Source: an uncultured Candidatus Peregrinibacteria bacterium (lineage in GTDB: Bacteria > Patescibacteriota > Gracilibacteria > Peribacterales > Peribacteraceae). From it: a stretch of DNA of 32,042 nucleotides. Positions 1 through 32,042 of the stretch are shown in pieces. The stretch lies in NCBI GenBank assembly GCA_903822115.1, contig CAIJNU010000060.1, positions 1-32,042 of the forward strand. The letters run 5' to 3'. Positions within the stretch are counted from its first letter, which is position 1; the number at the start of each line of letters is the position of its first letter. The position numbers and the translations under genes are program-made. Below the pieces are notes generated by a model. It did not search any database. It was not told where the DNA came from and saw nothing but the letters and a program-made list of their open reading frames with translations.

Positions 1-321
1 CTGATCTAACACTACAAGCTGCCTGTTCACATCATGCATAAATGAGTGGTCAGAATCATATAGAAGAGCTTCCTGATAACTGAGAGGCAAATTGATGTCC
101 GTCTGCTTGAGATCCAAACCTTCCAGATACAGAAATGCTGACCTAATTTCTTTTAGTTCTTTATCCGTTGAGTGATTCAATTTCTTCCATCCATGCTTTT
201 TACGTAAAACAGAAACTGCTTTGAGAAAATCTTTCCGGTTCACGATGCAGCCAACCACATAGGCCGTTGAGGGGTCATAATGTTCAAAATCCGCATCGGT
301 GAAGGTGAGAGGATCTTTCAT
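1..321 (-). CDS. hypothetical protein, partial (runs off left edge; N-terminal 107 codons visible)
   Basis: Minus-strand ATG at 321-319, with the frame open to position 1 (MKDPLTFTDADFEHYDPSTAYVVGCIVNRKDFLKAVSVLRKKHGW...). It is absent from the ORF track because no stop lies inside the window. About 40% GC. No domain recognised. Confidence 0.4.
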   Translation of the reverse strand, partial: MKDPLTFTDADFEHYDPSTAYVVGCIVNRKDFLKAVSVLRKKHGWKKLNHSTDKELKEIRSAFLYLEGLDLKQTDINLPLSYQEALLYDSDHSFMHDVNRQLVVLDQ

Positions 322-326
322 AGTTC

Positions 327-376
327 ACTACGTCACTCTTCCATATTCTAGCCTACGGATGAATTTCTGACGTAGT
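327..376. repeat. perfect 9-bp inverted repeat with 32-bp spacer, directly downstream of the recombinase gene
   Basis: ACTACGTCA (327-335) and its exact reverse complement TGACGTAGT (368-376). The spacer holds a minus-strand TAGAAT (345-350). TAGTTCA also occurs as a direct repeat at 321-327 and 373-379. Confidence 0.5.
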
Positions 377-2176
377 TCAAACCGCGATAGCAAAGTCATT
401 ACGCTGGAAACGGGTCATTTCCCTAATTGAAGCCATTTCCACTTCCATCACCACCACATAGTGAGTTTGAGGACGTGTGTTACCACATGTGTCACCAGAG
501 TGCATAACACTCTTGGTGACTTTATTATGTCTGGGGATCAAAAGCTCAATTCTGACGCGTTCGGGGAAGATTTCGATGCGCATTACGAGTTCTTGGACGA
601 TCCGCCGCTTAGTATCAAAGTCATCGAGTTTTTGAAGTTCCTTGGCATATCGCTTGGCAATTTCCTCTGCCGACATCAGCCGGTCTTTCTTTTCGTCCTC
701 GTCCATTAGTTCACTGCAAATACGATCTCGATCAGAGGTGATCTTCGCCTTCGTATCTTCGATCTCTTTGCCCTTTGCCTCAATCTCGCCATCCTTCTGA
801 TACTTCAGCCCCTTTTCGTAGAGATTGCATGCTCTGACGTATTCTTGATCGAATTCTTCCAGCAATGCGTCACAGGCATCGCGCTCGGCGGTGAGCTTGG
901 GTATGTCGAGTGTTTTTTGCTGCTCTGCCTGTACGCGCTCAATGAACGACTTCGGATCGGCAAGCAGACTTTCTATTTCGCTCCACACCTTCGCTTCCAG
1001 CACTTGCCCAGAAATCTGCCGATTGTTGCATCGTTCCAATGATTTATCAGCTGTTCTCTTGCATCGATAATTGCAATACTCACCGGCCAGAGTTTTTTTC
1101 CCTTTCACCTGCTTCCACTTCGGTTGTATGTAGCCCCCATAGGCAGATTTGCAATCCTGCCGACCGCAATGCACTTTGCCCGACAGAAGATACTCATGCT
1201 TCACGTTGCGCGGTTCACTAACGCTCTGGGCAAGGATTTCTTGGGCTTTCTCCCAAAGTGATCTGTTGATGATTTGAGAGCAGCGTATTGGTCTCCACAG
1301 CTCACGTGGGTTCGCAACATCCTTCTTCTTTTTCGTCTTGGGATCGCGCTTCGTGGTGCGCTTGTTGAAGTAGTATGTACCAGTATAAGCCTCTTGTCGG
1401 AGAATGCGTGTGATCGTTTTCACATGCCAGAAATTAGGGGGGTTCTTTTTACGGAAGCTTTGCATATCAGCCTTTTTCTTTTTGAGTTCTTCAAATTTTT
1501 TATCAGCCTTAGTCGCAATCTTCATACCATTGAGACGCTGTTGGACTTCATAGGCGGTCATCCTGCGTTTTACGTACCAGTTGAAAATCTTTTTCACGAT
1601 CTCCTCCTCTTCGGGATTCACCGACATCTTCTGCGTTGTAGGGTCAACATCGTAGCCATAGGGCGGATACTTCCCCCCTACCCACTTACCAGCCTCTGCC
1701 GCGGCCTCTCGTCCCGATGCGGTACGTTCTAAAATCAGATCACGCTCCATTTCGGCAATAATGCCGAGCAGCCCAAGCATGAATCTCCCCATGTTTGTTG
1801 TGGTGTTGATTTCCGTCTGGGTGGTTGCGATGAAACCTACACCCATTTCAGTGAGATGCTCGATAGCATTCAACAGCAAACGTGTCTTGCGAAAAAAACG
1901 ATCGAGCTTCCAGACCATCACAATGTCGATGTCATTGCGCTTTACTGCATCAAAAAGTCTGGGCAGGGCTTCCCGCTCATCGATCTCTGAAGCGCCCGAA
2001 TACCCAAGATCCTTGTAGGTGTGTTTCGGCTCGAACTGATATTCATCACTGTGCGCTTCGAGCCATTTGAGCATCTGCGACTCCTGCACTTTGTCACCGT
2101 ACTTCTCTGCCTGTTCGTCGCTACTCACGCGAATGTACAAGCCGACTCGTTTTTTGTGCTTCATTACTTCTTTCAT
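377..2176 (-). CDS. large serine recombinase (resolvase/invertase catalytic domain + recombinase domain + zinc ribbon + coiled coil)
   Basis: N-terminus VGLYIRVSSDEQ carries the catalytic Ser motif. IVMVWKLDRFFR matches the resolvase core. A Cys-rich zinc-ribbon-like segment (CGRQDC...CNYRCK) is followed by a long charged coiled-coil tail. At 599 aa this is the large serine recombinase architecture. TAGAAT (2184-2189, minus) lies 7 nt upstream of the ATG. Confidence 0.9.
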   Translation of the reverse strand: MKEVMKHKKRVGLYIRVSSDEQAEKYGDKVQESQMLKWLEAHSDEYQFEPKHTYKDLGYSGASEIDEREALPRLFDAVKRNDIDIVMVWKLDRFFRKTRLLLNAIEHLTEMGVGFIATTQTEINTTTNMGRFMLGLLGIIAEMERDLILERTASGREAAAEAGKWVGGKYPPYGYDVDPTTQKMSVNPEEEEIVKKIFNWYVKRRMTAYEVQQRLNGMKIATKADKKFEELKKKKADMQSFRKKNPPNFWHVKTITRILRQEAYTGTYYFNKRTTKRDPKTKKKKDVANPRELWRPIRCSQIINRSLWEKAQEILAQSVSEPRNVKHEYLLSGKVHCGRQDCKSAYGGYIQPKWKQVKGKKTLAGEYCNYRCKRTADKSLERCNNRQISGQVLEAKVWSEIESLLADPKSFIERVQAEQQKTLDIPKLTAERDACDALLEEFDQEYVRACNLYEKGLKYQKDGEIEAKGKEIEDTKAKITSDRDRICSELMDEDEKKDRLMSAEEIAKRYAKELQKLDDFDTKRRIVQELVMRIEIFPERVRIELLIPRHNKVTKSVMHSGDTCGNTRPQTHYVVVMEVEMASIREMTRFQRNDFAIAV

Positions 2177-2227
2177 TAAAGAAATTCTATAGCCTTTTTG
2201 GCTTGAAATACACCAATTTTTGGCTGC

Positions 2228-2569
2228 TCAACTTCCCTGGCTCTTTAGCAAAGCAGGCTCAAACATCAGAACGAAAGATTTTCTTACGCTCTTCGGACAA
2301 TGTTCGACACCTTTCGGGACCATTCCGATCTCGCCCGCTTTCAGAATCAGATTGGGCTGATCTTTTAGTTGAATAGTGATTTCGCCTTTGTAGACAAAGA
2401 AAAGCTCGTCCTCGTTCTCATGTACATGCCAGTGATATTCACCTTCGAACATTGCCATGCGCACGACTTGATCGTTCACCCGCGCCAATTCAATAGGTGA
2501 CCACGGCACAGTGATCTTTTTTGCTGCCTCTTCGAGATTGGTGGGGAGAAATTGCATAATATTTCTCAA
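2228..2569 (-). CDS. cupin domain protein
   Basis: Two-motif cupin signature GEYHWHVHENEDELFFVYKGE ... GEIGMVPKGVEHCP. The start overlaps the upstream stop (ATGA at 2566-2569), which implies translational coupling. Confidence 0.75.
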   Translation of the reverse strand: MRNIMQFLPTNLEEAAKKITVPWSPIELARVNDQVVRMAMFEGEYHWHVHENEDELFFVYKGEITIQLKDQPNLILKAGEIGMVPKGVEHCPKSVRKSFVLMFEPALLKSQGS

Positions 2570-3261
2570 AGTTCGAATGTAGGTTGCTCTTTATCCAAGA
2601 TTGCAATGCGCGTTTGAGCTTTGCAATATTGCTGAACAAGCTGCGCAAGCTCTTCAAGGATCGACTGCAATTTCTCTTTCGTTAAAGGCGGAAAACCCTC
2701 TACGACGATGATGGCATTCTTTGAGTTGTTCGTGATCTTGGTGCGATCACCTTCCCTCCAATTCAACTTGCGACAAATCACACCCTTATCATCTTTATAC
2801 ACCAGCTCGCCCTTTACCGGAGGATCTTCAGCTGCTTCGCCAAGAGGTAGGAACTGCTCTGTACCTTCTGCGTATGCAAGCCGCACGTCGCCTTCACAGA
2901 GGTCCGTATCCTCTGCACCTGCGCACACCACATAGCGAAGAGAAATGACGTTATACAGGTCTACAAGCGGGTTGATACTTGGTAGCTGGCCTCCCTTCAC
3001 AACGCGTTTGATGAGTGCCTGTGCAGAGGGTGGGAACTTATTCGGGTTATTGCCGAAGCTGCGATGGATTTCATGCATCACTTGAAGATGCGGATGGTCT
3101 TTGAAGGTTTCGAGGGTGGTAGATTTTCGAACTTCTTCCTCCTGCGCTCGCAGCAGGGCAGCTGTCTGCTGCCCTGTATTATCTACATTGGTCGCAACAA
3201 TGACACCAATGGCCATGTCGCGGTGATCTGCCAATACTTTGGGATCAATCAGAAAGTGCAT
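2566..3261 (-). CDS. standalone B3/4 domain protein (PheRS beta-subunit editing-domain-like)
   Basis: LRYVVCAGAEDTD...RLAYAEGTEQFLPLGE...GELVYKDDKGVICRKLNWREGDRTKIT...AIIVVEG resembles B3/4-domain proteins. The ORF opens at 3270. I prefer the ATG at 3261 (MHFLIDPK...) because a minus-strand TACAAT (3269-3274) lies 7 nt upstream. Confidence 0.65.
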   Translation of the reverse strand: MHFLIDPKVLADHRDMAIGVIVATNVDNTGQQTAALLRAQEEEVRKSTTLETFKDHPHLQVMHEIHRSFGNNPNKFPPSAQALIKRVVKGGQLPSINPLVDLYNVISLRYVVCAGAEDTDLCEGDVRLAYAEGTEQFLPLGEAAEDPPVKGELVYKDDKGVICRKLNWREGDRTKITNNSKNAIIVVEGFPPLTKEKLQSILEELAQLVQQYCKAQTRIAILDKEQPTFEL

Positions 3262-3308
3262 ATTTGGCATTGTATAGAAAGGAATGAGTTAAAAGAATGG
3301 GATGAAAT

Positions 3309-3926
3309 TCATTTTTTGGAATGCATGAATTCCACTCGCTCACAGATTCTTCTCGAAAATCTTCCCCATCGAACTAAAGGCTCGGTTCGCAGTATTTCAA
3401 TAATGAATGGCATCGGCATGCCAGCTTGCTTCAACGATTCAACAGCATCAAAAGCTTGTTCAAGTAGATGTTCATATTCGGGTCCAAATATGCGATCAAC
3501 CTTTTCTAGGAGAGAAGGTACCCCATGCAGGGATGACGTATACAATTTCCGAAGATCGGAAATGTAATCGTACAACCCTCCATCAGCCTCTTTTTTTTGT
3601 AATATCGGTTCAATCTCTGTTCGACCAGCATGCCTATAGTAGGCAAGAATTTCGTCCTTTAGGTTCCGATCTGCATCGCCCTGTCGGCGCGCGCGAACAT
3701 TTCTTATGATGCCATCGACAAGTTCCTCATCTGATACTTCCGGGGTGGACTCTGATGGCTCCCAAAGGAAATTCATCGGAGCATGGTTGAAAAATTTCTG
3801 TTGAACGTGCTCTTCCTCGTGTGCGTATATCTTCACCTGTTCCCAAGCAAACGGAAGCTGCATGGCATTTTTTTCTACAGTTACCGCATTCTGCAATGCA
3901 GAGGGCAAACGATTATTATTACTCAC
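3309..3926 (-). CDS. hypothetical protein (start uncertain)
   Basis: The ORF is open to 4049, but its first ~40 codons are Arg-rich antisense of the neighbouring Ig/MBG remnant. Candidate starts are GTG 3926 (AGGAGGA at 3936-3942, minus) and ATG 3863. No domain recognised. Lower GC than the backbone. Confidence 0.4.
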   Translation of the reverse strand: MSNNNRLPSALQNAVTVEKNAMQLPFAWEQVKIYAHEEEHVQQKFFNHAPMNFLWEPSESTPEVSDEELVDGIIRNVRARRQGDADRNLKDEILAYYRHAGRTEIEPILQKKEADGGLYDYISDLRKLYTSSLHGVPSLLEKVDRIFGPEYEHLLEQAFDAVESLKQAGMPMPFIIEILRTEPLVRWGRFSRRICERVEFMHSKK

Positions 3927-3986
3927 TATTGCAAATCCTCCTGATCGCCCAGAGCGAAGGCGTTCTTTTTCTGATAGTTCCTGTGA

Positions 3987-4643
3987 AGCCTGGGCACGGC
4001 TACCGTCTCTCACGGAAGCGGTATGTCGGTCGTCTCGACGCTGATGCATGCTGGAACGTACAGCATGACTGCGATATACGGAGGAGATAACAACTACGCC
4101 ACGGCGACATCCGCTGCACAGAGTTTGACAGTAAATAAGTATGCACTCACGGTCTCAGCGATAAGCCAATCGAAAATCCACAACGACGGCGATCCAAACT
4201 TCACCTACCAGATCACGAGTGGCACTCTTGTGGGAAGCGATACCCTCACAGGCACCCCAACGCGAACGAGCGGTGAAGATGATGGGGCCTATGACATCAC
4301 GCAGGGGTCAGTGAGTGCCAGCAATGATTACACTCTCACCTTCGTGAATGGGACATTGACCATCAAGACTCTGGCGGGGGGAAGTGGTAGTGGCGGAGGT
4401 GGAGGCGGTGGAGGAGGCGGAGGAAGAAGTAGTTATACCCCTCCCATATCATCCCCATCAGTGACCTCGCCTCCCCCGAGCGGCGGTACTGTGAACGCCC
4501 ACCAAGAGACGCTGGTCCAGAGAATCGGAAGGCGACTTGCACATGCACCTGATGCGGTCATTGAGCGATTCTCAAGGACCCTCGCCCGCCGCCTGCACAC
4601 GGACGCTGCGACCATCAAAGGTCTGCTGATGAGCGGCAGGTAA
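3987..4643 (+). pseudogene. 5'-truncated surface protein remnant: partial Ig-like repeat + MBG-type domain + poly-Gly linker + C-terminal tail
   Basis: The frame opens only at 3987, after the in-frame TGA at 3984-3986, with no signal peptide. It begins mid-repeat: GTATVS...AGTYSMTAIYGGDNNYATATSAAQSLTV matches the Ig-repeat consensus seen in the 23968-25227 protein. YALTVSAISQSKIHNDGDPNFTYQITSGTLVGSDTLTGTPTRTSGEDDGAYDITQG...YTLTFVNGTLTI then matches the MBG-domain pattern. The first ATG is at 4023. Confidence 0.6.
4377..4424 (+). repeat. GGN/AGT simple-sequence tract encoding GGSGSGGGGGGGGGGG
   Basis: Eleven consecutive Gly codons at 4392-4424, preceded by GGSGS, read directly from the sequence. 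Confidence 0.8.
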
Positions 4644-4660
4644 AATCAGAATTTGAGTAT

Positions 4661-4691
4661 AAAAAGCCCCTCTCCTCGAGGGGCTTTTTTG
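4661..4691 (+). terminator. rho-independent terminator
   Basis: AAAAAGCCCCTC-TCCTC-GAGGGGCTTTTTTG: an 8-bp GC-rich stem, a 5-nt loop and a T6 tract, 18 nt after the TAA at 4641-4643. Confidence 0.8.
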
Positions 4692-4769
4692 CTCTCATTA
4701 CTCTCGAAATGAATGTTCTCAAGAAAGAAAACGGAGGTCGTGATCACCAAAATCCCCTATACTCCTCCC

Positions 4770-5492
4770 ATGACGAAGTCAGTCTTAGTCTGTCTGCATG
4801 GATGGGGTGGATCCGGGGAGTCCTTCACCGAATTACACCAGGCTCTCGCAGGTAGCGGCATCGAAATCCTGACGCCGGACCTCCCGGGGTTCGGCGCTGA
4901 ACCTGAGCCTGCGAAGCCATGGTGCGTGGATGATTATGCTAAGTGGGTCGAAGCCTGGGTGAAGGAACACGCCGCCGATTCCCCGATCCAACTTCTCGGC
5001 CACTCGCACGGCGGAAGAGTCGCGATCAAGATCGCCGTGAACGGCAATCTGAAGATCGATCACCTCTACCTCTGCGCCGCCGCCGGTATTCCCCATCGAC
5101 GTAGGATGAGGAGAGCAGTAGGTTTTTTTCTCGCAAAGATCGGACGATTCCTCCTTTCTCCGTTCGGCTCCACATTCGCCGCCGGGGGGAAGAAGCTCCT
5201 CTACAAACTCTTCCGCGTACACGACTTCGAGAATGCCTCCGTCGTCATGCGGGAAACGATGATCAAGGTTTCCGGGGAAGATCTCCGACCGATCCTGCAT
5301 GACATCAACGTTCCCACGGACATCTTCTGGGGCACGGAAGACACCATGACGCCAGTTGCCGATGCAAAAGTAATGCACGAGGCCATCGAAGGCAGCGTGC
5401 TCCATCTCTATCCCGGGGTGCGGCATCGCGTCCACAGGGATCGCACGCGGGAAATCGCGGCCATTATTATCGAACGCAGCCGAATTTCGTGA
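4770..5492 (+). CDS. alpha/beta hydrolase fold protein
   Basis: VLVCLHGWGGSGESF (oxyanion region), the nucleophile elbow LLGHSHGGRVA (GHSxG) and a C-terminal HxxH region. The ORF opens at 4713. I prefer the ATG at 4770 (MTKSVLVCLHGWGG) because TATACT (4758-4763) lies 6 nt upstream. Confidence 0.8.
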   Translation: MTKSVLVCLHGWGGSGESFTELHQALAGSGIEILTPDLPGFGAEPEPAKPWCVDDYAKWVEAWVKEHAADSPIQLLGHSHGGRVAIKIAVNGNLKIDHLYLCAAAGIPHRRRMRRAVGFFLAKIGRFLLSPFGSTFAAGGKKLLYKLFRVHDFENASVVMRETMIKVSGEDLRPILHDINVPTDIFWGTEDTMTPVADAKVMHEAIEGSVLHLYPGVRHRVHRDRTREIAAIIIERSRIS

Positions 5493-7081
5493 GAGAACCG
5501 ACTGTCCTTGGACTCCTCGGGATCCTCGAAATCCTCTATGCTGTGCCCATCTCCACGAGAATAATCCTCATCGGCCTCTCTCTCCTCGCGTCCCTGTCAC
5601 CTCTCTGCACCTTCGCGTCGTTTTGGCAGATAAAAGAGTGGCGCTGGGACCGCCTGAGAGAGCACGTGAAGCGCGAGGGGATCGTCGTCCTCTTCTCCCT
5701 CTCCCGACTCGCCTTGCTCGCCACAGCCGTTGTCTTTGTTGCGGCGCAAATCACCACTTCGCTCAATGCACTCGTCGCACTTCTGTCACTTCTGACGATT
5801 ATCGGGATTGTCCAGGTATCGATGCGCAGACAACCCTTTCCCGTATGGACTTCCAAAGCGATGGTCCTGACAGGCGTCGCCATTGTCGCCGACTTCCTCC
5901 TGGCCATCATCCTCGCACCTTCGGCCGCGAAACTCTCTCTCGGTCTTCTTCCGTTTCTGCAGTTTCTGATCCTTGCGACGGCCTGGTCACTGTTCTATCC
6001 ACTCGACCGATACTTGAAAGCGAAGACAATCCGGCAGGCAACGTCGCTGCGCGTAAAGTTCCCGCACCTGCGTGTCATCGGAGTGACGGGAAGCGTGGGA
6101 AAGACCACGACGAAGGAGCTCCTCGCACACATTCTCGGCGATCTCCACCCTCTCTCGACCCCGGCTCATGTGAATTCGGAGCTGGGAGTGGCGCGGTGGC
6201 TGCTCTCTATTCTTTCGAAAACGCAGCACGATTCTTCGCAACCGGTCATTGTCGAGATGGGAGCCTACCGAAGCGGAGAAATCGCGACGCTCAGCCGAAT
6301 GGCTCAACCTATCTACGGCGTCATCACCTTTATCGGTTCACAGCATCTGGCGCTATTCGGCTCGAGGGAGGCGCTCATCGCAGCCAAGGGAGAACTCCTG
6401 GAATCGCTGCCGGTGTCGGGAAAGGCCTTCATCAACGGGGACAGTGATGCGAGCCTGCAGACACGCCATCTCTGCGTGTGCCCCGTGGTCGTTGTGGGAA
6501 CCGGAGAACGAGCGGATGACATTGCGACGGAGATCGAAGAGATGAGGAATGGATTGAAGTTCAAATTCGGCCAGACGATGTTCACCGTCCCCCTCCACGG
6601 CACGCACAATGTCGCGAACGTGCTCCTCGCCATCGAAGTCGCAAAGGAGCTGGGACTGCGCGAGGAGCGCATTGCGGAGAAACTGAAGACATTCGCCCCC
6701 CTCCACCAGACATTCGAGGTTCGAGAGGAGAGGGGCATCACCATTCTCGACGACACGCACAACTCCAGCGCCGCGAGCTTCCAGGCTGCGATCACGTGGG
6801 CCGACGCACAACCCTTCGAGCGGAAGGTGCTTCTCTCAAGCGGCATCATCGAGCTCGGTGAAGAGAGTGCACGAACGCACCGGGAGCTGGGATCGCTTGC
6901 TTCAGACGTATTCGATGCCGCGTTCTTCCTCGATCGCAAGAGTGCAGAGCTCTTCCGTGCGGGATTTGAGAAGAGCGTAAGTATGCTCACCAAAGACGCA
7001 CCCACCCTTTCGACTTCGACACTTCTCGTCTGCGTCGGAAGAATACCGCCTGAGAGCATTCGCATTTTGTTACCGAAGTAA
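5489..7081 (+). CDS. MurF-like Mur-family ligase with N-terminal polytopic membrane domain
   Basis: Residues 1 to ~185 form about 6 hydrophobic helices. After them come the Mur-ligase P-loop VIGVTGSVGKTTTKELLAHIL, the central domain, and a C-terminal LDDTHNSSAASFQAAITWA (compare MurF DDxYNANPxS). The GTG start overlaps the upstream stop (GTGA at 5489-5492). Confidence 0.75.
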   Translation: MREPTVLGLLGILEILYAVPISTRIILIGLSLLASLSPLCTFASFWQIKEWRWDRLREHVKREGIVVLFSLSRLALLATAVVFVAAQITTSLNALVALLSLLTIIGIVQVSMRRQPFPVWTSKAMVLTGVAIVADFLLAIILAPSAAKLSLGLLPFLQFLILATAWSLFYPLDRYLKAKTIRQATSLRVKFPHLRVIGVTGSVGKTTTKELLAHILGDLHPLSTPAHVNSELGVARWLLSILSKTQHDSSQPVIVEMGAYRSGEIATLSRMAQPIYGVITFIGSQHLALFGSREALIAAKGELLESLPVSGKAFINGDSDASLQTRHLCVCPVVVVGTGERADDIATEIEEMRNGLKFKFGQTMFTVPLHGTHNVANVLLAIEVAKELGLREERIAEKLKTFAPLHQTFEVREERGITILDDTHNSSAASFQAAITWADAQPFERKVLLSSGIIELGEESARTHRELGSLASDVFDAAFFLDRKSAELFRAGFEKSVSMLTKDAPTLSTSTLLVCVGRIPPESIRILLPK

Positions 7082-7112
7082 AGTCGCTTACTTTTTCACC
7101 TACACTCTGTTC

Positions 7113-8348
7113 GTGTCACGCGTCATCCATCACTCATTCGGCCCTCTCGCAGATGCTGACCAGCAACGCTTGGCGTGGCATCTTATCCTAAACCCCCACA
7201 TGCTGAAGACGGAGCACGCACGCGAAGAATTGCGCTCATCGCTCGCCACAAGCGGGAAAGGCGACGCCTCTCTCTTCGCCTCCGGCAGAGAAGGCCTCCT
7301 CGCACTGCTTCGCGCATGCGAATTTCCCACGGGATCCGAAGTGATCGTCCAAGCGTACACATGTGTCGTGGTTCCCAACGCCATCCACGCCGCGAAACTC
7401 ACGACGATCTACGCGGACATTGAAAAAGAGACGCTCAATATCGACCCTTCATCTCTCGAATCCATCATCACTCCTCGCACGAAAGCTGTCATCTGCCAGC
7501 ACACCTTCGGCATTCCCGCAGATGTCCAGAAAATTCGAGAAATTTGCGACAAGAATGGGCTGATGTTGATCGAAGATTGCGCGCACGTTCTCCCCGATGC
7601 ACTTGGCCCCGAGGAAATCATGAGTCTCGGCGATGCCATGCTCTTGAGTTTCGGAAGGGACAAAGCCATCTCGGGCGTCAGCGGCGGAGCGATCATCTGC
7701 CGCAAAGAAACAGTCTCCCATCGACTGCAGAAACTGGAGAAATCCGCCATTCCCCTGCCCCCGAGCACTATTCGCCGCCTCCTCCTCTACCCCATCTTCT
7801 ATGGACTCGCGCGACCGCTGATGGGATTGGGCCTCGGGAAAGCGCTCCTCACACTCCTGCGACAATTGCGCTTGCTTGTACCCATTGTCACAGCACAGGA
7901 GAAAGAAGGTCGGCAGGATGCGACACTCCATCAGATGCCGGAGGCATGTGCGATATTGGCACTCCAGCAATGGAAGAAGCTGCAGAAGATCAACGATCAT
8001 CGACGATCCCTCACACGATACTATCTAGAGGCTTCGGCGCAGATAGGTTGGCCGGTGCTCCACGGTGTTCGCTCCGATCTCCCGTTGCAGAAGTACCCGA
8101 TGTTCGTGCGTGATGCAGAGGGGATCAGGCGCGCACTCAAGAAGAAGAACATTCACCTCCATGACGGCTGGACGGGTTGCGTCGTCTGTCCCGCGTCCGC
8201 AGATCAGGGAAAAACAGGATACTGTGAGGGAAACGACAGAAATGCCGAAGAGGTCGCCGAGGAGATCCTCTCTCTTCCCACACATCCGGGAATGACGGAA
8301 GAGGATACGAAGAGGCTTGTGAGTGCCCTGACGCCGTTTCTTCGGTAG
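7113..8348 (+). CDS. DegT/DnrJ/EryC1/StrS-family PLP-dependent aminotransferase
   Basis: FASGREGLLALLRA...GSEVIVQAYTCVVVPNAI...AVICQHTFGIPADV...LIEDCAHVL...SFGRDKAISGVSGGAI contains the PLP-Lys motif. GTG start, with TACACT (7101-7106) 6 nt upstream. Confidence 0.85.
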   Translation: MSRVIHHSFGPLADADQQRLAWHLILNPHMLKTEHAREELRSSLATSGKGDASLFASGREGLLALLRACEFPTGSEVIVQAYTCVVVPNAIHAAKLTTIYADIEKETLNIDPSSLESIITPRTKAVICQHTFGIPADVQKIREICDKNGLMLIEDCAHVLPDALGPEEIMSLGDAMLLSFGRDKAISGVSGGAIICRKETVSHRLQKLEKSAIPLPPSTIRRLLLYPIFYGLARPLMGLGLGKALLTLLRQLRLLVPIVTAQEKEGRQDATLHQMPEACAILALQQWKKLQKINDHRRSLTRYYLEASAQIGWPVLHGVRSDLPLQKYPMFVRDAEGIRRALKKKNIHLHDGWTGCVVCPASADQGKTGYCEGNDRNAEEVAEEILSLPTHPGMTEEDTKRLVSALTPFLR

Positions 8349-8357
8349 CATAGCAAC

Positions 8358-9419
8358 ATGGAAATTCGCCCCGCCACCGATCCCCTCTCTTGGGACAGTT
8401 TCCTCCTGTCGCAACAATTTCGTCCGTTCCTTCAGAGTTGGACGATGGGCGAGGTGTACCGGGACATCGGACAGGAACCGATCCGACTGGAGGCACAGCA
8501 AGACGGGAAGACCATCGGCATCTGCTTCGCGCACATCGTCCACGCGAGGCGCGGCAGACATCTATCCGTGCCCTACGGCCCCGTTGTCGCATCGCAGGAG
8601 GCGCTGACGGCGCTCCTCGAAGCACTGACGAAAGTGGCGCAAGATCACCAGTGTGCATTCGTTCGCATCAGTCCGTTCTGGCCGTCTTCCTCCCCCTTCA
8701 TCCACAACCTCCCGTCATCATCGCTATCTTCTCCGCTCCATCTCCTCGCAGAGCACCTCTGGTATCTTCCGCTTCGCTCACCTGATGTCTGGGACCCAAC
8801 GCCCGCTGCTGACCACGAAGAAGGTACGAGAATCACAGAGGAAGCTTTGATGGCAGGAATGCGCTCAACAGCCCGAAATCTCATTCGACGTGCGAAGAAG
8901 GAGGGCGTTACCGTGACGCGATCAATGGATCCAGTCACCGATCTCCCCTCTTTCCTCAATCTCCACGATGAGACGAGACGACGCCACCACTTCACACCGT
9001 ACTCCACGTCATTCTTCCGCGCCCAGGTCTCCCGATTCGCGCGCTCGGGCAACGTCGCCCTCTACCTCGCGCACTACCAAGGAGAGGTGATTTCCGCCTC
9101 CATCCACATGATATTCGGCGGCGAAACCAGCTACCACCACGGCGCGAGCACGCTCAAGTACCGAAACATTCCCTCGAGCTACCTGCTCCAGTGGACCGCC
9201 ATCTGCGATGCGCTCGAGAGAGGAGATCGCGTCTACAACTTCTGGGGTGTCTCTCCGGAAGGCGCGAAGAAGCATCCTTTCGCCGGCGTGCGCACCTTCA
9301 AGACCGCTTTCGGAGGGAATCTGCTGGAGATCGCACACTGCAGGGACATTCCCCTCTCTCCGCTCTACCATCTCACGCGCGCCGTCGAAACGTGGCGCAA
9401 GTGGCGACGGGGTTTTTGA
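8358..9419 (+). CDS. FemAB-family (aminoacyl-tRNA-dependent) peptidoglycan peptide-branch transferase
   Basis: FLQSWTMGEVY..., RSTARNLIRRAKKEGVTV, LHDETRRRHHF, LYLAHYQGEVISASIHMIFGGETSYHHGAS and SSYLLQWTAICDALERGDRVYNFWGV follow the FemX/FemA/FemB pattern. TAGCAT (8346-8351) lies 6 nt upstream of the ATG. Confidence 0.85.
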   Translation: MEIRPATDPLSWDSFLLSQQFRPFLQSWTMGEVYRDIGQEPIRLEAQQDGKTIGICFAHIVHARRGRHLSVPYGPVVASQEALTALLEALTKVAQDHQCAFVRISPFWPSSSPFIHNLPSSSLSSPLHLLAEHLWYLPLRSPDVWDPTPAADHEEGTRITEEALMAGMRSTARNLIRRAKKEGVTVTRSMDPVTDLPSFLNLHDETRRRHHFTPYSTSFFRAQVSRFARSGNVALYLAHYQGEVISASIHMIFGGETSYHHGASTLKYRNIPSSYLLQWTAICDALERGDRVYNFWGVSPEGAKKHPFAGVRTFKTAFGGNLLEIAHCRDIPLSPLYHLTRAVETWRKWRRGF

Positions 9420-9436
9420 GCGCGTATGCTGTGAGC

Positions 9437-9757
9437 ATGAAGCAAGAAGAAGCCCTGACCAACGAGGAGAGGCTCGACAGGATTCTCCTCCACCTGGAGC
9501 GTCTCGATCGCCGAGACAAGATACGAACGTGGGGCGGGCTCGTTCACGGTATCCTCTCGCTCATCCCCACCGTGCTCCTCCTCTTGGGGCTCTGGTACTT
9601 TTACAATAATAGTGCGGCAATCATGCAATCCATTACGCAGCAAGCTGCGCAACAGGCGGCCGCCGTCGCATCGGGCATCCAAAAGGGAGCGGCTGTCTCC
9701 CTCCCAATCACTCCAGATGTGATCAAGCAATTGAAGCAAGCACTACACCTAAAATAA
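9437..9757 (+). CDS. small single-pass membrane protein, hypothetical
   Basis: MKQEEALTNEERLDRILLHLERLDRRDKIRTWGG, then the TM helix LVHGILSLIPTVLLLLGLWYFY, then a Q/A-rich tail. The track ORF from 9191 overlaps femAB. ATG 9437 has TATGCT (9425-9430) 6 nt upstream. Confidence 0.55.
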   Translation: MKQEEALTNEERLDRILLHLERLDRRDKIRTWGGLVHGILSLIPTVLLLLGLWYFYNNSAAIMQSITQQAAQQAAAVASGIQKGAAVSLPITPDVIKQLKQALHLK

Positions 9758-9782
9758 AAGCACGCCTCTCGACGTGCTTTTT
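9757..9782. terminator. bidirectional rho-independent terminator between convergent genes
   Basis: AAAAGCACG-CCTCTCGA-CGTGCTTTTT: a 9-bp stem flanked by an A-run and a T-run. It lies between the stop at 9755-9757 (+) and the stop at 9802-9804 (-). Confidence 0.7.
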
Positions 9783-9801
9783 AAATGCCTAGAAATTTCG
9801 C

Positions 9802-11262
9802 TTACTTCACCAAGTGCAACACATCATCCGGCGTCATGGTTGGGGACACTGAGAAACTTGGCATGCTGAGGAATTGGCTGCGATTGACCTGCTTGTCCGG
9901 AATATTGCCGATACCGAAAAGGTAGCCGGCAGCAGCAGCCGTCTGCGCGACGCGGTCATTCACGCCGCCCTGCGGATAATCGATGGCAAAGACCGGCTTC
10001 GCCGTCATGTCCTCGAGGAGCTTGCGACTCTCCTGCACCTCCAGCGTCACCTGCGCATCTGTGAGCGCGCGCAGATCTTCGCCCGAGTGCCCCGCCGACT
10101 GGACATCGTATCCATTGGCGATGAGCGTGAGGAGCGTCTTCTGGGTAATGCCCGTAAGACCAACCTCTTTCGTCTGAATGAAGAACGTCGCCGGCACGCC
10201 AGCCGCCGAAAGCGCGTCAGATGCCGCCCGAATATTGCTCGCATTCAAGCCCTCGATCGCGACGACAACCGCCTTCGATGGAAGGCGCACATCCTTTGCT
10301 TCCTGCTGGATCACAATTTGTTGTACGTCTCGCATGAGAAGGAAGGTCAATCCCGCATTTTTCAGTTTCTGAAGTTGTGCGGGAAGGTTTTGCAATATGA
10401 CACTCTGACTCACGTCAAACTGGAGAATAGGAAGCGTAAATTTCTCCTGACGCACGATGAACGTCGGAGAGAACGACGCAATGTAGTCCATGGATACGTA
10501 AGCTTCCTTGCCATCAAATGAAATGCGCGCCCATCCCTTGTTGATCGAGAGAGGATGAAGGAATGTCAGATTGGGAATTTCCCCTATTTTCGCGCTCTTG
10601 GGATCCGCTTTCTGTCTAACATTCACATGAGCGTAGTGCACATAGTAGAGATTCGCGTACGGCTTCTTCTCATCAGCCAGACGATCACTCGTCGTGAGTC
10701 TTCCGAGGTACGTGATCGCGACGTATCCCGTCTGCCCGTCAGACATCTGTACTTTCGCCCATCCCGCATTCACGAATTCCACCACCGTCACCGCATCCCC
10801 GCGATTAAATCGGCCGATCTCCTTCCCCGAGACACTCGGCGACGACCGAATATTAAGAAACGAATTTGTAACCCTATAGACATTCCCCTGATCGACCGTC
10901 CCGCTCGCCCTCAACCCCTCATACTGCTTCACCATGGAGAGATCCAGAACCGGCGGTGCCTCCACTGCTGTTCCGCTCCCCGTCGTCGTATCCAAAGGAG
11001 CGAGAGAGGAAGCGACTGCGGTTCCGCTCGCCGTTCCAAGCCCCTGAGACGCCAAGCGTTGGAAACGAGCGATGTCCTGCTCGGTAAACGTGAGATTGTT
11101 CGCGTTCGAACCGGAAGACGTGGGAGGCTTCACAGGCGCGCTGCTACATCCCGCAAACAGAATGCCAAACGAGGCAATGAGGAGGAACGCCACGAGGGGT
11201 GCGACGAACGAGAATCGTTGGGCGCGCCTCGGGACTGCGCGGCGGGAACGGTAGCGAACCAT
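9802..11262 (-). CDS. lipoprotein with two SH3b domains and a C-terminal polysaccharide deacetylase (NodB/CE4-like) domain
   Basis: Signal peptide with lipobox (LLIASFGILFAGCSS). Two SH3b-like units (YRVTNSFLNIRSSPSVSGKEIGRFNRGDAVTVVE...GWAKVQMSDGQTGYVAITYL and YVHYAHVNVRQKADPKSAKIGEI...GWARISFDGKEAYVSMDYI). The C-terminal region ATFFIQTKEVG...ANGYDVQSAGHSGEDL is deacetylase-like. Confidence 0.7.
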   Translation of the reverse strand: MVRYRSRRAVPRRAQRFSFVAPLVAFLLIASFGILFAGCSSAPVKPPTSSGSNANNLTFTEQDIARFQRLASQGLGTASGTAVASSLAPLDTTTGSGTAVEAPPVLDLSMVKQYEGLRASGTVDQGNVYRVTNSFLNIRSSPSVSGKEIGRFNRGDAVTVVEFVNAGWAKVQMSDGQTGYVAITYLGRLTTSDRLADEKKPYANLYYVHYAHVNVRQKADPKSAKIGEIPNLTFLHPLSINKGWARISFDGKEAYVSMDYIASFSPTFIVRQEKFTLPILQFDVSQSVILQNLPAQLQKLKNAGLTFLLMRDVQQIVIQQEAKDVRLPSKAVVVAIEGLNASNIRAASDALSAAGVPATFFIQTKEVGLTGITQKTLLTLIANGYDVQSAGHSGEDLRALTDAQVTLEVQESRKLLEDMTAKPVFAIDYPQGGVNDRVAQTAAAAGYLFGIGNIPDKQVNRSQFLSMPSFSVSPTMTPDDVLHLVK

Positions 11263-11294
11263 GATGGGATGGGGAAAAGAGGGATGGGGAAGAA

Positions 11295-13001
11295 TTACAT
11301 GCGGTCGGGAAGTCGCAGGGTGAGGAGTTCCGCGCCGGTGCGCAGCACATCCGCCATCTCCCGCGTGAGCGTGAGTCGAAAATCCCTCTGATCGCTCTCG
11401 GCCTTGAGGATGGGCTCACGGTTGTAGAACGCGTTGAAATCCTGACAGAGCTGAAAGAGATAATTGGCAAGCTTATGCGGCATGCGCGTCTCACGCGCAT
11501 CTTCGAGCACCGACGGAAAGAGGAGGAGTGTCTTGAGAAGGAGCCGCTCCGTCTCCGCGAGCACTTCGATGTCGTCGGGAAATTGTTGCTTTTCGTTCGC
11601 GTCGCCCTTTCTGAGAACGGAACGAGCCCGCGCGTGCGTGTACTGCAGGTAGGGGGCGCTGTTCCCCTCGAAACTGAGGAACTTGTCCCAATCGAACACC
11701 ATGTCCATCTTCCGATTCTGGCTAAGAATTCCGTACGCTACGGCTCCTACTCCCATCATCTCGGCGAGCGCCGCTTCGTCATCCGTCTGAATCGTCTCAC
11801 GGTGATCCGCAATCACCTGCTTCGCGCGCGTCACCGCCTCGTCGAGCACCTCCTCGAGCTTGAGGATGTTGCCCTTGCGCGTGCTCATCTGCCGATCGAT
11901 GAAGCGCATGCGTCCGAAGATCACGTGTTCCATCACCGGAAGATCCCACTCCAACAGCTTGAGCGTGGCAAAGAGCTGCTGGAAATACTGCTGCTGCGCC
12001 ACGTCAACGACGTAGAGAATCTCAAGCGGATGCCACGTATCGATGCGGTAGCGGGCAGTGGCCAGATCCCGCGTGAAGTAAATCGTTGAGCCGTCCGCTT
12101 TCAGCACGATTGCCGGGGGGAGCTTCGTCTCCTCGGGAAATTCCACGATCAACGCCCCCTCCTTCCCAATCGTGAAGAGCTTCTTCGCTTTCCCCTCCTC
12201 GAGGATCGGCGCCATCTTATCCTCGTAAAAGCTCTCGCCCTGTACGAGGTCGAACGTCACGTGCAATCGTTCGTACGGACGTTGCATGGATCGCATCGTG
12301 ATGCCGACAACCGTCTCCCAGAACGTCCGGAGATCGCTCTGTCCCTGCTCGAGATCACGGAAAGCCAATCGCGCCTCTTCTTCCAGCGACTCATCTTTCT
12401 CTGCTTCATCGTGAAATTTCACGTAGAGGCCAAGGAGCTCGTCAAGCGTGTACTGCTCTATGGGCTTGGTTCCCCAACGCCGAAATGCAACGGCGAGTTT
12501 CCCGAATTGTGTCCCCCAATCGCCGATGTGATTGATAGCAATCGCGTTGTAGCCGGCATTCCTGTAAATATTGGTGATCGCCTGACCGACAATGGTGCTG
12601 AGAAGGTGATGAACGCCGAGGGGTTTGGCGATGTTGGGGTGGGAGTAATCCAATACGACATTCTGCTTCTTGCGCTGATTTGCCTTCACACTCTCGACAT
12701 GCGCCTTGCGCGATGCGGAGAGTTCGCGAAGGAGAGCCGCCGGCTTGAGCCACACGTTCACGTAACCGGTTCCCGCCACCTCTGCACGCTCCACCTCTGG
12801 AAGCTTCGAAAGCTCTTGCGCAAGAGACTTTGCAACCACCATGGGCTTCTCTCCGATGTTCTTGGCTAGGGAAAGCGCAATGCTCGTCGATGCATCTCCC
12901 CTCTGGGATTCTCTCGGACTTTGCCACTGCACTATTGCGTCGGAGACTCCATACGTTTTTTGGAGAAATTCCTGTGCCCGCATTGTAAGAAATCCAAACA
13001 T
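11295..13001 (-). CDS. argS: arginine--tRNA ligase
   Basis: Class I HIGH region (DYSHPNIAKPLGVHHLLSTIVGQAI), the MSTRKG motif, a DALR-type anticodon-binding C-terminus ending in ...RM, and a typical length of 568 aa. An alternative start is M7 at 12983. Confidence 0.95.
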   Translation of the reverse strand: MFGFLTMRAQEFLQKTYGVSDAIVQWQSPRESQRGDASTSIALSLAKNIGEKPMVVAKSLAQELSKLPEVERAEVAGTGYVNVWLKPAALLRELSASRKAHVESVKANQRKKQNVVLDYSHPNIAKPLGVHHLLSTIVGQAITNIYRNAGYNAIAINHIGDWGTQFGKLAVAFRRWGTKPIEQYTLDELLGLYVKFHDEAEKDESLEEEARLAFRDLEQGQSDLRTFWETVVGITMRSMQRPYERLHVTFDLVQGESFYEDKMAPILEEGKAKKLFTIGKEGALIVEFPEETKLPPAIVLKADGSTIYFTRDLATARYRIDTWHPLEILYVVDVAQQQYFQQLFATLKLLEWDLPVMEHVIFGRMRFIDRQMSTRKGNILKLEEVLDEAVTRAKQVIADHRETIQTDDEAALAEMMGVGAVAYGILSQNRKMDMVFDWDKFLSFEGNSAPYLQYTHARARSVLRKGDANEKQQFPDDIEVLAETERLLLKTLLLFPSVLEDARETRMPHKLANYLFQLCQDFNAFYNREPILKAESDQRDFRLTLTREMADVLRTGAELLTLRLPDRM

Positions 13002-13145
13002 TTCGTTAAGATTGTTTTCCCCTCATTGAACAAAAGTGATACTCAGGGAATACCGCAAAATGTAGCACTCGCATCGTGTATTGCCACTTGAAACAATAAT
13101 TTGATCTTGCACACAGAATGTCCTCATTGTTTGGACACTTTTTGT

Positions 13146-13161
13146 GTGCACGGTCGTGCAC
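13146..13161. promoter_or_regulatory. 16-bp palindrome (possible operator) in an AT-rich divergent intergenic region
   Basis: GTGCACGGTCGTGCAC has 7 of 8 positions self-complementary on each arm. It is flanked by CACTTTT direct repeats. Confidence 0.3.
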
Positions 13162-13263
13162 CACTTTTCAAGAACAAAAAATCTGCGCTTGAAGCAATTG
13201 ATTGCTCACGGGATGAATACGAATTTGATGCGAATACTATCACTCCCCTGATCGCCCCTCTCC

Positions 13264-13292
13264 TTGTCTCTGTGGCGCGAGAGAGTTAGAAT
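13264..13292 (+). promoter_or_regulatory. sigma70-like promoter for a leaderless lipoprotein gene
   Basis: TTGTCT (13264-13269), a 17-nt spacer, TAGAAT (13287-13292), then 7 nt to the ATG at 13300. Confidence 0.5.
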
Positions 13293-13299
13293 CCAATCA

Positions 13300-14100
13300 A
13301 TGGATAAGCAATTGACGTGGGCAGGAAGTCTCCTCGTGACCTGTATCTTCTTTTCTGCATGCGGATCTTCGCATCCAAGCCCCCAACCAAAATCATCCAC
13401 AGGAAATATGATCGTAAAAGGAGAACCTCGCCCCAGCGCGAACCTCGGATTGTTTGTGTCCACGTACATAGGCGGTGGGGACACGACTCCTGCTGCTTCC
13501 GCACTTAAGGGGGTCGAAGCTCAAGTGAAACTGCACACGGAATTCAATCCGCTCGATAGCACCGATACCTTCTCACTGCTCAATGAATTCGGCTCCATCC
13601 TGCAGATTGATATTTCGGATCTGCTCAATCGTTCCACCGATCGACCGAAGACGCTCACGCAGTACACCGATAGTCTGAAGAACATAACGGCTCGCGCAAA
13701 GCAGACGGCGCAAGATTTGAGCGATCACGGGGACACGCTCAACAAAGACCTGCGCGATGCGCAGTCCAACCTCTCGAGTATCCGAAACAAATTGGATACG
13801 GCCAAGAATAAGAATGATTTCGCGACGGCGGGTGCACTGCAGAAGGATCTCGCTGATGCGCAGACCAAGGTGGGAGAGATCAACGCCAAAGAACAGGAGA
13901 ATAGAGACACTCTCACGACGTACCAGAATCTCATCGCCATCGCAGACCAACGCATCAAGGCCATCGAGCAGAATCGTGAAGCGCTGATTGCGGGAGTGAA
14001 GGTGATGGATATCCCCGGCGTTGATAATCTCGGAGTAATTCAGGGCCGATCGAGCCGTGCCGGCGGCACCTCGCTCTTCCAACCGCCCCCGAGCTTGTGA
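13300..14100 (+). CDS. lipoprotein with coiled-coil region, hypothetical (possible accessory of VirB4 module)
   Basis: MDKQLTWAGSLLVTCIFFSACGSS is a signal peptide plus lipobox. A long heptad-like charged region follows (KDLRDAQSNLSSIRNKLDTAKNKNDF...LQKDLADAQTKVGEINAKEQENRD). The track ORF starts at TTG 13264. Confidence 0.6.
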   Translation: MDKQLTWAGSLLVTCIFFSACGSSHPSPQPKSSTGNMIVKGEPRPSANLGLFVSTYIGGGDTTPAASALKGVEAQVKLHTEFNPLDSTDTFSLLNEFGSILQIDISDLLNRSTDRPKTLTQYTDSLKNITARAKQTAQDLSDHGDTLNKDLRDAQSNLSSIRNKLDTAKNKNDFATAGALQKDLADAQTKVGEINAKEQENRDTLTTYQNLIAIADQRIKAIEQNREALIAGVKVMDIPGVDNLGVIQGRSSRAGGTSLFQPPPSL

Positions 14101-14155
14101 AACCATAATCCTTTGATTTCGCAGTCCTAAGCCATATTCGCGATAGGAGACAGGA

Positions 14156-14184
14156 TTGAGAAAAGGGGTGTTTTGTGCTATACT
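14156..14184 (+). promoter_or_regulatory. sigma70-like promoter upstream of the VirB4-like gene
   Basis: TTGAGA (14156-14161), a 17-nt spacer, TATACT (14179-14184). The GTG start at 14208 gives a leader of roughly 17 nt without a Shine-Dalgarno. Confidence 0.5.
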
Positions 14185-14207
14185 TATGAGAATTCATTGA
14201 ATCAGAA

Positions 14208-16370
14208 GTGGCAAACACACCTCCAATCCCAAAGGCCCCCCACACTCCTCCCCCGCTCCTCGTCGCCATCGACGATCTGCTGGGTCTCCATAACCAAGCC
14301 GAGACCGCACTGACGAAAGGGAACGAAGGAGAAACGCTCACGCCCGCCGAACGCGAATCCATCAAGCACTACGAGGAAGGATTGCAGAAAATCCTCGATA
14401 TCATCGCACCCTCCGCCATGGAGATTCGCAATACGGAGATCCTCCTCAATGATCAGTTCGTGCGGACGCTCTACGTGTACAACTGGCCGAACTACATCTT
14501 CCCCAACTGGCTCTCGCAACTCGTGAACACCGACGCGCAGATGGAGATCTCGCAGTTCATCTACCCCTCAAGCAACAAAGCCATCCTGAAAATGCTCCGC
14601 AAGAAAGTCGTGGAATTGCGATCATCGATCCGCATGCTCGAACAGCGCGGCATCGTCCGCGATCCGTCGCTCGAGGCGGCACTGCAGGACGCCGAAGAGC
14701 TTCGGGATCTGCTCGCACGAGGCCGCGAAAAGCTCTTCCAGCTCGGCATGTACGTCACGATCTACGCCGAGGACGAGGAGAAGCTCAAGAAGCTGCAGAC
14801 GGACATCGAATCGATGCTCGGAGGAAAGCTCGTACTCACGCGGCCGTCATACTTCCAGATGGAGCACGCGTTCACGTCGACACTCCCGCTGTGTCTCGAC
14901 GAACTGGAGATCAACCGCAACATGAACACGTCGCCGCTCTCGACGAGCTTCCCCTTCTCCAGCTCCGACCTCACGAGCGACCACGGAATTCTCTACGGCA
15001 TCAACCGCCACAACGAAAGTCTCGTCATCTTCGACCGCTTCGATCTACCCAATGCGAACGCAAACGTGTTCGCCATCTCCGGCGCAGGAAAATCGTTCGC
15101 GGTGAAGCTCGAGATTCTGCGCTCGCTCATGCTCGACACCGAAGTGCTCGTCGTCGATCCGGAGAACGAGTACGTCGACCTCTGCAAGACCGTCGGCGGA
15201 TCGTTCGTTCCCCTCTCGCTCCAGAGCTCCCTGCACCTCAACCCCTTCGATCTACCGCGCGCCGTTCGCGGAGAGGAAGCGGAGACGGGAGAAGTGCTGC
15301 GCGCGGCCACCATCAACCTCCACGGACTCTTCAAGCTCATGCTCGGCAGCCTGACGCCCGCGGAAGATGGCATCTTGGACAAGGCAATCATCGACACCTA
15401 CGCGCTCAAGGGCATCGCTCTCACGACGCCCAACCCCGGCAGCAACGAACCGCCCACGCTCCACGACCTCGTCGACGTACTCCTGACAACGGAGGGCGGC
15501 GAGAACATGGCAAAGGTGCTCCAGAAGTACACAGCCGGAAGCTACGCGGGCATCTTCGATCAGCAGACGAACGTGAAGATGGAGAACCAGCTCGTCGTCT
15601 TCCAGATTCGCGATCTCGAGGAGCAGCTGCGTCCCATCGCGATCTACATCGTGCTGAACTTCCTCTGGAATAAGGTGCGAAGCGAACTCAAGAAGCGCTA
15701 TCTCGTCATAGATGAAGCGTGGAACCTGATGCAACACGAGGATTCCGCGCGCTTCCTCTTCGGCATCGTGAAGCGGGCGCGCAAGTACTTCCTCGGCATC
15801 ACGACGATCACGCAGGACATCGAAGACTTCGTGAATTCGCCCTACGGAAAACCGATCATCACGAACTCCTCGCTCCAGATCCTCCTGCGCCAGTCCCCCA
15901 CCGCCGTCGACAACCTCCAGAAACTCTTCTACCTCACGGAGGGTGAGAAGTACGTCCTTCTCAACTCCGGCATCGGGCAGGGAATCTTCTTCGCCTCCAA
16001 CAAGCACGTCGCCATCGAGATCATCGCGAGCCCCTCGGAGGCGGCGATCATCACCACGAAGCCGGAGGAAATCCTCGCGAAGCGTGCGGAGCAGGCCATC
16101 GTGGAGCGAGAGAAAGTCATCCAGGCACGCAAGCAGGGCGTCGATGCCCAGAACGTCAATCTCCCGCTCGCTTCAGTGCAACCGTCAACTCCGACTGCGG
16201 CACCGACCCCCGTCCCCGAGGGCCATCCCGCAACTGAACCGGTCCCGCTCACGCCTTCCACACCCGTCCCAACACCGACACCCCCTGCGGAAAAAAAGAC
16301 AGAGCAGCCGCAAACATCTGCGACACCGCTGACCCAGGTGACGCCACCACCGGAAGCGATGCCTCAGTGA
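14208..16370 (+). CDS. virB4: VirB4/TraC/PrgJ-like type IV secretion ATPase with Pro/Thr-rich C-terminal tail
   Basis: Walker A FAISGAGKSFAVK, LHLNPFDL, Walker B RYLVIDEAWNLM and ITTITQDIEDF. The N-terminal region is typical of Gram-positive-type VirB4 (RTLYVYNWPNYIFPNWLSQL). The last ~68 aa (about 16164-16367) are P/T/A-rich low complexity. Confidence 0.85.
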   Translation: MANTPPIPKAPHTPPPLLVAIDDLLGLHNQAETALTKGNEGETLTPAERESIKHYEEGLQKILDIIAPSAMEIRNTEILLNDQFVRTLYVYNWPNYIFPNWLSQLVNTDAQMEISQFIYPSSNKAILKMLRKKVVELRSSIRMLEQRGIVRDPSLEAALQDAEELRDLLARGREKLFQLGMYVTIYAEDEEKLKKLQTDIESMLGGKLVLTRPSYFQMEHAFTSTLPLCLDELEINRNMNTSPLSTSFPFSSSDLTSDHGILYGINRHNESLVIFDRFDLPNANANVFAISGAGKSFAVKLEILRSLMLDTEVLVVDPENEYVDLCKTVGGSFVPLSLQSSLHLNPFDLPRAVRGEEAETGEVLRAATINLHGLFKLMLGSLTPAEDGILDKAIIDTYALKGIALTTPNPGSNEPPTLHDLVDVLLTTEGGENMAKVLQKYTAGSYAGIFDQQTNVKMENQLVVFQIRDLEEQLRPIAIYIVLNFLWNKVRSELKKRYLVIDEAWNLMQHEDSARFLFGIVKRARKYFLGITTITQDIEDFVNSPYGKPIITNSSLQILLRQSPTAVDNLQKLFYLTEGEKYVLLNSGIGQGIFFASNKHVAIEIIASPSEAAIITTKPEEILAKRAEQAIVEREKVIQARKQGVDAQNVNLPLASVQPSTPTAAPTPVPEGHPATEPVPLTPSTPVPTPTPPAEKKTEQPQTSATPLTQVTPPPEAMPQ

Positions 16371-17425
16371 GAGGTCGGAAGCTGCGAGGGTGCATCATCA
16401 TCGACGACTTTCCAGCGCATTTCGGGTTTGAGTTTTCCCGGCAACGCGAATCCCGCAGCTTTGCGATGTCCTCCGCCGCTGAATTTGCCTGCCATGGCGG
16501 AGACGTCAACGTCATCGCGCAGTGTCCTCAGCGACCCTTTCACCTTGCCTTCGCGCTCGGAGAGGATGAGAGAAAAGCGCATACCGGGAACGGCATTCAC
16601 GTAGTCGATGGCGCCGGTCAGCGCGGAGTACTCGGCACCGGTAGCGCGGAAATCCCCCTCCGTAACGGCCGAAATCGCTCCTCCTTCCTCCGTCACCGTC
16701 ACCTTCTCCATGACTCTGCCCCACAGCCGAAGCGTCGAGAGCTCCGCCGTGCGGAATATGGCGGTCACGATGCTCTGGCGACGCGCTCCCGCTCGCAGGA
16801 GCTCGGCTACCGTGCGATACACGCGCGCCGTGGTATTGCTGTGGAGGAGGCCGCCAGTGTCCGTGTAGACCCCCGTGAGGAGGCAGGTGGCGACGTCCGC
16901 GGAGATCGTCCACTGCAGAAGCTCCGCCATGCGCACCACCACTTCACAACTGGAGCAGAGATCCGGTGCAACGAGATTGATGGTTCCGTAGTGAGGATTG
17001 CCGGGGTGATGATCGATATTGATTGTTCGAACGGAGCCGTCGAAGAGTTGAGGGTGCGAGCGATCGAGCTCCGTGAGCTTGGGCTCACCGCTGTCAAAGA
17101 AAATGATGATGTCATCCTTCTCCATCGCATTGTTGCCCGCCCCGGGAGGAGGCGGCACTTTCGTGACGCGCAGAGCCGCAGGCAGGAAGTGGAACTGGTC
17201 GGGAATGGCATCCACACAATGAAAAGTGACCTTCACAGACGGGAGGTAGGTCTCGAGGAGCAAACCACACCCCAGCATCGCTCCGATGGCATCCCCGTCG
17301 GGGTTGCGATGGCAGACACAGCGCACAGTGCGCGCATGCGAAAGGAGATCGAGAGCTGCGGCCGCATCTGCGTGAACGATCGGCATGGGCGTAATGGAAT
17401 ATTCTACCGCAACGAAATCAAACAC
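16364..17425 (-). CDS. nrnA: DHH/DHHA1 phosphoesterase (NrnA-like oligoribonuclease/pAp phosphatase)
   Basis: HRNPDGDAIGAMLG, IIFFDSG and NIDHHPGN (DHH motif), plus DHHA1 GGGHRKAAGF. It sits directly downstream of rbfA, an arrangement known from other bacteria. GTG start at 17425, with an alternative ATG at 17386. There is a 7-nt convergent overlap with virB4. Confidence 0.85.
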   Translation of the reverse strand: MFDFVAVEYSITPMPIVHADAAAALDLLSHARTVRCVCHRNPDGDAIGAMLGCGLLLETYLPSVKVTFHCVDAIPDQFHFLPAALRVTKVPPPPGAGNNAMEKDDIIIFFDSGEPKLTELDRSHPQLFDGSVRTINIDHHPGNPHYGTINLVAPDLCSSCEVVVRMAELLQWTISADVATCLLTGVYTDTGGLLHSNTTARVYRTVAELLRAGARRQSIVTAIFRTAELSTLRLWGRVMEKVTVTEEGGAISAVTEGDFRATGAEYSALTGAIDYVNAVPGMRFSLILSEREGKVKGSLRTLRDDVDVSAMAGKFSGGGHRKAAGFALPGKLKPEMRWKVVDDDAPSQLPTSH

Positions 17426-17478
17426 GGAACAAAAATGGACGCGAGTGTACGGGGCGTTTCACGCCAGGCGCAACGCAC

Positions 17479-17847
17479 TTAGTCTTGCGTCTCTTCCGAA
17501 GTATCTCCTGGATGTCTTTGCTCTTCCTCGCGCAGCAATTGATCGATGCGATCGCCTCTCATCGTCCGCTGATCGATGAGGAATCGAAGCTCGGGCACGC
17601 GACGAAGATTGAGTGAATGAAGTTGAGAGCGAAGTTCCTTCTTTCGCGCGGTCAGGAATGCCAACGCCGCCTGCGGATGGGAGAGAGCCGAGAGAAAAAT
17701 CGTCACGAGGGAATACTCGGGCGAAACCGTCACCTCGGTGATGGAAACGATGCCGCACTCCGGCGGACACTCACGAATGACGGGCGAGAGACGAGCACGG
17801 ATGACGGATGCGAGCATTGCCGGACGCCTCGATTGCGAACCTTCCAT
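17479..17847 (-). CDS. rbfA: ribosome-binding factor A
   Basis: Length of 122 aa. SRRPAMLASVIRARLSPVIRE...ITEVTVSPEYSLVTIFLS...LRRVPELRFLIDQ follows the RbfA pattern. Confidence 0.85.
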   Translation of the reverse strand: MEGSQSRRPAMLASVIRARLSPVIRECPPECGIVSITEVTVSPEYSLVTIFLSALSHPQAALAFLTARKKELRSQLHSLNLRRVPELRFLIDQRTMRGDRIDQLLREEEQRHPGDTSEETQD

Positions 17848-17870
17848 AGGAGACTGCTACACTACCACAA

Positions 17871-18752
17871 ATGACGTCCTCTCCGATCACCATTCTCTTC
17901 CTCGGAACATCGCCCTTCGCCGTTCCCGCGCTGGATGCCCTCGCCGGTGACTCTCGCTTCTCCGTGCTCGGTGTCGTCACGCAGCCCGACAAGCCGGTTG
18001 GGCGCAAGCAAGCCCTGACGCCGCCACCGGTGAAGGTACGAGCGGAGAGCCTCGGACTCAGAGTCACGCAACCGGAGAACCTCCGAAATGAATTCCCGCT
18101 TCTCTCCCTCCCCCGCCCCGACTTCCTCGTCACCGTGAGCTACGGCCAGATCCTCTCGCGGGAGGTTCTGGACTTCGCGAACGTTGCGCCGATCAACGTC
18201 CACGCCTCACTGCTGCCGCGGTGGCGCGGAGCCGCTCCGATCCAGAATGCCATCCTCGCTGGCGACAGTGAAACCGGCGTGACCATCCAGAGAATGGTGG
18301 AGGAACTCGACGCGGGGCCGATCTACGCCCATCAGAGCACGGAGATAGGAAAGCGAGAAACGACGACGTCCCTGCACGATCGACTGAAGGAAATCGGCGC
18401 CTCTCTCCTTGTGCGCACCCTCGTCGATCTCCCAGATCTGCGCCCGCAGGAAGGACCCATCGTCCTCTGCAAGAAACTCTCCAAACGCGACGGCGACGTT
18501 GACGTCAGTCTTCTCACGGCGGAGGAAATCGATCGTCGCGTCCGCGCACTGAACCCATGGCCGGGAGTCACGATCAACACGGAGGGCTCCCCCCTCAAAC
18601 TACTCGAGACTTCCCTCACTGCGGATACCGAAACCCATCCTCTGACGTGCAACGGAGAAATGCTCCTGCACCTGAGACGTGTTCTACCTGCCGGCGGTCG
18701 CCCGATGAGCGGCGCGGCATGGGCAAGAGGGAGGTTTCCCTCTCACGCTTAA
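17871..18752 (+). CDS. fmt: methionyl-tRNA formyltransferase
   Basis: ILFLGTSPFAVPALDAL...VVTQPDKPVGRKQ, NVHASLLPRWRGAAPIQNAILAGDSETGVTIQ and a C-terminal Formyl_trans_C-like region. TACACT (17858-17863) lies 7 nt upstream of the ATG. Confidence 0.95.
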   Translation: MTSSPITILFLGTSPFAVPALDALAGDSRFSVLGVVTQPDKPVGRKQALTPPPVKVRAESLGLRVTQPENLRNEFPLLSLPRPDFLVTVSYGQILSREVLDFANVAPINVHASLLPRWRGAAPIQNAILAGDSETGVTIQRMVEELDAGPIYAHQSTEIGKRETTTSLHDRLKEIGASLLVRTLVDLPDLRPQEGPIVLCKKLSKRDGDVDVSLLTAEEIDRRVRALNPWPGVTINTEGSPLKLLETSLTADTETHPLTCNGEMLLHLRRVLPAGGRPMSGAAWARGRFPSHA

Positions 18753-19033
18753 AGCTTCGTCTTCATCTCCTGAAACGCCTCGATGAATTTATCGAGGTCC
18801 TCGACGTCGAACATGATCGTCGTCTTCTGGCCGCCCCTCGATTTTTCCGAAACCTTGAAGAACTTGCCGTTCCCCGACTCCTTCAAATCGATGTAGAACG
18901 TGCGCTGGCGAGCGTGGATCGTGACGGAATGAAGGTCCTGTGCGAACCTTCCGCCTCCCTGATTCGCAGGCTTGGGTAAGGTGCCGCCGAGCGCATCGCC
19001 GTCTTGGGACTGGGCTCCCGTGAGCTCCGACAT
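18749..19033 (-). CDS. PUR-alpha-like nucleic-acid-binding protein (bacterial DUF3276-type)
   Basis: RFAQDLHSVTIHARQRTFYIDLKESGNGKFFKVSEKSRGGQKTTIMFDVEDLDKFIEAFQEM looks like a PUR repeat. The track ORF runs to 19153. I prefer the ATG at 19033 because TATGTT (19041-19046, minus) lies 7 nt upstream. Its stop overlaps the fmt stop (TTAA at 18749-18752). Confidence 0.6.
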   Translation of the reverse strand: MSELTGAQSQDGDALGGTLPKPANQGGGRFAQDLHSVTIHARQRTFYIDLKESGNGKFFKVSEKSRGGQKTTIMFDVEDLDKFIEAFQEMKTKL

Positions 19034-19153
19034 TGGGTCAAACATAAGAAGAGGGAAAATGATGAATCGCTGCTCCCTTCTCCACTCCCTGCGCGAACGC
19101 CAAGGCCGATTGGGAAGCGACCGCATCCTAGCAAAGCGAGTCGCGGGAGACAA

Positions 19154-20692
19154 CTATTTGACGAGAGGCGCAAAGAGGATGTTCGGCTCACCGACCTTCG
19201 TCCAGTTCTCTTCGCCACCCCACTCCTTCATCCGCTCCGTGATGACGAAATCCTTTTCCAACATCATCGCGGCACAGGGAAGATTGAGCTGCCGCGCCAT
19301 CTCCTGCGCCGTATGCGGGACGAAGGGAAGGAGCATGAGCGTGATGTGACGAAGAAGTTCTGCGAGAGCGCTCAACTCTTTCTTTTTTTCCTCACCTTTC
19401 AATGTCCAGAGCTTGTGCACATCGATGTAGATGTTTCCGCTGAGGCAAAGATTGAACACAGCTTGAATGGCATTCTGCAATTCAAAAGAATCCATGCCTT
19501 TTCCGAAATCCTCCCAACGCTGCTTCGCTTCCGCGCGAAGCGCATGCTGTTCAATGATCAACGATCCATCTCCATCTTTTCGCAGTAGCACCAAGATGCG
19601 ATTCAATAAATTCCCCAACTGATTCCGCAATTTTGCATCGTAAATTTCATCGATCCTCTTCCAAGAAAAATCGCCATCGTTGCCAACGGGAATCTCGTGG
19701 CTGAGGTAGAGACGCAGCGGATCGGGATTGCCGCCGAAGTGGCTCAAAACCTCTTCGGGTTGGACAATATTGCCGACCGTCTTGCTCATCTTCTGCCCCT
19801 CGCTCGTGAGGAACCCGTGGATGAGGAGACGCTGCGGCGGCGGGACCTGCAATCCCGCATTCTTCAACATCGCGGGCCAGATCAATGCGTGAAACCTCGC
19901 GATGTCCTTGCCGATCACGTGCGTCACCTCCGCCCCCTCCCACCACTGTGACTCCTGCATCGGTGTGAGGTAGCCGAGTCCCGAGATGTAATTCGAAAGG
20001 GCATCGCACCAGACATACATCGTCTGTTCATCGTCGTCGGGAACGGGAATGCCCCAACTGAGGCTCGACTTCGGTCGGGAGAAAGAGACATCCTCCAGAC
20101 CCTGCTCGATAAGCGACAACGTCTCGGGGGCGCGATGATCCGGAACAATGCGATAACCATCCGGCTCCGTCAGAAGCTTCTTCAGCCATTCCCCTTCCCG
20201 GCCAAGCAGGAAGAACCAATTGGATTCCGTCACCTCTTCGGGCTTCGCCTGATGAATGGGGCAGACGCCGTCCTGCAGATCGCGCGCCGTCAGGAAGCGC
20301 TCGCATCCCTGACAGTAGAGTCCCGTGTAGGATTGCTTTTCAAGAGCGCCGCTCTCCGCGAGCTTCTTCCAGAGCGCCTGCACCGTAGGCCAGTGACGAG
20401 TACGATCGGTGGTGCGAATGAAGAAGTCGGAAGAGATGTGAAGACGACGGTAGAGATCCTCGTAGAGCGCGGCGAAGCGATCGACGAATTGTTGAGGATC
20501 GACTTCCGCTTTCGCGGCCGCACGCTGCACCTTCACGCCGTGCTCGTCCATGCCGATCTGAAAGCGCACCTCATGACCGCTCAGGCGCATCCAGCGCGCG
20601 CAAACATCCGCCAGAATCTTCTCCATCACGTGCCCCATGTGCGGAGCAGCGCTGGCGTAGTCGATAGCGGTGGTGATGTAACGGCGAGACAT
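19154..20692 (-). CDS. metG: methionine--tRNA ligase (short form, no C-terminal tRNA-binding appendage)
   Basis: ITTAIDYASAAPHMGHVMEKILADV (HIGH region), CQGCERFL...CPIHQ (zinc knuckle), KMSKTVGN (KMSKS) and an anticodon-binding helical C-terminus. TACAAT (20699-20704, minus) lies 6 nt upstream of the ATG. Confidence 0.95.
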   Translation of the reverse strand: MSRRYITTAIDYASAAPHMGHVMEKILADVCARWMRLSGHEVRFQIGMDEHGVKVQRAAAKAEVDPQQFVDRFAALYEDLYRRLHISSDFFIRTTDRTRHWPTVQALWKKLAESGALEKQSYTGLYCQGCERFLTARDLQDGVCPIHQAKPEEVTESNWFFLLGREGEWLKKLLTEPDGYRIVPDHRAPETLSLIEQGLEDVSFSRPKSSLSWGIPVPDDDEQTMYVWCDALSNYISGLGYLTPMQESQWWEGAEVTHVIGKDIARFHALIWPAMLKNAGLQVPPPQRLLIHGFLTSEGQKMSKTVGNIVQPEEVLSHFGGNPDPLRLYLSHEIPVGNDGDFSWKRIDEIYDAKLRNQLGNLLNRILVLLRKDGDGSLIIEQHALRAEAKQRWEDFGKGMDSFELQNAIQAVFNLCLSGNIYIDVHKLWTLKGEEKKKELSALAELLRHITLMLLPFVPHTAQEMARQLNLPCAAMMLEKDFVITERMKEWGGEENWTKVGEPNILFAPLVK

Positions 20693-20785
20693 AGGCGGAT
20701 TGTACGCGATTGTTTCGAGAAAATCTGGTTCAAATAAATCATCCTCGGACTCTTCGGACTCCTCGGTTTCTTTGGAATCCTCGCG

Positions 20786-21175
20786 TCAAGCCCCTCCTCC
20801 CGCCGCAGCCGTGAGCAGTGTCACGGCATAGACGATGACGGCATCCGCGACCATCGCAGCAATGAGGCCGATGACGACGTTCGTCGCGATCTTCTTGGCT
20901 TCGTTGAACCCCTCCTCGTTTCCGCCGCCCGACATCATCTTCACGCCGGCGTAGATCAACATCGCCACTCCCACTCCCGCGATGAGACCGAGGATCGTCG
21001 TGTTGATTTTGCCAAAGAGCGTATCGGGCAGATTCGCGCCCTCGGAGCTCATCGGAAAAACATCTTTGATCTGGGACCACATGTCCGAGATGCCCGGCCC
21101 GCTCCCGATCTGATCCAGCGTCACAGCGGAAGCCTTGGGAATGAACAAGCCGAGAATGGTGAGAAAAAAATTCAT
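20786..21175 (-). CDS. VirB2/TrbC-like T4SS pilin-type small membrane protein
   Basis: Signal peptide MNFFLTILGLFIPKASA, then two hydrophobic helices joined by a short polar loop (LIAGVGVAMLIYAGVKMMSGGGNEEGFNEAKKIATNVVIGLIAAMV). The M-x-SGG loop motif is shared with the neighbouring paralogues. Only 4 nt separate it from the upstream gene. Confidence 0.55.
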   Translation of the reverse strand: MNFFLTILGLFIPKASAVTLDQIGSGPGISDMWSQIKDVFPMSSEGANLPDTLFGKINTTILGLIAGVGVAMLIYAGVKMMSGGGNEEGFNEAKKIATNVVIGLIAAMVADAVIVYAVTLLTAAAGGGA

Positions 21176-21179
21176 GGTA

Positions 21180-21773
21180 TTACCAGGAAATCGTACGGTT
21201 CACGAACGCTTCGACGATTGCGCGCGCGGCATTCACAATGATAGCGCCGATGAACGCCCAGAGAATCGTCGTACCGCCTTTGTGGAATGCATCTTGCTTC
21301 CCTTGTGAAATCGCCATACGGAATCCCGCGATGATGACGACGACTGCCACCGCCACGTTGAAGAGAGCAAGCGCAATCCGCACGAACGCCGGAAGGAAAG
21401 ATGAGAAGACGAAGTCCCCGCCACCACCGCCCTGTCCAAAGTTCTCCGTGACGACGAACGAAACGAGCGAACTCGCGCTCAGTGCAAGAGCGAGTCCTCC
21501 GAGTCCGAACGTAATGCTCTTGCGGCCGTTGCCCGCTTTCGCATCATCGCCGTTACTGAACACCATCAGGAACCCTCCCCAGATGATTGCGAGGATCGCT
21601 CCCGCCGCCGCCGCTTCGAGGAGGAGACTGGAAATGGCGGGAACCACACTGGTCGCAAGCACGTTGGCCGGAGGCGAGTCGCAACCGGGAATGCCCTTGC
21701 AACGCACGATCGGCGGTTCCGCGGCAAATGCCTGGAAAGAGGAAGCGACGATGGAGAAGAGACGCACGATCAT
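21180..21773 (-). CDS. tandem (fused double) VirB2/TrbC-like pilin-type membrane protein
   Basis: Signal peptide MIVRLFSIVASSFQAFAA and a Cys pair CKGIPGC. Two helix-loop-helix units (AILAIIWGGFLMVFSNGDDAKAGNGRKSITFGLGGLALAL and VAVVVIIAGFRMAISQGKQDAFHKGGTTILWAFIGAIIV) are joined by a GQGGGGG linker. The start at 21773 overlaps the upstream stop (ATGA). The track ORF extends to 21848. Confidence 0.5.
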   Translation of the reverse strand: MIVRLFSIVASSFQAFAAEPPIVRCKGIPGCDSPPANVLATSVVPAISSLLLEAAAAGAILAIIWGGFLMVFSNGDDAKAGNGRKSITFGLGGLALALSASSLVSFVVTENFGQGGGGGDFVFSSFLPAFVRIALALFNVAVAVVVIIAGFRMAISQGKQDAFHKGGTTILWAFIGAIIVNAARAIVEAFVNRTISW

Positions 21774-22153
21774 CCGACTTTGAAGAAAGAAGCATTGATC
21801 GTATGCAATATCACTCCGACGAGGAGCAGAAGGAGAAGCCCCAGACATGCCGCTTGCACCTGCTTGATGGATGCGCTGCGCTTACTCTGATCGCCCCCCG
21901 ACATGATCACACCGGTCATGCCCCACAGCCCCCACACGACGGCGATGCCCGCCGCGACTCCCTCCGCCCACGGCAGAAGTTCATTGATATACGAGAGGAA
22001 GACGTCGAACGGTTTGCCCGTCGTAGGAATGGAGGTGAGCCCGCCGATGGGCTGGAGCAACTGGATATCGGCACTCGCGATGAGCGGCCACAGGAAGACG
22101 AGGAGGCCGCTTGCGAGCGTCAGAAGCCGGGCGTTTCTACGCTTCAGAGTCAT
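21770..22153 (-). CDS. VirB2/TrbC-like T4SS pilin-type small membrane protein
   Basis: MTLKRRNARLLTLASGLLVFLWPLIASA signal peptide, then AAGIAVVWGLWGMTGVIMSGGDQSKRSASIKQVQAACLGLLLLLLVGVIL. The track ORF extends to 22246. ATG 22153 has TGGTATACT (an extended -10) 6 nt upstream. Confidence 0.55.
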   Translation of the reverse strand: MTLKRRNARLLTLASGLLVFLWPLIASADIQLLQPIGGLTSIPTTGKPFDVFLSYINELLPWAEGVAAGIAVVWGLWGMTGVIMSGGDQSKRSASIKQVQAACLGLLLLLLVGVILHTINASFFKVG

Positions 22154-22159
22154 CACACT

Positions 22160-22168
22160 AGTATACCA
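22160..22168 (-). promoter_or_regulatory. extended -10 promoter element for a leaderless pilin operon
   Basis: The minus strand reads TGGTATACT-AGTGTG-ATG. TATACT corresponds to plus 22160-22165 and the upstream TGG to 22166-22168. Confidence 0.45.
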
Positions 22169-22231
22169 AATTTTTGGCTTCTCTTCCAGCCCTTCCGAGC
22201 CTCCAAACACCGCTTGAAACAGCGATAAGGC

Positions 22232-22260
22232 TTGCGTCCGAGCCACTTCCTTCGTAGCAT
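22232..22260 (+). promoter_or_regulatory. candidate promoter for tRNA-Gly(GCC)
   Basis: TTGCGT (22232-22237), a 17-nt spacer, TAGCAT (22255-22260). The tRNA 5' end lies 14 nt downstream. Confidence 0.35.
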
Positions 22261-22273
22261 TGGCGGGCTCTCT

Positions 22274-22351
22274 GCGGATGTAGCTCAGTTGGCTTAGAGC
22301 GTCGCCTTGCCAAGGCGAAGGTCGCGGGTTCGAGCCCCGTCATCCGCTCCA
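22274..22351 (+). tRNA. tRNA-Gly(GCC): tRNA-Gly, anticodon GCC, CCA encoded
   Basis: Manual cloverleaf: acceptor GCGGATG/CATCCGC, D-arm GCTC/GAGC, anticodon arm TCGCC-TTGCCAA-GGCGA, T-arm GCGGG-TTCGAGC-CCCGT, discriminator T, then CCA. Confidence 0.9.
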
Positions 22352-22352
22352 T

Positions 22353-22388
22353 CCGGCTTCGCTTCGATTGAGATCGAAGCTTCGCCGG
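22353..22388 (+). other. stem-loop immediately 3' of tRNA-Gly(GCC)
   Basis: CCGGC-TTC-GCTTCGAT-TGAG-ATCGAAGC-TTC-GCCGG: 5 + 8 bp with a 3x3 internal loop and no T-tract. CCGGCTTCG (22353-22361) is also complementary to CGAAGCCGG (22469-22477), just before the GIY-YIG gene. Confidence 0.4.
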
Positions 22389-22490
22389 GATTGTTATGAG
22401 AATGAGCCATTTCAAGACAGGATGCAGGATGCCACGGCGTAGTCCCGGCGTAACGGAGTGCAGCCGGACGAAGCCGGGCAGAATGATTCA

Positions 22491-22730
22491 ATGTACTTTG
22501 TCTATCTTCTTCAGTCCGCGCGTATTCCCGAGCGAAAGTACGTCGGTATCAGCGATGACCCACTTCGCCGACTTGCAGAGCATAATAAAGGTCACAGCAC
22601 TCATACGAATAGATTCAAGCCATGGAACCTCATGACCTATGTGGCATTCGATAACCTATCAAAAGCACAATCTTTTGAACGCTATCTTAAATCCCATTCC
22701 GGTCGAGCATTTGCAAAAAGACATTTATGA
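22491..22730 (+). CDS. small GIY-YIG nuclease-domain protein
   Basis: MYFVYLLQSARIPERKYVGISDDPLRRLAEHNKG...SHSGRAFAKRHL is a GIY-YIG core (Y-x-Y...YVG...R...H N) of 79 aa. The track ORF starts at 22458. ATG 22491 has CAGAAT (22479-22484) 6 nt upstream. Confidence 0.75.
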   Translation: MYFVYLLQSARIPERKYVGISDDPLRRLAEHNKGHSTHTNRFKPWNLMTYVAFDNLSKAQSFERYLKSHSGRAFAKRHL

Positions 22731-22795
22731 CCTACGGTTTCTTCTCGCGCTCTCTCTTCTTCTTTGCGAAAGAAAAGACTGTACACTCCCACCGT

Positions 22796-23629
22796 ATGCT
22801 CGATACGAAATTAGCACTGAGTACGGCGATGGACGCTGCGAAGAAAGCCGGTGATTTCCTCGTTTCCCGATACAACGATATCCATGTTCGCGGAGAAGCG
22901 ATTGCCATTCGAGAAAAAGGATCGGCACTGGATCTCGTCACGGACATAGACCGCGACTCCCAACGCATGATCGTCGAGACCATCCACCAAGTCTTCCCCG
23001 ATCATCGCTTCCTCGGAGAGGAGGGAGAAACAGATGCGATCGGCTCCCCCGCTTCGCCCTACACCTGGATCATCGATCCGCTGGATGGCACGACCTGTTT
23101 CCTCCACGGACGAACGAACTTCGGCACCATCATCGCCCTGCAGGAGAACGACGTGATACAGCTCGGTGTGATCTCTATCCCCCTCAAAAATCAGCTCTTC
23201 CACGGAACACGCGGGGGTGGCGCATTCTGCAACGGTCAACCGCTGAAATTGCGCAATACTCGAGACATGGCCGATGCCATCCTGTGCTCGAATACTATCC
23301 GACGCGCGGAGAAATGCGTCCGTGGTGAGCTGCATGTCTCGATTCCATTCTGTGCGTCGTTGGAAAACTACGGAAGCGCAGTTGAGGAATTCGGAGAAAT
23401 ACTTCTCGGACACAATGATGGCGGCTTCTTCCGCGGCCCCCGCCTGTGGGACATTGCGGCGGGATGCTTCCTGATCGAGGAGCTCGGAGGAAAAGCAAAG
23501 TACACGTTTGAGGAACCGGGGAATCCGAGAGGAGGACTTCTCGTCGCCGCTTCCACAGCCCCTATCTTCGACGAGCTCTCCCACTTCGTCTTCACGACAC
23601 TCGCGAAATCTCCGACGCCTGAGAAATGA
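22796..23629 (+). CDS. inositol monophosphatase family protein
   Basis: FLGEEG, WIIDPLDGTTCFLHG and WDIAAG motifs. The track ORF starts at 22727, overlapping the GIY-YIG stop in ATGA. I prefer the ATG at 22796 (MLDTKLALSTAMDAAKKAG) with TACACT (22782-22787) 8 nt upstream. Confidence 0.85.
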   Translation: MLDTKLALSTAMDAAKKAGDFLVSRYNDIHVRGEAIAIREKGSALDLVTDIDRDSQRMIVETIHQVFPDHRFLGEEGETDAIGSPASPYTWIIDPLDGTTCFLHGRTNFGTIIALQENDVIQLGVISIPLKNQLFHGTRGGGAFCNGQPLKLRNTRDMADAILCSNTIRRAEKCVRGELHVSIPFCASLENYGSAVEEFGEILLGHNDGGFFRGPRLWDIAAGCFLIEELGGKAKYTFEEPGNPRGGLLVAASTAPIFDELSHFVFTTLAKSPTPEK

Positions 23630-23640
23630 TTCTATAGACC

Positions 23641-23661
23641 GATGCGAAACTGATTCGCATC
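23641..23661 (+). other. hairpin after the IMPase gene (terminator-like, no T-tract)
   Basis: GATGCGAA-ACTGA-TTCGCATC: an 8-bp perfect stem, 12 nt after the stop at 23627-23629. Confidence 0.35.
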
Positions 23662-23708
23662 CTCTATACTTCAAATCGTCAAAACGATCTTTTGAAAAAT
23701 ATCACGAA

Positions 23709-23802
23709 GCGTTGGGTGGCTCCGACGGGACCCAACGCTGAGTGATCACCATTGAGGGAAAGGATGGTCCTTGGAAGGAAAACCGTAGGTTTGCCTTCCA
23801 AG
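23709..23802 (+). other. structured leader upstream of tRNA-Gly(CCC): two strong hairpins
   Basis: Hairpin 1 is GCGTTGGGT (23709-23717) pairing with ACCCAACGC (23730-23738), 9 bp. Hairpin 2 is CTTGGAAGG-A-AAACC-GTA-GGTTT-G-CCTTCCAAG (23770-23802), 9 + 5 bp. It ends 8 nt before the tRNA. Confidence 0.4.
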
Positions 23803-23810
23803 AAATCCTT

Positions 23811-23884
23811 GCGGGATTAGTACAGTGGTAGTACGCGAGCTTCCCAAGCTTGAGACGCGAGTTCGATTCTCGTATCCCGCTCCA
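23811..23884 (+). tRNA. tRNA-Gly(CCC): tRNA-Gly, anticodon CCC, CCA encoded
   Basis: Manual cloverleaf: acceptor GCGGGAT/ATCCCGC, D-arm GTAC/GTAC, anticodon arm CGAGC-TTCCCAA-GCTTG, T-arm GCGAG-TTCGATT-CTCGT, discriminator T, then CCA. Confidence 0.9.
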
Positions 23885-23967
23885 TCGTTTTCTTCACAAA
23901 CGCTGTCGCTGCATACATGGCAATTTACCCCTGCAAAGAATTGCTATTTTGCCATAGGGCGAGGAGC

Positions 23968-25227
23968 ATGTCCTCTCCTATGCACACCTCAACCACTATC
24001 ACCGGCAGAAGGAAAATCATTCTCATCCTCGCTCCCGCCATCACTCTCTTGGCGCTCTCCTTCGTCGTCCTCAATCACGCCATCGCACAGTACTCAAGCA
24101 CCGCCATCATCTCGTTGTCGTCGAATGAAAACCCCTCCCACTTCGGCGATTTCGTCACCTTCACGGCTACGGTCCAAACGCAGTATGTGAGCGGAATCAT
24201 CACCTTCTACGATAATTCCGTCGCACTGGGGAGCACGCAAGTGCAGCAAGGCGGCACGGCGACATTCTCGACGTCGCATCTCTCCGTCGGAGGCCATCCC
24301 ATCACGGCGGTATTCTATGGAACGGGGAACGTGGGATCCGGAACGTCCTCGACGTTGTATCAAACGGTGGATTCCTGCAATACGACGTTCGGTTGCAACA
24401 CCTACTCCCCGTACAACAACAGCACGGCGCAGATCCTCCTTAACGTGAACAAGACGCAAGCGGCCTTCGGGGAGAATGTCGCCTTCTCCGCGTACGTCAG
24501 CGGCAATCAACTATTGGGAACGGTGACATTCTATGATGGAAATACCATCCTCGCCTCGAAGAGCGTGCTATCTGACGGCTCCGCGGGATACTCGACCTCC
24601 CAGCTCTCTCCCGGCATGCACACAATCACGGCCGTTTTCAGCGGCAACACGCAAACTCCGCGGCTCTTCTCCCCGCCGGTCTCCCTGCAAATCCTGCCGC
24701 AGAATGTTCCGTACAACTACAACTTCAATACGTACTATCCGTACCAAAACAACGTCTACCCCTCCAACGGTTCTCAGCCGAGTGCATTCACCTTCTCCCT
24801 CGCGTCGAGCTTGAATCCTTCCACTGTCGGCAACTCCGTCATCCTTCGAACGAACGTGGGCATGCAGTATGCGGGAGCAGTGGTGACCCTCTTCGATAAC
24901 GGCGCTCTTCTCGCAAGCATGAATGTCGGATCGGATGGCACCGCGACTTTCTCCACTTCTCAACTTCCCGCAGGAACCCACACGATTACAGCCACGCTCG
25001 GAAATCTCGGCAGTAACGTGACAGGTTCGTCCTCACCGCTCACTCAGCAGGTCTACCGGTATTCCTACAGAGGAGGGAATGTGTCCCAAAACTCCGCGAA
25101 CCCCTCGTACTATCCTCCCGTCCCATACACGAATCCGTCTCCCATTCTCACCCCTGTGACGGGCGCGGAAGAGAAGTTCTTTGCACCGCTCGAGGACACG
25201 CAGAATTTCCTGCGTCCAATCAACTAG
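23968..25227 (+). CDS. membrane-anchored surface protein with three Ig-like repeats and N/Y/P-rich linkers
   Basis: N-terminal anchor RRKIILILAPAITLLALSFVVLNHAIA. Three repeats of about 90 aa share the pattern FG..V.F.A.V....G.VTFYD....L.S..V...G.A.FSTSQL..G.H.ITA. The start is uncertain: the ORF opens at 23917, with ATGs at 23968 and 23980. A candidate promoter is TTGCTA (23941-23946), 17 nt, GAGCAT (23964-23969). Confidence 0.7.
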   Translation: MSSPMHTSTTITGRRKIILILAPAITLLALSFVVLNHAIAQYSSTAIISLSSNENPSHFGDFVTFTATVQTQYVSGIITFYDNSVALGSTQVQQGGTATFSTSHLSVGGHPITAVFYGTGNVGSGTSSTLYQTVDSCNTTFGCNTYSPYNNSTAQILLNVNKTQAAFGENVAFSAYVSGNQLLGTVTFYDGNTILASKSVLSDGSAGYSTSQLSPGMHTITAVFSGNTQTPRLFSPPVSLQILPQNVPYNYNFNTYYPYQNNVYPSNGSQPSAFTFSLASSLNPSTVGNSVILRTNVGMQYAGAVVTLFDNGALLASMNVGSDGTATFSTSQLPAGTHTITATLGNLGSNVTGSSSPLTQQVYRYSYRGGNVSQNSANPSYYPPVPYTNPSPILTPVTGAEEKFFAPLEDTQNFLRPIN

Positions 25228-25245
25228 AGAATCCCTCCCCTCTCG

Positions 25246-25273
25246 TTGCTATTCCCTCCGAGGAGGATACCAT
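25246..25273 (+). promoter_or_regulatory. sigma70-like promoter for a leaderless SPFH gene
   Basis: TTGCTA (25246-25251), a 16-nt spacer, TACCAT (25268-25273), then 7 nt to the ATG at 25281. Confidence 0.45.
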
Positions 25274-25280
25274 CATCCTC

Positions 25281-26048
25281 ATGAACACCATCCTGCTGTA
25301 CCTGCTTGGCATCGTCGTCATTCTCCTCCTCGGAGGCATCAAGGTCATCAATGAGTATCAGCGCGCCGTTATCTTCCGTTTGGGTCGTCTCGTGGGGGCG
25401 CGCGGGCCGGGCCTCATCTACGTCTTACCGATTTTTGAGCGCATGGTGCGGGTTGAGCTGCGCACGATCACGATGAACATCCCCTCGCAGAAGATCATCA
25501 CGAAGGACAATGTCAGTATCGATATCGCCGCCGTCGCGTACTACCACGTCGTCGATGCCCAGAAGTCCGTGGTGGCAATTGAGAACGTCCATGACGCCGT
25601 GAATCAGATCAGCCAAACCACGGTCCGAAACGTCGTGGGTCAGTTCATGCTCGATCAGTTCCTGTCGCAAACGGTCGACATCAACGAGAAGATCAAGAAC
25701 GTGATCGATGTCCATACGGAGCCGTGGGGCATTCAGGTGACTGCCGTGGAGATCAAGGATGTCATCCTGCCGGACAACATGCAGCGGGCGATGGCGAAGG
25801 AAGCAGAAGCCGAGCGCGAGCGCCGAGCGAAGATCGTTGCGGCGGAGGGTGAGTTCCAGGCGTCGGAAAAACTCGGGCAGGCCGCCGACATCATCGCGAA
25901 TCATCCCGTCGCGCTGCAGCTGCGCACGCTCCAGACCATGGCGGAGATCGCCACGGAGAAGAACTCCACGATCATCTTCCCGGCGCAGTTCATGACGACC
26001 GTCAAAGAAGCGCTCGAGACACTGCAGCAGGATTCGAAGAATCGGTAG
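25281..26048 (+). CDS. SPFH/Band 7 (stomatin-like) membrane protein
   Basis: An N-terminal TM helix, then YQRAVIFRLGRLVGARGPGLIYVLP...LRTITMNIPSQKIITKDNVSIDIAAVAYYHVVD... and the Ala/Glu-rich coiled-coil segment AMAKEAEAERERRAKIVAAEGE. Confidence 0.9.
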   Translation: MNTILLYLLGIVVILLLGGIKVINEYQRAVIFRLGRLVGARGPGLIYVLPIFERMVRVELRTITMNIPSQKIITKDNVSIDIAAVAYYHVVDAQKSVVAIENVHDAVNQISQTTVRNVVGQFMLDQFLSQTVDINEKIKNVIDVHTEPWGIQVTAVEIKDVILPDNMQRAMAKEAEAERERRAKIVAAEGEFQASEKLGQAADIIANHPVALQLRTLQTMAEIATEKNSTIIFPAQFMTTVKEALETLQQDSKNR

Positions 26049-26088
26049 TCACCAGATAATTATGAGATGGATGAGCAGATACTCATAT

Positions 26089-26117
26089 TTGACATAGTAT
26101 GTAATTTTGTTCATAAT
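26089..26117 (+). promoter_or_regulatory. near-consensus sigma70 promoter giving a leaderless transcript
   Basis: TTGACA (26089-26094), a 17-nt spacer, CATAAT (26112-26117). The ATG at 26124 begins 7 nt after the -10 box. Confidence 0.55.
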
Positions 26118-26123
26118 CTTATT

Positions 26124-26723
26124 ATGAAGATGGATAAACTCTCAACCCACAGTGCTGCGAATTTCTCGTCAGATCGACTCATCGCCATCAGAATGGTAAA
26201 GGAAATTGCAAATTTGATTCTTGGAAAGCGTCAGAAGTTGAGAGCTACTATCCTTGCCCTTCGGGAAGGGAAAAACACAATGAAAAATATCGGAGAACTG
26301 GTAATCGAGGATTTGCGAGAATTGGGAGCATTAACGAGTGACGTTCGCAGAGCAGTTGTGGGTCTCATTTGCAGAGCGTCACTTTCGCCCGATGGAGAAC
26401 GAGAAATAAAGAGAGACATCAGGCAGGATCTCTGCAGGAAAAAGAACAATCTCACCGATGAGGGCAGAAAGAATGCATGGAAAGCCACACAGAATTATCC
26501 CTGGACTCCAGATATCGATGCGAAACTTCTGGAGCTCTCCACGTCTATCCTCCACACGAAACAGCCCTATACCGGCACTCCCAATTGGCAGGGAATTGCC
26601 AGAGAAATGATGAGGTTGTATGAAATCAACTTTACGGGTTCTCAATGGAGGTGTCGTGCACGTGCAATTAACACCAGAGAAGACAAAAGGAGGAAGAGGA
26701 GAGAGGCAAAAGCTTCGATTTAA
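26124..26723 (+). CDS. hypothetical protein with C-terminal Myb/SANT-like Trp-repeat region and basic tail
   Basis: Low GC (samples 35-42%). The spaced Trp pattern in WTPDIDAKLLELS...TPNWQGIAREMMRLYEINFTGSQWRCRA is reminiscent of a Myb/SANT helix-turn-helix. The tail is KRRKRREAK. The track ORF opens at 26067, but the promoter geometry favours 26124. Confidence 0.45.
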   Translation: MKMDKLSTHSAANFSSDRLIAIRMVKEIANLILGKRQKLRATILALREGKNTMKNIGELVIEDLRELGALTSDVRRAVVGLICRASLSPDGEREIKRDIRQDLCRKKNNLTDEGRKNAWKATQNYPWTPDIDAKLLELSTSILHTKQPYTGTPNWQGIAREMMRLYEINFTGSQWRCRARAINTREDKRRKRREAKASI

Positions 26724-26784
26724 GTTTGAGGGAAAATCACCAATGAAAAAACAACACGGATGCATCTCTCATCAGTCTTAAACA

Positions 26785-27603
26785 TCACGCCCATAGAAAC
26801 TTCTGCGCCAAAGTTGCGTTGTGACGCGGCTGTTCGATGGGGCTCAGATGCCCAACCCCCCGAATGACGACGAGGCAGCTGCGGGGCATCGTCTTGTGAA
26901 GCGTTTCGAGAGCCGAGAGCGGCACGAGATCGTCGAGATCCCCGGCGATGATGGTCGTCGGGACGGAAATGGACGCGGCCGCCTTGAGCATATTGGATCG
27001 AAAGAAGCTCAGGAACCCCTCGATCACGACGTCCGCGTTGAAGTCGCGCAGCTCCGCGCGCCCGTCCTTCATGAGCTTCTTGCGCTGACGCCCATGCACG
27101 CGCTTGAGGAAGTACCAGCGGAAGAGATCGTTGAGAAGCGTGCTTGCGAGCCAGAACTTCTGTATCCGGCGCGGGAGCAGTGCGGCGATGCGATAGTAGA
27201 GAATGGCCAGACTCGTCACGATCCCCTTCCCGGGCAGCGCCGGAGAAACCAGCACGATCCTCTCCACGTTGCGCTTCGTGCGGGAAGCGAAGAGCAGACA
27301 CAGGCTCCCGCCGAAGGAGTGTCCCCAGAGGGAGAAAGTCTTGAGGTGCAATTTGTCACAGAACACCTCGAGCATCGTGGAGTAATTCTTGAGCGTGTGT
27401 GATAGGGACATGGGCGTGGACTCGCCGTATCCCGGAAGATCGATGAGGAGGATGCGAAAGCCCTGAAGCTCGCGGGAAATCGGAAGAAGCGCGCGATGAT
27501 TCCCCCGAAATCCATGGACCATTATCAGCACGGGGCCGTGCTTGGAACCACACTCGAAGTACGCGATGCGGCTGCCGAGAATATTGATATTCCGCTTGAT
27601 CAT
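26785..27603 (-). CDS. alpha/beta hydrolase fold protein
   Basis: VLIMVHGFRGNH, the nucleophile elbow LWGHSFGGSL, DDLVP and RGVGHLS (catalytic His region). An extended -10 (TGCTACAAT, minus) lies at 27625-27633. Confidence 0.8.
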   Translation of the reverse strand: MIKRNINILGSRIAYFECGSKHGPVLIMVHGFRGNHRALLPISRELQGFRILLIDLPGYGESTPMSLSHTLKNYSTMLEVFCDKLHLKTFSLWGHSFGGSLCLLFASRTKRNVERIVLVSPALPGKGIVTSLAILYYRIAALLPRRIQKFWLASTLLNDLFRWYFLKRVHGRQRKKLMKDGRAELRDFNADVVIEGFLSFFRSNMLKAAASISVPTTIIAGDLDDLVPLSALETLHKTMPRSCLVVIRGVGHLSPIEQPRHNATLAQKFLWA

Positions 27604-27672
27604 TGATGTGTATTGGTTGATTTGATTGTAGCAAAAATTGCGAAGATTTACAATAACTTGCTGCCGATTCGA

Positions 27673-28056
27673 TTACATCGTAAGCACGACTTCTAATAGA
27701 TCGCGAACTGTGTATCGCTCGTTATTTAGAGTGTGATCGACCGTCCACATCGCTCTCTCAGAGAGAGTCGAAGCCGTACGTACGGCCTGATAATGACCGT
27801 CGGATTTTTTCTCGCTTCCATCCTCCTGATTCCACGTCGGTCCAAGTCCTGCAAACGCCTGTTGCCACTCTTCCGGCTCTGAAATTGTCGCAACTGGACC
27901 GGAATTCCATGTCGTCCCATCCTTCTTCTTCACCTGCATCACAAGGAACCCCTCGCTCGCGAGGACAAAATGATCGTTCCCATCTGAGCGATTGCACCAG
28001 ACCTCGATTCCATCTGCTGCTTTGGGCATGAGAAATTTGGGAAAGTAGTGGCACAT
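27673..28056 (-). CDS. hypothetical protein (127 aa)
   Basis: It is the only long ORF in this interval and its composition looks coding. No recognisable domain. An alternative start is the ATG at 28029. Confidence 0.4.
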   Translation of the reverse strand: MCHYFPKFLMPKAADGIEVWCNRSDGNDHFVLASEGFLVMQVKKKDGTTWNSGPVATISEPEEWQQAFAGLGPTWNQEDGSEKKSDGHYQAVRTASTLSERAMWTVDHTLNNERYTVRDLLEVVLTM

Positions 28057-28124
28057 CTTTCACCCGCGCGCCACCGCTGTCAAATCACGACCGTGCTTCT
28101 CCCGCGCAATGCATGAATGCGCAA

Positions 28125-28153
28125 TTGGACGTTGGAAACGCCTTCTCTACAAT
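28125..28153 (+). promoter_or_regulatory. sigma70-like promoter for the GT-C glycosyltransferase gene
   Basis: TTGGAC (28125-28130), a 17-nt spacer, TACAAT (28148-28153), then 8 nt to the ATG at 28162. Confidence 0.5.
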
Positions 28154-28161
28154 GATCGGCA

Positions 28162-29541
28162 ATGTCACAGCAAGCAGCGTCATTCCAAGCGGCGAATAAC
28201 GATCGAAACTTTTCGCGGAAGCTGGAATACGCTCTGCTACTGACGTTCCTGTTCTCGCGTCTCTGGCTCTTCGTCGCACGATGGGGTGATGGAGTCGGCT
28301 GGGACGTCGGTGCGCACCTGCAAATGTTGTACACATGGCCGTGGAGTCCCGGCGCATGGAGCATCCAAACACAGTTTTACGCCTATCATCCGCCGCTGGC
28401 CTTCCTCCTACCGCGCCTGCTACTCGTCATGGGCATGAGCTCCATTACGAGCGTGCAAGTAATTTCAGCGTTGGCATCCATCATCGGCTTTCTCTTCCTC
28501 AGGCAATCACTCAAGTTCCTCCACGTGCTGCACACGTGGCACGGCCTCCTCTTCCTCTACATCACGTCCTCGTTGCCAATACAGATCTATTTGGCACGGA
28601 GCATCAATATGGACGTCCTCGTGTACGCGGAGGCGTGCGCCGTCCTCTCCTTCTCGCTGCGCGTGTTCTTCGCCGATACATTTCCGTCGCAGCATCCTCA
28701 TGCCGTCTTGGATATCGCACTTCTCATTCTCTGCCTCGTCCTCGGACTCTTCACGAAGTACTCCGGCCTCCTCCTACTTGGCATCCCCTTCCTGCTGGCC
28801 TTCTTCTCGCCCACCTCGCCCTCACCATCCGCATCCCGAAGCTTAATGCGACGTCTGTGTCTCGCTTGCTGCATCGGTGCTATCGCCGCGGGGTTGGCAT
28901 TCCCCTACTACTTCGAACGCTACGAGAAGCAGGAGGGACGATTCCTGCCAGTGAATATCGAACTCGCGAAATTCGGAAGAGTCACGACGGCAATGGAGAG
29001 ACTTCGACGCGATCAACATCGCATCGCATTCGTCAAATCACTCCTCTGGGGAACATCGAAGGGGACGCAGCCCATGCAGGATCGGGATCAACAAGTGCTG
29101 CGCATGCTCAATACGTGGAAAGACGTATGGAGCGCAAACGTAAAAAACATCCTTCAGTCTCCCCTCTCCCTAGCATTGAGCGTCATCTATGCGAATCTCT
29201 CACTGGTATTTCTCACAATCGGATGCATATATGCCGTTGTCCGATCCTCCCTGCGAACGGCGTGGGATCGTTTCGGCTGTGTACTCGTCACATTCGCACT
29301 CGTGGAAATCGCCGCACTGATCTTCTACACCTACGAATATCCGCATCCGATCGGGGTGGAAAATAAGGCGATCTACATCGCTCCCGCACTCCTCGGATTC
29401 GGTTACCTCATCACGCTGACAAGTCGCATGGCTGGCACGATCCAAATACCGAAGTCGCTCGTGAGCAAAATTTTCATCGGCATTGGCATCATCTCGGTGA
29501 GCTGTTTCATGATATTCAACACCGTGCTGCCCGTTTATTGA
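28162..29541 (+). CDS. polytopic membrane glycosyltransferase, GT-C fold (PMT_2/ArnT-like)
   Basis: At least 10 predicted TM helices. The first loop, with WGDGVGWDVGAHL...FYAYHPPLAFLLP, resembles ArnT/PMT-type lipid-carrier-dependent glycosyltransferases. Confidence 0.55.
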   Translation: MSQQAASFQAANNDRNFSRKLEYALLLTFLFSRLWLFVARWGDGVGWDVGAHLQMLYTWPWSPGAWSIQTQFYAYHPPLAFLLPRLLLVMGMSSITSVQVISALASIIGFLFLRQSLKFLHVLHTWHGLLFLYITSSLPIQIYLARSINMDVLVYAEACAVLSFSLRVFFADTFPSQHPHAVLDIALLILCLVLGLFTKYSGLLLLGIPFLLAFFSPTSPSPSASRSLMRRLCLACCIGAIAAGLAFPYYFERYEKQEGRFLPVNIELAKFGRVTTAMERLRRDQHRIAFVKSLLWGTSKGTQPMQDRDQQVLRMLNTWKDVWSANVKNILQSPLSLALSVIYANLSLVFLTIGCIYAVVRSSLRTAWDRFGCVLVTFALVEIAALIFYTYEYPHPIGVENKAIYIAPALLGFGYLITLTSRMAGTIQIPKSLVSKIFIGIGIISVSCFMIFNTVLPVY

Positions 29542-29543
29542 TC

Positions 29544-30599
29544 TTATGCCGAAACGTTCGGGAGGGATCGGTACAGCTCCTCCGTCTGCGCATCGTACGG
29601 CGTCGCCGCAGTCTGGTACGCCGTGGAACCTGTGACGAGTCCAAGTGCCTTCTCGAAATCCATTTCCTCTCGCGGCAAATCGCAGAATTGAAGCAACTGA
29701 GAAACAGCGCTCTCCTTGTCCCCGATCAAACTCCGCGAATCAAGCCAGTGAATATTGGGAATGCCGGCATAGAATTTTTTCGCGAACGCATACGCATCCC
29801 CCCACTGCAACAAATAACCCTCGTAGTCTTCGCCCCTCTCCCAGTGTTCCAACGTTTTCTCGCTGCGCCCTCCCTCCAGGCAAATCGGTCTACGCAACGG
29901 GCCGAATTCAAAGTGCCCAAGGATTTCGAGTCGCTTCGCGAAGTACTTGTCGTCTCGAGACATCGCCGTGAACTTCGCATGCACTCTCGCGAGCGAGTGC
30001 GCGTGCTCGAAAGGATTTCTCACGCAGAGAATAATCTTGGCGTCCGGAAAAAGCTTCGTAATGTATCGGAGGCGATAGAGATTGTAATTTCCCTTGGAGA
30101 GGTAACGCCGCTTCCCGCCCCTCACGTAGAGCACCTTGTTCATTGCTACCGGGAGCAATTCTTCGAGTTTTGAATTGGCGTAACTCTCGTCTCTGACGGC
30201 ACAGAAACCGTCGGGATCGTAGTCGGGGAGAGCATTCCTCCAGAGGAGTTCCTCGAAGGCATCGGGCGAGTGCGGATCGATGGAGATCTGATCTCCGTGC
30301 TCCCGCATCACCGGCCGTTGATTGCCGTAGTACAGAGAAGCGACGAAGTGCCAGAAGTACGGAATTTCCACGAAAGGCAGATCGCAGTAGAGGAAGGATC
30401 CCGCCTGGGGATGCGCGTTGAGGATGTGCGTGACGACCGTCGTACCGGATCGCGCGAGGCCGCAGACGAAGATCGGGCTGCGGATACCCTTGGCAATGCG
30501 CTTGCCCAATACGGACGTTTCAAGATCGGACCAAAGACGAAGCAAGCCCGGATGCCGGCGGACGAAAGCGAGGTGGAGATAACTTTCGAGTCCGGGCAT
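29544..30599 (-). CDS. PAPS-dependent sulfotransferase family protein
   Basis: 5'-PSB loop FVCGLARSGTTVVTHIL and a 3'-PB-like CVRNPFEHAHSLARV. The track ORF extends to 30716 and overlaps the upstream gene by 109 nt. I prefer the ATG at 30599 (MPGLESYL...) with TAACTT (30605-30610, minus) 5 nt upstream. Confidence 0.75.
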   Translation of the reverse strand: MPGLESYLHLAFVRRHPGLLRLWSDLETSVLGKRIAKGIRSPIFVCGLARSGTTVVTHILNAHPQAGSFLYCDLPFVEIPYFWHFVASLYYGNQRPVMREHGDQISIDPHSPDAFEELLWRNALPDYDPDGFCAVRDESYANSKLEELLPVAMNKVLYVRGGKRRYLSKGNYNLYRLRYITKLFPDAKIILCVRNPFEHAHSLARVHAKFTAMSRDDKYFAKRLEILGHFEFGPLRRPICLEGGRSEKTLEHWERGEDYEGYLLQWGDAYAFAKKFYAGIPNIHWLDSRSLIGDKESAVSQLLQFCDLPREEMDFEKALGLVTGSTAYQTAATPYDAQTEELYRSLPNVSA

Positions 30600-30607
30600 G
30601 TGACAAG

Positions 30608-32042
30608 TTAGGTACTGCTCGAGAGCGGCATCGCATTCTCGTATGAGAATGTAGATCCATCCCCCTGGAAAATCAAAGATTTCGTACAGGAGTCTGACAT
30701 CACTTGCTTCGGACAATTCAGAACAAACATGGACGCGGTATGATTGGCGTACGGACGCTCTTCTTGCACGATAGTGCGGTATGCATCGAGGGGATGCGTC
30801 TTCCCCCTCCAGTAACTTCCAAAGTAATCATTCCCCGTTGCCCCCCACATCCCCAGAAGCTTGCGAGAGGCGATGTCGAATTCGTCGATGCGCGATGTCC
30901 CATTCGGGGATGTAGAACTTCTGCCTTTATTGTCGAAAACGAGGAGCGTCCCTTTTTCCGTGATCGTCGGATCGTGCTGCCGCACGAACGTATTTTGTAA
31001 TACCCATTTCACTTCGGATGTATCCTTATCAAGAAGAATGATGGTATTGATATTTCTCATCGAGATGAGCATGTCGCCGACCTTCCCGTGCGGAAAGTAA
31101 CTCGCCGTTTTCACATCTTTGAGAACCTTGATGCTATTGAGATGCAATGGGTCCGCGCAATTACTGATACTCTTGCGAACGGCATCTCCTCCCTCTTTCA
31201 TGGAAGCGAGAATTGTCAAAAGATCAATGGTCTTGAGGAGCTTCCCCGTTTGCACGTCCAGGAGCGCCACACCTTCAAAATGAGAGTTCGACACGTCGCA
31301 GCTTGCGAACTTGCCGCCAAGCTTCAGGGAAACATTATTGGGAATGCGTACGAATTTCCTCTCGGGCTGATAGATCACGTTGTCAAACGCATCACCCCAA
31401 TGATGCAAATGGTAAGTGGGAATTTCTCTCTCCCATAACTTTCGCAATACATTGTTCTCAATCACCGCCCTGACGAGTCGTTGGGATCCCCAGGGATTCT
31501 GAATATAGATAATGGAATTGTCTGGAAGAACGGTGAGCAAAGACACGTGTTGCTCTGTCAAAGGAGTAAGCGTATTGCCATCGAGTAGCACCAGTCCTTG
31601 CCGGACGAAGGAGATGAGAATCTTTGAGGTAAGGGGGTAATCGAAAAGACGAAGATGTGAGAGCGTACTTTGCAATGCCTGTTTCACAGTTGAATCCAAA
31701 GTTATTTTGCCATTAGAGGCATTGAAGTAATGAATGGGAGTGACATCGCTCTTGAGAAAAACCATGGATCCATCCATCCAGGTATTCACCTGAAACAAAT
31801 TATTCACTGCAATGAAATTGCCGAGGACAAACGGAATAAAAAGAAATACATGCCGTACAAAAAAACGGTTTGCTCTCTTCCATTTGGTTGTCTTGATCTT
31901 GTGGTAGGTAAAATAGAGCGAAATCGAGAGAAGCACTATCAGAAGAAACAAAATGGCATTGCGATAATCTCCAAGTCTCCCCAACCACCAACCGGCATAG
32001 GCAGTGATGACTGAAAGCGAGAAAATGAACCAGATTCTGAAA
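30608..32042 (-). CDS. arylsulfotransferase (ASST)-like protein with N-terminal membrane helices, partial (runs off right edge)
   Basis: HHWGDAF...DPLHLNSIKVL...GDMLISMRNINTIILLDKDTSEVKWVL resembles the ASST beta-propeller family. The track start (TTG at 31984) is probably not real. The frame stays open to 32042 and encodes further hydrophobic sequence (FRIWFIFSLSVITAYAGWWLG...). GC samples are 32-45%. Confidence 0.55.
   Translation of the reverse strand, partial: FRIWFIFSLSVITAYAGWWLGRLGDYRNAILFLLIVLLSISLYFTYHKIKTTKWKRANRFFVRHVFLFIPFVLGNFIAVNNLFQVNTWMDGSMVFLKSDVTPIHYFNASNGKITLDSTVKQALQSTLSHLRLFDYPLTSKILISFVRQGLVLLDGNTLTPLTEQHVSLLTVLPDNSIIYIQNPWGSQRLVRAVIENNVLRKLWEREIPTYHLHHWGDAFDNVIYQPERKFVRIPNNVSLKLGGKFASCDVSNSHFEGVALLDVQTGKLLKTIDLLTILASMKEGGDAVRKSISNCADPLHLNSIKVLKDVKTASYFPHGKVGDMLISMRNINTIILLDKDTSEVKWVLQNTFVRQHDPTITEKGTLLVFDNKGRSSTSPNGTSRIDEFDIASRKLLGMWGATGNDYFGSYWRGKTHPLDAYRTIVQEERPYANHTASMFVLNCPKQVMSDSCTKSLIFQGDGSTFSYENAMPLSSST

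Follow-up and report, generated by a model that had tools for sequence, protein, structure and literature searches.

Organisation of the locus

The window (the whole 32 kb stretch that was analysed, 32,042 nucleotides from an uncultured Candidatus Peregrinibacteria bacterium) carries five genes on its forward strand, extending from 4713 or 4770 to 9757 and flanked by two strong hairpin terminators (Table 1). These five same-strand genes are a tight unit and a genuine cell-wall cluster. By coordinates, the hydrolase and ligase genes share a GTGA overlap (5489-5492) and the later junctions are gaps of 31, 9 and 17 nt, in agreement with a sequence-only reading of the locus that had given a 4-nt overlap or gaps of 9-31 nt. 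That reading also bracketed the cluster with terminators at 4661-4691 and 9757-9782, and folding confirms both. The left hairpin, whose stem spans 4669-4683 with a T run behind it, folds at -25.5 kcal/mol (z = -7.9), with none of 200 shuffles folding as well. The right hairpin, with 11 pairs in the terminator scan, is considered bidirectional because it folds on both strands (forward, -10.5 kcal/mol, z = -4.1; reverse, -16.1 kcal/mol, z = -4.9) and has A and T runs at either side. As a whole class, the hits of the generic terminator scan were not enriched (9 found against 7.3 expected); the two bounding hairpins are each far stronger than any shuffle.

Profile HMM searches (Pfam) likewise uphold the families first proposed, namely the hydrolase, the MurF-type ligase, DegT and FemAB. 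The cluster start originally given, 4758, is not a start codon, the candidates being ATG 4713, GTG 4740 and ATG 4770. Alignments with hydrolase homologs of 240-244 aa begin at query residues 11 to 24 and so point to ATG 4770 as the likely true start.

Table 1. Features of the cluster, its boundaries and its convergent neighbour (window coordinates)
Feature	Position	Strand	Length and start	Basis or remark
Rho-independent terminator	4661-4691	+		Ends the upstream MBG-domain gene; left boundary of the cluster
Cytoplasmic alpha/beta-fold hydrolase, esterase/peptidase type	4713-5492	+	259 aa	Pfam; stop overlaps the MurF start
MurF-type ligase	5489-7081	+	530 aa, GTG
Ligase N-terminal membrane domain, aa 1-189	5489-6055	+		Hydropathy, AF2, conserved columns
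MurF-type ATP-dependent ligase core, central and C-terminal Mur ligase domains	6056-7081	+		Pfam, NCBIfam, PDB, AF2
Divergent DegT/DnrJ/EryC1-family PLP-dependent enzyme	7113-8348	+	411 aa, GTG	Pfam DegT_DnrJ_EryC1 2e-45
FemX-type (FemAB family) aminoacyl-tRNA-dependent transferase, short form without coiled-coil arm	8358-9419	+	353 aa	Pfam
Small single-pass membrane protein	9437-9757	+	106 aa, ATG at 9437	One hydrophobic helix, ~residues 31-57
Bidirectional rho-independent terminator	9756-9781	both		Common to the convergent deacetylase gene; right boundary
2x SH3b + polysaccharide (peptidoglycan-type) deacetylase, exported or anchored	9802-11262	-		Pfam

A MurF-type ligase with an N-terminal membrane domain

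The ligase core matches Pfam Mur_ligase_M at 1e-31 and Mur_ligase_C weakly (22.4 against the Pfam cutoff of 28.4). Among NCBIfam profiles, murF (TIGR01143) ranks first with 206 bits, ahead of murC (81), murD (74) and murE (54), and the match covers profile positions 65-373 of 418; this score lies below the curated murF cutoff of 288.6, which counts against the MurF assignment. The core contains a P-loop (GVTGSVGKTTTKE), DDTHNSS and ELG, and the P-loop, DDTHN and ELG motifs are invariant among 63 orthologs. In common with MurF (TIGR01143; 1gg4, 4qf5, 4cvm), it has an ATP-binding central domain and a C-terminal domain and keeps the P-loop, HN, DDT(Y/H)N and ELG motifs. MurF is also its best match in sequence and fold: MurF sequences in the PDB match at 1e-27 to 8e-32, and MurF structures head the Foldseek matches of its AF2 model (pLDDT 94.3), the best being A. 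baumannii MurF 4qf5 (TM 0.69, 2.8 Å).

Unlike MurF, the ligase lacks the N-terminal domain (~100 residues, PF01225) and carries a five-helix membrane domain instead, and its gene, which is not part of any dcw cluster, always precedes DegT and FemAB. That the domain has been replaced follows from the alignments to PDB MurF sequences, which begin at MurF residue ~100-118, and from the contrast between canonical MurF matches, which carry PF01225 and no hydrophobic segments ahead of the P-loop, and the TM-type proteins, which have 3-7 such segments. The earlier label 'MurF-like' was therefore right as to family, but some 185 N-terminal residues of membrane helices had gone unmentioned.

This membrane domain of ~185 aa, in the place of the UDP-binding domain of MurF, comprises five conserved TM helices (~24-45, 64-86, 90-112, 124-144 and 149-169) and a long linker helix, according to hydropathy and AF2. 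Two invariant motifs, Q47-x-K49-x-x-R52-x-D54-R55 (QxKxxRxDR) and P118-x-x-T121-x-K123 (PxxTxK), lie in loops rich in K/R, for which the positive-inside rule predicts a cytoplasmic location. In a motif scan both stay invariant across three lineages at 18-26% overall domain identity, and on this conservation the domain is judged to be functional. It occurs exclusively in fusion with MurF, its representatives numbering 72 among 1.84 billion proteins, nearly all of them TM-MurFs (~500-540 aa) or fragments. A Foldseek search of the PDB at E <= 0.001 gave no match to it.

MurT, of the MurT/GatD lipid II amidotransferase, offers a conceptual precedent, as a Mur ligase that works at the membrane: it acts on a membrane-bound substrate (lipid II) and also has a Mur-ligase fold without the UDP-binding N-terminal domain. 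MurT, however, is soluble, with a DUF1727 C-terminal domain and a GatD partner, none of which applies to the cluster ligase, and the match between them is very weak in sequence (NF052464, 19 bits) and low in structure (Foldseek TM 0.37-0.39).

The ligase as the probable sole MurF

In the whole-genome KO table published for Ca. Peribacter riflensis, whose genome is complete, murF (K01929) appears once, as gene _591 (PMC4736985, supplementary file 2). Its product (511 aa) is the ortholog of the window ligase at 50% identity and is encoded between hydrolase _590 and DegT _592, and the window locus is collinear with that of P. riflensis through ArgRS and TraG. Elsewhere in that genome murA, murB, murC, murD, murE, mraY and murG occur once each, and PBPs and a D-Ala-D-Ala carboxypeptidase are encoded (PMC4736985). 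Transferred from this ortholog in another species, the role of the window ligase is probably that of the organism's housekeeping and only MurF. The sequence-only reading had taken it for an extra paralogue serving a separate pathway and proposed a survey of canonical mur genes; as the sole murF found in this close relative is the ortholog of the window ligase, that idea fails.

The wider proposal was a dedicated non-peptidoglycan pathway, in which such a paralogue, with DegT, FemAB and the hydrolase, would assemble a peptide on an envelope precursor (amino sugar or lipid-linked). A DegT that makes an amine and a FemAB that acylates amines would form a logical pair, FemAB scores best in NCBIfam against the PEP-CTERM FemAB family associated with exopolysaccharides (50 bits, well short of the cutoff), the genes adjoin GT2, Wzy and Wzx polysaccharide genes in Andersenbacteria, and a substrate without UDP would be in keeping with the missing UDP-binding domain. 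It is nevertheless highly improbable: in addition to the orthology of the one murF homolog, the single-copy mur set, PBPs and D-Ala-D-Ala carboxypeptidase of P. riflensis need the MurF product, the cluster ligase keeps MurF-specific motifs, and peptidoglycan and division genes adjoin the linked genes in all three lineages. The ligase most likely belongs to peptidoglycan synthesis itself, not to a separate pathway. DegT may still carry out an undescribed step.

Linkage of the ligase, DegT and FemAB genes

The order TM-MurF-DegT-FemAB recurs in 15/15 loci analysed, drawn from Peribacteria, a clade labelled 'Parcubacteria group' by NCBI and Ca. Andersenbacteria, at 30-40% identity and in unrelated flanks; the synteny check proposed earlier thus finds the trio in three CPR lineages. 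Start and stop codons at its junctions frequently overlap by 4 nt. Homologs of DegT, FemAB and the hydrolase occur within 10 kb at none of 75 canonical murF loci. The trio's neighbours are MurL-MurD2 and the SH3b deacetylase in Peribacteria, MreB-MreC-PBP2 and an FtsQ/POTRA-like gene in the second clade, and MurD-MraY-PBP5 in Andersenbacteria. In Peribacteria relatives the pair of MurL and a Mur ligase is found 5-9 kb upstream of the cluster, outside the window. In the MurD2/MurL route of Xanthomonas, L-Glu is ligated and then epimerised to D-glutamate, a different step of the peptidoglycan pathway from that of the cluster; the proximity of such a pair implies that the lineage already departs from textbook D-amino acid supply.

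Strict co-transcription is not universal, since an opposite-strand gene (SDR or serpin) lies between DegT and FemAB in P. riflensis and loci L003 and L004, and a kinase gene between the hydrolase and MurF in L087. This last arrangement, together with the lack of the hydrolase in Andersenbacteria and a second, canonical DegT in a sugar cluster of P. riflensis, would suit a scheme in which MurF and FemAB alone are linked, with DegT and the hydrolase as passengers that belong to other, unrelated metabolism of glycans or lipids and have stayed in place through genomic inertia, CPR genomes being small and slow to rearrange. Synteny alone is indeed weak evidence within Peribacteria, because the whole block is collinear, ArgRS and a TraG/VirB4-like gene included. 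Such inertia seems rather unlikely to account for DegT lying between MurF and FemAB at every locus of three lineages that have nothing common in their flanks, for the overlapping codons, or for the 0/75 count at canonical loci.

The FemAB transferase and a proposed order of steps

The transferase matches Pfam FemAB (3e-33) and Acetyltransf_6 (1e-16), and its ortholog profile matches S. aureus FemX (6snr, 5e-27) and FemA (1lrz, 5e-26) and W. viridescens FemX (1ne9, 2e-16). It shares with FemX of W. viridescens and with FemX (FmhB) and FemA of S. aureus the FemAB double-GNAT fold, and with the first of these the short form devoid of a coiled-coil arm; on these matches it is assigned as a true Fem protein. 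Its score is far under the FemX equivalog cutoff of NCBIfam (35 against 500), and it differs from known FemX and FemA in that its gene is joined in one unit with MurF and DegT and its donor and acceptor are putative. FemX of Weissella viridescens uses UDP-MurNAc-pentapeptide, that is, the MurF product, directly, so MurF and FemAB can be read as consecutive steps, and the statement that the two act in different pathways was overdrawn.

From the domain architectures, the motifs, the gene linkage and the sole murF of the complete relative genome, we infer substrates, topology and step order as follows. The cluster is probably a conserved CPR module, located at the cytoplasmic membrane face, where it completes the peptidoglycan stem peptide and provides it with a branch. 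TM-MurF would attach the C-terminal dipeptide to the MurNAc-tripeptide at the expense of ATP. In canonical MurF the soluble N-terminal domain holds the UDP end of the substrate; here the basic loops of the membrane domain may grip the substrate diphosphate at the membrane surface, standing in for the lost domain. The substrate could be UDP-MurNAc-tripeptide, with the product passed straight to MraY, or an undecaprenyl-PP-linked tripeptide. The FemX-type enzyme would next transfer the first branch residue from aminoacyl-tRNA to the position-3 diamino acid, and this residue would be the acceptor for cross-links and for sortase-anchored proteins. Two sortases are encoded by P. riflensis (PMC4736985).

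The DegT-family enzyme

The cluster DegT lies directly 3' of TM-MurF in all 15 loci analysed, and its PLP residues are invariant among ten orthologs (IEDCAH, D155; SFGRDK, K184), so that it appears catalytically intact and co-inherited with the ligase. With the DegT/DnrJ/EryC1/StrS sugar aminotransferases (PseC, ArnB, DesI, perosamine synthase) it shares the fold-type I PLP large domain, the Schiff-base lysine and the pyridine-binding aspartate, whereas its C-terminal half is divergent. No NCBIfam equivalog cutoff is reached, the best score being for PseC (101 against 423), and the perosamine synthase KO score is 154 against a cutoff of 334. Unlike those enzymes, it has no conserved dehydratase or oxidoreductase alongside; its invariable partner is MurF. 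The absence from the cluster of a conserved partner that forms a keto sugar, and the lack of an explanation for why stem-peptide completion needs a DegT, both count against the stem-peptide module. Our leading guess, falling a little short of an even chance, is a nucleotide-sugar aminotransferase whose amino sugar enters a wall glycan or wall-linked polymer; the second, which we think unlikely, is that DegT supplies D-alanine or another amine for the stem peptide.

Where the presumed substrate D-Ala-D-Ala would come from is a further point against the stem-peptide module. In one 2016 HMM annotation of one genome, the KO table of P. riflensis contains no alr (K01775) and no racemase of any kind, and its ddl match is sub-threshold (22 bits against a 126-bit cutoff), yet PBPs and a D-Ala-D-Ala carboxypeptidase are present. 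The trio might thus jointly replace alanine racemase, D-Ala-D-Ala ligase and MurF: DegT would give D-Ala or an equivalent, acting as a racemase or a transaminase, the Fem protein would draw on aminoacyl-tRNA to form or lengthen the terminal peptide, and TM-MurF would attach it at the membrane. In its favour, MurL/MurD2 of the same lineage already follow an attach-then-epimerise logic for D-Glu, MurF and DegT are strictly adjacent with overlapping codons, and Fem-fold 'aminoacyl-tRNA-dependent peptide synthases' in the PDB match the FemAB profile at 1e-10. Curated fusions of MurF with alanine racemase (NF008897) indicate that MurF can couple to a PLP enzyme supplying D-Ala and, with MurE-MurF fusions (NF008896), are precedents for its physical coupling to a PLP supplier or the preceding step; here, by contrast, coupling is by operon, and the PLP enzyme has the DegT fold, not that of Alr (fold-type III). 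We consider this replacement decidedly unlikely. To our knowledge no DegT-family member acts on amino acids, the cluster DegT retains typical family motifs, PBPs require a D-D terminus but Fem enzymes take L-aminoacyl- or glycyl-tRNA, and the absence of alr and ddl may reflect divergence or host scavenging.

The hydrolase, the small membrane protein and the convergent deacetylase

The hydrolase matches Abhydrolase_1 (5e-24), as well as Abhydrolase_6 and Hydrolase_4, and the solved structures nearest to it are those of generic esterases and lipases. Its GHSxGG nucleophile elbow does not vary among nine orthologs, and the gene precedes TM-MurF in Peribacteria and in the clade of loci L009, L088 and L089; the enzyme is thus predicted to be catalytically intact and co-inherited with the ligase.

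The small TM protein of the sequence-only reading does have its hydrophobic helix, and a Pfam search at E <= 0.01 assigns it to no family. Peribacteria loci share 43-52% identity over its N-terminal half, and the protein is absent from the other two lineages, a distribution by which it is classed as specific to Peribacteria. The convergent neighbour, described from the outset as a wall-binding SH3b deacetylase, indeed matches SH3_3 (3e-24, 2x) and Polysacc_deac_1 (1e-13), and is syntenic only within Peribacteria, being found in L001-L008, L085 and L086 and not in L087-L092.

A MurF ligase core

The ligase encoded by the second gene of the cluster belongs to the MurF family, as the sequence-only reading had held. 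Pfam Mur_ligase_M matches residues 199-385 (E = 1.2e-31), and the top NCBIfam family is murF (TIGR01143) at 205.9 bits, compared with 81 for murC, 74 for murD and 54 for murE. Cyanophycin synthetase and Mpl each reach 38 bits, MurT 19, and FolC and PgsB 17. By the NCBIfam scores, MurT, CapB/PgsB, cyanophycin synthetase, FolC, Mpl, the pseudomurein ligases and CfbE were ruled out as identities for the ligase, which is nearer to MurF than to MurC, MurD, MurE, Mpl, MurT, CapB/PgsB, FPGS or cyanophycin synthetase. The curated TIGR01143 cutoff of 288.6 bits is not reached, a shortfall consistent with the missing N-terminal domain described below. The P-loop, of the GxxGKT type, is invariant at G201, S202, G204, K205 and T207 in 63 orthologs. 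An AlphaFold2 model built from these orthologs (pLDDT 94.3, pTM 0.89) aligns with complete MurF structures over about 385 superposed columns; all ten top Foldseek matches are MurF, and the best match for the soluble part is 4qf5 (TM 0.69, 2.8 A). Mur_ligase_C is weak in the window ligase (22.4 bits, Pfam cutoff 28.4) and on record in many orthologs, and the model points to a C-terminal Mur ligase domain in the window protein as well. The predicted activity is the addition of D-Ala-D-Ala to UDP-MurNAc-tripeptide. The closest matches (46-57% identity) are from Candidatus Peribacteraceae / Peregrinibacteria MAGs, and the rest of the window, with ArgRS, MetRS, a TraG/VirB4-like ATPase, T4SS pilins and Ig-like surface proteins, fits a CPR genome.

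A membrane domain in place of the UDP-binding domain

MurF is treated as a soluble enzyme with a UDP-linked substrate and is an antibiotic target; in the E. coli and P. aeruginosa structures, the canonical N-terminal domain binds the UDP-MurNAc end of this substrate. To our knowledge, MurF is treated as universally three-domain. In both sequence and profile alignments the whole N-terminal domain (PF01225 region) is absent from the ligase studied here. Alignments to PDB MurF chains begin at ligase residue ~185-195, corresponding to residue ~100-118 of those chains, and that to TIGR01143 begins at profile position 65 of 418; PF01225 is carried by the canonical MurF matches and not by the TM-type proteins, i.e. 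those with a membrane domain (TM-MurF). By hydropathy and AlphaFold2, ligase residues 1-189 instead form membrane helices: the approximately 185 N-terminal residues comprise five conserved hydrophobic helices (about 24-45, 64-86, 90-112, 124-144 and 149-169), and a long helix links this domain to the P-loop strand.

Two motifs lie in K/R-rich loops: WQxKEWRxDRLxEH follows helix 1, and RQPxPVWTxKA separates helices 3 and 4. Neither varies among the 63 Peribacteria orthologs, and the positive-inside rule would place both loops on the cytoplasmic side. When two further lineages are added, Q47, K49, R52, D54, R55, P118 and T121 (and K123) are still invariant, although the identity of the membrane domain across all three lineages is only 18-26%; the domain is more than a mere anchor. 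Searched alone with phmmer against 1.84 billion representative proteins, it gave 72 matches, essentially all TM-MurFs of 500-540 aa or fragments of them, and the association of the membrane domain with MurF is a lineage-restricted fusion of single origin. A known fold was also sought: an isolated model of the domain, built from 10 N-terminal segments, had no PDB match at E <= 0.001 in Foldseek, and none was assigned, as the best matches (ferritin and similar) reached a TM of about 0.2. In the searchable literature no description of a membrane-anchored or TM MurF was found, nor anything relevant on CPR with FemAB or CPR with alanine racemase.

The ligase as probable housekeeping MurF

The sequence-only reading had taken the ligase for an extra paralogue serving a dedicated, separate pathway. 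Five complete genomes of Ca. Peribacter riflensis, a relative of the window's source, were published in 2016 with a whole-genome KO table (PMC4736985, supplementary file 2), in which murF (K01929) is a single row: gene _591, of 511 aa, sits between the alpha/beta hydrolase _590 and the DegT gene _592 (PMC4736985). The genes murA, murB, murC, murD, murE, mraY and murG are single copies scattered over the chromosome, PBPs, a D-Ala-D-Ala carboxypeptidase and two sortases are listed, and the table holds no other EC 6.3.2 Mur-type ligase, folC or cyanophycin synthetase (PMC4736985). Gene _591 is the ortholog of the window ligase, and the two loci are collinear through FemAB, SH3b deacetylase, ArgRS and TraG. 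The single murF of P. riflensis being this ortholog, the window ligase is therefore read as the housekeeping MurF, and both the extra paralogue and the separate pathway fall. That the ortholog fills the murF role is established in P. riflensis; the window itself covers 32 kb.

Layout of the cluster

The layout is as described from the sequence: five consecutive genes on the plus strand, the first two sharing a GTGA start/stop overlap (5489-5492) and the rest separated by gaps of 31, 9 and 17 nt (see table). As a candidate operon, the genes lie on one strand with junctions of -4, 31, 9 and 17 nt, and a terminator scan found one weak internal site, inside murF. A cluster start at 4758 proved untenable, there being no start codon at that position; ATG 4770 is favoured for the hydrolase because alignments to homologs of 240-244 aa start only at query residues 11 to 24. 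The bracketing rho-independent terminators were borne out as predicted sites: the scan picked up both, with hairpins and T runs at both ends, each with 0 of 200 shuffles as stable. The left hairpin folds at -25.5 kcal/mol (z = -7.9 against 200 shuffles); the right one can form on either strand (z = -4.1 and -4.9, likewise against 200 shuffles) and is therefore a predicted bidirectional terminator common to the cluster and its convergent neighbour. In GC-rich hairpin, U tract and stability above shuffled sequence, both fit rho-independent terminators; as a class, terminator-like sites are not enriched across the region (9 found, 7.3 expected). At the Rfam gathering threshold no riboswitch or leader was found 5' of the cluster, two tRNA-Gly genes being the sole matches in the whole window. 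The convergent neighbour is an SH3b deacetylase, as claimed. The small TM protein has one hydrophobic helix and no Pfam family, even at E <= 1. In P. riflensis and in two other relatives' loci (L003, L004), an inserted opposite-strand gene (SDR or serpin) splits DegT from FemAB, and the genes are therefore not all co-transcribed in every locus.

Features of the window and, where a locus number is given, of related Peribacteria loci
Feature	Position	Strand	Remarks
Large serine recombinase	377-2176	-	
Cupin	2228-2569	-	
B3_4-domain protein	2566-3270	-	
ORF without assigned family	3309-4049	-	
ORF with Big_3_5 end and MBG_2	4023-4643	+	13-glycine run
Left hairpin	4661-4691		
Alpha/beta hydrolase ORF	4713-5492	+	259 aa
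MurF-type ligase ORF	5489-7081	+	530 aa, GTG start
Weak terminator-like site	6184-6207		inside murF
DegT ORF	7113-8348	+	411 aa, GTG start
FemAB ORF	8358-9419	+	353 aa
Small TM protein ORF	9437-9757	+	106 aa, ATG at 9437
Right hairpin	9756-9781		
Convergent neighbour	9802-11262		2x SH3_3 + Polysacc_deac_1 (Pfam)
TraG/VirB4-like ATPase	14208-16370	+	
T4SS_pilin-domain protein	20786-21175	-	
T4SS_pilin-domain protein	21180-21848	-	
tRNA-Gly	22274-22351	+	anticodon GCC
tRNA-Gly	23811-23884	+	anticodon CCC
Second alpha/beta hydrolase	26785-27603	-	Abhydrolase_1, 4e-27
Sulfotransferase family gene	29544-30716	-	
Arylsulfotransferase (ASST) family gene	30608-31984	-	
MurL-MurD-type pair, L001	3282-6140		
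MurL-MurD-type pair, L003	1-2539		
MurL-MurD-type pair, L085	269-2870		
MurL-MurD-type pair, L086	3525-6121		

Conservation of the linkage across lineages

The synteny expected in relatives was confirmed: the trio TM-MurF-DegT-FemAB is kept across Peribacteria, a second clade and Andersenbacteria, despite different flanks. DegT lies directly 3' of TM-MurF, followed by FemAB, in 15 of the 15 loci analysed, frequently with 4-nt overlaps. Within Peribacteria the entire block, including ArgRS and TraG, is collinear, so that synteny there says little; one Peribacteria contig (L087) has different flanks, keeps the trio and the small protein, and has the hydrolase set apart by a kinase gene. In the second clade (L009, L088 and L089; MurF identity 32-34%), one member of which NCBI labels 'Parcubacteria group bacterium', the gene order is MreB-MreC-x-PBP2-GreA-LysRS-like-nucleotidyltransferase-SerRS-hydrolase-TM-MurF-DegT-FemAB, then a 421-aa protein with only a marginal FtsQ/POTRA signal (Pfam, E <= 1). 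The Ca. Andersenbacteria loci (L090-L092), assigned to this lineage by their FemAB matches, have the trio without the hydrolase, with a MurD-MraY-PBP5-ScpAB-GT2 block on one side and Wzy/GT/Wzx polysaccharide genes on the other. As a control, homologs of DegT, FemAB and the hydrolase were sought within 10 kb of 75 murF loci of canonical type in other phyla, obtained as matches in a scan of GTDB genomes with the TM-MurF alignment, and were found at none (0/75). The matches listed for that scan were dominated by the generic P-loop pattern, and among them at least four Peribacteria loci and one distant locus, L009, were TM-type. The three genes form a functional module that is both genuine and ancient, and the hydrolase often joins it as a fourth member; as accessories, the small TM protein and the SH3b deacetylase are specific to Peribacteria.

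Some observations concern the second-clade contigs themselves. L009 (CAYQCH010000019.1) is labelled 'uncultured Gammaproteobacteria bacterium'; its cluster and gene order match those of the 'Parcubacteria group' clade (L088), and the label is probably wrong. In this clade the hydrolase-MurF-DegT-FemAB unit is immediately preceded by SerRS and the LysRS-like gene. In L088 (5922-7193) SerRS occupies two ORFs of 184 and 236 aa, compared with one gene of 428-429 aa in L089 and L009, and this split is probably a frameshift or assembly error.

Partner enzymes

FemAB membership was upheld by Pfam (3e-33; 115.7 bits, cutoff 24), and a profile of ten orthologs matched S. aureus FemX (6snr, 5e-27) and FemA (1lrz, 5e-26) and W. 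viridescens FemX (1ne9/3gkr, 2e-16). The protein is a short form that lacks the coiled-coil arm, and its score of 35 does not reach the NCBIfam FemX equivalog cutoff of 500. Judged by family and context, it would transfer an amino acid from aminoacyl-tRNA to the side-chain amine at position 3 of a peptidoglycan precursor. As W. viridescens FemX acts on UDP-MurNAc-pentapeptide, the product of MurF, MurF and then FemX are natural consecutive steps. Staphylococcal Fem enzymes use dedicated tRNA-Gly species; the two tRNA-Gly genes of the window are 1.5 kb apart and about 13 kb from the FemAB gene. A branched stem would be used by the sortases of P. riflensis, two of which are in its table (PMC4736985).

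The DegT assignment also stood (Pfam DegT_DnrJ_EryC1, 2e-45; 156 bits, cutoff 19.8). The PLP residues, Schiff-base K184 (SFGRDK) and D155 (IEDCAH), do not vary among 10 orthologs drawn from three lineages; the C-terminal half is divergent. No sugar-aminotransferase equivalog cutoff (PseC, ArnB, WecE, DesI, Per) is reached, the best scores being 101 for PseC (cutoff 423) and 100 for ArnB (cutoff 631). The P. riflensis ortholog was called 'perosamine synthetase' in 2016 at a sub-threshold KO score (154.5, threshold 333.9), and that genome has a second, canonical DegT elsewhere, in a sugar cluster (PMC4736985). An amino-sugar role, in wall glycan or a wall-linked polymer, has close to an even chance and is favoured over the supply of D-Ala or another amine, which we regard as unlikely.

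The alpha/beta hydrolase was likewise recognized by Pfam (Abhydrolase_1, 5e-24; 85.7 bits, cutoff 25.8). Its nucleophile elbow G77-H78-S79-x-G81-G82 (GHSxGG), D191 and H219 are invariant, and it resembles generic esterases and S33 peptidases; it is a putative esterase or peptidase. The second alpha/beta hydrolase of the window is positionally unrelated to the cluster.

Supply of D-amino acids

The P. riflensis KO table has no alanine racemase (K01775), glutamate racemase (K01776) or any entry named 'racemase' (PMC4736985, supplementary file 2), and D-Ala-D-Ala ligase is represented only by a 22-bit match (cutoff 126) to a 467-aa hypothetical protein, _834; PBPs and a D-Ala-D-Ala carboxypeptidase are encoded despite these missing Alr and Ddl calls (PMC4736985). 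The source of D-Ala-D-Ala in P. riflensis is not accounted for by this table, and the gap may reflect annotation failure or scavenging by a symbiont. In Peribacteria relatives, a gene for a MurL epimerase lies 5-9 kb upstream of the cluster, with one for a MurD-type ligase after it (see table); the pair, of MurL-MurD2 type, is absent from the window. A MurL-MurD2 route to D-Glu is known from Xanthomonas, and the pair in the relatives accounts for D-Glu, by an L-Glu-then-epimerise route.

It is notable that the consumer of D-Ala-D-Ala, MurF, is the enzyme that has been remodelled and tied to two others, a PLP enzyme and a peptide-bond-forming Fem enzyme. MurF-alanine racemase fusions constitute a curated NCBIfam family (NF008897), and Fem-fold aminoacyl-tRNA-dependent peptide synthases are among the solved structures matched by profile search. 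A far-reaching reading is that several CPR lineages have rebuilt the last cytoplasmic precursor step, the trio making the stem-peptide terminus at the membrane with neither Alr nor Ddl. TM-MurF would then either use lipid-linked tripeptide as its substrate or work only when complexed with MraY, and DegT and the Fem-fold enzyme would supply or build the terminal residues, replacing the missing alanine racemase and D-Ala-D-Ala ligase. We consider this a long shot.

A probable stem-finishing and branching module

The cluster is probably a module for finishing and branching the peptidoglycan stem, built around the housekeeping MurF. The membrane-embedded ligase would complete the stem peptide, its basic cytoplasmic loops replacing the UDP-binding domain and holding the substrate diphosphate at the membrane surface; it may pass UDP-MurNAc-pentapeptide to MraY, or may act on lipid-linked tripeptide. 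FemAB would then add the first branch residue from aminoacyl-tRNA.

All of the families involved are already known, and the gene had been annotated murF before. The exchange of a UDP-binding for a membrane domain, its restriction to a few CPR lineages and the invariant MurF-DegT-FemAB linkage appear to be undescribed. They define a widespread environmental variant in which the only MurF, an integral membrane protein, lacks the UDP-binding domain and is genetically tied to a PLP enzyme and a FemX-type transferase, in organisms that seem to lack the standard suppliers of D-Ala and D-Ala-D-Ala. Should the membrane domain bind MraY or a lipid-linked substrate, wall synthesis would have no fixed line between its 'cytoplasmic' and 'membrane' stages; should the ligase be fed by DegT and FemAB, this would be a new way to the stem-peptide terminus. 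A rebuilt route, if true, would be a new tRNA- and PLP-dependent path to that part of the wall which beta-lactams and vancomycin attack. Even the conservative stem-finishing and branching reading corrects published annotation, the 2016 P. riflensis table having MurF as ordinary and DegT as 'perosamine synthetase' (PMC4736985), and provides a defined, testable gene set for the study of CPR cell walls.

Other features of the window

Positions 1-4050 have a GC content of 0.46-0.47, compared with 0.51-0.60 in most of the remaining window, and include the serine recombinase, cupin and B3_4 genes. In relatives, the place of this low-GC segment upstream of the cluster is taken by other genes, MurL-MurD2-GrpE among them; the segment resembles a mobile element whose integration disrupted the ancestral synteny. 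At its edge, the ORF with the end of a Big_3_5 domain and an MBG_2 domain, whose start overlaps the minus-strand ORF without assigned family, is probably a truncated surface protein gene of which the 3' part is left. The TraG and pilin genes form a type IV secretion-like or conjugation-like set that is syntenic with the cluster throughout Peribacteria. Towards the end of the window, the ORFs of the adjacent sulfotransferase and arylsulfotransferase family genes overlap by about 100 nt, and these genes suggest sulfated envelope or glycan components.

Follow-up and report, generated by a model that had tools for sequence, protein, structure and literature searches.

A MurF-type Mur ligase of CPR bacteria with a predicted five-helix membrane domain in place of its UDP-binding N-terminal domain

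The ligase gene described here encodes, by its sequence, a MurF-type Mur ligase in which the catalytic residues are intact and the UDP-binding N-terminal domain has been replaced by a membrane domain. It lies in the window, by which we mean the whole 32,042-nucleotide stretch of DNA analysed, from an uncultured Candidatus Peregrinibacteria bacterium; the features of the locus are collected in Table 1. MurF is generally viewed as a universally conserved soluble enzyme of three domains and as an antibiotic target, and textbooks place its reaction last among the cytoplasmic steps of peptidoglycan precursor synthesis. We consider it probable that in a large group of CPR/Patescibacteria the housekeeping MurF has been rebuilt as an integral membrane enzyme, the acceptor side being held by motifs in the transmembrane (TM) domain.

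Table 1. Features of the ligase locus (positions are those of the window; residues are counted from GTG 5489)
Feature	Position	Strand	Basis or remark
Alpha/beta-fold serine hydrolase, first cassette gene	4713..5492	+	Pfam Abhydrolase_1, 5e-24
Membrane-embedded MurF-type ligase	5489..7081	+	530 aa from GTG 5489, or 512 aa from GTG 5543
Non-conserved hydrophobic N-terminal extension, residues 1–18	5489..5542	+	Conservation 0.06; pLDDT 50–62
Conserved five-helix TM domain, residues 24–170, predicted N-out/C-in, in place of MurF N-domain	5558..5998	+	Hydropathy, AF2, positive-inside counts
Motif 1, WQIKEWRWDR, cytoplasmic end of TM1	5624..5653	+	Family consensus W-Q-x-K-E-(Y/W)-R-x-D-R
Motif 2, PVWTSK, cytoplasmic TM3–TM4 loop	5840..5857	+	Family consensus P-x-x-T-x-K
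Basic stalk helix, residues 171–192, TM5 extended into cytoplasm	5999..6064	+	AF2 single helix 148–189; K+R = 6.2
Mur ligase middle (ATP-binding) domain, Pfam match at residues 199–385	6071..6643	+	Mur_ligase_M (PF08245), 1e-31
Mur ligase C-terminal domain, several canonical MurF-invariant positions changed; weak Pfam match at residues 409–490	6713..7078	+	Mur_ligase_C (PF02875), 22 bits, below cut-off
DegT/DnrJ/EryC1-type PLP aminotransferase-like, third cassette gene	7113..8348	+	Pfam, 2e-45
FemAB-family (aminoacyl-tRNA-dependent) transferase-like, fourth cassette gene	8358..9419	+	Pfam FemAB, 3e-33
Small single-pass membrane ORF, 106 aa, after FemAB	9437..9757	+	Peribacteria only

The ligase domains and the membrane domain

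MurF ranked above MurE, MurC, MurD, MurT and CphA in comparisons by sequence and by fold, and the closest solved structures are MurFs (4cvk by sequence, 7e-48; 4qf5 by fold, E 1e-23, TM-score 0.69). The best NCBIfam model is TIGR01143 (murF) at 205.9 bits, a score under the curated cut-off of 288.6; distant members of the family reach 183–268 bits on the same model. The MurT model NF052464 gave 19 bits against a cut-off of 800, with no DUF1727 in the Pfam search, and the PgsB model TIGR04012 gave 16.8 bits against 222.7. The orthologue from a Peribacter genome passes the KEGG K01929 HMM, scoring 257 against a threshold of 122.9 (PMC4736985, supplement).

The P-loop, GVTGSVGKT, lies in the middle domain at 6080–6106, where the original prediction had put it at about 6066. 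Its residues G198–K205 are conserved in the TM-type proteins and in 75 canonical MurFs, as are E256, H286, K300, N316 and D318. Within the C-terminal domain, D422, E455-L-G457 and H464 are kept as in canonical MurF. In contrast, the protein differs from canonical MurF at Y424 (a position conserved in 100% of canonical proteins), G451, M453, K516 and S518, where the canonical residues are 95–100% conserved, and the GNxNNxxGxP loop of canonical MurF is altered. Because of these changes, contacts with the amino-acid substrate or the acceptor may differ from those of the textbook enzyme.

The MurF N-domain has no counterpart in the window protein, since the TIGR01143 alignment, which pairs protein residues 184–491 with profile positions 65–373 of 418, begins only at position 65. 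PDB profile matches to MurF begin only at chain residues ~90–114. A normal soluble N-domain hidden in residues 1–190 was ruled out: the AlphaFold2 (AF2) model shows helices only, and no profile match begins before position 61–71. The proposed replacement of the UDP-binding domain is thus borne out by the TIGR01143 alignment, the PDB profile matches, the AF2 model and the homologue set described below.

A Kyte-Doolittle scan found six hydrophobic segments (residues 4–20, 24–43, 64–85, 92–112, 122–143 and 149–170), which agree with the helices listed when a domain of about six helices was first proposed. The AF2 model (pLDDT 90.7, pTM 0.84) is exclusively helical over residues 21–189, with helices at 21–48, 71–85, 91–111, 122–142 and 148–189. 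Residues 1–21, which include the first hydrophobic segment, have a column conservation of 0.06 and a pLDDT of 50–62, so the domain has five conserved TM helices, not six. The predicted topology is five TM helices, N-out/C-in: in the family, K+R on the predicted cytoplasmic segments are 4.5, 3.0 and 6.2, versus 0.1, 0.6 and 0.4 on the outside.

Invariance within the membrane domain is limited to two cytoplasm-facing motifs, WQxKE(Y/W)RxDR and PxxTxK; conservation is poor in those halves of the helices that are embedded in the membrane. Motif 1 shows no variation in alignment A1 of the homologues. Among 199 family members, seven of the eight positions of motif 1 are at least 94% conserved and the remaining one, Y/W51, is Y in 81%; in motif 2 the corresponding values are 99% for P118, 97% for T121 and 86% for K123. 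The stalk helix is the counterpart of the last (linker) helix ahead of the MurF middle domain, TIGR01143 alignments beginning at profile positions 61–71; A184 is 99% conserved in the TM-type family, and R188 is 87% conserved in canonical MurF. A Pfam search with the membrane domain (residues 22–190, E ≤ 1) returned only noise and no family, and when the model of the N-domain (pLDDT 89) was compared with the PDB by Foldseek, no fold matched (best E = 1.4, TM-score 0.36). Neither a stand-alone TM domain nor another fusion partner was found among matches to the N-domain profile; short matches resemble contig-end fragments, and the longer proteins P0128, P0334 and P0275 carry no extra Pfam domain.

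The GTG start of the ligase overlaps the stop of the hydrolase gene, as had been noted, the two sharing the sequence GTGA. An in-frame GTG at 5543 (V19) gives a shorter protein that resembles the homologues, most of which begin at window residue ~22–30; the N-tail averages 5.8 aa across the TM-type MurF family. Judging from these sequences, GTG 5543 may be the true start, and residues 1–18 are either a lineage-specific sixth helix or untranslated. Neither GTG has an obvious Shine-Dalgarno sequence, and this ambiguity is what could be said for an artefact in which a truncated murF became fused, through a frameshift or an assembly error, to the ORF of a separate membrane protein; we dismiss it, since 284 independent full-length homologues (117 first-tier and 167 second-tier), drawn from numerous assemblies and sources, complete genomes included, share the identical continuous layout, and in the AF2 model TM5 passes into the ligase as one unbroken helix with pLDDT >90. 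The fusion is therefore real.

Distribution, gene cassette and pathway context

At 50% identity, 348 clusters match the N-domain profile, and the full-length ones are nearly all 500–550 aa long with the TM domain at the N-terminus. Named members are CPR bacteria, comprising Peregrinibacteria/Peribacteria, Kerfeldbacteria and other CPR lineages; a GTDB genome scan of Peregrinibacteria included at least four Peribacteria loci among the matches listed. When the ligase domain alone was compared, the TM-type proteins formed one clade, apart from canonical MurFs. One protein nested among them (L014) was considered as a canonical MurF and rejected as such, its gene being of the TM type with the full cassette. 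The MAG that carries L014 is labelled Gammaproteobacteria. In the literature on MurF with CPR/Patescibacteria/transmembrane we found no description of a TM-type MurF, and in that on FemAB with DegT and Mur ligase no description of such a grouping.

Of 63 non-redundant loci, 46 have a hydrolase homologue immediately before the ligase gene, and another 8 have one at a greater distance upstream, on the strand of the ligase. The overlap of the two genes in the window had been read as stoichiometric co-expression; with direct adjacency limited to this fraction of loci, such coupling is not universal. The association with DegT and FemAB genes proved constant, the former lying downstream of the ligase in 51/51 and the latter in 47/47 loci with enough flank, and in two loci (L005 and one other) DegT and FemAB are fused. 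None of 75 loci with a canonical murF has the cassette partners beside it. The best PDB matches of the DegT-like protein are nucleotide-sugar aminotransferases and dehydratases. The FemAB-like protein matches FemA (1lrz) and FemX (6snr) at 1e-9, and its best NCBIfam match, a weak one, is to the exopolysaccharide-locus type TIGR03019.

The small membrane ORF after FemAB is possibly an accessory gene; homologues of ~98 aa in the Peribacteria loci L001, L003 and L004 have LDRRDxLRTxGG and a TM helix in common with it. MurL and MurD are encoded a few kb upstream of the TM-type locus in the same three. A second, soluble MurF nearby was considered and rejected, the Mur ligase found 4–8 kb upstream in relatives being MurD paired with MurL. 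No GatD-type gene stands beside the ligase in the loci examined, where the neighbours are the hydrolase, DegT and FemAB genes, and no PgsC or PgsA neighbours of the TM-type ligase were seen.

The place of the protein in the pathway can be read from the complete annotation table of one Peribacter genome, RIFOXYC2_FULL_PER-ii_58_32 (PMC4736985, supplementary file 2). K01929 occurs in a single row, gene _591 (511 aa), flanked by hydrolase and DegT genes, and the table lists single copies of murA, murB, murC, murD, murE, murG, mraY and ftsW as well as a DacC-type D,D-carboxypeptidase. As the only murF beside single murA–E, mraY and murG in this genome, the TM-type protein would be the housekeeping MurF and not a side paralogue. 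The original prediction had likened the ligase to MurT; the loss of the N-domain is indeed shared, but an accessory role does not fit the only MurF of a complete genome. The same table has no alanine racemase, and Ddl is represented only by a sub-threshold match (22 bits against 126), which leaves no evident supply of D-Ala-D-Ala for a MurF in Peribacter and counts against the housekeeping reading.

Acceptor and proposed mechanism

In the rebuilt enzyme, five TM helices take the place of the soluble alpha/beta portion of the N-domain, the portion that binds the UDP moiety of the acceptor in ordinary MurF. In the AF2 model the last of them runs directly into the ligase linker helix. The ligase would lie on the cytoplasmic side, close against the inner membrane face. 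We infer that WQxKE(Y/W)RxDR and PxxTxK assume the job of the lost domain and hold, at the surface of the membrane, the pyrophosphate end of a MurNAc-tripeptide acceptor. The enzyme would then activate the terminal carboxylate of the peptide with ATP and add the C-terminal dipeptide, and the product would be consumed on the spot by MraY and the FemAB-like partner. The simplest acceptor is UDP-MurNAc-tripeptide, for which we put the chances at a little short of even and slightly above those of a lipid-linked one. The invariant residues of the membrane domain, polar and aromatic and facing the cytoplasm, would suit a new UDP or pyrophosphate site just as well as a lipid-linked acceptor.

A lipid-linked acceptor, as first proposed by analogy with MurT, is plausible, though on balance we lean against it. 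MraY would first move phospho-MurNAc-tripeptide onto undecaprenyl phosphate and the ligase would then attach the dipeptide to the tripeptide form of lipid I or lipid II, its TM helices holding the polyprenyl tail and its basic cytoplasmic motifs the pyrophosphate; the order of late peptidoglycan synthesis would be changed. The complete loss of the UDP-binding domain fits this scheme. The domain is likewise missing from MurT, the only member of the Mur family known to use lipid II as its substrate. Geometry fits as well: in MurE and MurF complexes the substrate pyrophosphate lies at the boundary where the N-terminal domain meets the middle domain, which for lipid II is the expected position of the membrane (PMC6113224), and in the AF2 model this boundary is joined to a TM helix. 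Five TM helices exceed the needs of a tether, the GNxNNxxGxP loop is altered, and among solved structures the FemAB partner is closest to S. aureus FemA and FemX, the 6snr entry being deposited as lipid II:glycine glycyltransferase.

However, a TM domain is not diagnostic of a lipid acceptor, because MurT and FemXAB act on lipid II without one. The poor conservation of the membrane-embedded helix halves argues against this scheme, and the invariant residues, a mixture of basic, acidic, polar and aromatic side chains at the cytoplasmic face, fit a nucleotide site too. The family of the DegT-type partner acts on soluble nucleotide sugars, and the genome retains an ordinary single-copy mraY, whose product is normally supplied with UDP-MurNAc-pentapeptide. 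A more elaborate form of the lipid-linked reading, that the stem peptide is finished on the membrane carrier, seems to us doubtful. MraY would load MurNAc-tripeptide onto undecaprenyl phosphate, and the terminal residues would be attached and modified on lipid I/II by a complex of the MurF, DegT-like and FemAB-like proteins, which might draw on a donor whose synthesis bypasses the missing alanine racemase and Ddl.

That the cassette makes something other than a stem peptide, for instance an amino-acid-decorated amino sugar or an envelope glycan for which a MurF-like protein was recruited, is improbable. DegT would make the amine, FemAB would aminoacylate it and the Mur-type ligase would extend the carboxylate, and the peptidoglycan stem would either stop at the tripeptide or owe its completion to an enzyme not yet recognised. 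The 100% linkage to a nucleotide-sugar-type aminotransferase and FemAB, fusions of the two included, speaks for such a route, and the changed C-domain positions, the missing racemase and credible Ddl in the Peribacter table, the TIGR03019 match and the GT-C (PMT_2) glycosyltransferases or polysaccharide deacetylase near some loci are consistent with it. Yet in the one genome this is the only MurF-type gene beside a complete single-copy murA–E/mraY/murG set and PBPs, and the D-Ala-D-Ala carboxypeptidase of that genome needs a D-Ala-D-Ala-type terminus. Among the Mur-family models, that of MurF gives the ligase domain by far its highest score, and neighbouring genes encode peptidoglycan enzymes (M23, Amidase_3 with PG_binding_1) or are PBP2/MreBC and FtsQ-like genes.

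Taken together, a membrane MurF with fixed partners suggests that a wall-building step takes place at the membrane in a manner not yet described. An integral membrane MurF with a new acceptor-side domain throughout a bacterial branch would mean that the N-domain of a Mur ligase is replaceable, and the TM-type protein offers a natural test case for acceptor recognition in the superfamily. It also raises the question of whether the hand-over from UDP to lipid in wall synthesis always follows formation of the pentapeptide. The invariant linkage to DegT-type and FemAB genes suggests that CPR bacteria possess an undescribed module for tailoring the precursor; the walls of these bacteria have, to our knowledge, never been chemically analysed, and at least Peribacter appears to lack the usual enzymes of D-Ala supply. 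The plain automatic annotation "MurF" currently hides both the TM domain and the cassette.

Comparison with known systems

The protein shares with canonical MurF, the UDP-MurNAc-tripeptide:D-Ala-D-Ala ligase (TIGR01143, K01929; PDB 1gg4, 4cvk, 4qf5, 3zl8), the middle and C-terminal domains (~26% identity, TM-score ~0.7), including the P-loop, the Mg-binding Glu and His, the carbamoyl-lysine position, the adenine-binding N/D and the linker helix, and in the one complete genome it fills the MurF slot beside the rest of the Mur pathway. It differs in that the alpha/beta N-domain is exchanged for a five-TM domain with invariant motifs of its own, in its changed loop and C-domain residues, in its separate clade, and in a hydrolase/DegT/FemAB cassette instead of the dcw (murE-murF-mraY) context. 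MurT, of the MurT/GatD lipid II amidotransferase, is likewise a Mur-ligase homologue without the UDP-binding domain whose closest structural relatives are MurFs, and because its substrate is a lipid-linked precursor at the membrane, it can show how a Mur ligase works without that domain. Unlike the present protein, MurT is devoid of TM helices and has a DUF1727 C-domain; it depends on the glutaminase GatD and carries out an amidation instead of ligating an amino acid. In the TM-type protein the N-domain has been replaced, not simply deleted.

The poly-gamma-glutamate synthase PgsB/CapB is a Mur-ligase-superfamily ATPase with an N-terminal membrane anchor, and in being held in the membrane by its N-terminus it resembles the TM-type protein. 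It has a single anchor helix, however, a growing poly-Glu chain as substrate, and PgsC and PgsA as partners. The MurD2/MurL pathway, in which L-Glu is added and then epimerised, is another rewired textbook cytoplasmic step of peptidoglycan synthesis and a conceptual parallel only. The fourth gene of the cassette belongs to the family of the FemX/FemAB and MurM/N branch-peptide transferases; we know of no fem genes that constantly share an operon with murF and a gene for a DegT-type aminotransferase, or that are fused to a DegT-type gene. UDP-MurNAc-pentapeptide, which MurF produces, is the direct substrate of FemX in W. viridescens, and MurF followed by FemX is therefore a known consecutive pair.

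A membrane domain in place of the MurF N-terminal domain

The ligase ORF begins at a GTG that shares the sequence GTGA (5489..5492) with the TGA of the alpha/beta-hydrolase ORF, the overlap described in the original prediction. In its product, Pfam placed a Mur ligase middle domain at residues 199–385 (1e-31) and a weakly matching Mur_ligase_C at residues 409–490. The top NCBIfam model was TIGR01143 (murF; 206 bits, under the 288.6 cut-off), and because ligase residues 184–491 aligned with profile positions 65–373 of 418, the N-domain portion of that model has no counterpart here. A family profile compared with all PDB sequences returned MurF first (4cvk, 7e-48, then 4ziy, 4qdi, 1gg4 and 3zl8), with alignments starting no earlier than chain residues ~90–114. 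The whole AlphaFold2 model, built with a 26-sequence alignment (mean pLDDT 90.7, pTM 0.84), matched MurF 4qf5 in a Foldseek comparison with the PDB (E 1e-23, TM-score 0.69, 381 columns).

The original prediction, that the UDP-binding domain had been replaced by about six membrane helices, was borne out as to the replacement. Residues 21–189 were modelled entirely as helices (21–48, 53–63, 71–85, 91–111, 122–142 and 148–189), the long last one continuing into the ligase's first strand; residues 1–20 were modelled at low confidence. A soluble alpha/beta domain concealed upstream of the ligase is ruled out by this model. As for the number of helices, hydropathy did give six stretches ahead of the P-loop (4–20, 24–43, 64–85, 92–112, 122–143 and 149–170), but only five transmembrane (TM) helices are conserved, and residues 1–21 are not (0.06). 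Among 199 family members, Lys+Arg averaged 4.5, 3.0 and 6.2 in the predicted cytoplasmic segments, as against 0.1 in the N-tail and 0.6 and 0.4 in the two outer loops, a bias that argues for a conserved topology with the N-terminus outside, five TM helices and a cytoplasmic ligase. The family N-tail is ~6 residues long, and an in-frame GTG at 5543 gives a 512-aa protein whose start matches those of the homologues; neither GTG has a clear ribosome-binding site. The first hydrophobic helix (4–20) is either a lineage-specific extra or untranslated. Modelled by itself (pLDDT 89, pTM 0.80), the N-domain had no significant Foldseek match in the PDB (best E 1.4, TM 0.36) and no Pfam family even at E <= 1.

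Extent of the family and its conserved residues

An initial search gave 1355 homologues, the best 120 of which were all ~440–585 aa, with query coverage of 79–98%, and carried the names Candidatus Peregrinibacteria, Peribacteraceae, Peribacter riflensis or Patescibacteria. An exhaustive search with the N-domain profile only, over 1.84 billion cluster representatives, yielded 348 clusters, 57 of them at E <= 1e-30. The full-length ones were almost all 500–550 aa with the domain N-terminal, short ones resembled fragments, and no stand-alone domain or other fusion partner was found among the 348. In the distant tier (N-domain E 1e-14 to 1e-7), which takes in Candidatus Kerfeldbacteria and Peregrinibacteria, the partner is also a MurF-type ligase without the MurF N-domain (TIGR01143, 183–268 bits, alignments from profile positions 61–71).

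Orthologues with the fusion, which the original prediction had asked after, thus exist: 284 such TM-type proteins have the P-loop at ~180–188, mostly with 4–5 hydrophobic 19-mers ahead of it. In a set of 76 MurFs from other phyla taken as canonical, the P-loop lies near residue 110, and 71/76 lack any preceding hydrophobic 19-mer. So large a family of the same layout rules out an assembly artefact. When the ligase domain alone was used for a neighbour-joining tree, the 71 TM-type proteins sampled all grouped as a single clade. The lone "canonical" member inside it, L014 (CAYQCH010000019.1; its MAG bears the label "uncultured Gammaproteobacteria bacterium"), one of the 76 above, was rejected as a canonical MurF: it is a TM-type gene with CPR-like flanks and the full cassette of hydrolase, ligase, DegT-like and FemAB-like genes. 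Its flanking SerRS, AspRS-type, M23 and GluRS genes reproduce the Kerfeldbacteria-type synteny of loci L090 and L092, and the contig is probably mis-binned or mislabelled.

TM-type and canonical MurFs share the P-loop (G198–K205), K209, N229, G233, E256, H286, K300 (the carbamoyl-lysine position), E302, N316 and D318, and, in the C-domain, D422, E455-L-G457 and H464. The canonical GNxNNxxGxP loop is altered in TM-type proteins (N227 and N230 lost, P235 to A), as are several C-domain positions 91–100% conserved in canonical MurF (Y424, G451, M453, D511, K516 and S518, the last to R). Across both tiers, near-invariance within the membrane domain is limited to two motifs: W46-Q47-x-K49-E50-(Y/W)51-R52-x-D54-R55, where TM1 ends on the cytoplasmic side, and P118-x-x-T121-x-K123, within the cytoplasmic TM3–TM4 loop; the helices vary freely in their outer halves. 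A184, on the stalk, is likewise near-invariant in the family. It lies with R188 (87% conserved in canonical MurF) in a linker helix that canonical MurFs share, so the replacement is confined to the alpha/beta part of the N-domain.

A conserved cassette and its surroundings

The cassette order is repeated at L001 and L002 of Peribacter riflensis, on L003 (a contig of 1.38 Mb) and in GCA_002772745 (L004), in distant members L005, L007/L008 and L009, in Kerfeldbacteria (L090), on a 1.34-Mb contig (L091), and in L092 and L014; the remaining flanks differ among these loci. Short contig L006 holds the hydrolase, the ligase and the beginning of a third ORF, and in L005 DegT and FemAB form a single 801-aa protein. 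HMMs built from the compared loci were scored on 72 non-redundant TM-type loci, the input including 80 loci that a metagenome scan with the N-domain only had supplied. Among loci with enough flank, linkage is obligatory, a point the original prediction had asked to have checked: a DegT-like gene lies downstream in 51/51 and a FemAB-like gene in 47/47 (two fused to DegT). The hydrolase is directly upstream in 46 of 63, farther upstream on the same strand in 8 more, and not seen in the flank at hand in 9. None of the three partners occurred at 75 canonical murF loci (median 16.8 kb). Junctions of mostly -14 to +16 nt are spaced as in a translationally coupled operon.

The DegT-like protein retains the Schiff-base lysine motif (SFGRDK) and, among solved structures, is closest to nucleotide-sugar aminotransferases and dehydratases; for the FemAB-like protein the closest are FemA and FemX of S. 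aureus. The cassette often adjoins wall enzymes (M23 peptidase, Amidase_3 with PG_binding_1, PBP2/MreC/MreB, FtsQ-like, SH3-polysaccharide deacetylase).

Features of the window and counterparts in related loci
Feature	Coordinates	Strand	Remarks
Large serine recombinase	377-2176	-	in low-GC stretch
Alpha/beta hydrolase	4713-5492		first cassette gene
TM-type MurF ligase	5489..7081	+	530 aa, GTG start
DegT-like PLP enzyme	7113-8348		third cassette gene
FemAB-like transferase	8358-9419		fourth cassette gene
Single-pass membrane ORF	9437-9757	+	106 aa, directly 3' of FemAB; counterparts L001:14869-15168, L003:15710-16006, L004:13888-14181
SH3-deacetylase	9802-11262	-	secreted; two SH3 domains and polysaccharide deacetylase domain; convergent to cassette
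ArgRS	11295-13001	-	
VirB4/TraC-like ATPase	14208-16370	+	TraG P-loop domain; downstream of ArgRS
Type IV secretion pilin-like protein	21180-21848	-	
Sulfotransfer_3 and arylsulfotransferase-like ORFs	29544-30716; 30608-31984	-; -	adjacent, right end
MurL-MurD (Peribacteria)	L001:3282-6140; L003:1-2539; L004:269-2870		

The 106-aa ORF is conserved in Peribacteria, where it carries LDRRDxLRTxGG ahead of its TM helix; distant cassettes did not show it. The SH3-deacetylase position is kept in Peribacteria and taken by M23 or Amidase_3 enzymes in other lineages. Aminoacyl-tRNA synthetase genes recur beside the cassette: Peribacteria have ArgRS there, and Kerfeldbacteria-type loci have SerRS, AspRS-type and GluRS; this proximity may be relevant to the FemAB partner, an expected aminoacyl-tRNA user, or may be coincidental. 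Window 1–4000 (GC 0.46–0.48 versus 0.55–0.59 elsewhere), which also encodes a B3/4-domain protein, stands upstream of the hydrolase where L001, L003 and L004 have the MurL-MurD...GrpE region, and resembles either a mobile element that inserted there or the result of a rearrangement. The VirB4/TraC-like ATPase keeps its syntenic place at every Peribacteria locus examined, and the sulfotransferase-type pair is uncommon gene content for a small CPR genome.

The MurF slot, the acceptor and known systems

The complete per-gene table for Peribacteria genome RIFOXYC2_FULL_PER-ii_58_32 assigns K01929/murF in a single row, gene _591 (511 aa, 655856–657388, score 257 versus threshold 122.9), flanked by alpha/beta hydrolase _590 and DegT aminotransferase _592 (PMC4736985). 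That position identifies _591 as the orthologue of the window ligase. MurD (276 bits), beside the epimerase MurL, accounts for the second Mur ligase that relatives carry a few kb upstream. This leaves the TM-type protein to fill the MurF slot as the housekeeping MurF, its sole-MurF status coming from one complete genome. Although it falls below the curated TIGR01143 cut-off and has no soluble N-domain, one defining MurF feature, the protein would act like MurF and takes MurF's place. The Peribacteria MurL (NF041275, 407 bits, under the 700-bit cut-off), with MurD (TIGR01087) directly after it, constitutes the MurD2/MurL route, in which L-Glu is added and epimerised afterwards; in the 2016 table MurL appears just as a weak mnmA match or hypothetical protein (PMC4736985). 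The same table has no "racemase" entry and one sub-threshold ddl match (gene _834, 467 aa, 22 bits versus 126.4; PMC4736985), and so shows no ready supply of a D-Ala-D-Ala donor for Peribacter. Given the altered C-domain positions and the missing Alr and Ddl, the donor may be something other than ordinary D-Ala-D-Ala.

We propose that the ligase would lie against the membrane's inner face, where the two motifs, rich in Lys/Arg together with Glu/Asp, Trp/Tyr, Gln and Thr, would stand in for the N-domain and hold the pyrophosphate-proximal end of the acceptor. The stem peptide would be completed at the membrane, and the product would pass to MraY and the FemAB-like enzyme. We tentatively favor a UDP-linked acceptor, at a little under even confidence. 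A lipid-linked one is a serious possibility, if on balance doubtful: in MurE/MurF complexes the pyrophosphate lies at the N-terminal/middle domain boundary, which corresponds to the membrane surface for a lipid substrate (PMC6113224, MurT structure), and since in the TM-type ligase a TM helix is physically attached at this boundary, such an acceptor would be geometrically natural. The conserved membrane-domain residues are not intramembrane, however, their acidic and aromatic mix would equally suit a uridine-diphosphate site, and an ordinary mraY is present; on these grounds the UDP-linked acceptor keeps our preference, and a role outside peptidoglycan is improbable.

Databases annotate TM-type proteins as plain MurF, and full-text literature searches, with most subscription journals outside their scope, found neither a membrane-embedded MurF nor the cassette. 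The family exposes a putative CPR-wide precursor-tailoring module with no earlier description in the literature searched and gives cell-wall biochemists a direct way to test where the UDP-to-lipid hand-over is placed. The window ligase is distinct from MurT, whose DUF1727 and GatD it lacks (19 bits versus 800), and from PgsB/CapB (17 bits versus 223).

Follow-up and report, generated by a model that had tools for sequence, protein, structure and literature searches.

The DNA analysed here (the window, 32,042 nt in length) comes from a bacterium of Candidatus Peribacteria, in the Patescibacteria (CPR); this is a small-genome host, as an earlier note on the sequence had proposed. On the forward strand of the window is an intact open reading frame (virB4; positions 14208–16370) that begins with GTG and encodes a VirB4/TrsE-type T4SS ATPase of 720 aa. 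The GTG start agrees with the gene calls of orthologues (median offset 0). Exact-sequence look-up of the window VirB4 gave no match; the start in the recorded gene call is probably a different one. All four motifs previously quoted for the protein can be read in the translation, i.e. ISGAGKSF (Walker A; residues 290–297, positions 15075–15098), LNPFD (residues 344–348), LVIDEAW (Walker B; residues 499–505, positions 15702–15722) and TTITQD (residues 532–537). In an alignment of CPR VirB4 proteins G292, G294, K295, S296, D502, E503, A504, W505 and Q536 are invariant, and the core residues of Walker A and Walker B are invariant in two alignments.

Classification with profile HMMs assigns the protein to the VirB4 family, each of the scores being above its curated cut-off. 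The Pfam matches are to P-loop_TraG (96.4 bits, cut-off 25.8), AAA_10 (37.6, cut-off 27.5), TraC_F_IV (31.4, cut-off 28.1) and CagE_TrbE_VirB (21.5, cut-off 21), and the match to NCBIfam NF045971 (the CD1110 conjugal-transfer family) is just above the threshold at 354.8 bits (cut-off 325). Residues 254–616 match the VirB4 structure of PDB 4AG5 with E = 4.6e-41; in a profile search 4AG5 scored 250 bits, and TrwK (7O41) was matched with E = 1e-6. The predicted layout comprises a short N-terminal lead, the core of an N-terminal domain at approximately residues 47–250 and a RecA-like ATPase domain at approximately residues 254–616. AlphaFold2 modelling using 36 close orthologues gave a poor model (pLDDT 49.7), which was kept out of the fold search and out of the argument on tail disorder that follows.

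The protein ends in a low-complexity tail (residues 641–720, positions 16128–16367) rich in proline (26%), threonine (16%) and alanine (10%). This contains the 68-aa core that had been noted earlier (16164–16367), so the P/T/A-rich extension itself is confirmed, but it does not serve as a defining feature of the protein. In 120 orthologues the tail varies in length from 0 to 193 aa (median ∼75) and its sequence is not conserved; in the nearest related VirB4 clusters low-complexity extensions are found at the N-terminus instead. No tandem DNA repeat was found within the tail. It is probably intrinsically disordered and variable, and not a conserved domain.

At its 3′ end virB4 meets the convergent nrnA gene, whose open reading frame occupies 16364–17425 on the reverse strand. 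The reported overlap of 7 nt with the end of virB4 at 16370 is therefore real, and the arrangement is repeated in the closest relative. The other flanking genes are argS, rbfA and fmt, as had been described, together with metG. A block of 17 genes is syntenic in all loci of the clade with sequence covering the genes (the window, L001–L017 and L087). Within this block VirB4 has the highest mean identity (73.6%, compared with 59.0% for argS and 61.3% for metG), while the least conserved products are a lipoprotein (35.3%) and the pilins (37–40%) described below. The best VirB4 homologues (67–88% identity) are named Peribacteria or Peregrinibacteria. Identity is 49–88% to CPR VirB4s of several classes, and no greater than 35% to any plasmid VirB4. 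The ranking by identity, together with a published tree (PMC12102498), would place the protein with the CPR clade.

The families of relaxase, VirD4 and VirB6, 8, 9, 10 and 11 gave no match among the ∼37 open reading frames of the window that were scanned, as the earlier note had stated for the 32 kb, and with Pfam neither FtsK/VirD4 nor relaxase was found among these reading frames. In relatives the recorded Pfam annotations within 10 kb of virB4 include no relaxase or T4CP, and no VirB6-like channel protein was identified either in the window or in the loci of the relatives. A polytopic membrane protein of 459 aa (28162–29541) was considered as a VirB6, but had no family match. It is probably a GT-C-type glycosyltransferase, a putative assignment made because sulfotransferases adjoin it and because a non-orthologous membrane protein of a relative matches PMT_2 weakly. 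The locus does not have the character of a mobile element, in that the same housekeeping genes flank it across the clade and VirB4 is the best conserved protein of the block. Judged by sequence comparison, virB4 is chromosomal, vertically inherited and under purifying selection. The proposal of a chromosomal, non-conjugative system is supported by the conserved gene order of the clade, the lack of a relaxase or coupling protein nearby and the low identity to plasmid VirB4s.

Three adjacent genes for VirB2-like pilins lie 4.4 kb downstream of virB4 on the reverse strand. The first (20786–21175; 129 aa) matches PF18895 with 37.5 bits (cut-off 26.6), and is next to metG, a position that is kept in relatives. 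The second (21180–21773) is a tandem double-pilin of ∼197 aa when read from an internal methionine, with two stretches matched by PF18895 (35.9 bits); its orthologues are 195–205 aa in length. The third (21770–22156; 128 aa) is a weak match, with a PF18895 score of 19.4 bits that is under the cut-off. It also matches the NCBIfam Mbov_0395 pilin-like family (E = 0.0014), and orthologues at the same place do match PF18895.

VirB4 is aligned with positions 185–734 of the 752 in NF045971, beginning at its residue 60. The CD1110 profile positions up to ∼184, corresponding to the TrsD-type subdomain, have no counterpart in the protein, which does not have the full-length N-terminus of the fused type. 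In other CPR lineages some VirB4s are split, and some have the TrsD-type N-terminal region fused to the ATPase; of 41 loci belonging to other CPR classes, 40 have a TrsD-like gene immediately before virB4. HMMs for the TrsD-type subdomain found no match within the 32-kb window, and phmmer searches of the window with PrgI, TrsD and a 161-aa membrane protein were likewise negative. Among the matches listed from a scan of metagenomes with a TrsD alignment the known Peribacteria contigs did not appear directly; exact-sequence look-up of one GC-rich match led to a contig bearing a VirB4 of the clade. This sister genome has the same gene order, and its VirB4 is 79% identical. On its contig of 1,174,142 bp (1.17 Mb) virB4 lies at 896.3–898.3 kb, and a pair of genes encoding PrgI (VirB3-like; 36 bits, cut-off 27) and a TrsD-like protein lies ∼34 kb past it, at 931.6–933.1 kb. 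We note that a pair at such a distance would lie beyond the present window. By analogy with these systems we read the ATPase as the 'TrsE half' of a split VirB4, whose N-terminal part would here be a separate TrsD-like protein. The descriptions 'orphan' and 'minimal VirB4-plus-pilin set' given in the earlier note were thus overstated; the ATPase appears orphaned because this lineage scatters the genes of the system among housekeeping genes.

The gene immediately preceding virB4, likewise on the forward strand, encodes a lipoprotein of 266 aa (13300–14100, starting with the ATG at 13300). A signal peptide with a hydrophobic h-region is followed by the lipobox FSAC, in which the cysteine is Cys21. 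The consensus of the lipobox among homologues is [LF]-[ST]-[AG]-C, with Cys21 invariant in aligned sets of 17 and of 23 sequences, and the same sets contain two conserved motifs, DLLNRSTDR and AIEQNREALIAG-KV-D-PG. After the signal peptide comes a linker of ∼45 aa that is probably disordered. AlphaFold2 predicts a helical bundle with a long hairpin formed by helices 115–170 and 174–224, and the block-mean pLDDT is at least 90 over approximately residues 91–230. Neither an Lgt nor an Lsp gene lies in the window; for Peribacteria genomes four or more copies of the Lgt gene are reported (PMC4736985). The interval between the lipoprotein gene and virB4 is 107 nt, and is 17–160 nt in those loci where the gene caller chose the lipoprotein as the upstream reading frame. 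Within it is a sigma-70-like promoter match on the forward strand (14156–14184; TTGAGA, a 17-nt spacer and a TG-extended TATACT, agreeing with 10 of 12 consensus positions), which is a resemblance of pattern and not evidence of function. Nothing resembling a terminator was seen on the forward strand of the interval.

In the window and in L001–L017 an HMM of the lipoprotein family matched only the reading frame that immediately precedes virB4, and it matched none of 69 loci from other lineages. The same adjacency is present at L087. The family makes up ∼90 clusters among 5.8 billion proteins, and searches with the HMM and with a regular expression for the motifs found no match beyond the clade. 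The lipoprotein has no significant match in Pfam, in NCBIfam or among PDB folds. The best Foldseek match was AhlC (E = 6.4e-3, TM 0.36), the highest query TM was 0.41 and none of the matches had E ≤ 1e-3; in Pfam SseC scored 16.5 bits (cut-off 30.2) and in NCBIfam XaxA scored 15.6 (cut-off 125). These SseC, XaxA and AhlC scores are at the level expected of coiled coils. Identification as ClyA/AhlC, PspA, SMC or VirB5 was rejected, since the Foldseek matches to PDB are only at the level of a coiled coil. We observe that three very weak signals lean towards helical membrane-active proteins like ClyA, AhlC, XaxA or SseC.

The lipoprotein is the only item of the locus that is undescribed, and it might be a genuine, lineage-specific extracellular component of the T4SS that is co-expressed with VirB4, i.e. 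a wall-spanning stalk, an anchor, a factor at the base of the pilus or a protein contacting the host cell. Its gene immediately precedes virB4, in the same orientation, in the window, in L001–L017 and in L087, and there it holds the position of TrsD in other CPR classes. The lipid-anchor cysteine and the two motifs are conserved, and the mean identity is similar to that of the pilins and unlike that of the cytoplasmic neighbours; as such a component its fast evolution would arise from exposure at the surface. Against this, adjacency is of little independent weight because the whole 17-gene block is syntenic, a promoter-like site separates the two genes, and there is no significant likeness to any T4SS component. 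The homologues are found only inside the clade, and consequently they afford no independent comparison of co-occurrence with VirB4. Moreover, the protein could equally be a cell-wall protein, because the block genes upstream of it are peptidoglycan-related (Mur ligase, FemAB and an SH3-deacetylase). Thus of the pairing of VirB4 with the lipoprotein that had been proposed the adjacency stands, and the putative functional link is drawn from that adjacency in a wholly syntenic block. On balance we regard a role in the T4SS as possible but not the likelier outcome. A fuller proposal, in which the lipoprotein is an undescribed extracellular part of the Peribacteria T4SS, is more doubtful still. In it the lipoprotein would be anchored in the outer leaflet and project a helical bundle of ∼8 nm (estimated from helices of ∼55 residues), where it might stand in for the missing functions of VirB5, VirB8 or the periplasmic part of VirB6, or act on the envelope of the host. 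It and the pilins would co-evolve rapidly, as in an arms race against hosts.

We consider it very probable that the open reading frame at 14208–16370 encodes the motor ATPase of a chromosomal T4SS of the Patescibacteria clade. The system would not be a single operon, but a set of small modules interleaved among housekeeping genes. The first module would be the lipoprotein gene and virB4, the second the three pilin genes, and by analogy with the syntenic sister genome the third would be PrgI and the TrsD-like protein, followed by a small membrane protein, some tens of kilobases further on. From the established biology of VirB4 proteins, a VirB4 hexamer would be associated with the membrane and docked via VirB3/PrgI. 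Hydrolysis of ATP by VirB4 would then extract pilins from the membrane and power the building of a pilus or a translocation channel, and this may touch the host cell that carries the episymbiont, with no conjugation taking place. The assembly of a pilus, the nature of the substrate and the roles of the lipoprotein and the tail are what we infer.

The same parts could in principle work inwards, with VirB4 powering the import of DNA or nutrients via a pilus-like conduit in the manner of archaeal Ced or the ComB system of H. pylori. Import requires neither a relaxase nor a T4CP, CPR bacteria are auxotrophic, and a review has speculated that the pilus may take up material from the host (PMC12857230). 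VirB4 also has a weak match to NCBIfam CedB, a DNA-import ATPase, but at 42.9 bits this is far under the cut-off of 700 and reflects a generic P-loop. Furthermore, nucleotide synthesis is reportedly retained in Peribacteria (PMC4736985), and we think an uptake system improbable. Least of all can we credit virB4 as a decaying remnant of an integrated CD1110-type conjugative element of Firmicutes, surviving by chance or exapted as a non-secretion ATPase: the marginal CD1110 assignment, the ∼184 missing N-terminal profile positions, the lack of other T4SS membrane components in the window and a serine recombinase at its 5′ end could be read in that way, but the recombinase is 12 kb distant, within a separate segment of low GC that the relatives examined lack, the catalytic motifs are invariant, pilins are conserved nearby with PrgI and TrsD in another part of a relative's chromosome, identity to plasmid VirB4s is low, and synteny and conservation argue strongly against it.

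Few machines have been linked genetically to episymbiosis in the very large and mostly uncultivated radiation of Patescibacteria, and their T4SS is one of them. The locus of the motor ATPase adds detail for Peribacteria, a lineage having no cultured members. Its VirB4 motor is better conserved than the neighbouring aminoacyl-tRNA synthetases, and the surface-exposed parts (the pilins and the adjoining lipoprotein) evolve fast. The T4SS is split into scattered modules, and therefore searches based on a window or an operon will under-call it as an 'orphan'. The general phenomenon is already published (PMC10633639, PMC12102498), so that the current picture is unchanged; the annotation is refined, and one candidate accessory protein is nominated. 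A survey of 3,035 genomes, published in 2025, found that the Patescibacteria VirB4 clade nests within MPF-FATA, with relaxases mostly absent; it also charted where the T4SS occurs among Patescibacteria and described its dispersed arrangement in Gracilibacteria (PMC12102498). The earlier note had called such systems functionally uncharacterised. They recur, but this description no longer holds entirely, since Tn-seq showed that a Saccharibacterium needs a homologous T4SS cluster, its pilins included, in order to grow as an epibiont (PMC10633639).

Several known systems may be compared with that of Peribacteria. The ICEs of Mycoplasma are also found in small-genome hosts that are wall-reduced or monoderm. 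VirB4 partially matches NF045975 (Mbov_0397; 259.7 bits) and the three pilins weakly match Mbov_0395, but these scores are well under the cut-offs (590 and 40) and the ICE context is absent. The VirB4s of Gram-positive MPF-FATA systems (CD1110, TrsE of pGO1 and PrgJ of pCF10) have the ATPase domain and the N-terminal core in common with the protein studied here; the VirB4 of Thermoanaerobacter pseudethanolicus, solved for its C-terminal domain (4AG5), is a comparator from this group, and pGO1 has the same split organization of TrsD and TrsE. The present VirB4 differs from them in its identity of ≤35%, in its location off a plasmid or ICE, and in having no relaxase or T4CP among the reading frames scanned. 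Gram-positive conjugation systems are generally without VirB2-like pilins, whereas these are present here.

With the T4SS of the Patescibacteria clade, exemplified by SEML1_0006–0019 of Southlakia epibionticum (PMC10633639), the system shares a chromosomal VirB4 related to the monoderm MPF-FATA type, an array of divergent VirB2-like pilins, the lack of a nearby relaxase or coupling protein and, probably, TrsD-like and PrgI/VirB3-like components as separate proteins. Gracilibacteria as a class are reported to have TrsD and VirB3 away from virB4 and no detectable VirB6 (PMC12102498), and the present locus agrees with this. Essentiality is known for S. epibionticum only (PMC10633639), and the Peribacteria system from its genes alone. 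In contrast to the single cluster of Saccharibacteria, the genes would be spread here over at least 35 kb amid those for translation and the cell wall. The VirB4 bears a variable low-complexity tail at its C-terminus, and a clade-specific lipoprotein occupies the place upstream of virB4 that is taken by TrsD in other CPR classes.

The open reading frame at 14208-16370 (+) encodes a VirB4-family ATPase of 720 aa. The four motifs quoted in the earlier note are all present in its translation, i.e. the Walker A sequence ISGAGKSF (residues 290-297), LNPFD (residues 344-348), the Walker B sequence LVIDEAW (residues 499-505) and TTITQD (residues 532-537). The protein exceeds the curated cut-offs of the Pfam families P-loop_TraG, AAA_10, TraC_F_IV and CagE_TrbE_VirB, and the HMM classification that the note had proposed places it as VirB4-like: its score for the NCBIfam equivalog 'VirB4-like conjugal transfer ATPase, CD1110 family' is 354.8 bits (cut-off 325). 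PDB 4AG5, a VirB4 C-terminal domain of solved structure, is matched with E = 4.6e-41; in a profile-based comparison 4AG5 scores 250 bits and R388 TrwK gives E = 1e-6. At its stop codon virB4 overlaps the end of the convergent nrnA (16364-17425, -; DHH and DHHA1 domains) by 7 nt, as had been noted from the sequence. Family matches also bear out argS and nrnA/rbfA/fmt as neighbors, and metG flanks the gene as well.

The MAGs with the closest homologues of the ATPase (67-88% identity) bear the names Candidatus Peribacteria, Peribacteraceae or Peregrinibacteria, i.e. they belong to a CPR/Patescibacteria lineage. The window shares one gene order with 18 loci of this clade, judged wherever the fetched DNA was long enough to hold the genes. 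It runs from an abhydrolase through a cell-wall set lying immediately 5′ of argS (window 5489-11262; Mur ligase, DegT aminotransferase, FemAB-family transferase, a 104-aa single-pass membrane protein and an SH3 plus polysaccharide-deacetylase protein) to argS, the lipoprotein gene, virB4, nrnA, rbfA, fmt, a PurA-like gene, metG and three T4SS pilin genes. The small PurA-like protein (18749-19153, -), of an ssDNA/RNA-binding family, lies between fmt and metG throughout the clade at 52-82% identity. Mean identities to the window's proteins over 16 distinct loci are highest for VirB4 (73.6%), followed by nrnA (63.6%), metG (61.3%), argS (59.0%), the pilins (37-40%) and the lipoprotein, which is the lowest (35.3%). 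The recurrent gene order and the top identity of VirB4 argue that the motor is inherited vertically and constrained more tightly than the adjoining aminoacyl-tRNA synthetases. On the same comparison, the proteins exposed on the envelope are fast evolving.

The first ~4 kb of the window has a GC content of 0.46, compared with about 0.56. This low-GC 5′ part (1-4700) carries a large serine recombinase (377-2176, -), a cupin, a B3_4-domain protein, a 246-aa ORF without known family and a short, apparently truncated ORF (4023-4643) with Big_3_5/MBG_2 domains. This segment probably represents an integrated mobile element or island, and in the relatives that were examined other genes occupy its place.

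The ORF directly upstream of virB4 encodes a lipoprotein, with its real start at the ATG at 13300 (+). It begins with a hydrophobic signal sequence that terminates in FSAC, and the cysteine does not vary among the aligned homologues. When 5.8 billion proteins were searched with a profile, only 90 clusters were recovered, every one scoring at least 193 bits, so the family is sharply bounded. Co-occurrence with VirB4 in related genomes, suggested earlier as a check, is seen within the clade, where the HMM matches only the ORF immediately 5′ of virB4; in 69 loci of other lineages the HMM gave no match, and motif searches agree with this distribution. The AlphaFold2 model has a mean pLDDT of 73, with block means of at least 90 across roughly residues 91-230. 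In the model the lipid anchor is followed by a low-confidence linker that is probably disordered, beyond which a helical bundle is predicted, consisting mainly of a hairpin of two ~50-residue helices. A Foldseek search of this model against the PDB found nothing significant (the best being AhlC-type toxins and PspA, with E of at least 6e-3 and query TM of at most 0.41), and Pfam and NCBIfam gave only coiled-coil noise. By pattern alone, a sigma-70-like promoter was matched in the gap between the lipoprotein gene and virB4 and a promoter-like site at 13264-13292; the latter ends 8 nt 5′ of the ATG, and if real would generate a leaderless or near-leaderless lipoprotein transcript. Since synteny extends over the entire block, the position next to virB4 says little about a common function, and a true role of the lipoprotein in the T4SS seems rather unlikely. 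Alternatively it could be a cell-wall protein, in keeping with the cell-wall gene set in the same neighborhood, upstream of argS.

The description of this VirB4 as an orphan goes too far. Three VirB2-like pilin genes (PF18895) lie at 20786-22156 (-), 4.4 kb downstream of virB4. The middle one (21180-21773, -) encodes two PF18895 units in tandem in one polypeptide of ~197 aa, and this size is kept in relatives (195-205 aa). Just past the array, tRNA-Gly(GCC) and tRNA-Gly(CCC) (within 22274-23884) flank two genes, one for a small nuclease of the GIY-YIG family (22458-22730) and one for an inositol monophosphatase.

The CD1110 profile covers the window VirB4 only from profile position 185. Three proteins that represent other VirB4 clusters (P0151, P0154 and P0155; 47-50% identity) have a structured N-terminal region of ~200 aa fused to the ATPase, and by comparison with these fused proteins the window VirB4 is incomplete. 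A TrsD-like protein of ~228 aa is encoded immediately 5′ of virB4 in 40 of 41 loci of other CPR classes; neither the window nor the DNA that flanks virB4 in relatives from the clade (as far as 10 kb on each side) has such a gene. Among the matches listed in a metagenome scan with a TrsD alignment there were several TrsD genes without an adjoining virB4, and in the loci inspected (L098, L129 and L134) a PrgI-like gene lies just 5′ of TrsD. Exact-sequence look-up of one GC-rich TrsD led to a contig of 1,174,142 bp (ena:ERZ27257312:k141_2092598) that also carries a clade VirB4, 79% identical to that of the window. On this sister contig virB4 lies at about 896.3-898.3 kb. The genes for PrgI (PF12666; 36 bits, cut-off 27) and the TrsD-like protein are found at about 931.6-933.1 kb, flanked by clpC and a gene with an S1 domain, and a fourth pilin-like gene precedes PrgI by about 5 kb. 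The gap is about 34 kb, so that such genes would fall past the end of the 32-kb window.

Directly 3′ of the TrsD-like gene, in three separate assemblies, is a gene (10736-11221 of L169, the sister-genome PrgI/TrsD locus) whose 161-aa product has several hydrophobic segments, matches no Pfam family and is a candidate for a further T4SS membrane component. Within 28162-31984 of the window, a polytopic membrane protein of 459 aa that matches no family is encoded next to a sulfotransferase gene and an arylsulfotransferase-like gene. If the protein is a glycosyltransferase of the GT-C type, as it may be, these genes would point to a cluster for modifying surface glycans; less probably, the protein is a divergent VirB6.

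Matches to relaxase, VirD4/FtsK-type coupling protein and VirB6/8/9/10/11 families were absent from about 37 scanned window ORFs, in agreement with the earlier reading. The closest plasmid-borne VirB4s, from Firmicutes and Actinobacteria, have at most 35% identity to that of the window. The locus does not match a conjugative ICE or plasmid system: a relaxase and a coupling protein were sought among the scanned ORFs, and a mobile context around virB4, and none was found. The housekeeping synteny across the clade supports the proposal of a chromosomal, non-conjugative T4SS motor.

The last 80 residues of VirB4 comprise 26% Pro, 16% Thr and 10% Ala. The P/T/A-rich tail is therefore real, but it is not a conserved distinguishing feature; across 120 orthologues the extension varies from 0 to 193 aa (median about 75), P, T, A, S and E are abundant in it, and its sequence is not conserved. 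The tail contains no tandem DNA repeat. In representatives of the nearest related VirB4 clusters (P0146-P0152) low-complexity extensions of 110-500 aa are N-terminal instead, and their make-up appears to track genome GC content; two are N/Q-rich (probably from low-GC genomes) and the rest P/A/E- or K/E-rich. The sister-genome PrgI-like protein (L169 9240-9998) has a P/A/V-rich C-terminal tail of its own. Low-complexity, probably disordered appendages thus recur on the cytoplasmic T4SS parts examined in the clade and related lineages. The VirB4 tail is best viewed not as a domain but as an appendage of a cytoplasmic ATPase, variable and probably disordered; a regulatory or tethering role is speculation.

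In the conjugative systems of R388 and Agrobacterium VirB, VirB4 hexamers lie at the cytoplasmic face of the channel, docked by VirB3, and VirB4 is needed to pull the VirB2 pilin out of the membrane and to build the pilus. We suggest that here ATP-driven VirB4 would assemble a pilus or translocation channel for contact with a host cell, and not for conjugation. This is the most likely function of the system, given the intact ATPase, the VirB2-like pilins, PrgI and TrsD in a close relative, and no relaxase or coupling protein among the ORFs scanned. In Southlakia epibionticum epibiotic growth requires the homologous T4SS cluster, its pilin array included (PMC10633639), and reviews consider that the T4SS may connect symbiont and host as a conduit (PMC12857230).

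The locus fits the T4SS of the Patescibacteria clade as published. We take the lineage of the window to be part of the class that a 2025 survey calls Gracilibacteria. In Gracilibacteria TrsD and VirB3 are unlinked to virB4 and VirB6 is undetectable (PMC12102498), and the unlinked TrsD and VirB3 agree with the ~34-kb separation in the sister genome. Dispersal into modules, the lipoprotein neighbor and the variable VirB4 tail are specific to the clade; modular dispersal has, however, already been noted for Gracilibacteria, and the lipoprotein neighbor and variable tail are minor additions to the known Patescibacteria-clade T4SS.

Follow-up and report, generated by a model that had tools for sequence, protein, structure and literature searches.

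Three adjoining minus-strand genes, P1, P2, and P3, in the genome of an uncultured CPR bacterium (Peribacteria/Peregrinibacteria) probably encode VirB2-like pilins of the PF18895 type that serve a chromosomal type IV secretion system (T4SS). Tandem pilin arrays are already known; what is new here is a fixed trio with a double pilin, the latter from a family of more than 100 clusters. The whole stretch of DNA that was analysed, referred to below as the window, is 32,042 nucleotides long. The genes and the parts of P2 are as follows, all on the minus strand.

21770..22153, minus strand: P1, 127 aa, putative single-unit VirB2-like pilin
21180..21773, minus strand: P2, 197 aa, putative double (two-unit) VirB2-like pilin
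21723..21773, minus strand: P2 signal peptide MIVRLFSIVASSFQAFA, residues 1-17, with the AXA site read from the sequence
21681..21701, minus strand: P2 Cys pair CKGIPGC, residues 25-31, in an N-terminal segment predicted to face outward
21441..21665, minus strand: P2 pilin unit 1, residues 37-111 (helix, SNGDDAKAGNGRK loop, helix)
21417..21437, minus strand: Gly-rich linker GQGGGGG, residues 113-119, joining the P2 units
21183..21416, minus strand: P2 pilin unit 2, residues 120-197 (helix, SQGKQDAFHKGG loop, helix)
20786..21175, minus strand: P3, 129 aa, putative single-unit VirB2-like pilin

The ATG of P2 and the TGA of P1 overlap as ATGA, and P2 and P3 are separated by 4 nt (TACC). An earlier note on this DNA had described the same three-gene minus-strand layout, with the ATGA overlap and the 4-nt gap, and all coordinates agree with it; the loop motifs that it named are also present (IMSGG in P1, SNGD and SQGK in P2, MMSGG in P3), as are the Cys pair and the linker at the residues given above. 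The longest open reading frames would begin at a GTG at 22246 for P1 and at an ATG at 21848 for P2. Both are probably too long: a conserved -10 box falls within the added stretches, and orthologues begin at the shorter start. The 146-aa P1 protein called in the database is probably too long on the same grounds as the longer P1 frame. A fusion of P1 and P2 under genetic code 25 (TGA = Gly) was also rejected, metG, argS, and virB4 being full-length under code 11.

Pilin family and homology of the units

When all open reading frames of the window were searched with the pilin-unit HMMs, only P1, P2, and P3 matched. The gathering cut-off of PF18895 (T4SS_pilin) is 26.6 bits; P2, matching over two stretches, and P3 both exceed it with 37.5 bits each, and the P1 of the window stays below it at 19.5 bits. 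All 12 P1 orthologues match PF18895 (E <= 0.01, best E = 2.2e-11), as do 108 of 109 double-pilin relatives, and the matches span the full model. PF04956 (TrbC/VirB2; gathering cut-off 27.9 bits) gave no match to the three window pilins, even at E <= 10. A P2 orthologue with 63% identity (P0005) reaches 29.7 bits, over the cut-off, and 15 of the 109 double-pilin family members match at E <= 0.01. Since it is only relatives that match PF04956, the relationship of the window pilins to this family is, by these profiles, a remote homology at family level and not direct membership. The reading of the earlier note, that all three genes encode VirB2/TrbC-like pilins, is supported, and none of the refuting conditions that it named held when checked. 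The profile matches place P2 and P3, and through its orthologues probably P1, in the T4SS_pilin family.

P2 has 14 full-length homologues of 189-224 aa, and its family contains 139 representative clusters at E <= 1e-30; elsewhere, metagenomic proteins carry three to eight concatenated pilin units. A word-indexed protein search with P1 or P3 as the query returned the query itself and one close orthologue in each case, and the P1 and P3 orthologues were collected from related genome loci. A tblastn search of 72,556 plasmids with P3 gave no match, so that no close relative was found on sequenced plasmids, and profile searches of PDB sequences with the P1, P2, and P3 family alignments found no solved pilin. 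The profile searches also gave scattered weak matches to unrelated membrane families.

The two units of P2 align with each other in hhalign over 70-82 columns at E = 4.1e-11. Unit 1 aligns with P3 at E = 1.4e-16 and with P1 at E = 2.7e-12, unit 2 aligns with P3 at E = 6.8e-11, and P1 aligns with P3 at E = 4.2e-9; the match of P1 to unit 2 is weak (E = 7.5e-5). Five of the six unit pairs thus lie between E = 4e-9 and 1e-16, compared with E >= 7e-4 for reversed-column controls (0.08-0.12 for those of unit 1). Pairwise shuffling of the two P2 halves gave z = 4.2, and the P3 and P1 HMMs each match both halves. Because the profile-profile E-values are well beyond the reversed controls, the comparison shows that P2 is a real intragenic tandem duplication, as the earlier note had proposed, and that the four helix-loop-helix units are homologous. 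The length and sequence of the linker vary among P2 homologues, which fits a flexible linker.

Predicted topology and exposed motifs

Each protein has a predicted signal peptide with an AXA site, followed by two (P1, P3) or four (P2) hydrophobic helices with short polar loops. P1 consists of the signal peptide MTLKRRNARLLTLASGLLVFLWPLIASA, a LL(Q/E)PIGG..IPT segment, a helix, a SGGDQSKRS loop, and a second helix, with hydrophobic segments at 8-30, 65-84, and 94-127 by hydropathy. P3 has a signal peptide ending in PKASA, a (I/L)(E/D)Q(I/L)GSGxPGI..MW segment, a helix, a SGGGNEEG loop, and a helix; A17, W33, F40, P41, K94, and G103 are invariant in its orthologue alignment (A4). The segments between signal peptide and first helix are conserved in both P1 and P3 and are predicted to be exposed. 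P2 orthologues likewise begin with a hydrophobic stretch that ends in A-x-A. In the N-terminal segment of P2, residues C25, G30, and C31 do not vary among 14 homologues, and across 109 each is conserved to 90% or more; an N-terminal C-x3-6-C pair is found in 104 of 121 two-unit proteins.

The AF2 model of P2 (mean pLDDT 68.9) has long helices at 44-71, 77-109, 126-155, and 160-195, with pLDDT < 50 at residues 113-120, in the linker. The P3 model is a helical hairpin (49-82 and 87-124) of low confidence (pLDDT 51.9), built from a two-sequence alignment. When the P2 and P3 models were searched against the PDB with Foldseek, no pilin was among the hits and no hit reached E <= 0.001, short helical hairpins being poorly discriminated by such searches; the top matches were generic (GPCRs, chemoreceptor and HtrII hairpins). 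Hydropathy, AF2, and the AXA sites of the orthologues all agree with the pilin-compatible topology that had been suggested, a signal peptide followed by helix-loop-helix units.

Gene order, promoters, and virB4

The pilin genes lie at some distance from a virB4-like gene, and the features that bear on this arrangement are listed here.

22160..22168, minus strand: extended -10 box TGGTATACT, 6 nt 5' of the P1 ATG
19154..20692, minus strand: metG, 93 nt downstream of P3 (Pfam tRNA-synt_1g)
18749..19153, minus strand: PurA-like gene, on the same strand as the pilin genes and metG
Between virB4 and the pilins: nrnA (DHH/DHHA1)
14208..16370, plus strand: virB4-like T4SS ATPase of monoderm (MPF-FATA, CD1110) type, with a conserved GTG start
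14176..14184, plus strand: extended -10 box TGCTATACT, 23 nt upstream of the virB4 GTG start
13300..14100, plus strand: predicted lipoprotein with lipobox FSAC and a coiled coil, adjoining virB4

VirB4 scores 354.8 bits against NCBIfam NF045971 (CD1110 family; cut-off 325) and matches P-loop_TraG, TraC_F_IV, and CagE_TrbE_VirB in Pfam. From its end to the P3 stop is 4416 nt, and virB4 lies six CDS from the trio; the five intervening genes are nrnA, rbfA, fmt, the PurA-like gene, and metG, the same set and distance (about 4.4 kb) that the earlier note had reported. The adjoining lipoprotein has no Pfam family, and its NCBIfam matches are weak coiled-coil ones alone. It is found beside virB4 in all eight relatives that extend that far, with 33-69% identity, and is a candidate T4SS accessory protein; locus L008, whose DNA ends 170 nt beyond virB4, was left out of this count. 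No homologues of VirB3, VirB6, VirB8, or VirD4 are visible in the window, within which the T4SS partner machinery is incomplete. A polytopic membrane frame at 28162-29541 was considered as a VirB6 candidate and rejected, having no family match and no syntenic counterpart in relatives.

Orthologues of all three pilins occur together in at least 14 independent related contigs. The block P1-P2-P3-metG-PurA-like-fmt-(rbfA)-nrnA-virB4-lipoprotein-argS is present in every related contig with enough flank. The order P1-P2-P3-metG-PurA-like holds throughout the related contigs, even where identity falls to 32% (the set at 32-38% included). The split between virB4 and the pilins, for which a check in relatives had been suggested, was found in 9/9 related contigs whose DNA reached the virB4 position; the relative position of virB4 is constant, and the protein is 69-88% identical in relatives. 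Part of this linkage to housekeeping genes could be due to a gene order that has become frozen and not to function. Against a relative with 73% identity, dN/dS of the pilin genes is 0.10-0.26, and P1, P2, and P3 are real genes under purifying selection. With one-to-one orthologues throughout, P1, the double P2, and P3 form a fixed trio across the lineage.

This constancy bears on the idea that the genes are interchangeable paralogues for surface variation or host-range flexibility, which has been raised for Patescibacterial arrays by analogy with the VirB2 arrays of Bartonella and Anaplasma (PMC12102498). Array paralogues are on average about 25% identical, that is, highly divergent (PMC12102498), and P1-P3 are similarly so. 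In the at least 14 related contigs, however, copy number and order are fixed with one-to-one orthology, the exposed N-terminal segments are among the best-conserved parts, dN/dS is low as given above, and neither recent amplification nor gene conversion was evident, all of which makes such a role improbable. Since each of the three paralogues is retained in its own right, with outward-facing N-terminal motifs that show conservation and not variability, P1, P2, and P3 probably have distinct, non-redundant structural roles.

The extended -10 box that the earlier note placed 6 nt before the first ATG is exactly there, and its position is kept in relatives. Of 11 related loci, nine have a full TGnTATAmT box 6-8 nt ahead of the P1 start codon; a tenth relative (L011) has CGCTATACT at the P1 promoter position, without the TG, and L013 has TGGTAAAAT 11 nt before the P1 start. 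The remaining DNA upstream of P1 has diverged among these loci, while the -10 box is kept. A two-hexamer scan of the P1 upstream region found no site, as the scan requires a -35 hexamer and the P1 promoter is without a -35 box; the box was accordingly judged by its conservation across related loci. Its place next to the start codon suggests a leaderless or nearly leaderless mRNA. With both strands of the window scanned, TGCTATACT is the sole other match to TGnTATA[AC]T, and nine relatives retain a T-rich tract followed by (TG)nTATAmT ahead of virB4. No terminator-like site was found in the 93-nt gap between P3 and metG, and metG and the PurA-like gene are possibly co-transcribed with the pilin genes.

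The setting among housekeeping genes, including the probable co-transcription with metG, would suit small secreted or membrane proteins unrelated to a T4SS, for which the PF18895 matches would be compositional and the constant distance to virB4 a matter of frozen synteny. Short transmembrane proteins are prone to compositional matches, weak hits to unrelated families are scattered through the searches, and structure searches gave no pilin match. This account is nevertheless highly improbable: reversed-column controls abolish the unit-unit similarity, PF18895 matches are full-length and over the curated cut-off, some relatives exceed the TrbC/VirB2 cut-off, virB4 co-occurs in every contig that extends far enough, and another CPR bacterium has such pilins inside a T4SS cluster, where they are essential (PMC10633639).

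Related systems and possible assembly

Tandem VirB2-like pilin arrays near virB4 were described in Patescibacteria in 2023 and 2025 (PMC10633639, PMC12102498), mainly in Microgenomatia and Saccharimonadia (PMC12102498, PMC10633639, PMC12857230). Quinonero-Coronel et al. (2025) reported 441 Patescibacterial arrays with 2-11 pilin genes (PMC12102498), and Ca. Southlakia epibionticum ML1 has an essential six-pilin array inside its T4SS cluster (PMC12102498, PMC10633639, PMC12857230). An array has been defined as 2-11 tandem pilin genes at most 20 CDS from virB4 (PMC12102498); three contiguous pilin genes six CDS (4.4 kb) from virB4 fall within this definition, and as a gene-finding result alone the trio adds an expected case to a class that has already been published. 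It resembles the known arrays in its Pfam family, in being tandem divergent paralogues on a CPR chromosome, in having a monoderm MPF-FATA-like VirB4 within 20 CDS, and in having no relaxase or coupling protein nearby. It differs in being a fixed set of one-to-one orthologues, one of which joins two pilin units covalently and carries an N-terminal Cys pair that is invariant; unlike arrays inside T4SS clusters, it is embedded in a housekeeping string (metG, PurA-like, fmt, rbfA, nrnA). In the literature searched, no description was found of fused, tandem, or double pilins, or of pilins from Peribacteria.

The diderm TrbC/VirB2 pilins (PF04956; Agrobacterium VirB2, RP4 TrbC, F TraA) likewise have a signal peptide, two helices, and a polar loop. 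Solved examples are extracellular pili that bind phospholipid. The trio may, by analogy, share with them a dependence on a VirB4 ATPase. The host of the trio differs in being a monoderm, one of its subunits has two units, and the window has neither a PF04956 match nor a sequence or fold match to solved pilins. The VirB2-like pilins of the archaeal Ced/Ted DNA-import systems are alike in serving cells that have no outer membrane, with a VirB4-family ATPase and no relaxase (PMC9905601); the match of the window VirB4 to CedB is weak and below threshold (42.9 bits, cut-off 700). P1-P3 also match the Mbov_0395 family, pilin-like conjugal transfer proteins of mycoplasma ICEs (NCBIfam NF045849), weakly, at E = 4e-4 to 4e-3 and 17-20 bits over most of the 80-position model (cut-off 40), which is a lead and not membership; the system of that family is of the monoderm MPF-FATA type, like the window VirB4.

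In the mechanism proposed for the trio, the pilin operon would be transcribed as a leaderless mRNA, probably constitutively, and Sec would insert each pilin, the signal peptide being cut after AXA. In the processed hairpins, both termini would lie outside the cell, and the loop, which is short and mostly positively charged, would lie in the cytoplasm. Unit 1 would end, and unit 2 begin, outside the cell, where the flexible Gly linker would tie the two together; because it joins two outside ends, the P2 fusion fits the topology. The analogy of VirB2 pilins suggests that the VirB4 ATPase may extract the subunits from the membrane and that these may polymerise into a short pilus or a wall-spanning conduit used for host-cell contact or exchange of material.

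That the trio forms a filament is what we infer from this analogy. Peribacterales belong to the GTDB class Gracilibacteria. In that class VirB6 is reported to be absent, and VirB3 and TrsD to be unlinked to virB4 (PMC12102498); moreover, pili are generally lacking in monoderm conjugation systems (PMC10633639, PMC12857230). As VirB2-family members, the three proteins could accordingly stay in the cytoplasmic membrane as part of the translocon, with a four-TM P2 replacing VirB3/VirB6-like channel subunits, which in this lineage are difficult to recognise. The lack of VirB3 and VirB6 homologues in the window fits such a translocon, and the four long helices of the AF2 model could pack as a bundle. 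It is an unlikely reading, given the pilin family signature (PF18895, with PF04956 in some relatives) and the conserved outward-facing N-terminal motifs and Cys pair, which suggest a surface-exposed function, and given that VirB6 proteins have at least five TM helices and another family profile.

If the trio does form a filament, the filament may be heteromeric, as the earlier note had suggested, with the double pilin filling two neighbouring positions, or the double pilin, with its invariant Cys-x-G-x-P-G-Cys loop, may be a nucleating, base, or tip module. More speculatively, and with low probability, covalently concatenated pilins (two units here, three to eight elsewhere) might be a hitherto undescribed assembly device of monoderm CPR T4SSs. 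Filling neighbouring protomer positions, they would serve as nucleus, base, or cap and so template a heteromeric filament in systems without a recognisable VirB5 or, in this lineage, VirB6; the trio would then be a three-component pilus.

Among monoderm bacteria, only CPR/Patescibacteria have so far been reported to combine VirB2-like pilins with a T4SS of Gram-positive type, and in the sole genetically manipulable species the T4SS and its pilin array are essential for life with the host cell. In the Peribacteria lineage the subunit set is fixed and numbers just three, and the linker of the natural tandem pilin limits the possible subunit contacts, which makes the trio a tractable target for filament modelling or cryo-EM. 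The conserved -10 box abutting the start codon is a testable prediction of a promoter and a leaderless mRNA for an uncultured group. At least in Peribacteria, the trio argues that multiple pilins are structural partners and not antigenic variants.

Layout of the trio and its pilin family

Three adjacent minus-strand genes, P1, P2 and P3, encode the predicted pilins, and the features needed to follow the comparison are these:

22160-22168, minus strand: extended -10 box TGGTATACT, six bases ahead of the P1 ATG
ATG at 22153 to TGA at 21770-21772, minus strand: P1, 127 aa
ATG at 21773 to TAA at 21180-21182, minus strand: P2, 197 aa, its start overlapping the P1 TGA as ATGA
P2 residues 25-31: CKGIPGC motif
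P2 residues 113-119: GQGGGGG linker
21175 to 20786, minus strand: P3, 129 aa, beginning four bases past the end of P2
14208-16370, plus strand: virB4-like gene, its end 4416 nt away from P3
14176-14184, plus strand: second extended -10 box TGCTATACT, 23 nt upstream of the conserved virB4 GTG start (14208)

The trio contains each of the loop motifs IMSGG, SNGD, SQGK and MMSGG, and nrnA, rbfA, fmt, a PurA-like gene and metG lie between virB4 and P3. An earlier note, made by eye, had described the coordinates, the motifs, the position of TGGTATACT, the distance to virB4 and the intervening genes correctly throughout. A mechanical ORF list has longer versions of P1 (from GTG 22246) and P2 (from ATG 21848); in one public gene call P1 is 146 aa. 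These longer forms are probably wrong because they would take in the conserved promoter box and because the orthologues use the shorter starts.

The note had also called the genes VirB2/TrbC-like pilins. In Pfam, P2 (in two stretches) and P3 each score 37.5 bits on PF18895 ("Type IV secretion system pilin"; cut-off 26.6 bits), while P1 scores 19.5 bits; all 12 members of the P1 orthologue set, comprising the window protein and those of eleven related genomes, match PF18895 at E <= 0.01 (best 2.2e-11). Among full-length relatives of P2, 108 of 109 match PF18895 and 15 also match PF04956 (TrbC/VirB2). For P0005, a homologue 63% identical to P2, the TrbC score is 29.7 bits against a cut-off of 27.9, with an alignment spanning the entire model. 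For the three window proteins NCBIfam returned nothing above threshold, just weak matches to a mycoplasma ICE "pilin-like conjugal transfer protein", and searches of the PDB with the P2 and P3 models or the P1-P3 family profiles found no likeness to solved VirB2 pilin structures. When HMMs of the pilin unit were run against the ORFs of the 32-kb window, P1, P2 and P3 were the sole matches.

Duplication within P2 and multi-unit relatives

Profiles from the orthologue sets of P1, P3 and the N- and C-terminal helix-loop-helix units of P2 (P2N and P2C) were compared with hhalign. The strongest similarity is between P2N and P3 (E = 1.4e-16), followed by P1 and P2N (2.7e-12), P2N and P2C (4.1e-11, over 70-82 columns), P2C and P3 (6.8e-11), P1 and P3 (4.2e-9), and P1 and P2C (7.5e-5). 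Similarity is lost in a control with one partner's columns reversed, which preserves composition and hydrophobic segment structure: E is 0.08-0.57 off the diagonal and 7e-4 for the best self-comparison. In plain pairwise alignment the P2 halves match over 68 residues without gaps (z = 4.2 against shuffles). Together these comparisons show that P2 is a true tandem duplication of the pilin unit and not a compositional artefact, as the earlier note had proposed.

Predicted topology agrees with that expected of pilins. Each protein has a hydrophobic leader with a terminal A-x-A site (ASA|D in P1, AFA|A in P2, ASA|V in P3), a pattern kept in the orthologues, and hydropathy places two further hydrophobic segments in P1, two in P3 and four in P2. 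AlphaFold2 models P2 as four long helices (44-71, 77-109, 126-155, 160-195) with a disordered linker (mean pLDDT 68.9) and P3 as a single hairpin (49-82, 87-124), with a mean pLDDT of just 51.9. Net charge is acidic or neutral in the outward-facing segments and basic in three of the four loops, a pattern that fits the predicted arrangement with the loop inside and both ends outside. Since unit 1 would end, and unit 2 begin, on the outer side, a short flexible linker could join them.

By profile search, two-unit pilins are a sizeable family, with 139 representative clusters at E <= 1e-30, most 185-225 aa long and matching end to end. Of the 165 proteins retrieved, two units occur in 130 and three to eight in 31; an N-terminal cysteine pair occurs in 104 of 121 two-unit proteins. 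Metagenomic "poly-pilins" (P0018, P0019, P0035, P0040, P0052, P0116 and others) carry 4-8 tandem PF18895 units in a single polypeptide of 350-820 aa, some also scoring highly on TrbC/VirB2: P0018 has eight PF18895 stretches in 820 aa, and P0035 has seven in 583 aa with a TrbC score of 90.8 bits. In another protein, P0032 (355 aa), a P1-like unit and a double pilin are connected through what was once the P2 leader. Either P1 and P2 have fused naturally in it, or a frameshift or read-through has occurred at the ATGA-type junction; as a Rosetta-stone clue it hints that P1 and P2 work together.

Conservation, promoters and surroundings

Ten relatives turned up in a scan that took a single genome for each species; every one carries the label Candidatus Peribacteria, Peribacteraceae or Peregrinibacteria. 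In tblastn with the window proteins, the order P1-P2-P3-metG-PurA-like-fmt-(rbfA)-nrnA-virB4-lipoprotein-argS is identical in all contigs with enough flank; the separation of pilins from virB4 seen by the earlier note recurs in all nine related contigs whose retrieved DNA reaches the virB4 position. Identity to the window protein is 32-74% for P1, 36-73% for P2 and 36-73% for P3 (32-49%, 36-49% and 36-45% without the closest relative, L004) and 69-88% for VirB4. Double pilins as remote as 32-38% identity, the most divergent found, keep P1-like and P3-like neighbours, with metG after them. Against a 73%-identical relative, dN/dS is 0.13 for P1, 0.10 for P2 and 0.26 for P3, with dS close to saturation for P1 and P2. 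The shared gene order, the distant trios and the low dN/dS mark the trio as an old, fixed set under purifying selection, not a recent amplification. That the trio has no connection to a type IV secretion system (T4SS) is unlikely, since the unit similarity disappears when profiles are reversed and the trio invariably co-occurs with virB4.

In the window, as in nine of eleven relatives, the P1 start codon is preceded at 6-8 nt by the full TGnTATAmT box; the exceptions are L011 (a TATACT hexamer without TG) and L013 (TGGTAAAAT at 11 nt). The DNA around the box is not conserved among relatives. With the box so close to the P1 AUG, transcription would start at or next to it, giving a leaderless mRNA. 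The box TGCTATACT has a T-rich tract ahead of it, is conserved in nine relatives, and is the sole strict TGnTATA[AC]T match in the window besides the P1 box; this is probably a general strong-promoter form of the lineage rather than a T4SS-specific signal. Co-transcription of the pilin genes with metG is plausible, because the window scan found no terminator-like site in the P3-metG gap and these genes share one direction in all relatives.

Several neighbouring genes deserve mention. The PurA-like gene (18749-19153, minus strand), always after metG in relatives, encodes a small bacterial protein matching the eukaryote-type PurA (PUR-alpha) ssDNA/RNA-binding repeat. A predicted lipoprotein (13300-14100, plus strand; lipobox FSAC, long coiled coil, no Pfam family) adjoins virB4 here and in each of the eight relatives with retrieved DNA reaching that far; it may serve the T4SS as an accessory protein specific to the lineage, possibly as an analogue of the VirB8/PrgL type. 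A 90-aa stand-alone GIY-YIG nuclease-domain protein (22458-22730, plus strand) overlaps the start of an inositol monophosphatase gene (22727), and the related loci L003, L008, L009 and L015 have similar small genes a few kb upstream of the trio. Positions 1-4000, with G+C of 0.46-0.48 against 0.55-0.59 elsewhere, hold a large serine recombinase (377-2176, minus strand), a cupin, a B3/4-domain protein and an ORF without family, and may be an integrated element; G+C also drops at 26-27 kb and 31-32 kb. A cell-wall cluster (5489-11262) has Mur-ligase-like, DegT aminotransferase, FemAB-family peptidyltransferase, and SH3 plus polysaccharide deacetylase proteins, and a membrane protein of about ten TM segments without family match (28162-29541, plus strand) adjoins two sulfotransferase-type genes (29544-31984, minus strand).

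Relation to Patescibacterial pilin arrays

In the saccharibacterium Ca. Southlakia epibionticum, the T4SS cluster is essential and contains a series of predicted pilins (Wang et al. 2023, PMC10633639). A search of 3,035 Patescibacteria genomes with PF04956 and PF18895 found VirB2-like pilins and virB4 together in 1,948 assemblies, a pilin gene within 20 CDS of virB4 in 1,135, and 441 arrays of 2-11 pilin genes, whose paralogues were suggested to aid adaptation to different hosts (Quinonero-Coronel et al. 2025, PMC12102498). A 2025 review considers such systems unique among monoderms in their potential to build conjugative pili (PMC12857230). Against the CD1110 monoderm family of NCBIfam, the window VirB4 scores above the cut-off, in agreement with the MPF-FATA ancestry reported by those authors. 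Given the family match and the published arrays near virB4, the window trio is therefore of an already published kind; it differs from those arrays in being a fixed set of three, in having a tandem double pilin and in its place among housekeeping genes. Literature searches on fused, tandem or double pilins, PF18895 and Peribacteria pilins found no description of such double or longer pilins in the papers covered, which is no proof of novelty.

It is very improbable that the paralogues here serve antigenic or host-range variation, for copy number is fixed, P1, P2 and P3 are orthologous one to one, and the exposed N-terminal motifs are strongly conserved: LLEPIGG..IPT (P1), C.GLPGCG (P2) and IEQLGSG.PGI..MW (P3). 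The proteins might instead stay in the membrane, standing in for VirB3 or VirB6, which are hard to detect in the Peribacteria lineage; this is somewhat less improbable but still doubtful. The remainder of the T4SS lies outside the 32-kb window.

The pilin interpretation of the earlier note holds for family, duplication, conservation and virB4 linkage, the demonstrated parts of the best-supported reading, and the steps beyond them are inferential. On that pilin reading, Sec would insert the proteins into the membrane and processing would follow, after which VirB4 would extract them for assembly as a short pilus or a wall-spanning conduit. P1, P2 and P3 would be structural partners, each non-redundant, and the double pilin may occupy two adjacent positions or serve as a nucleating, base or tip module.
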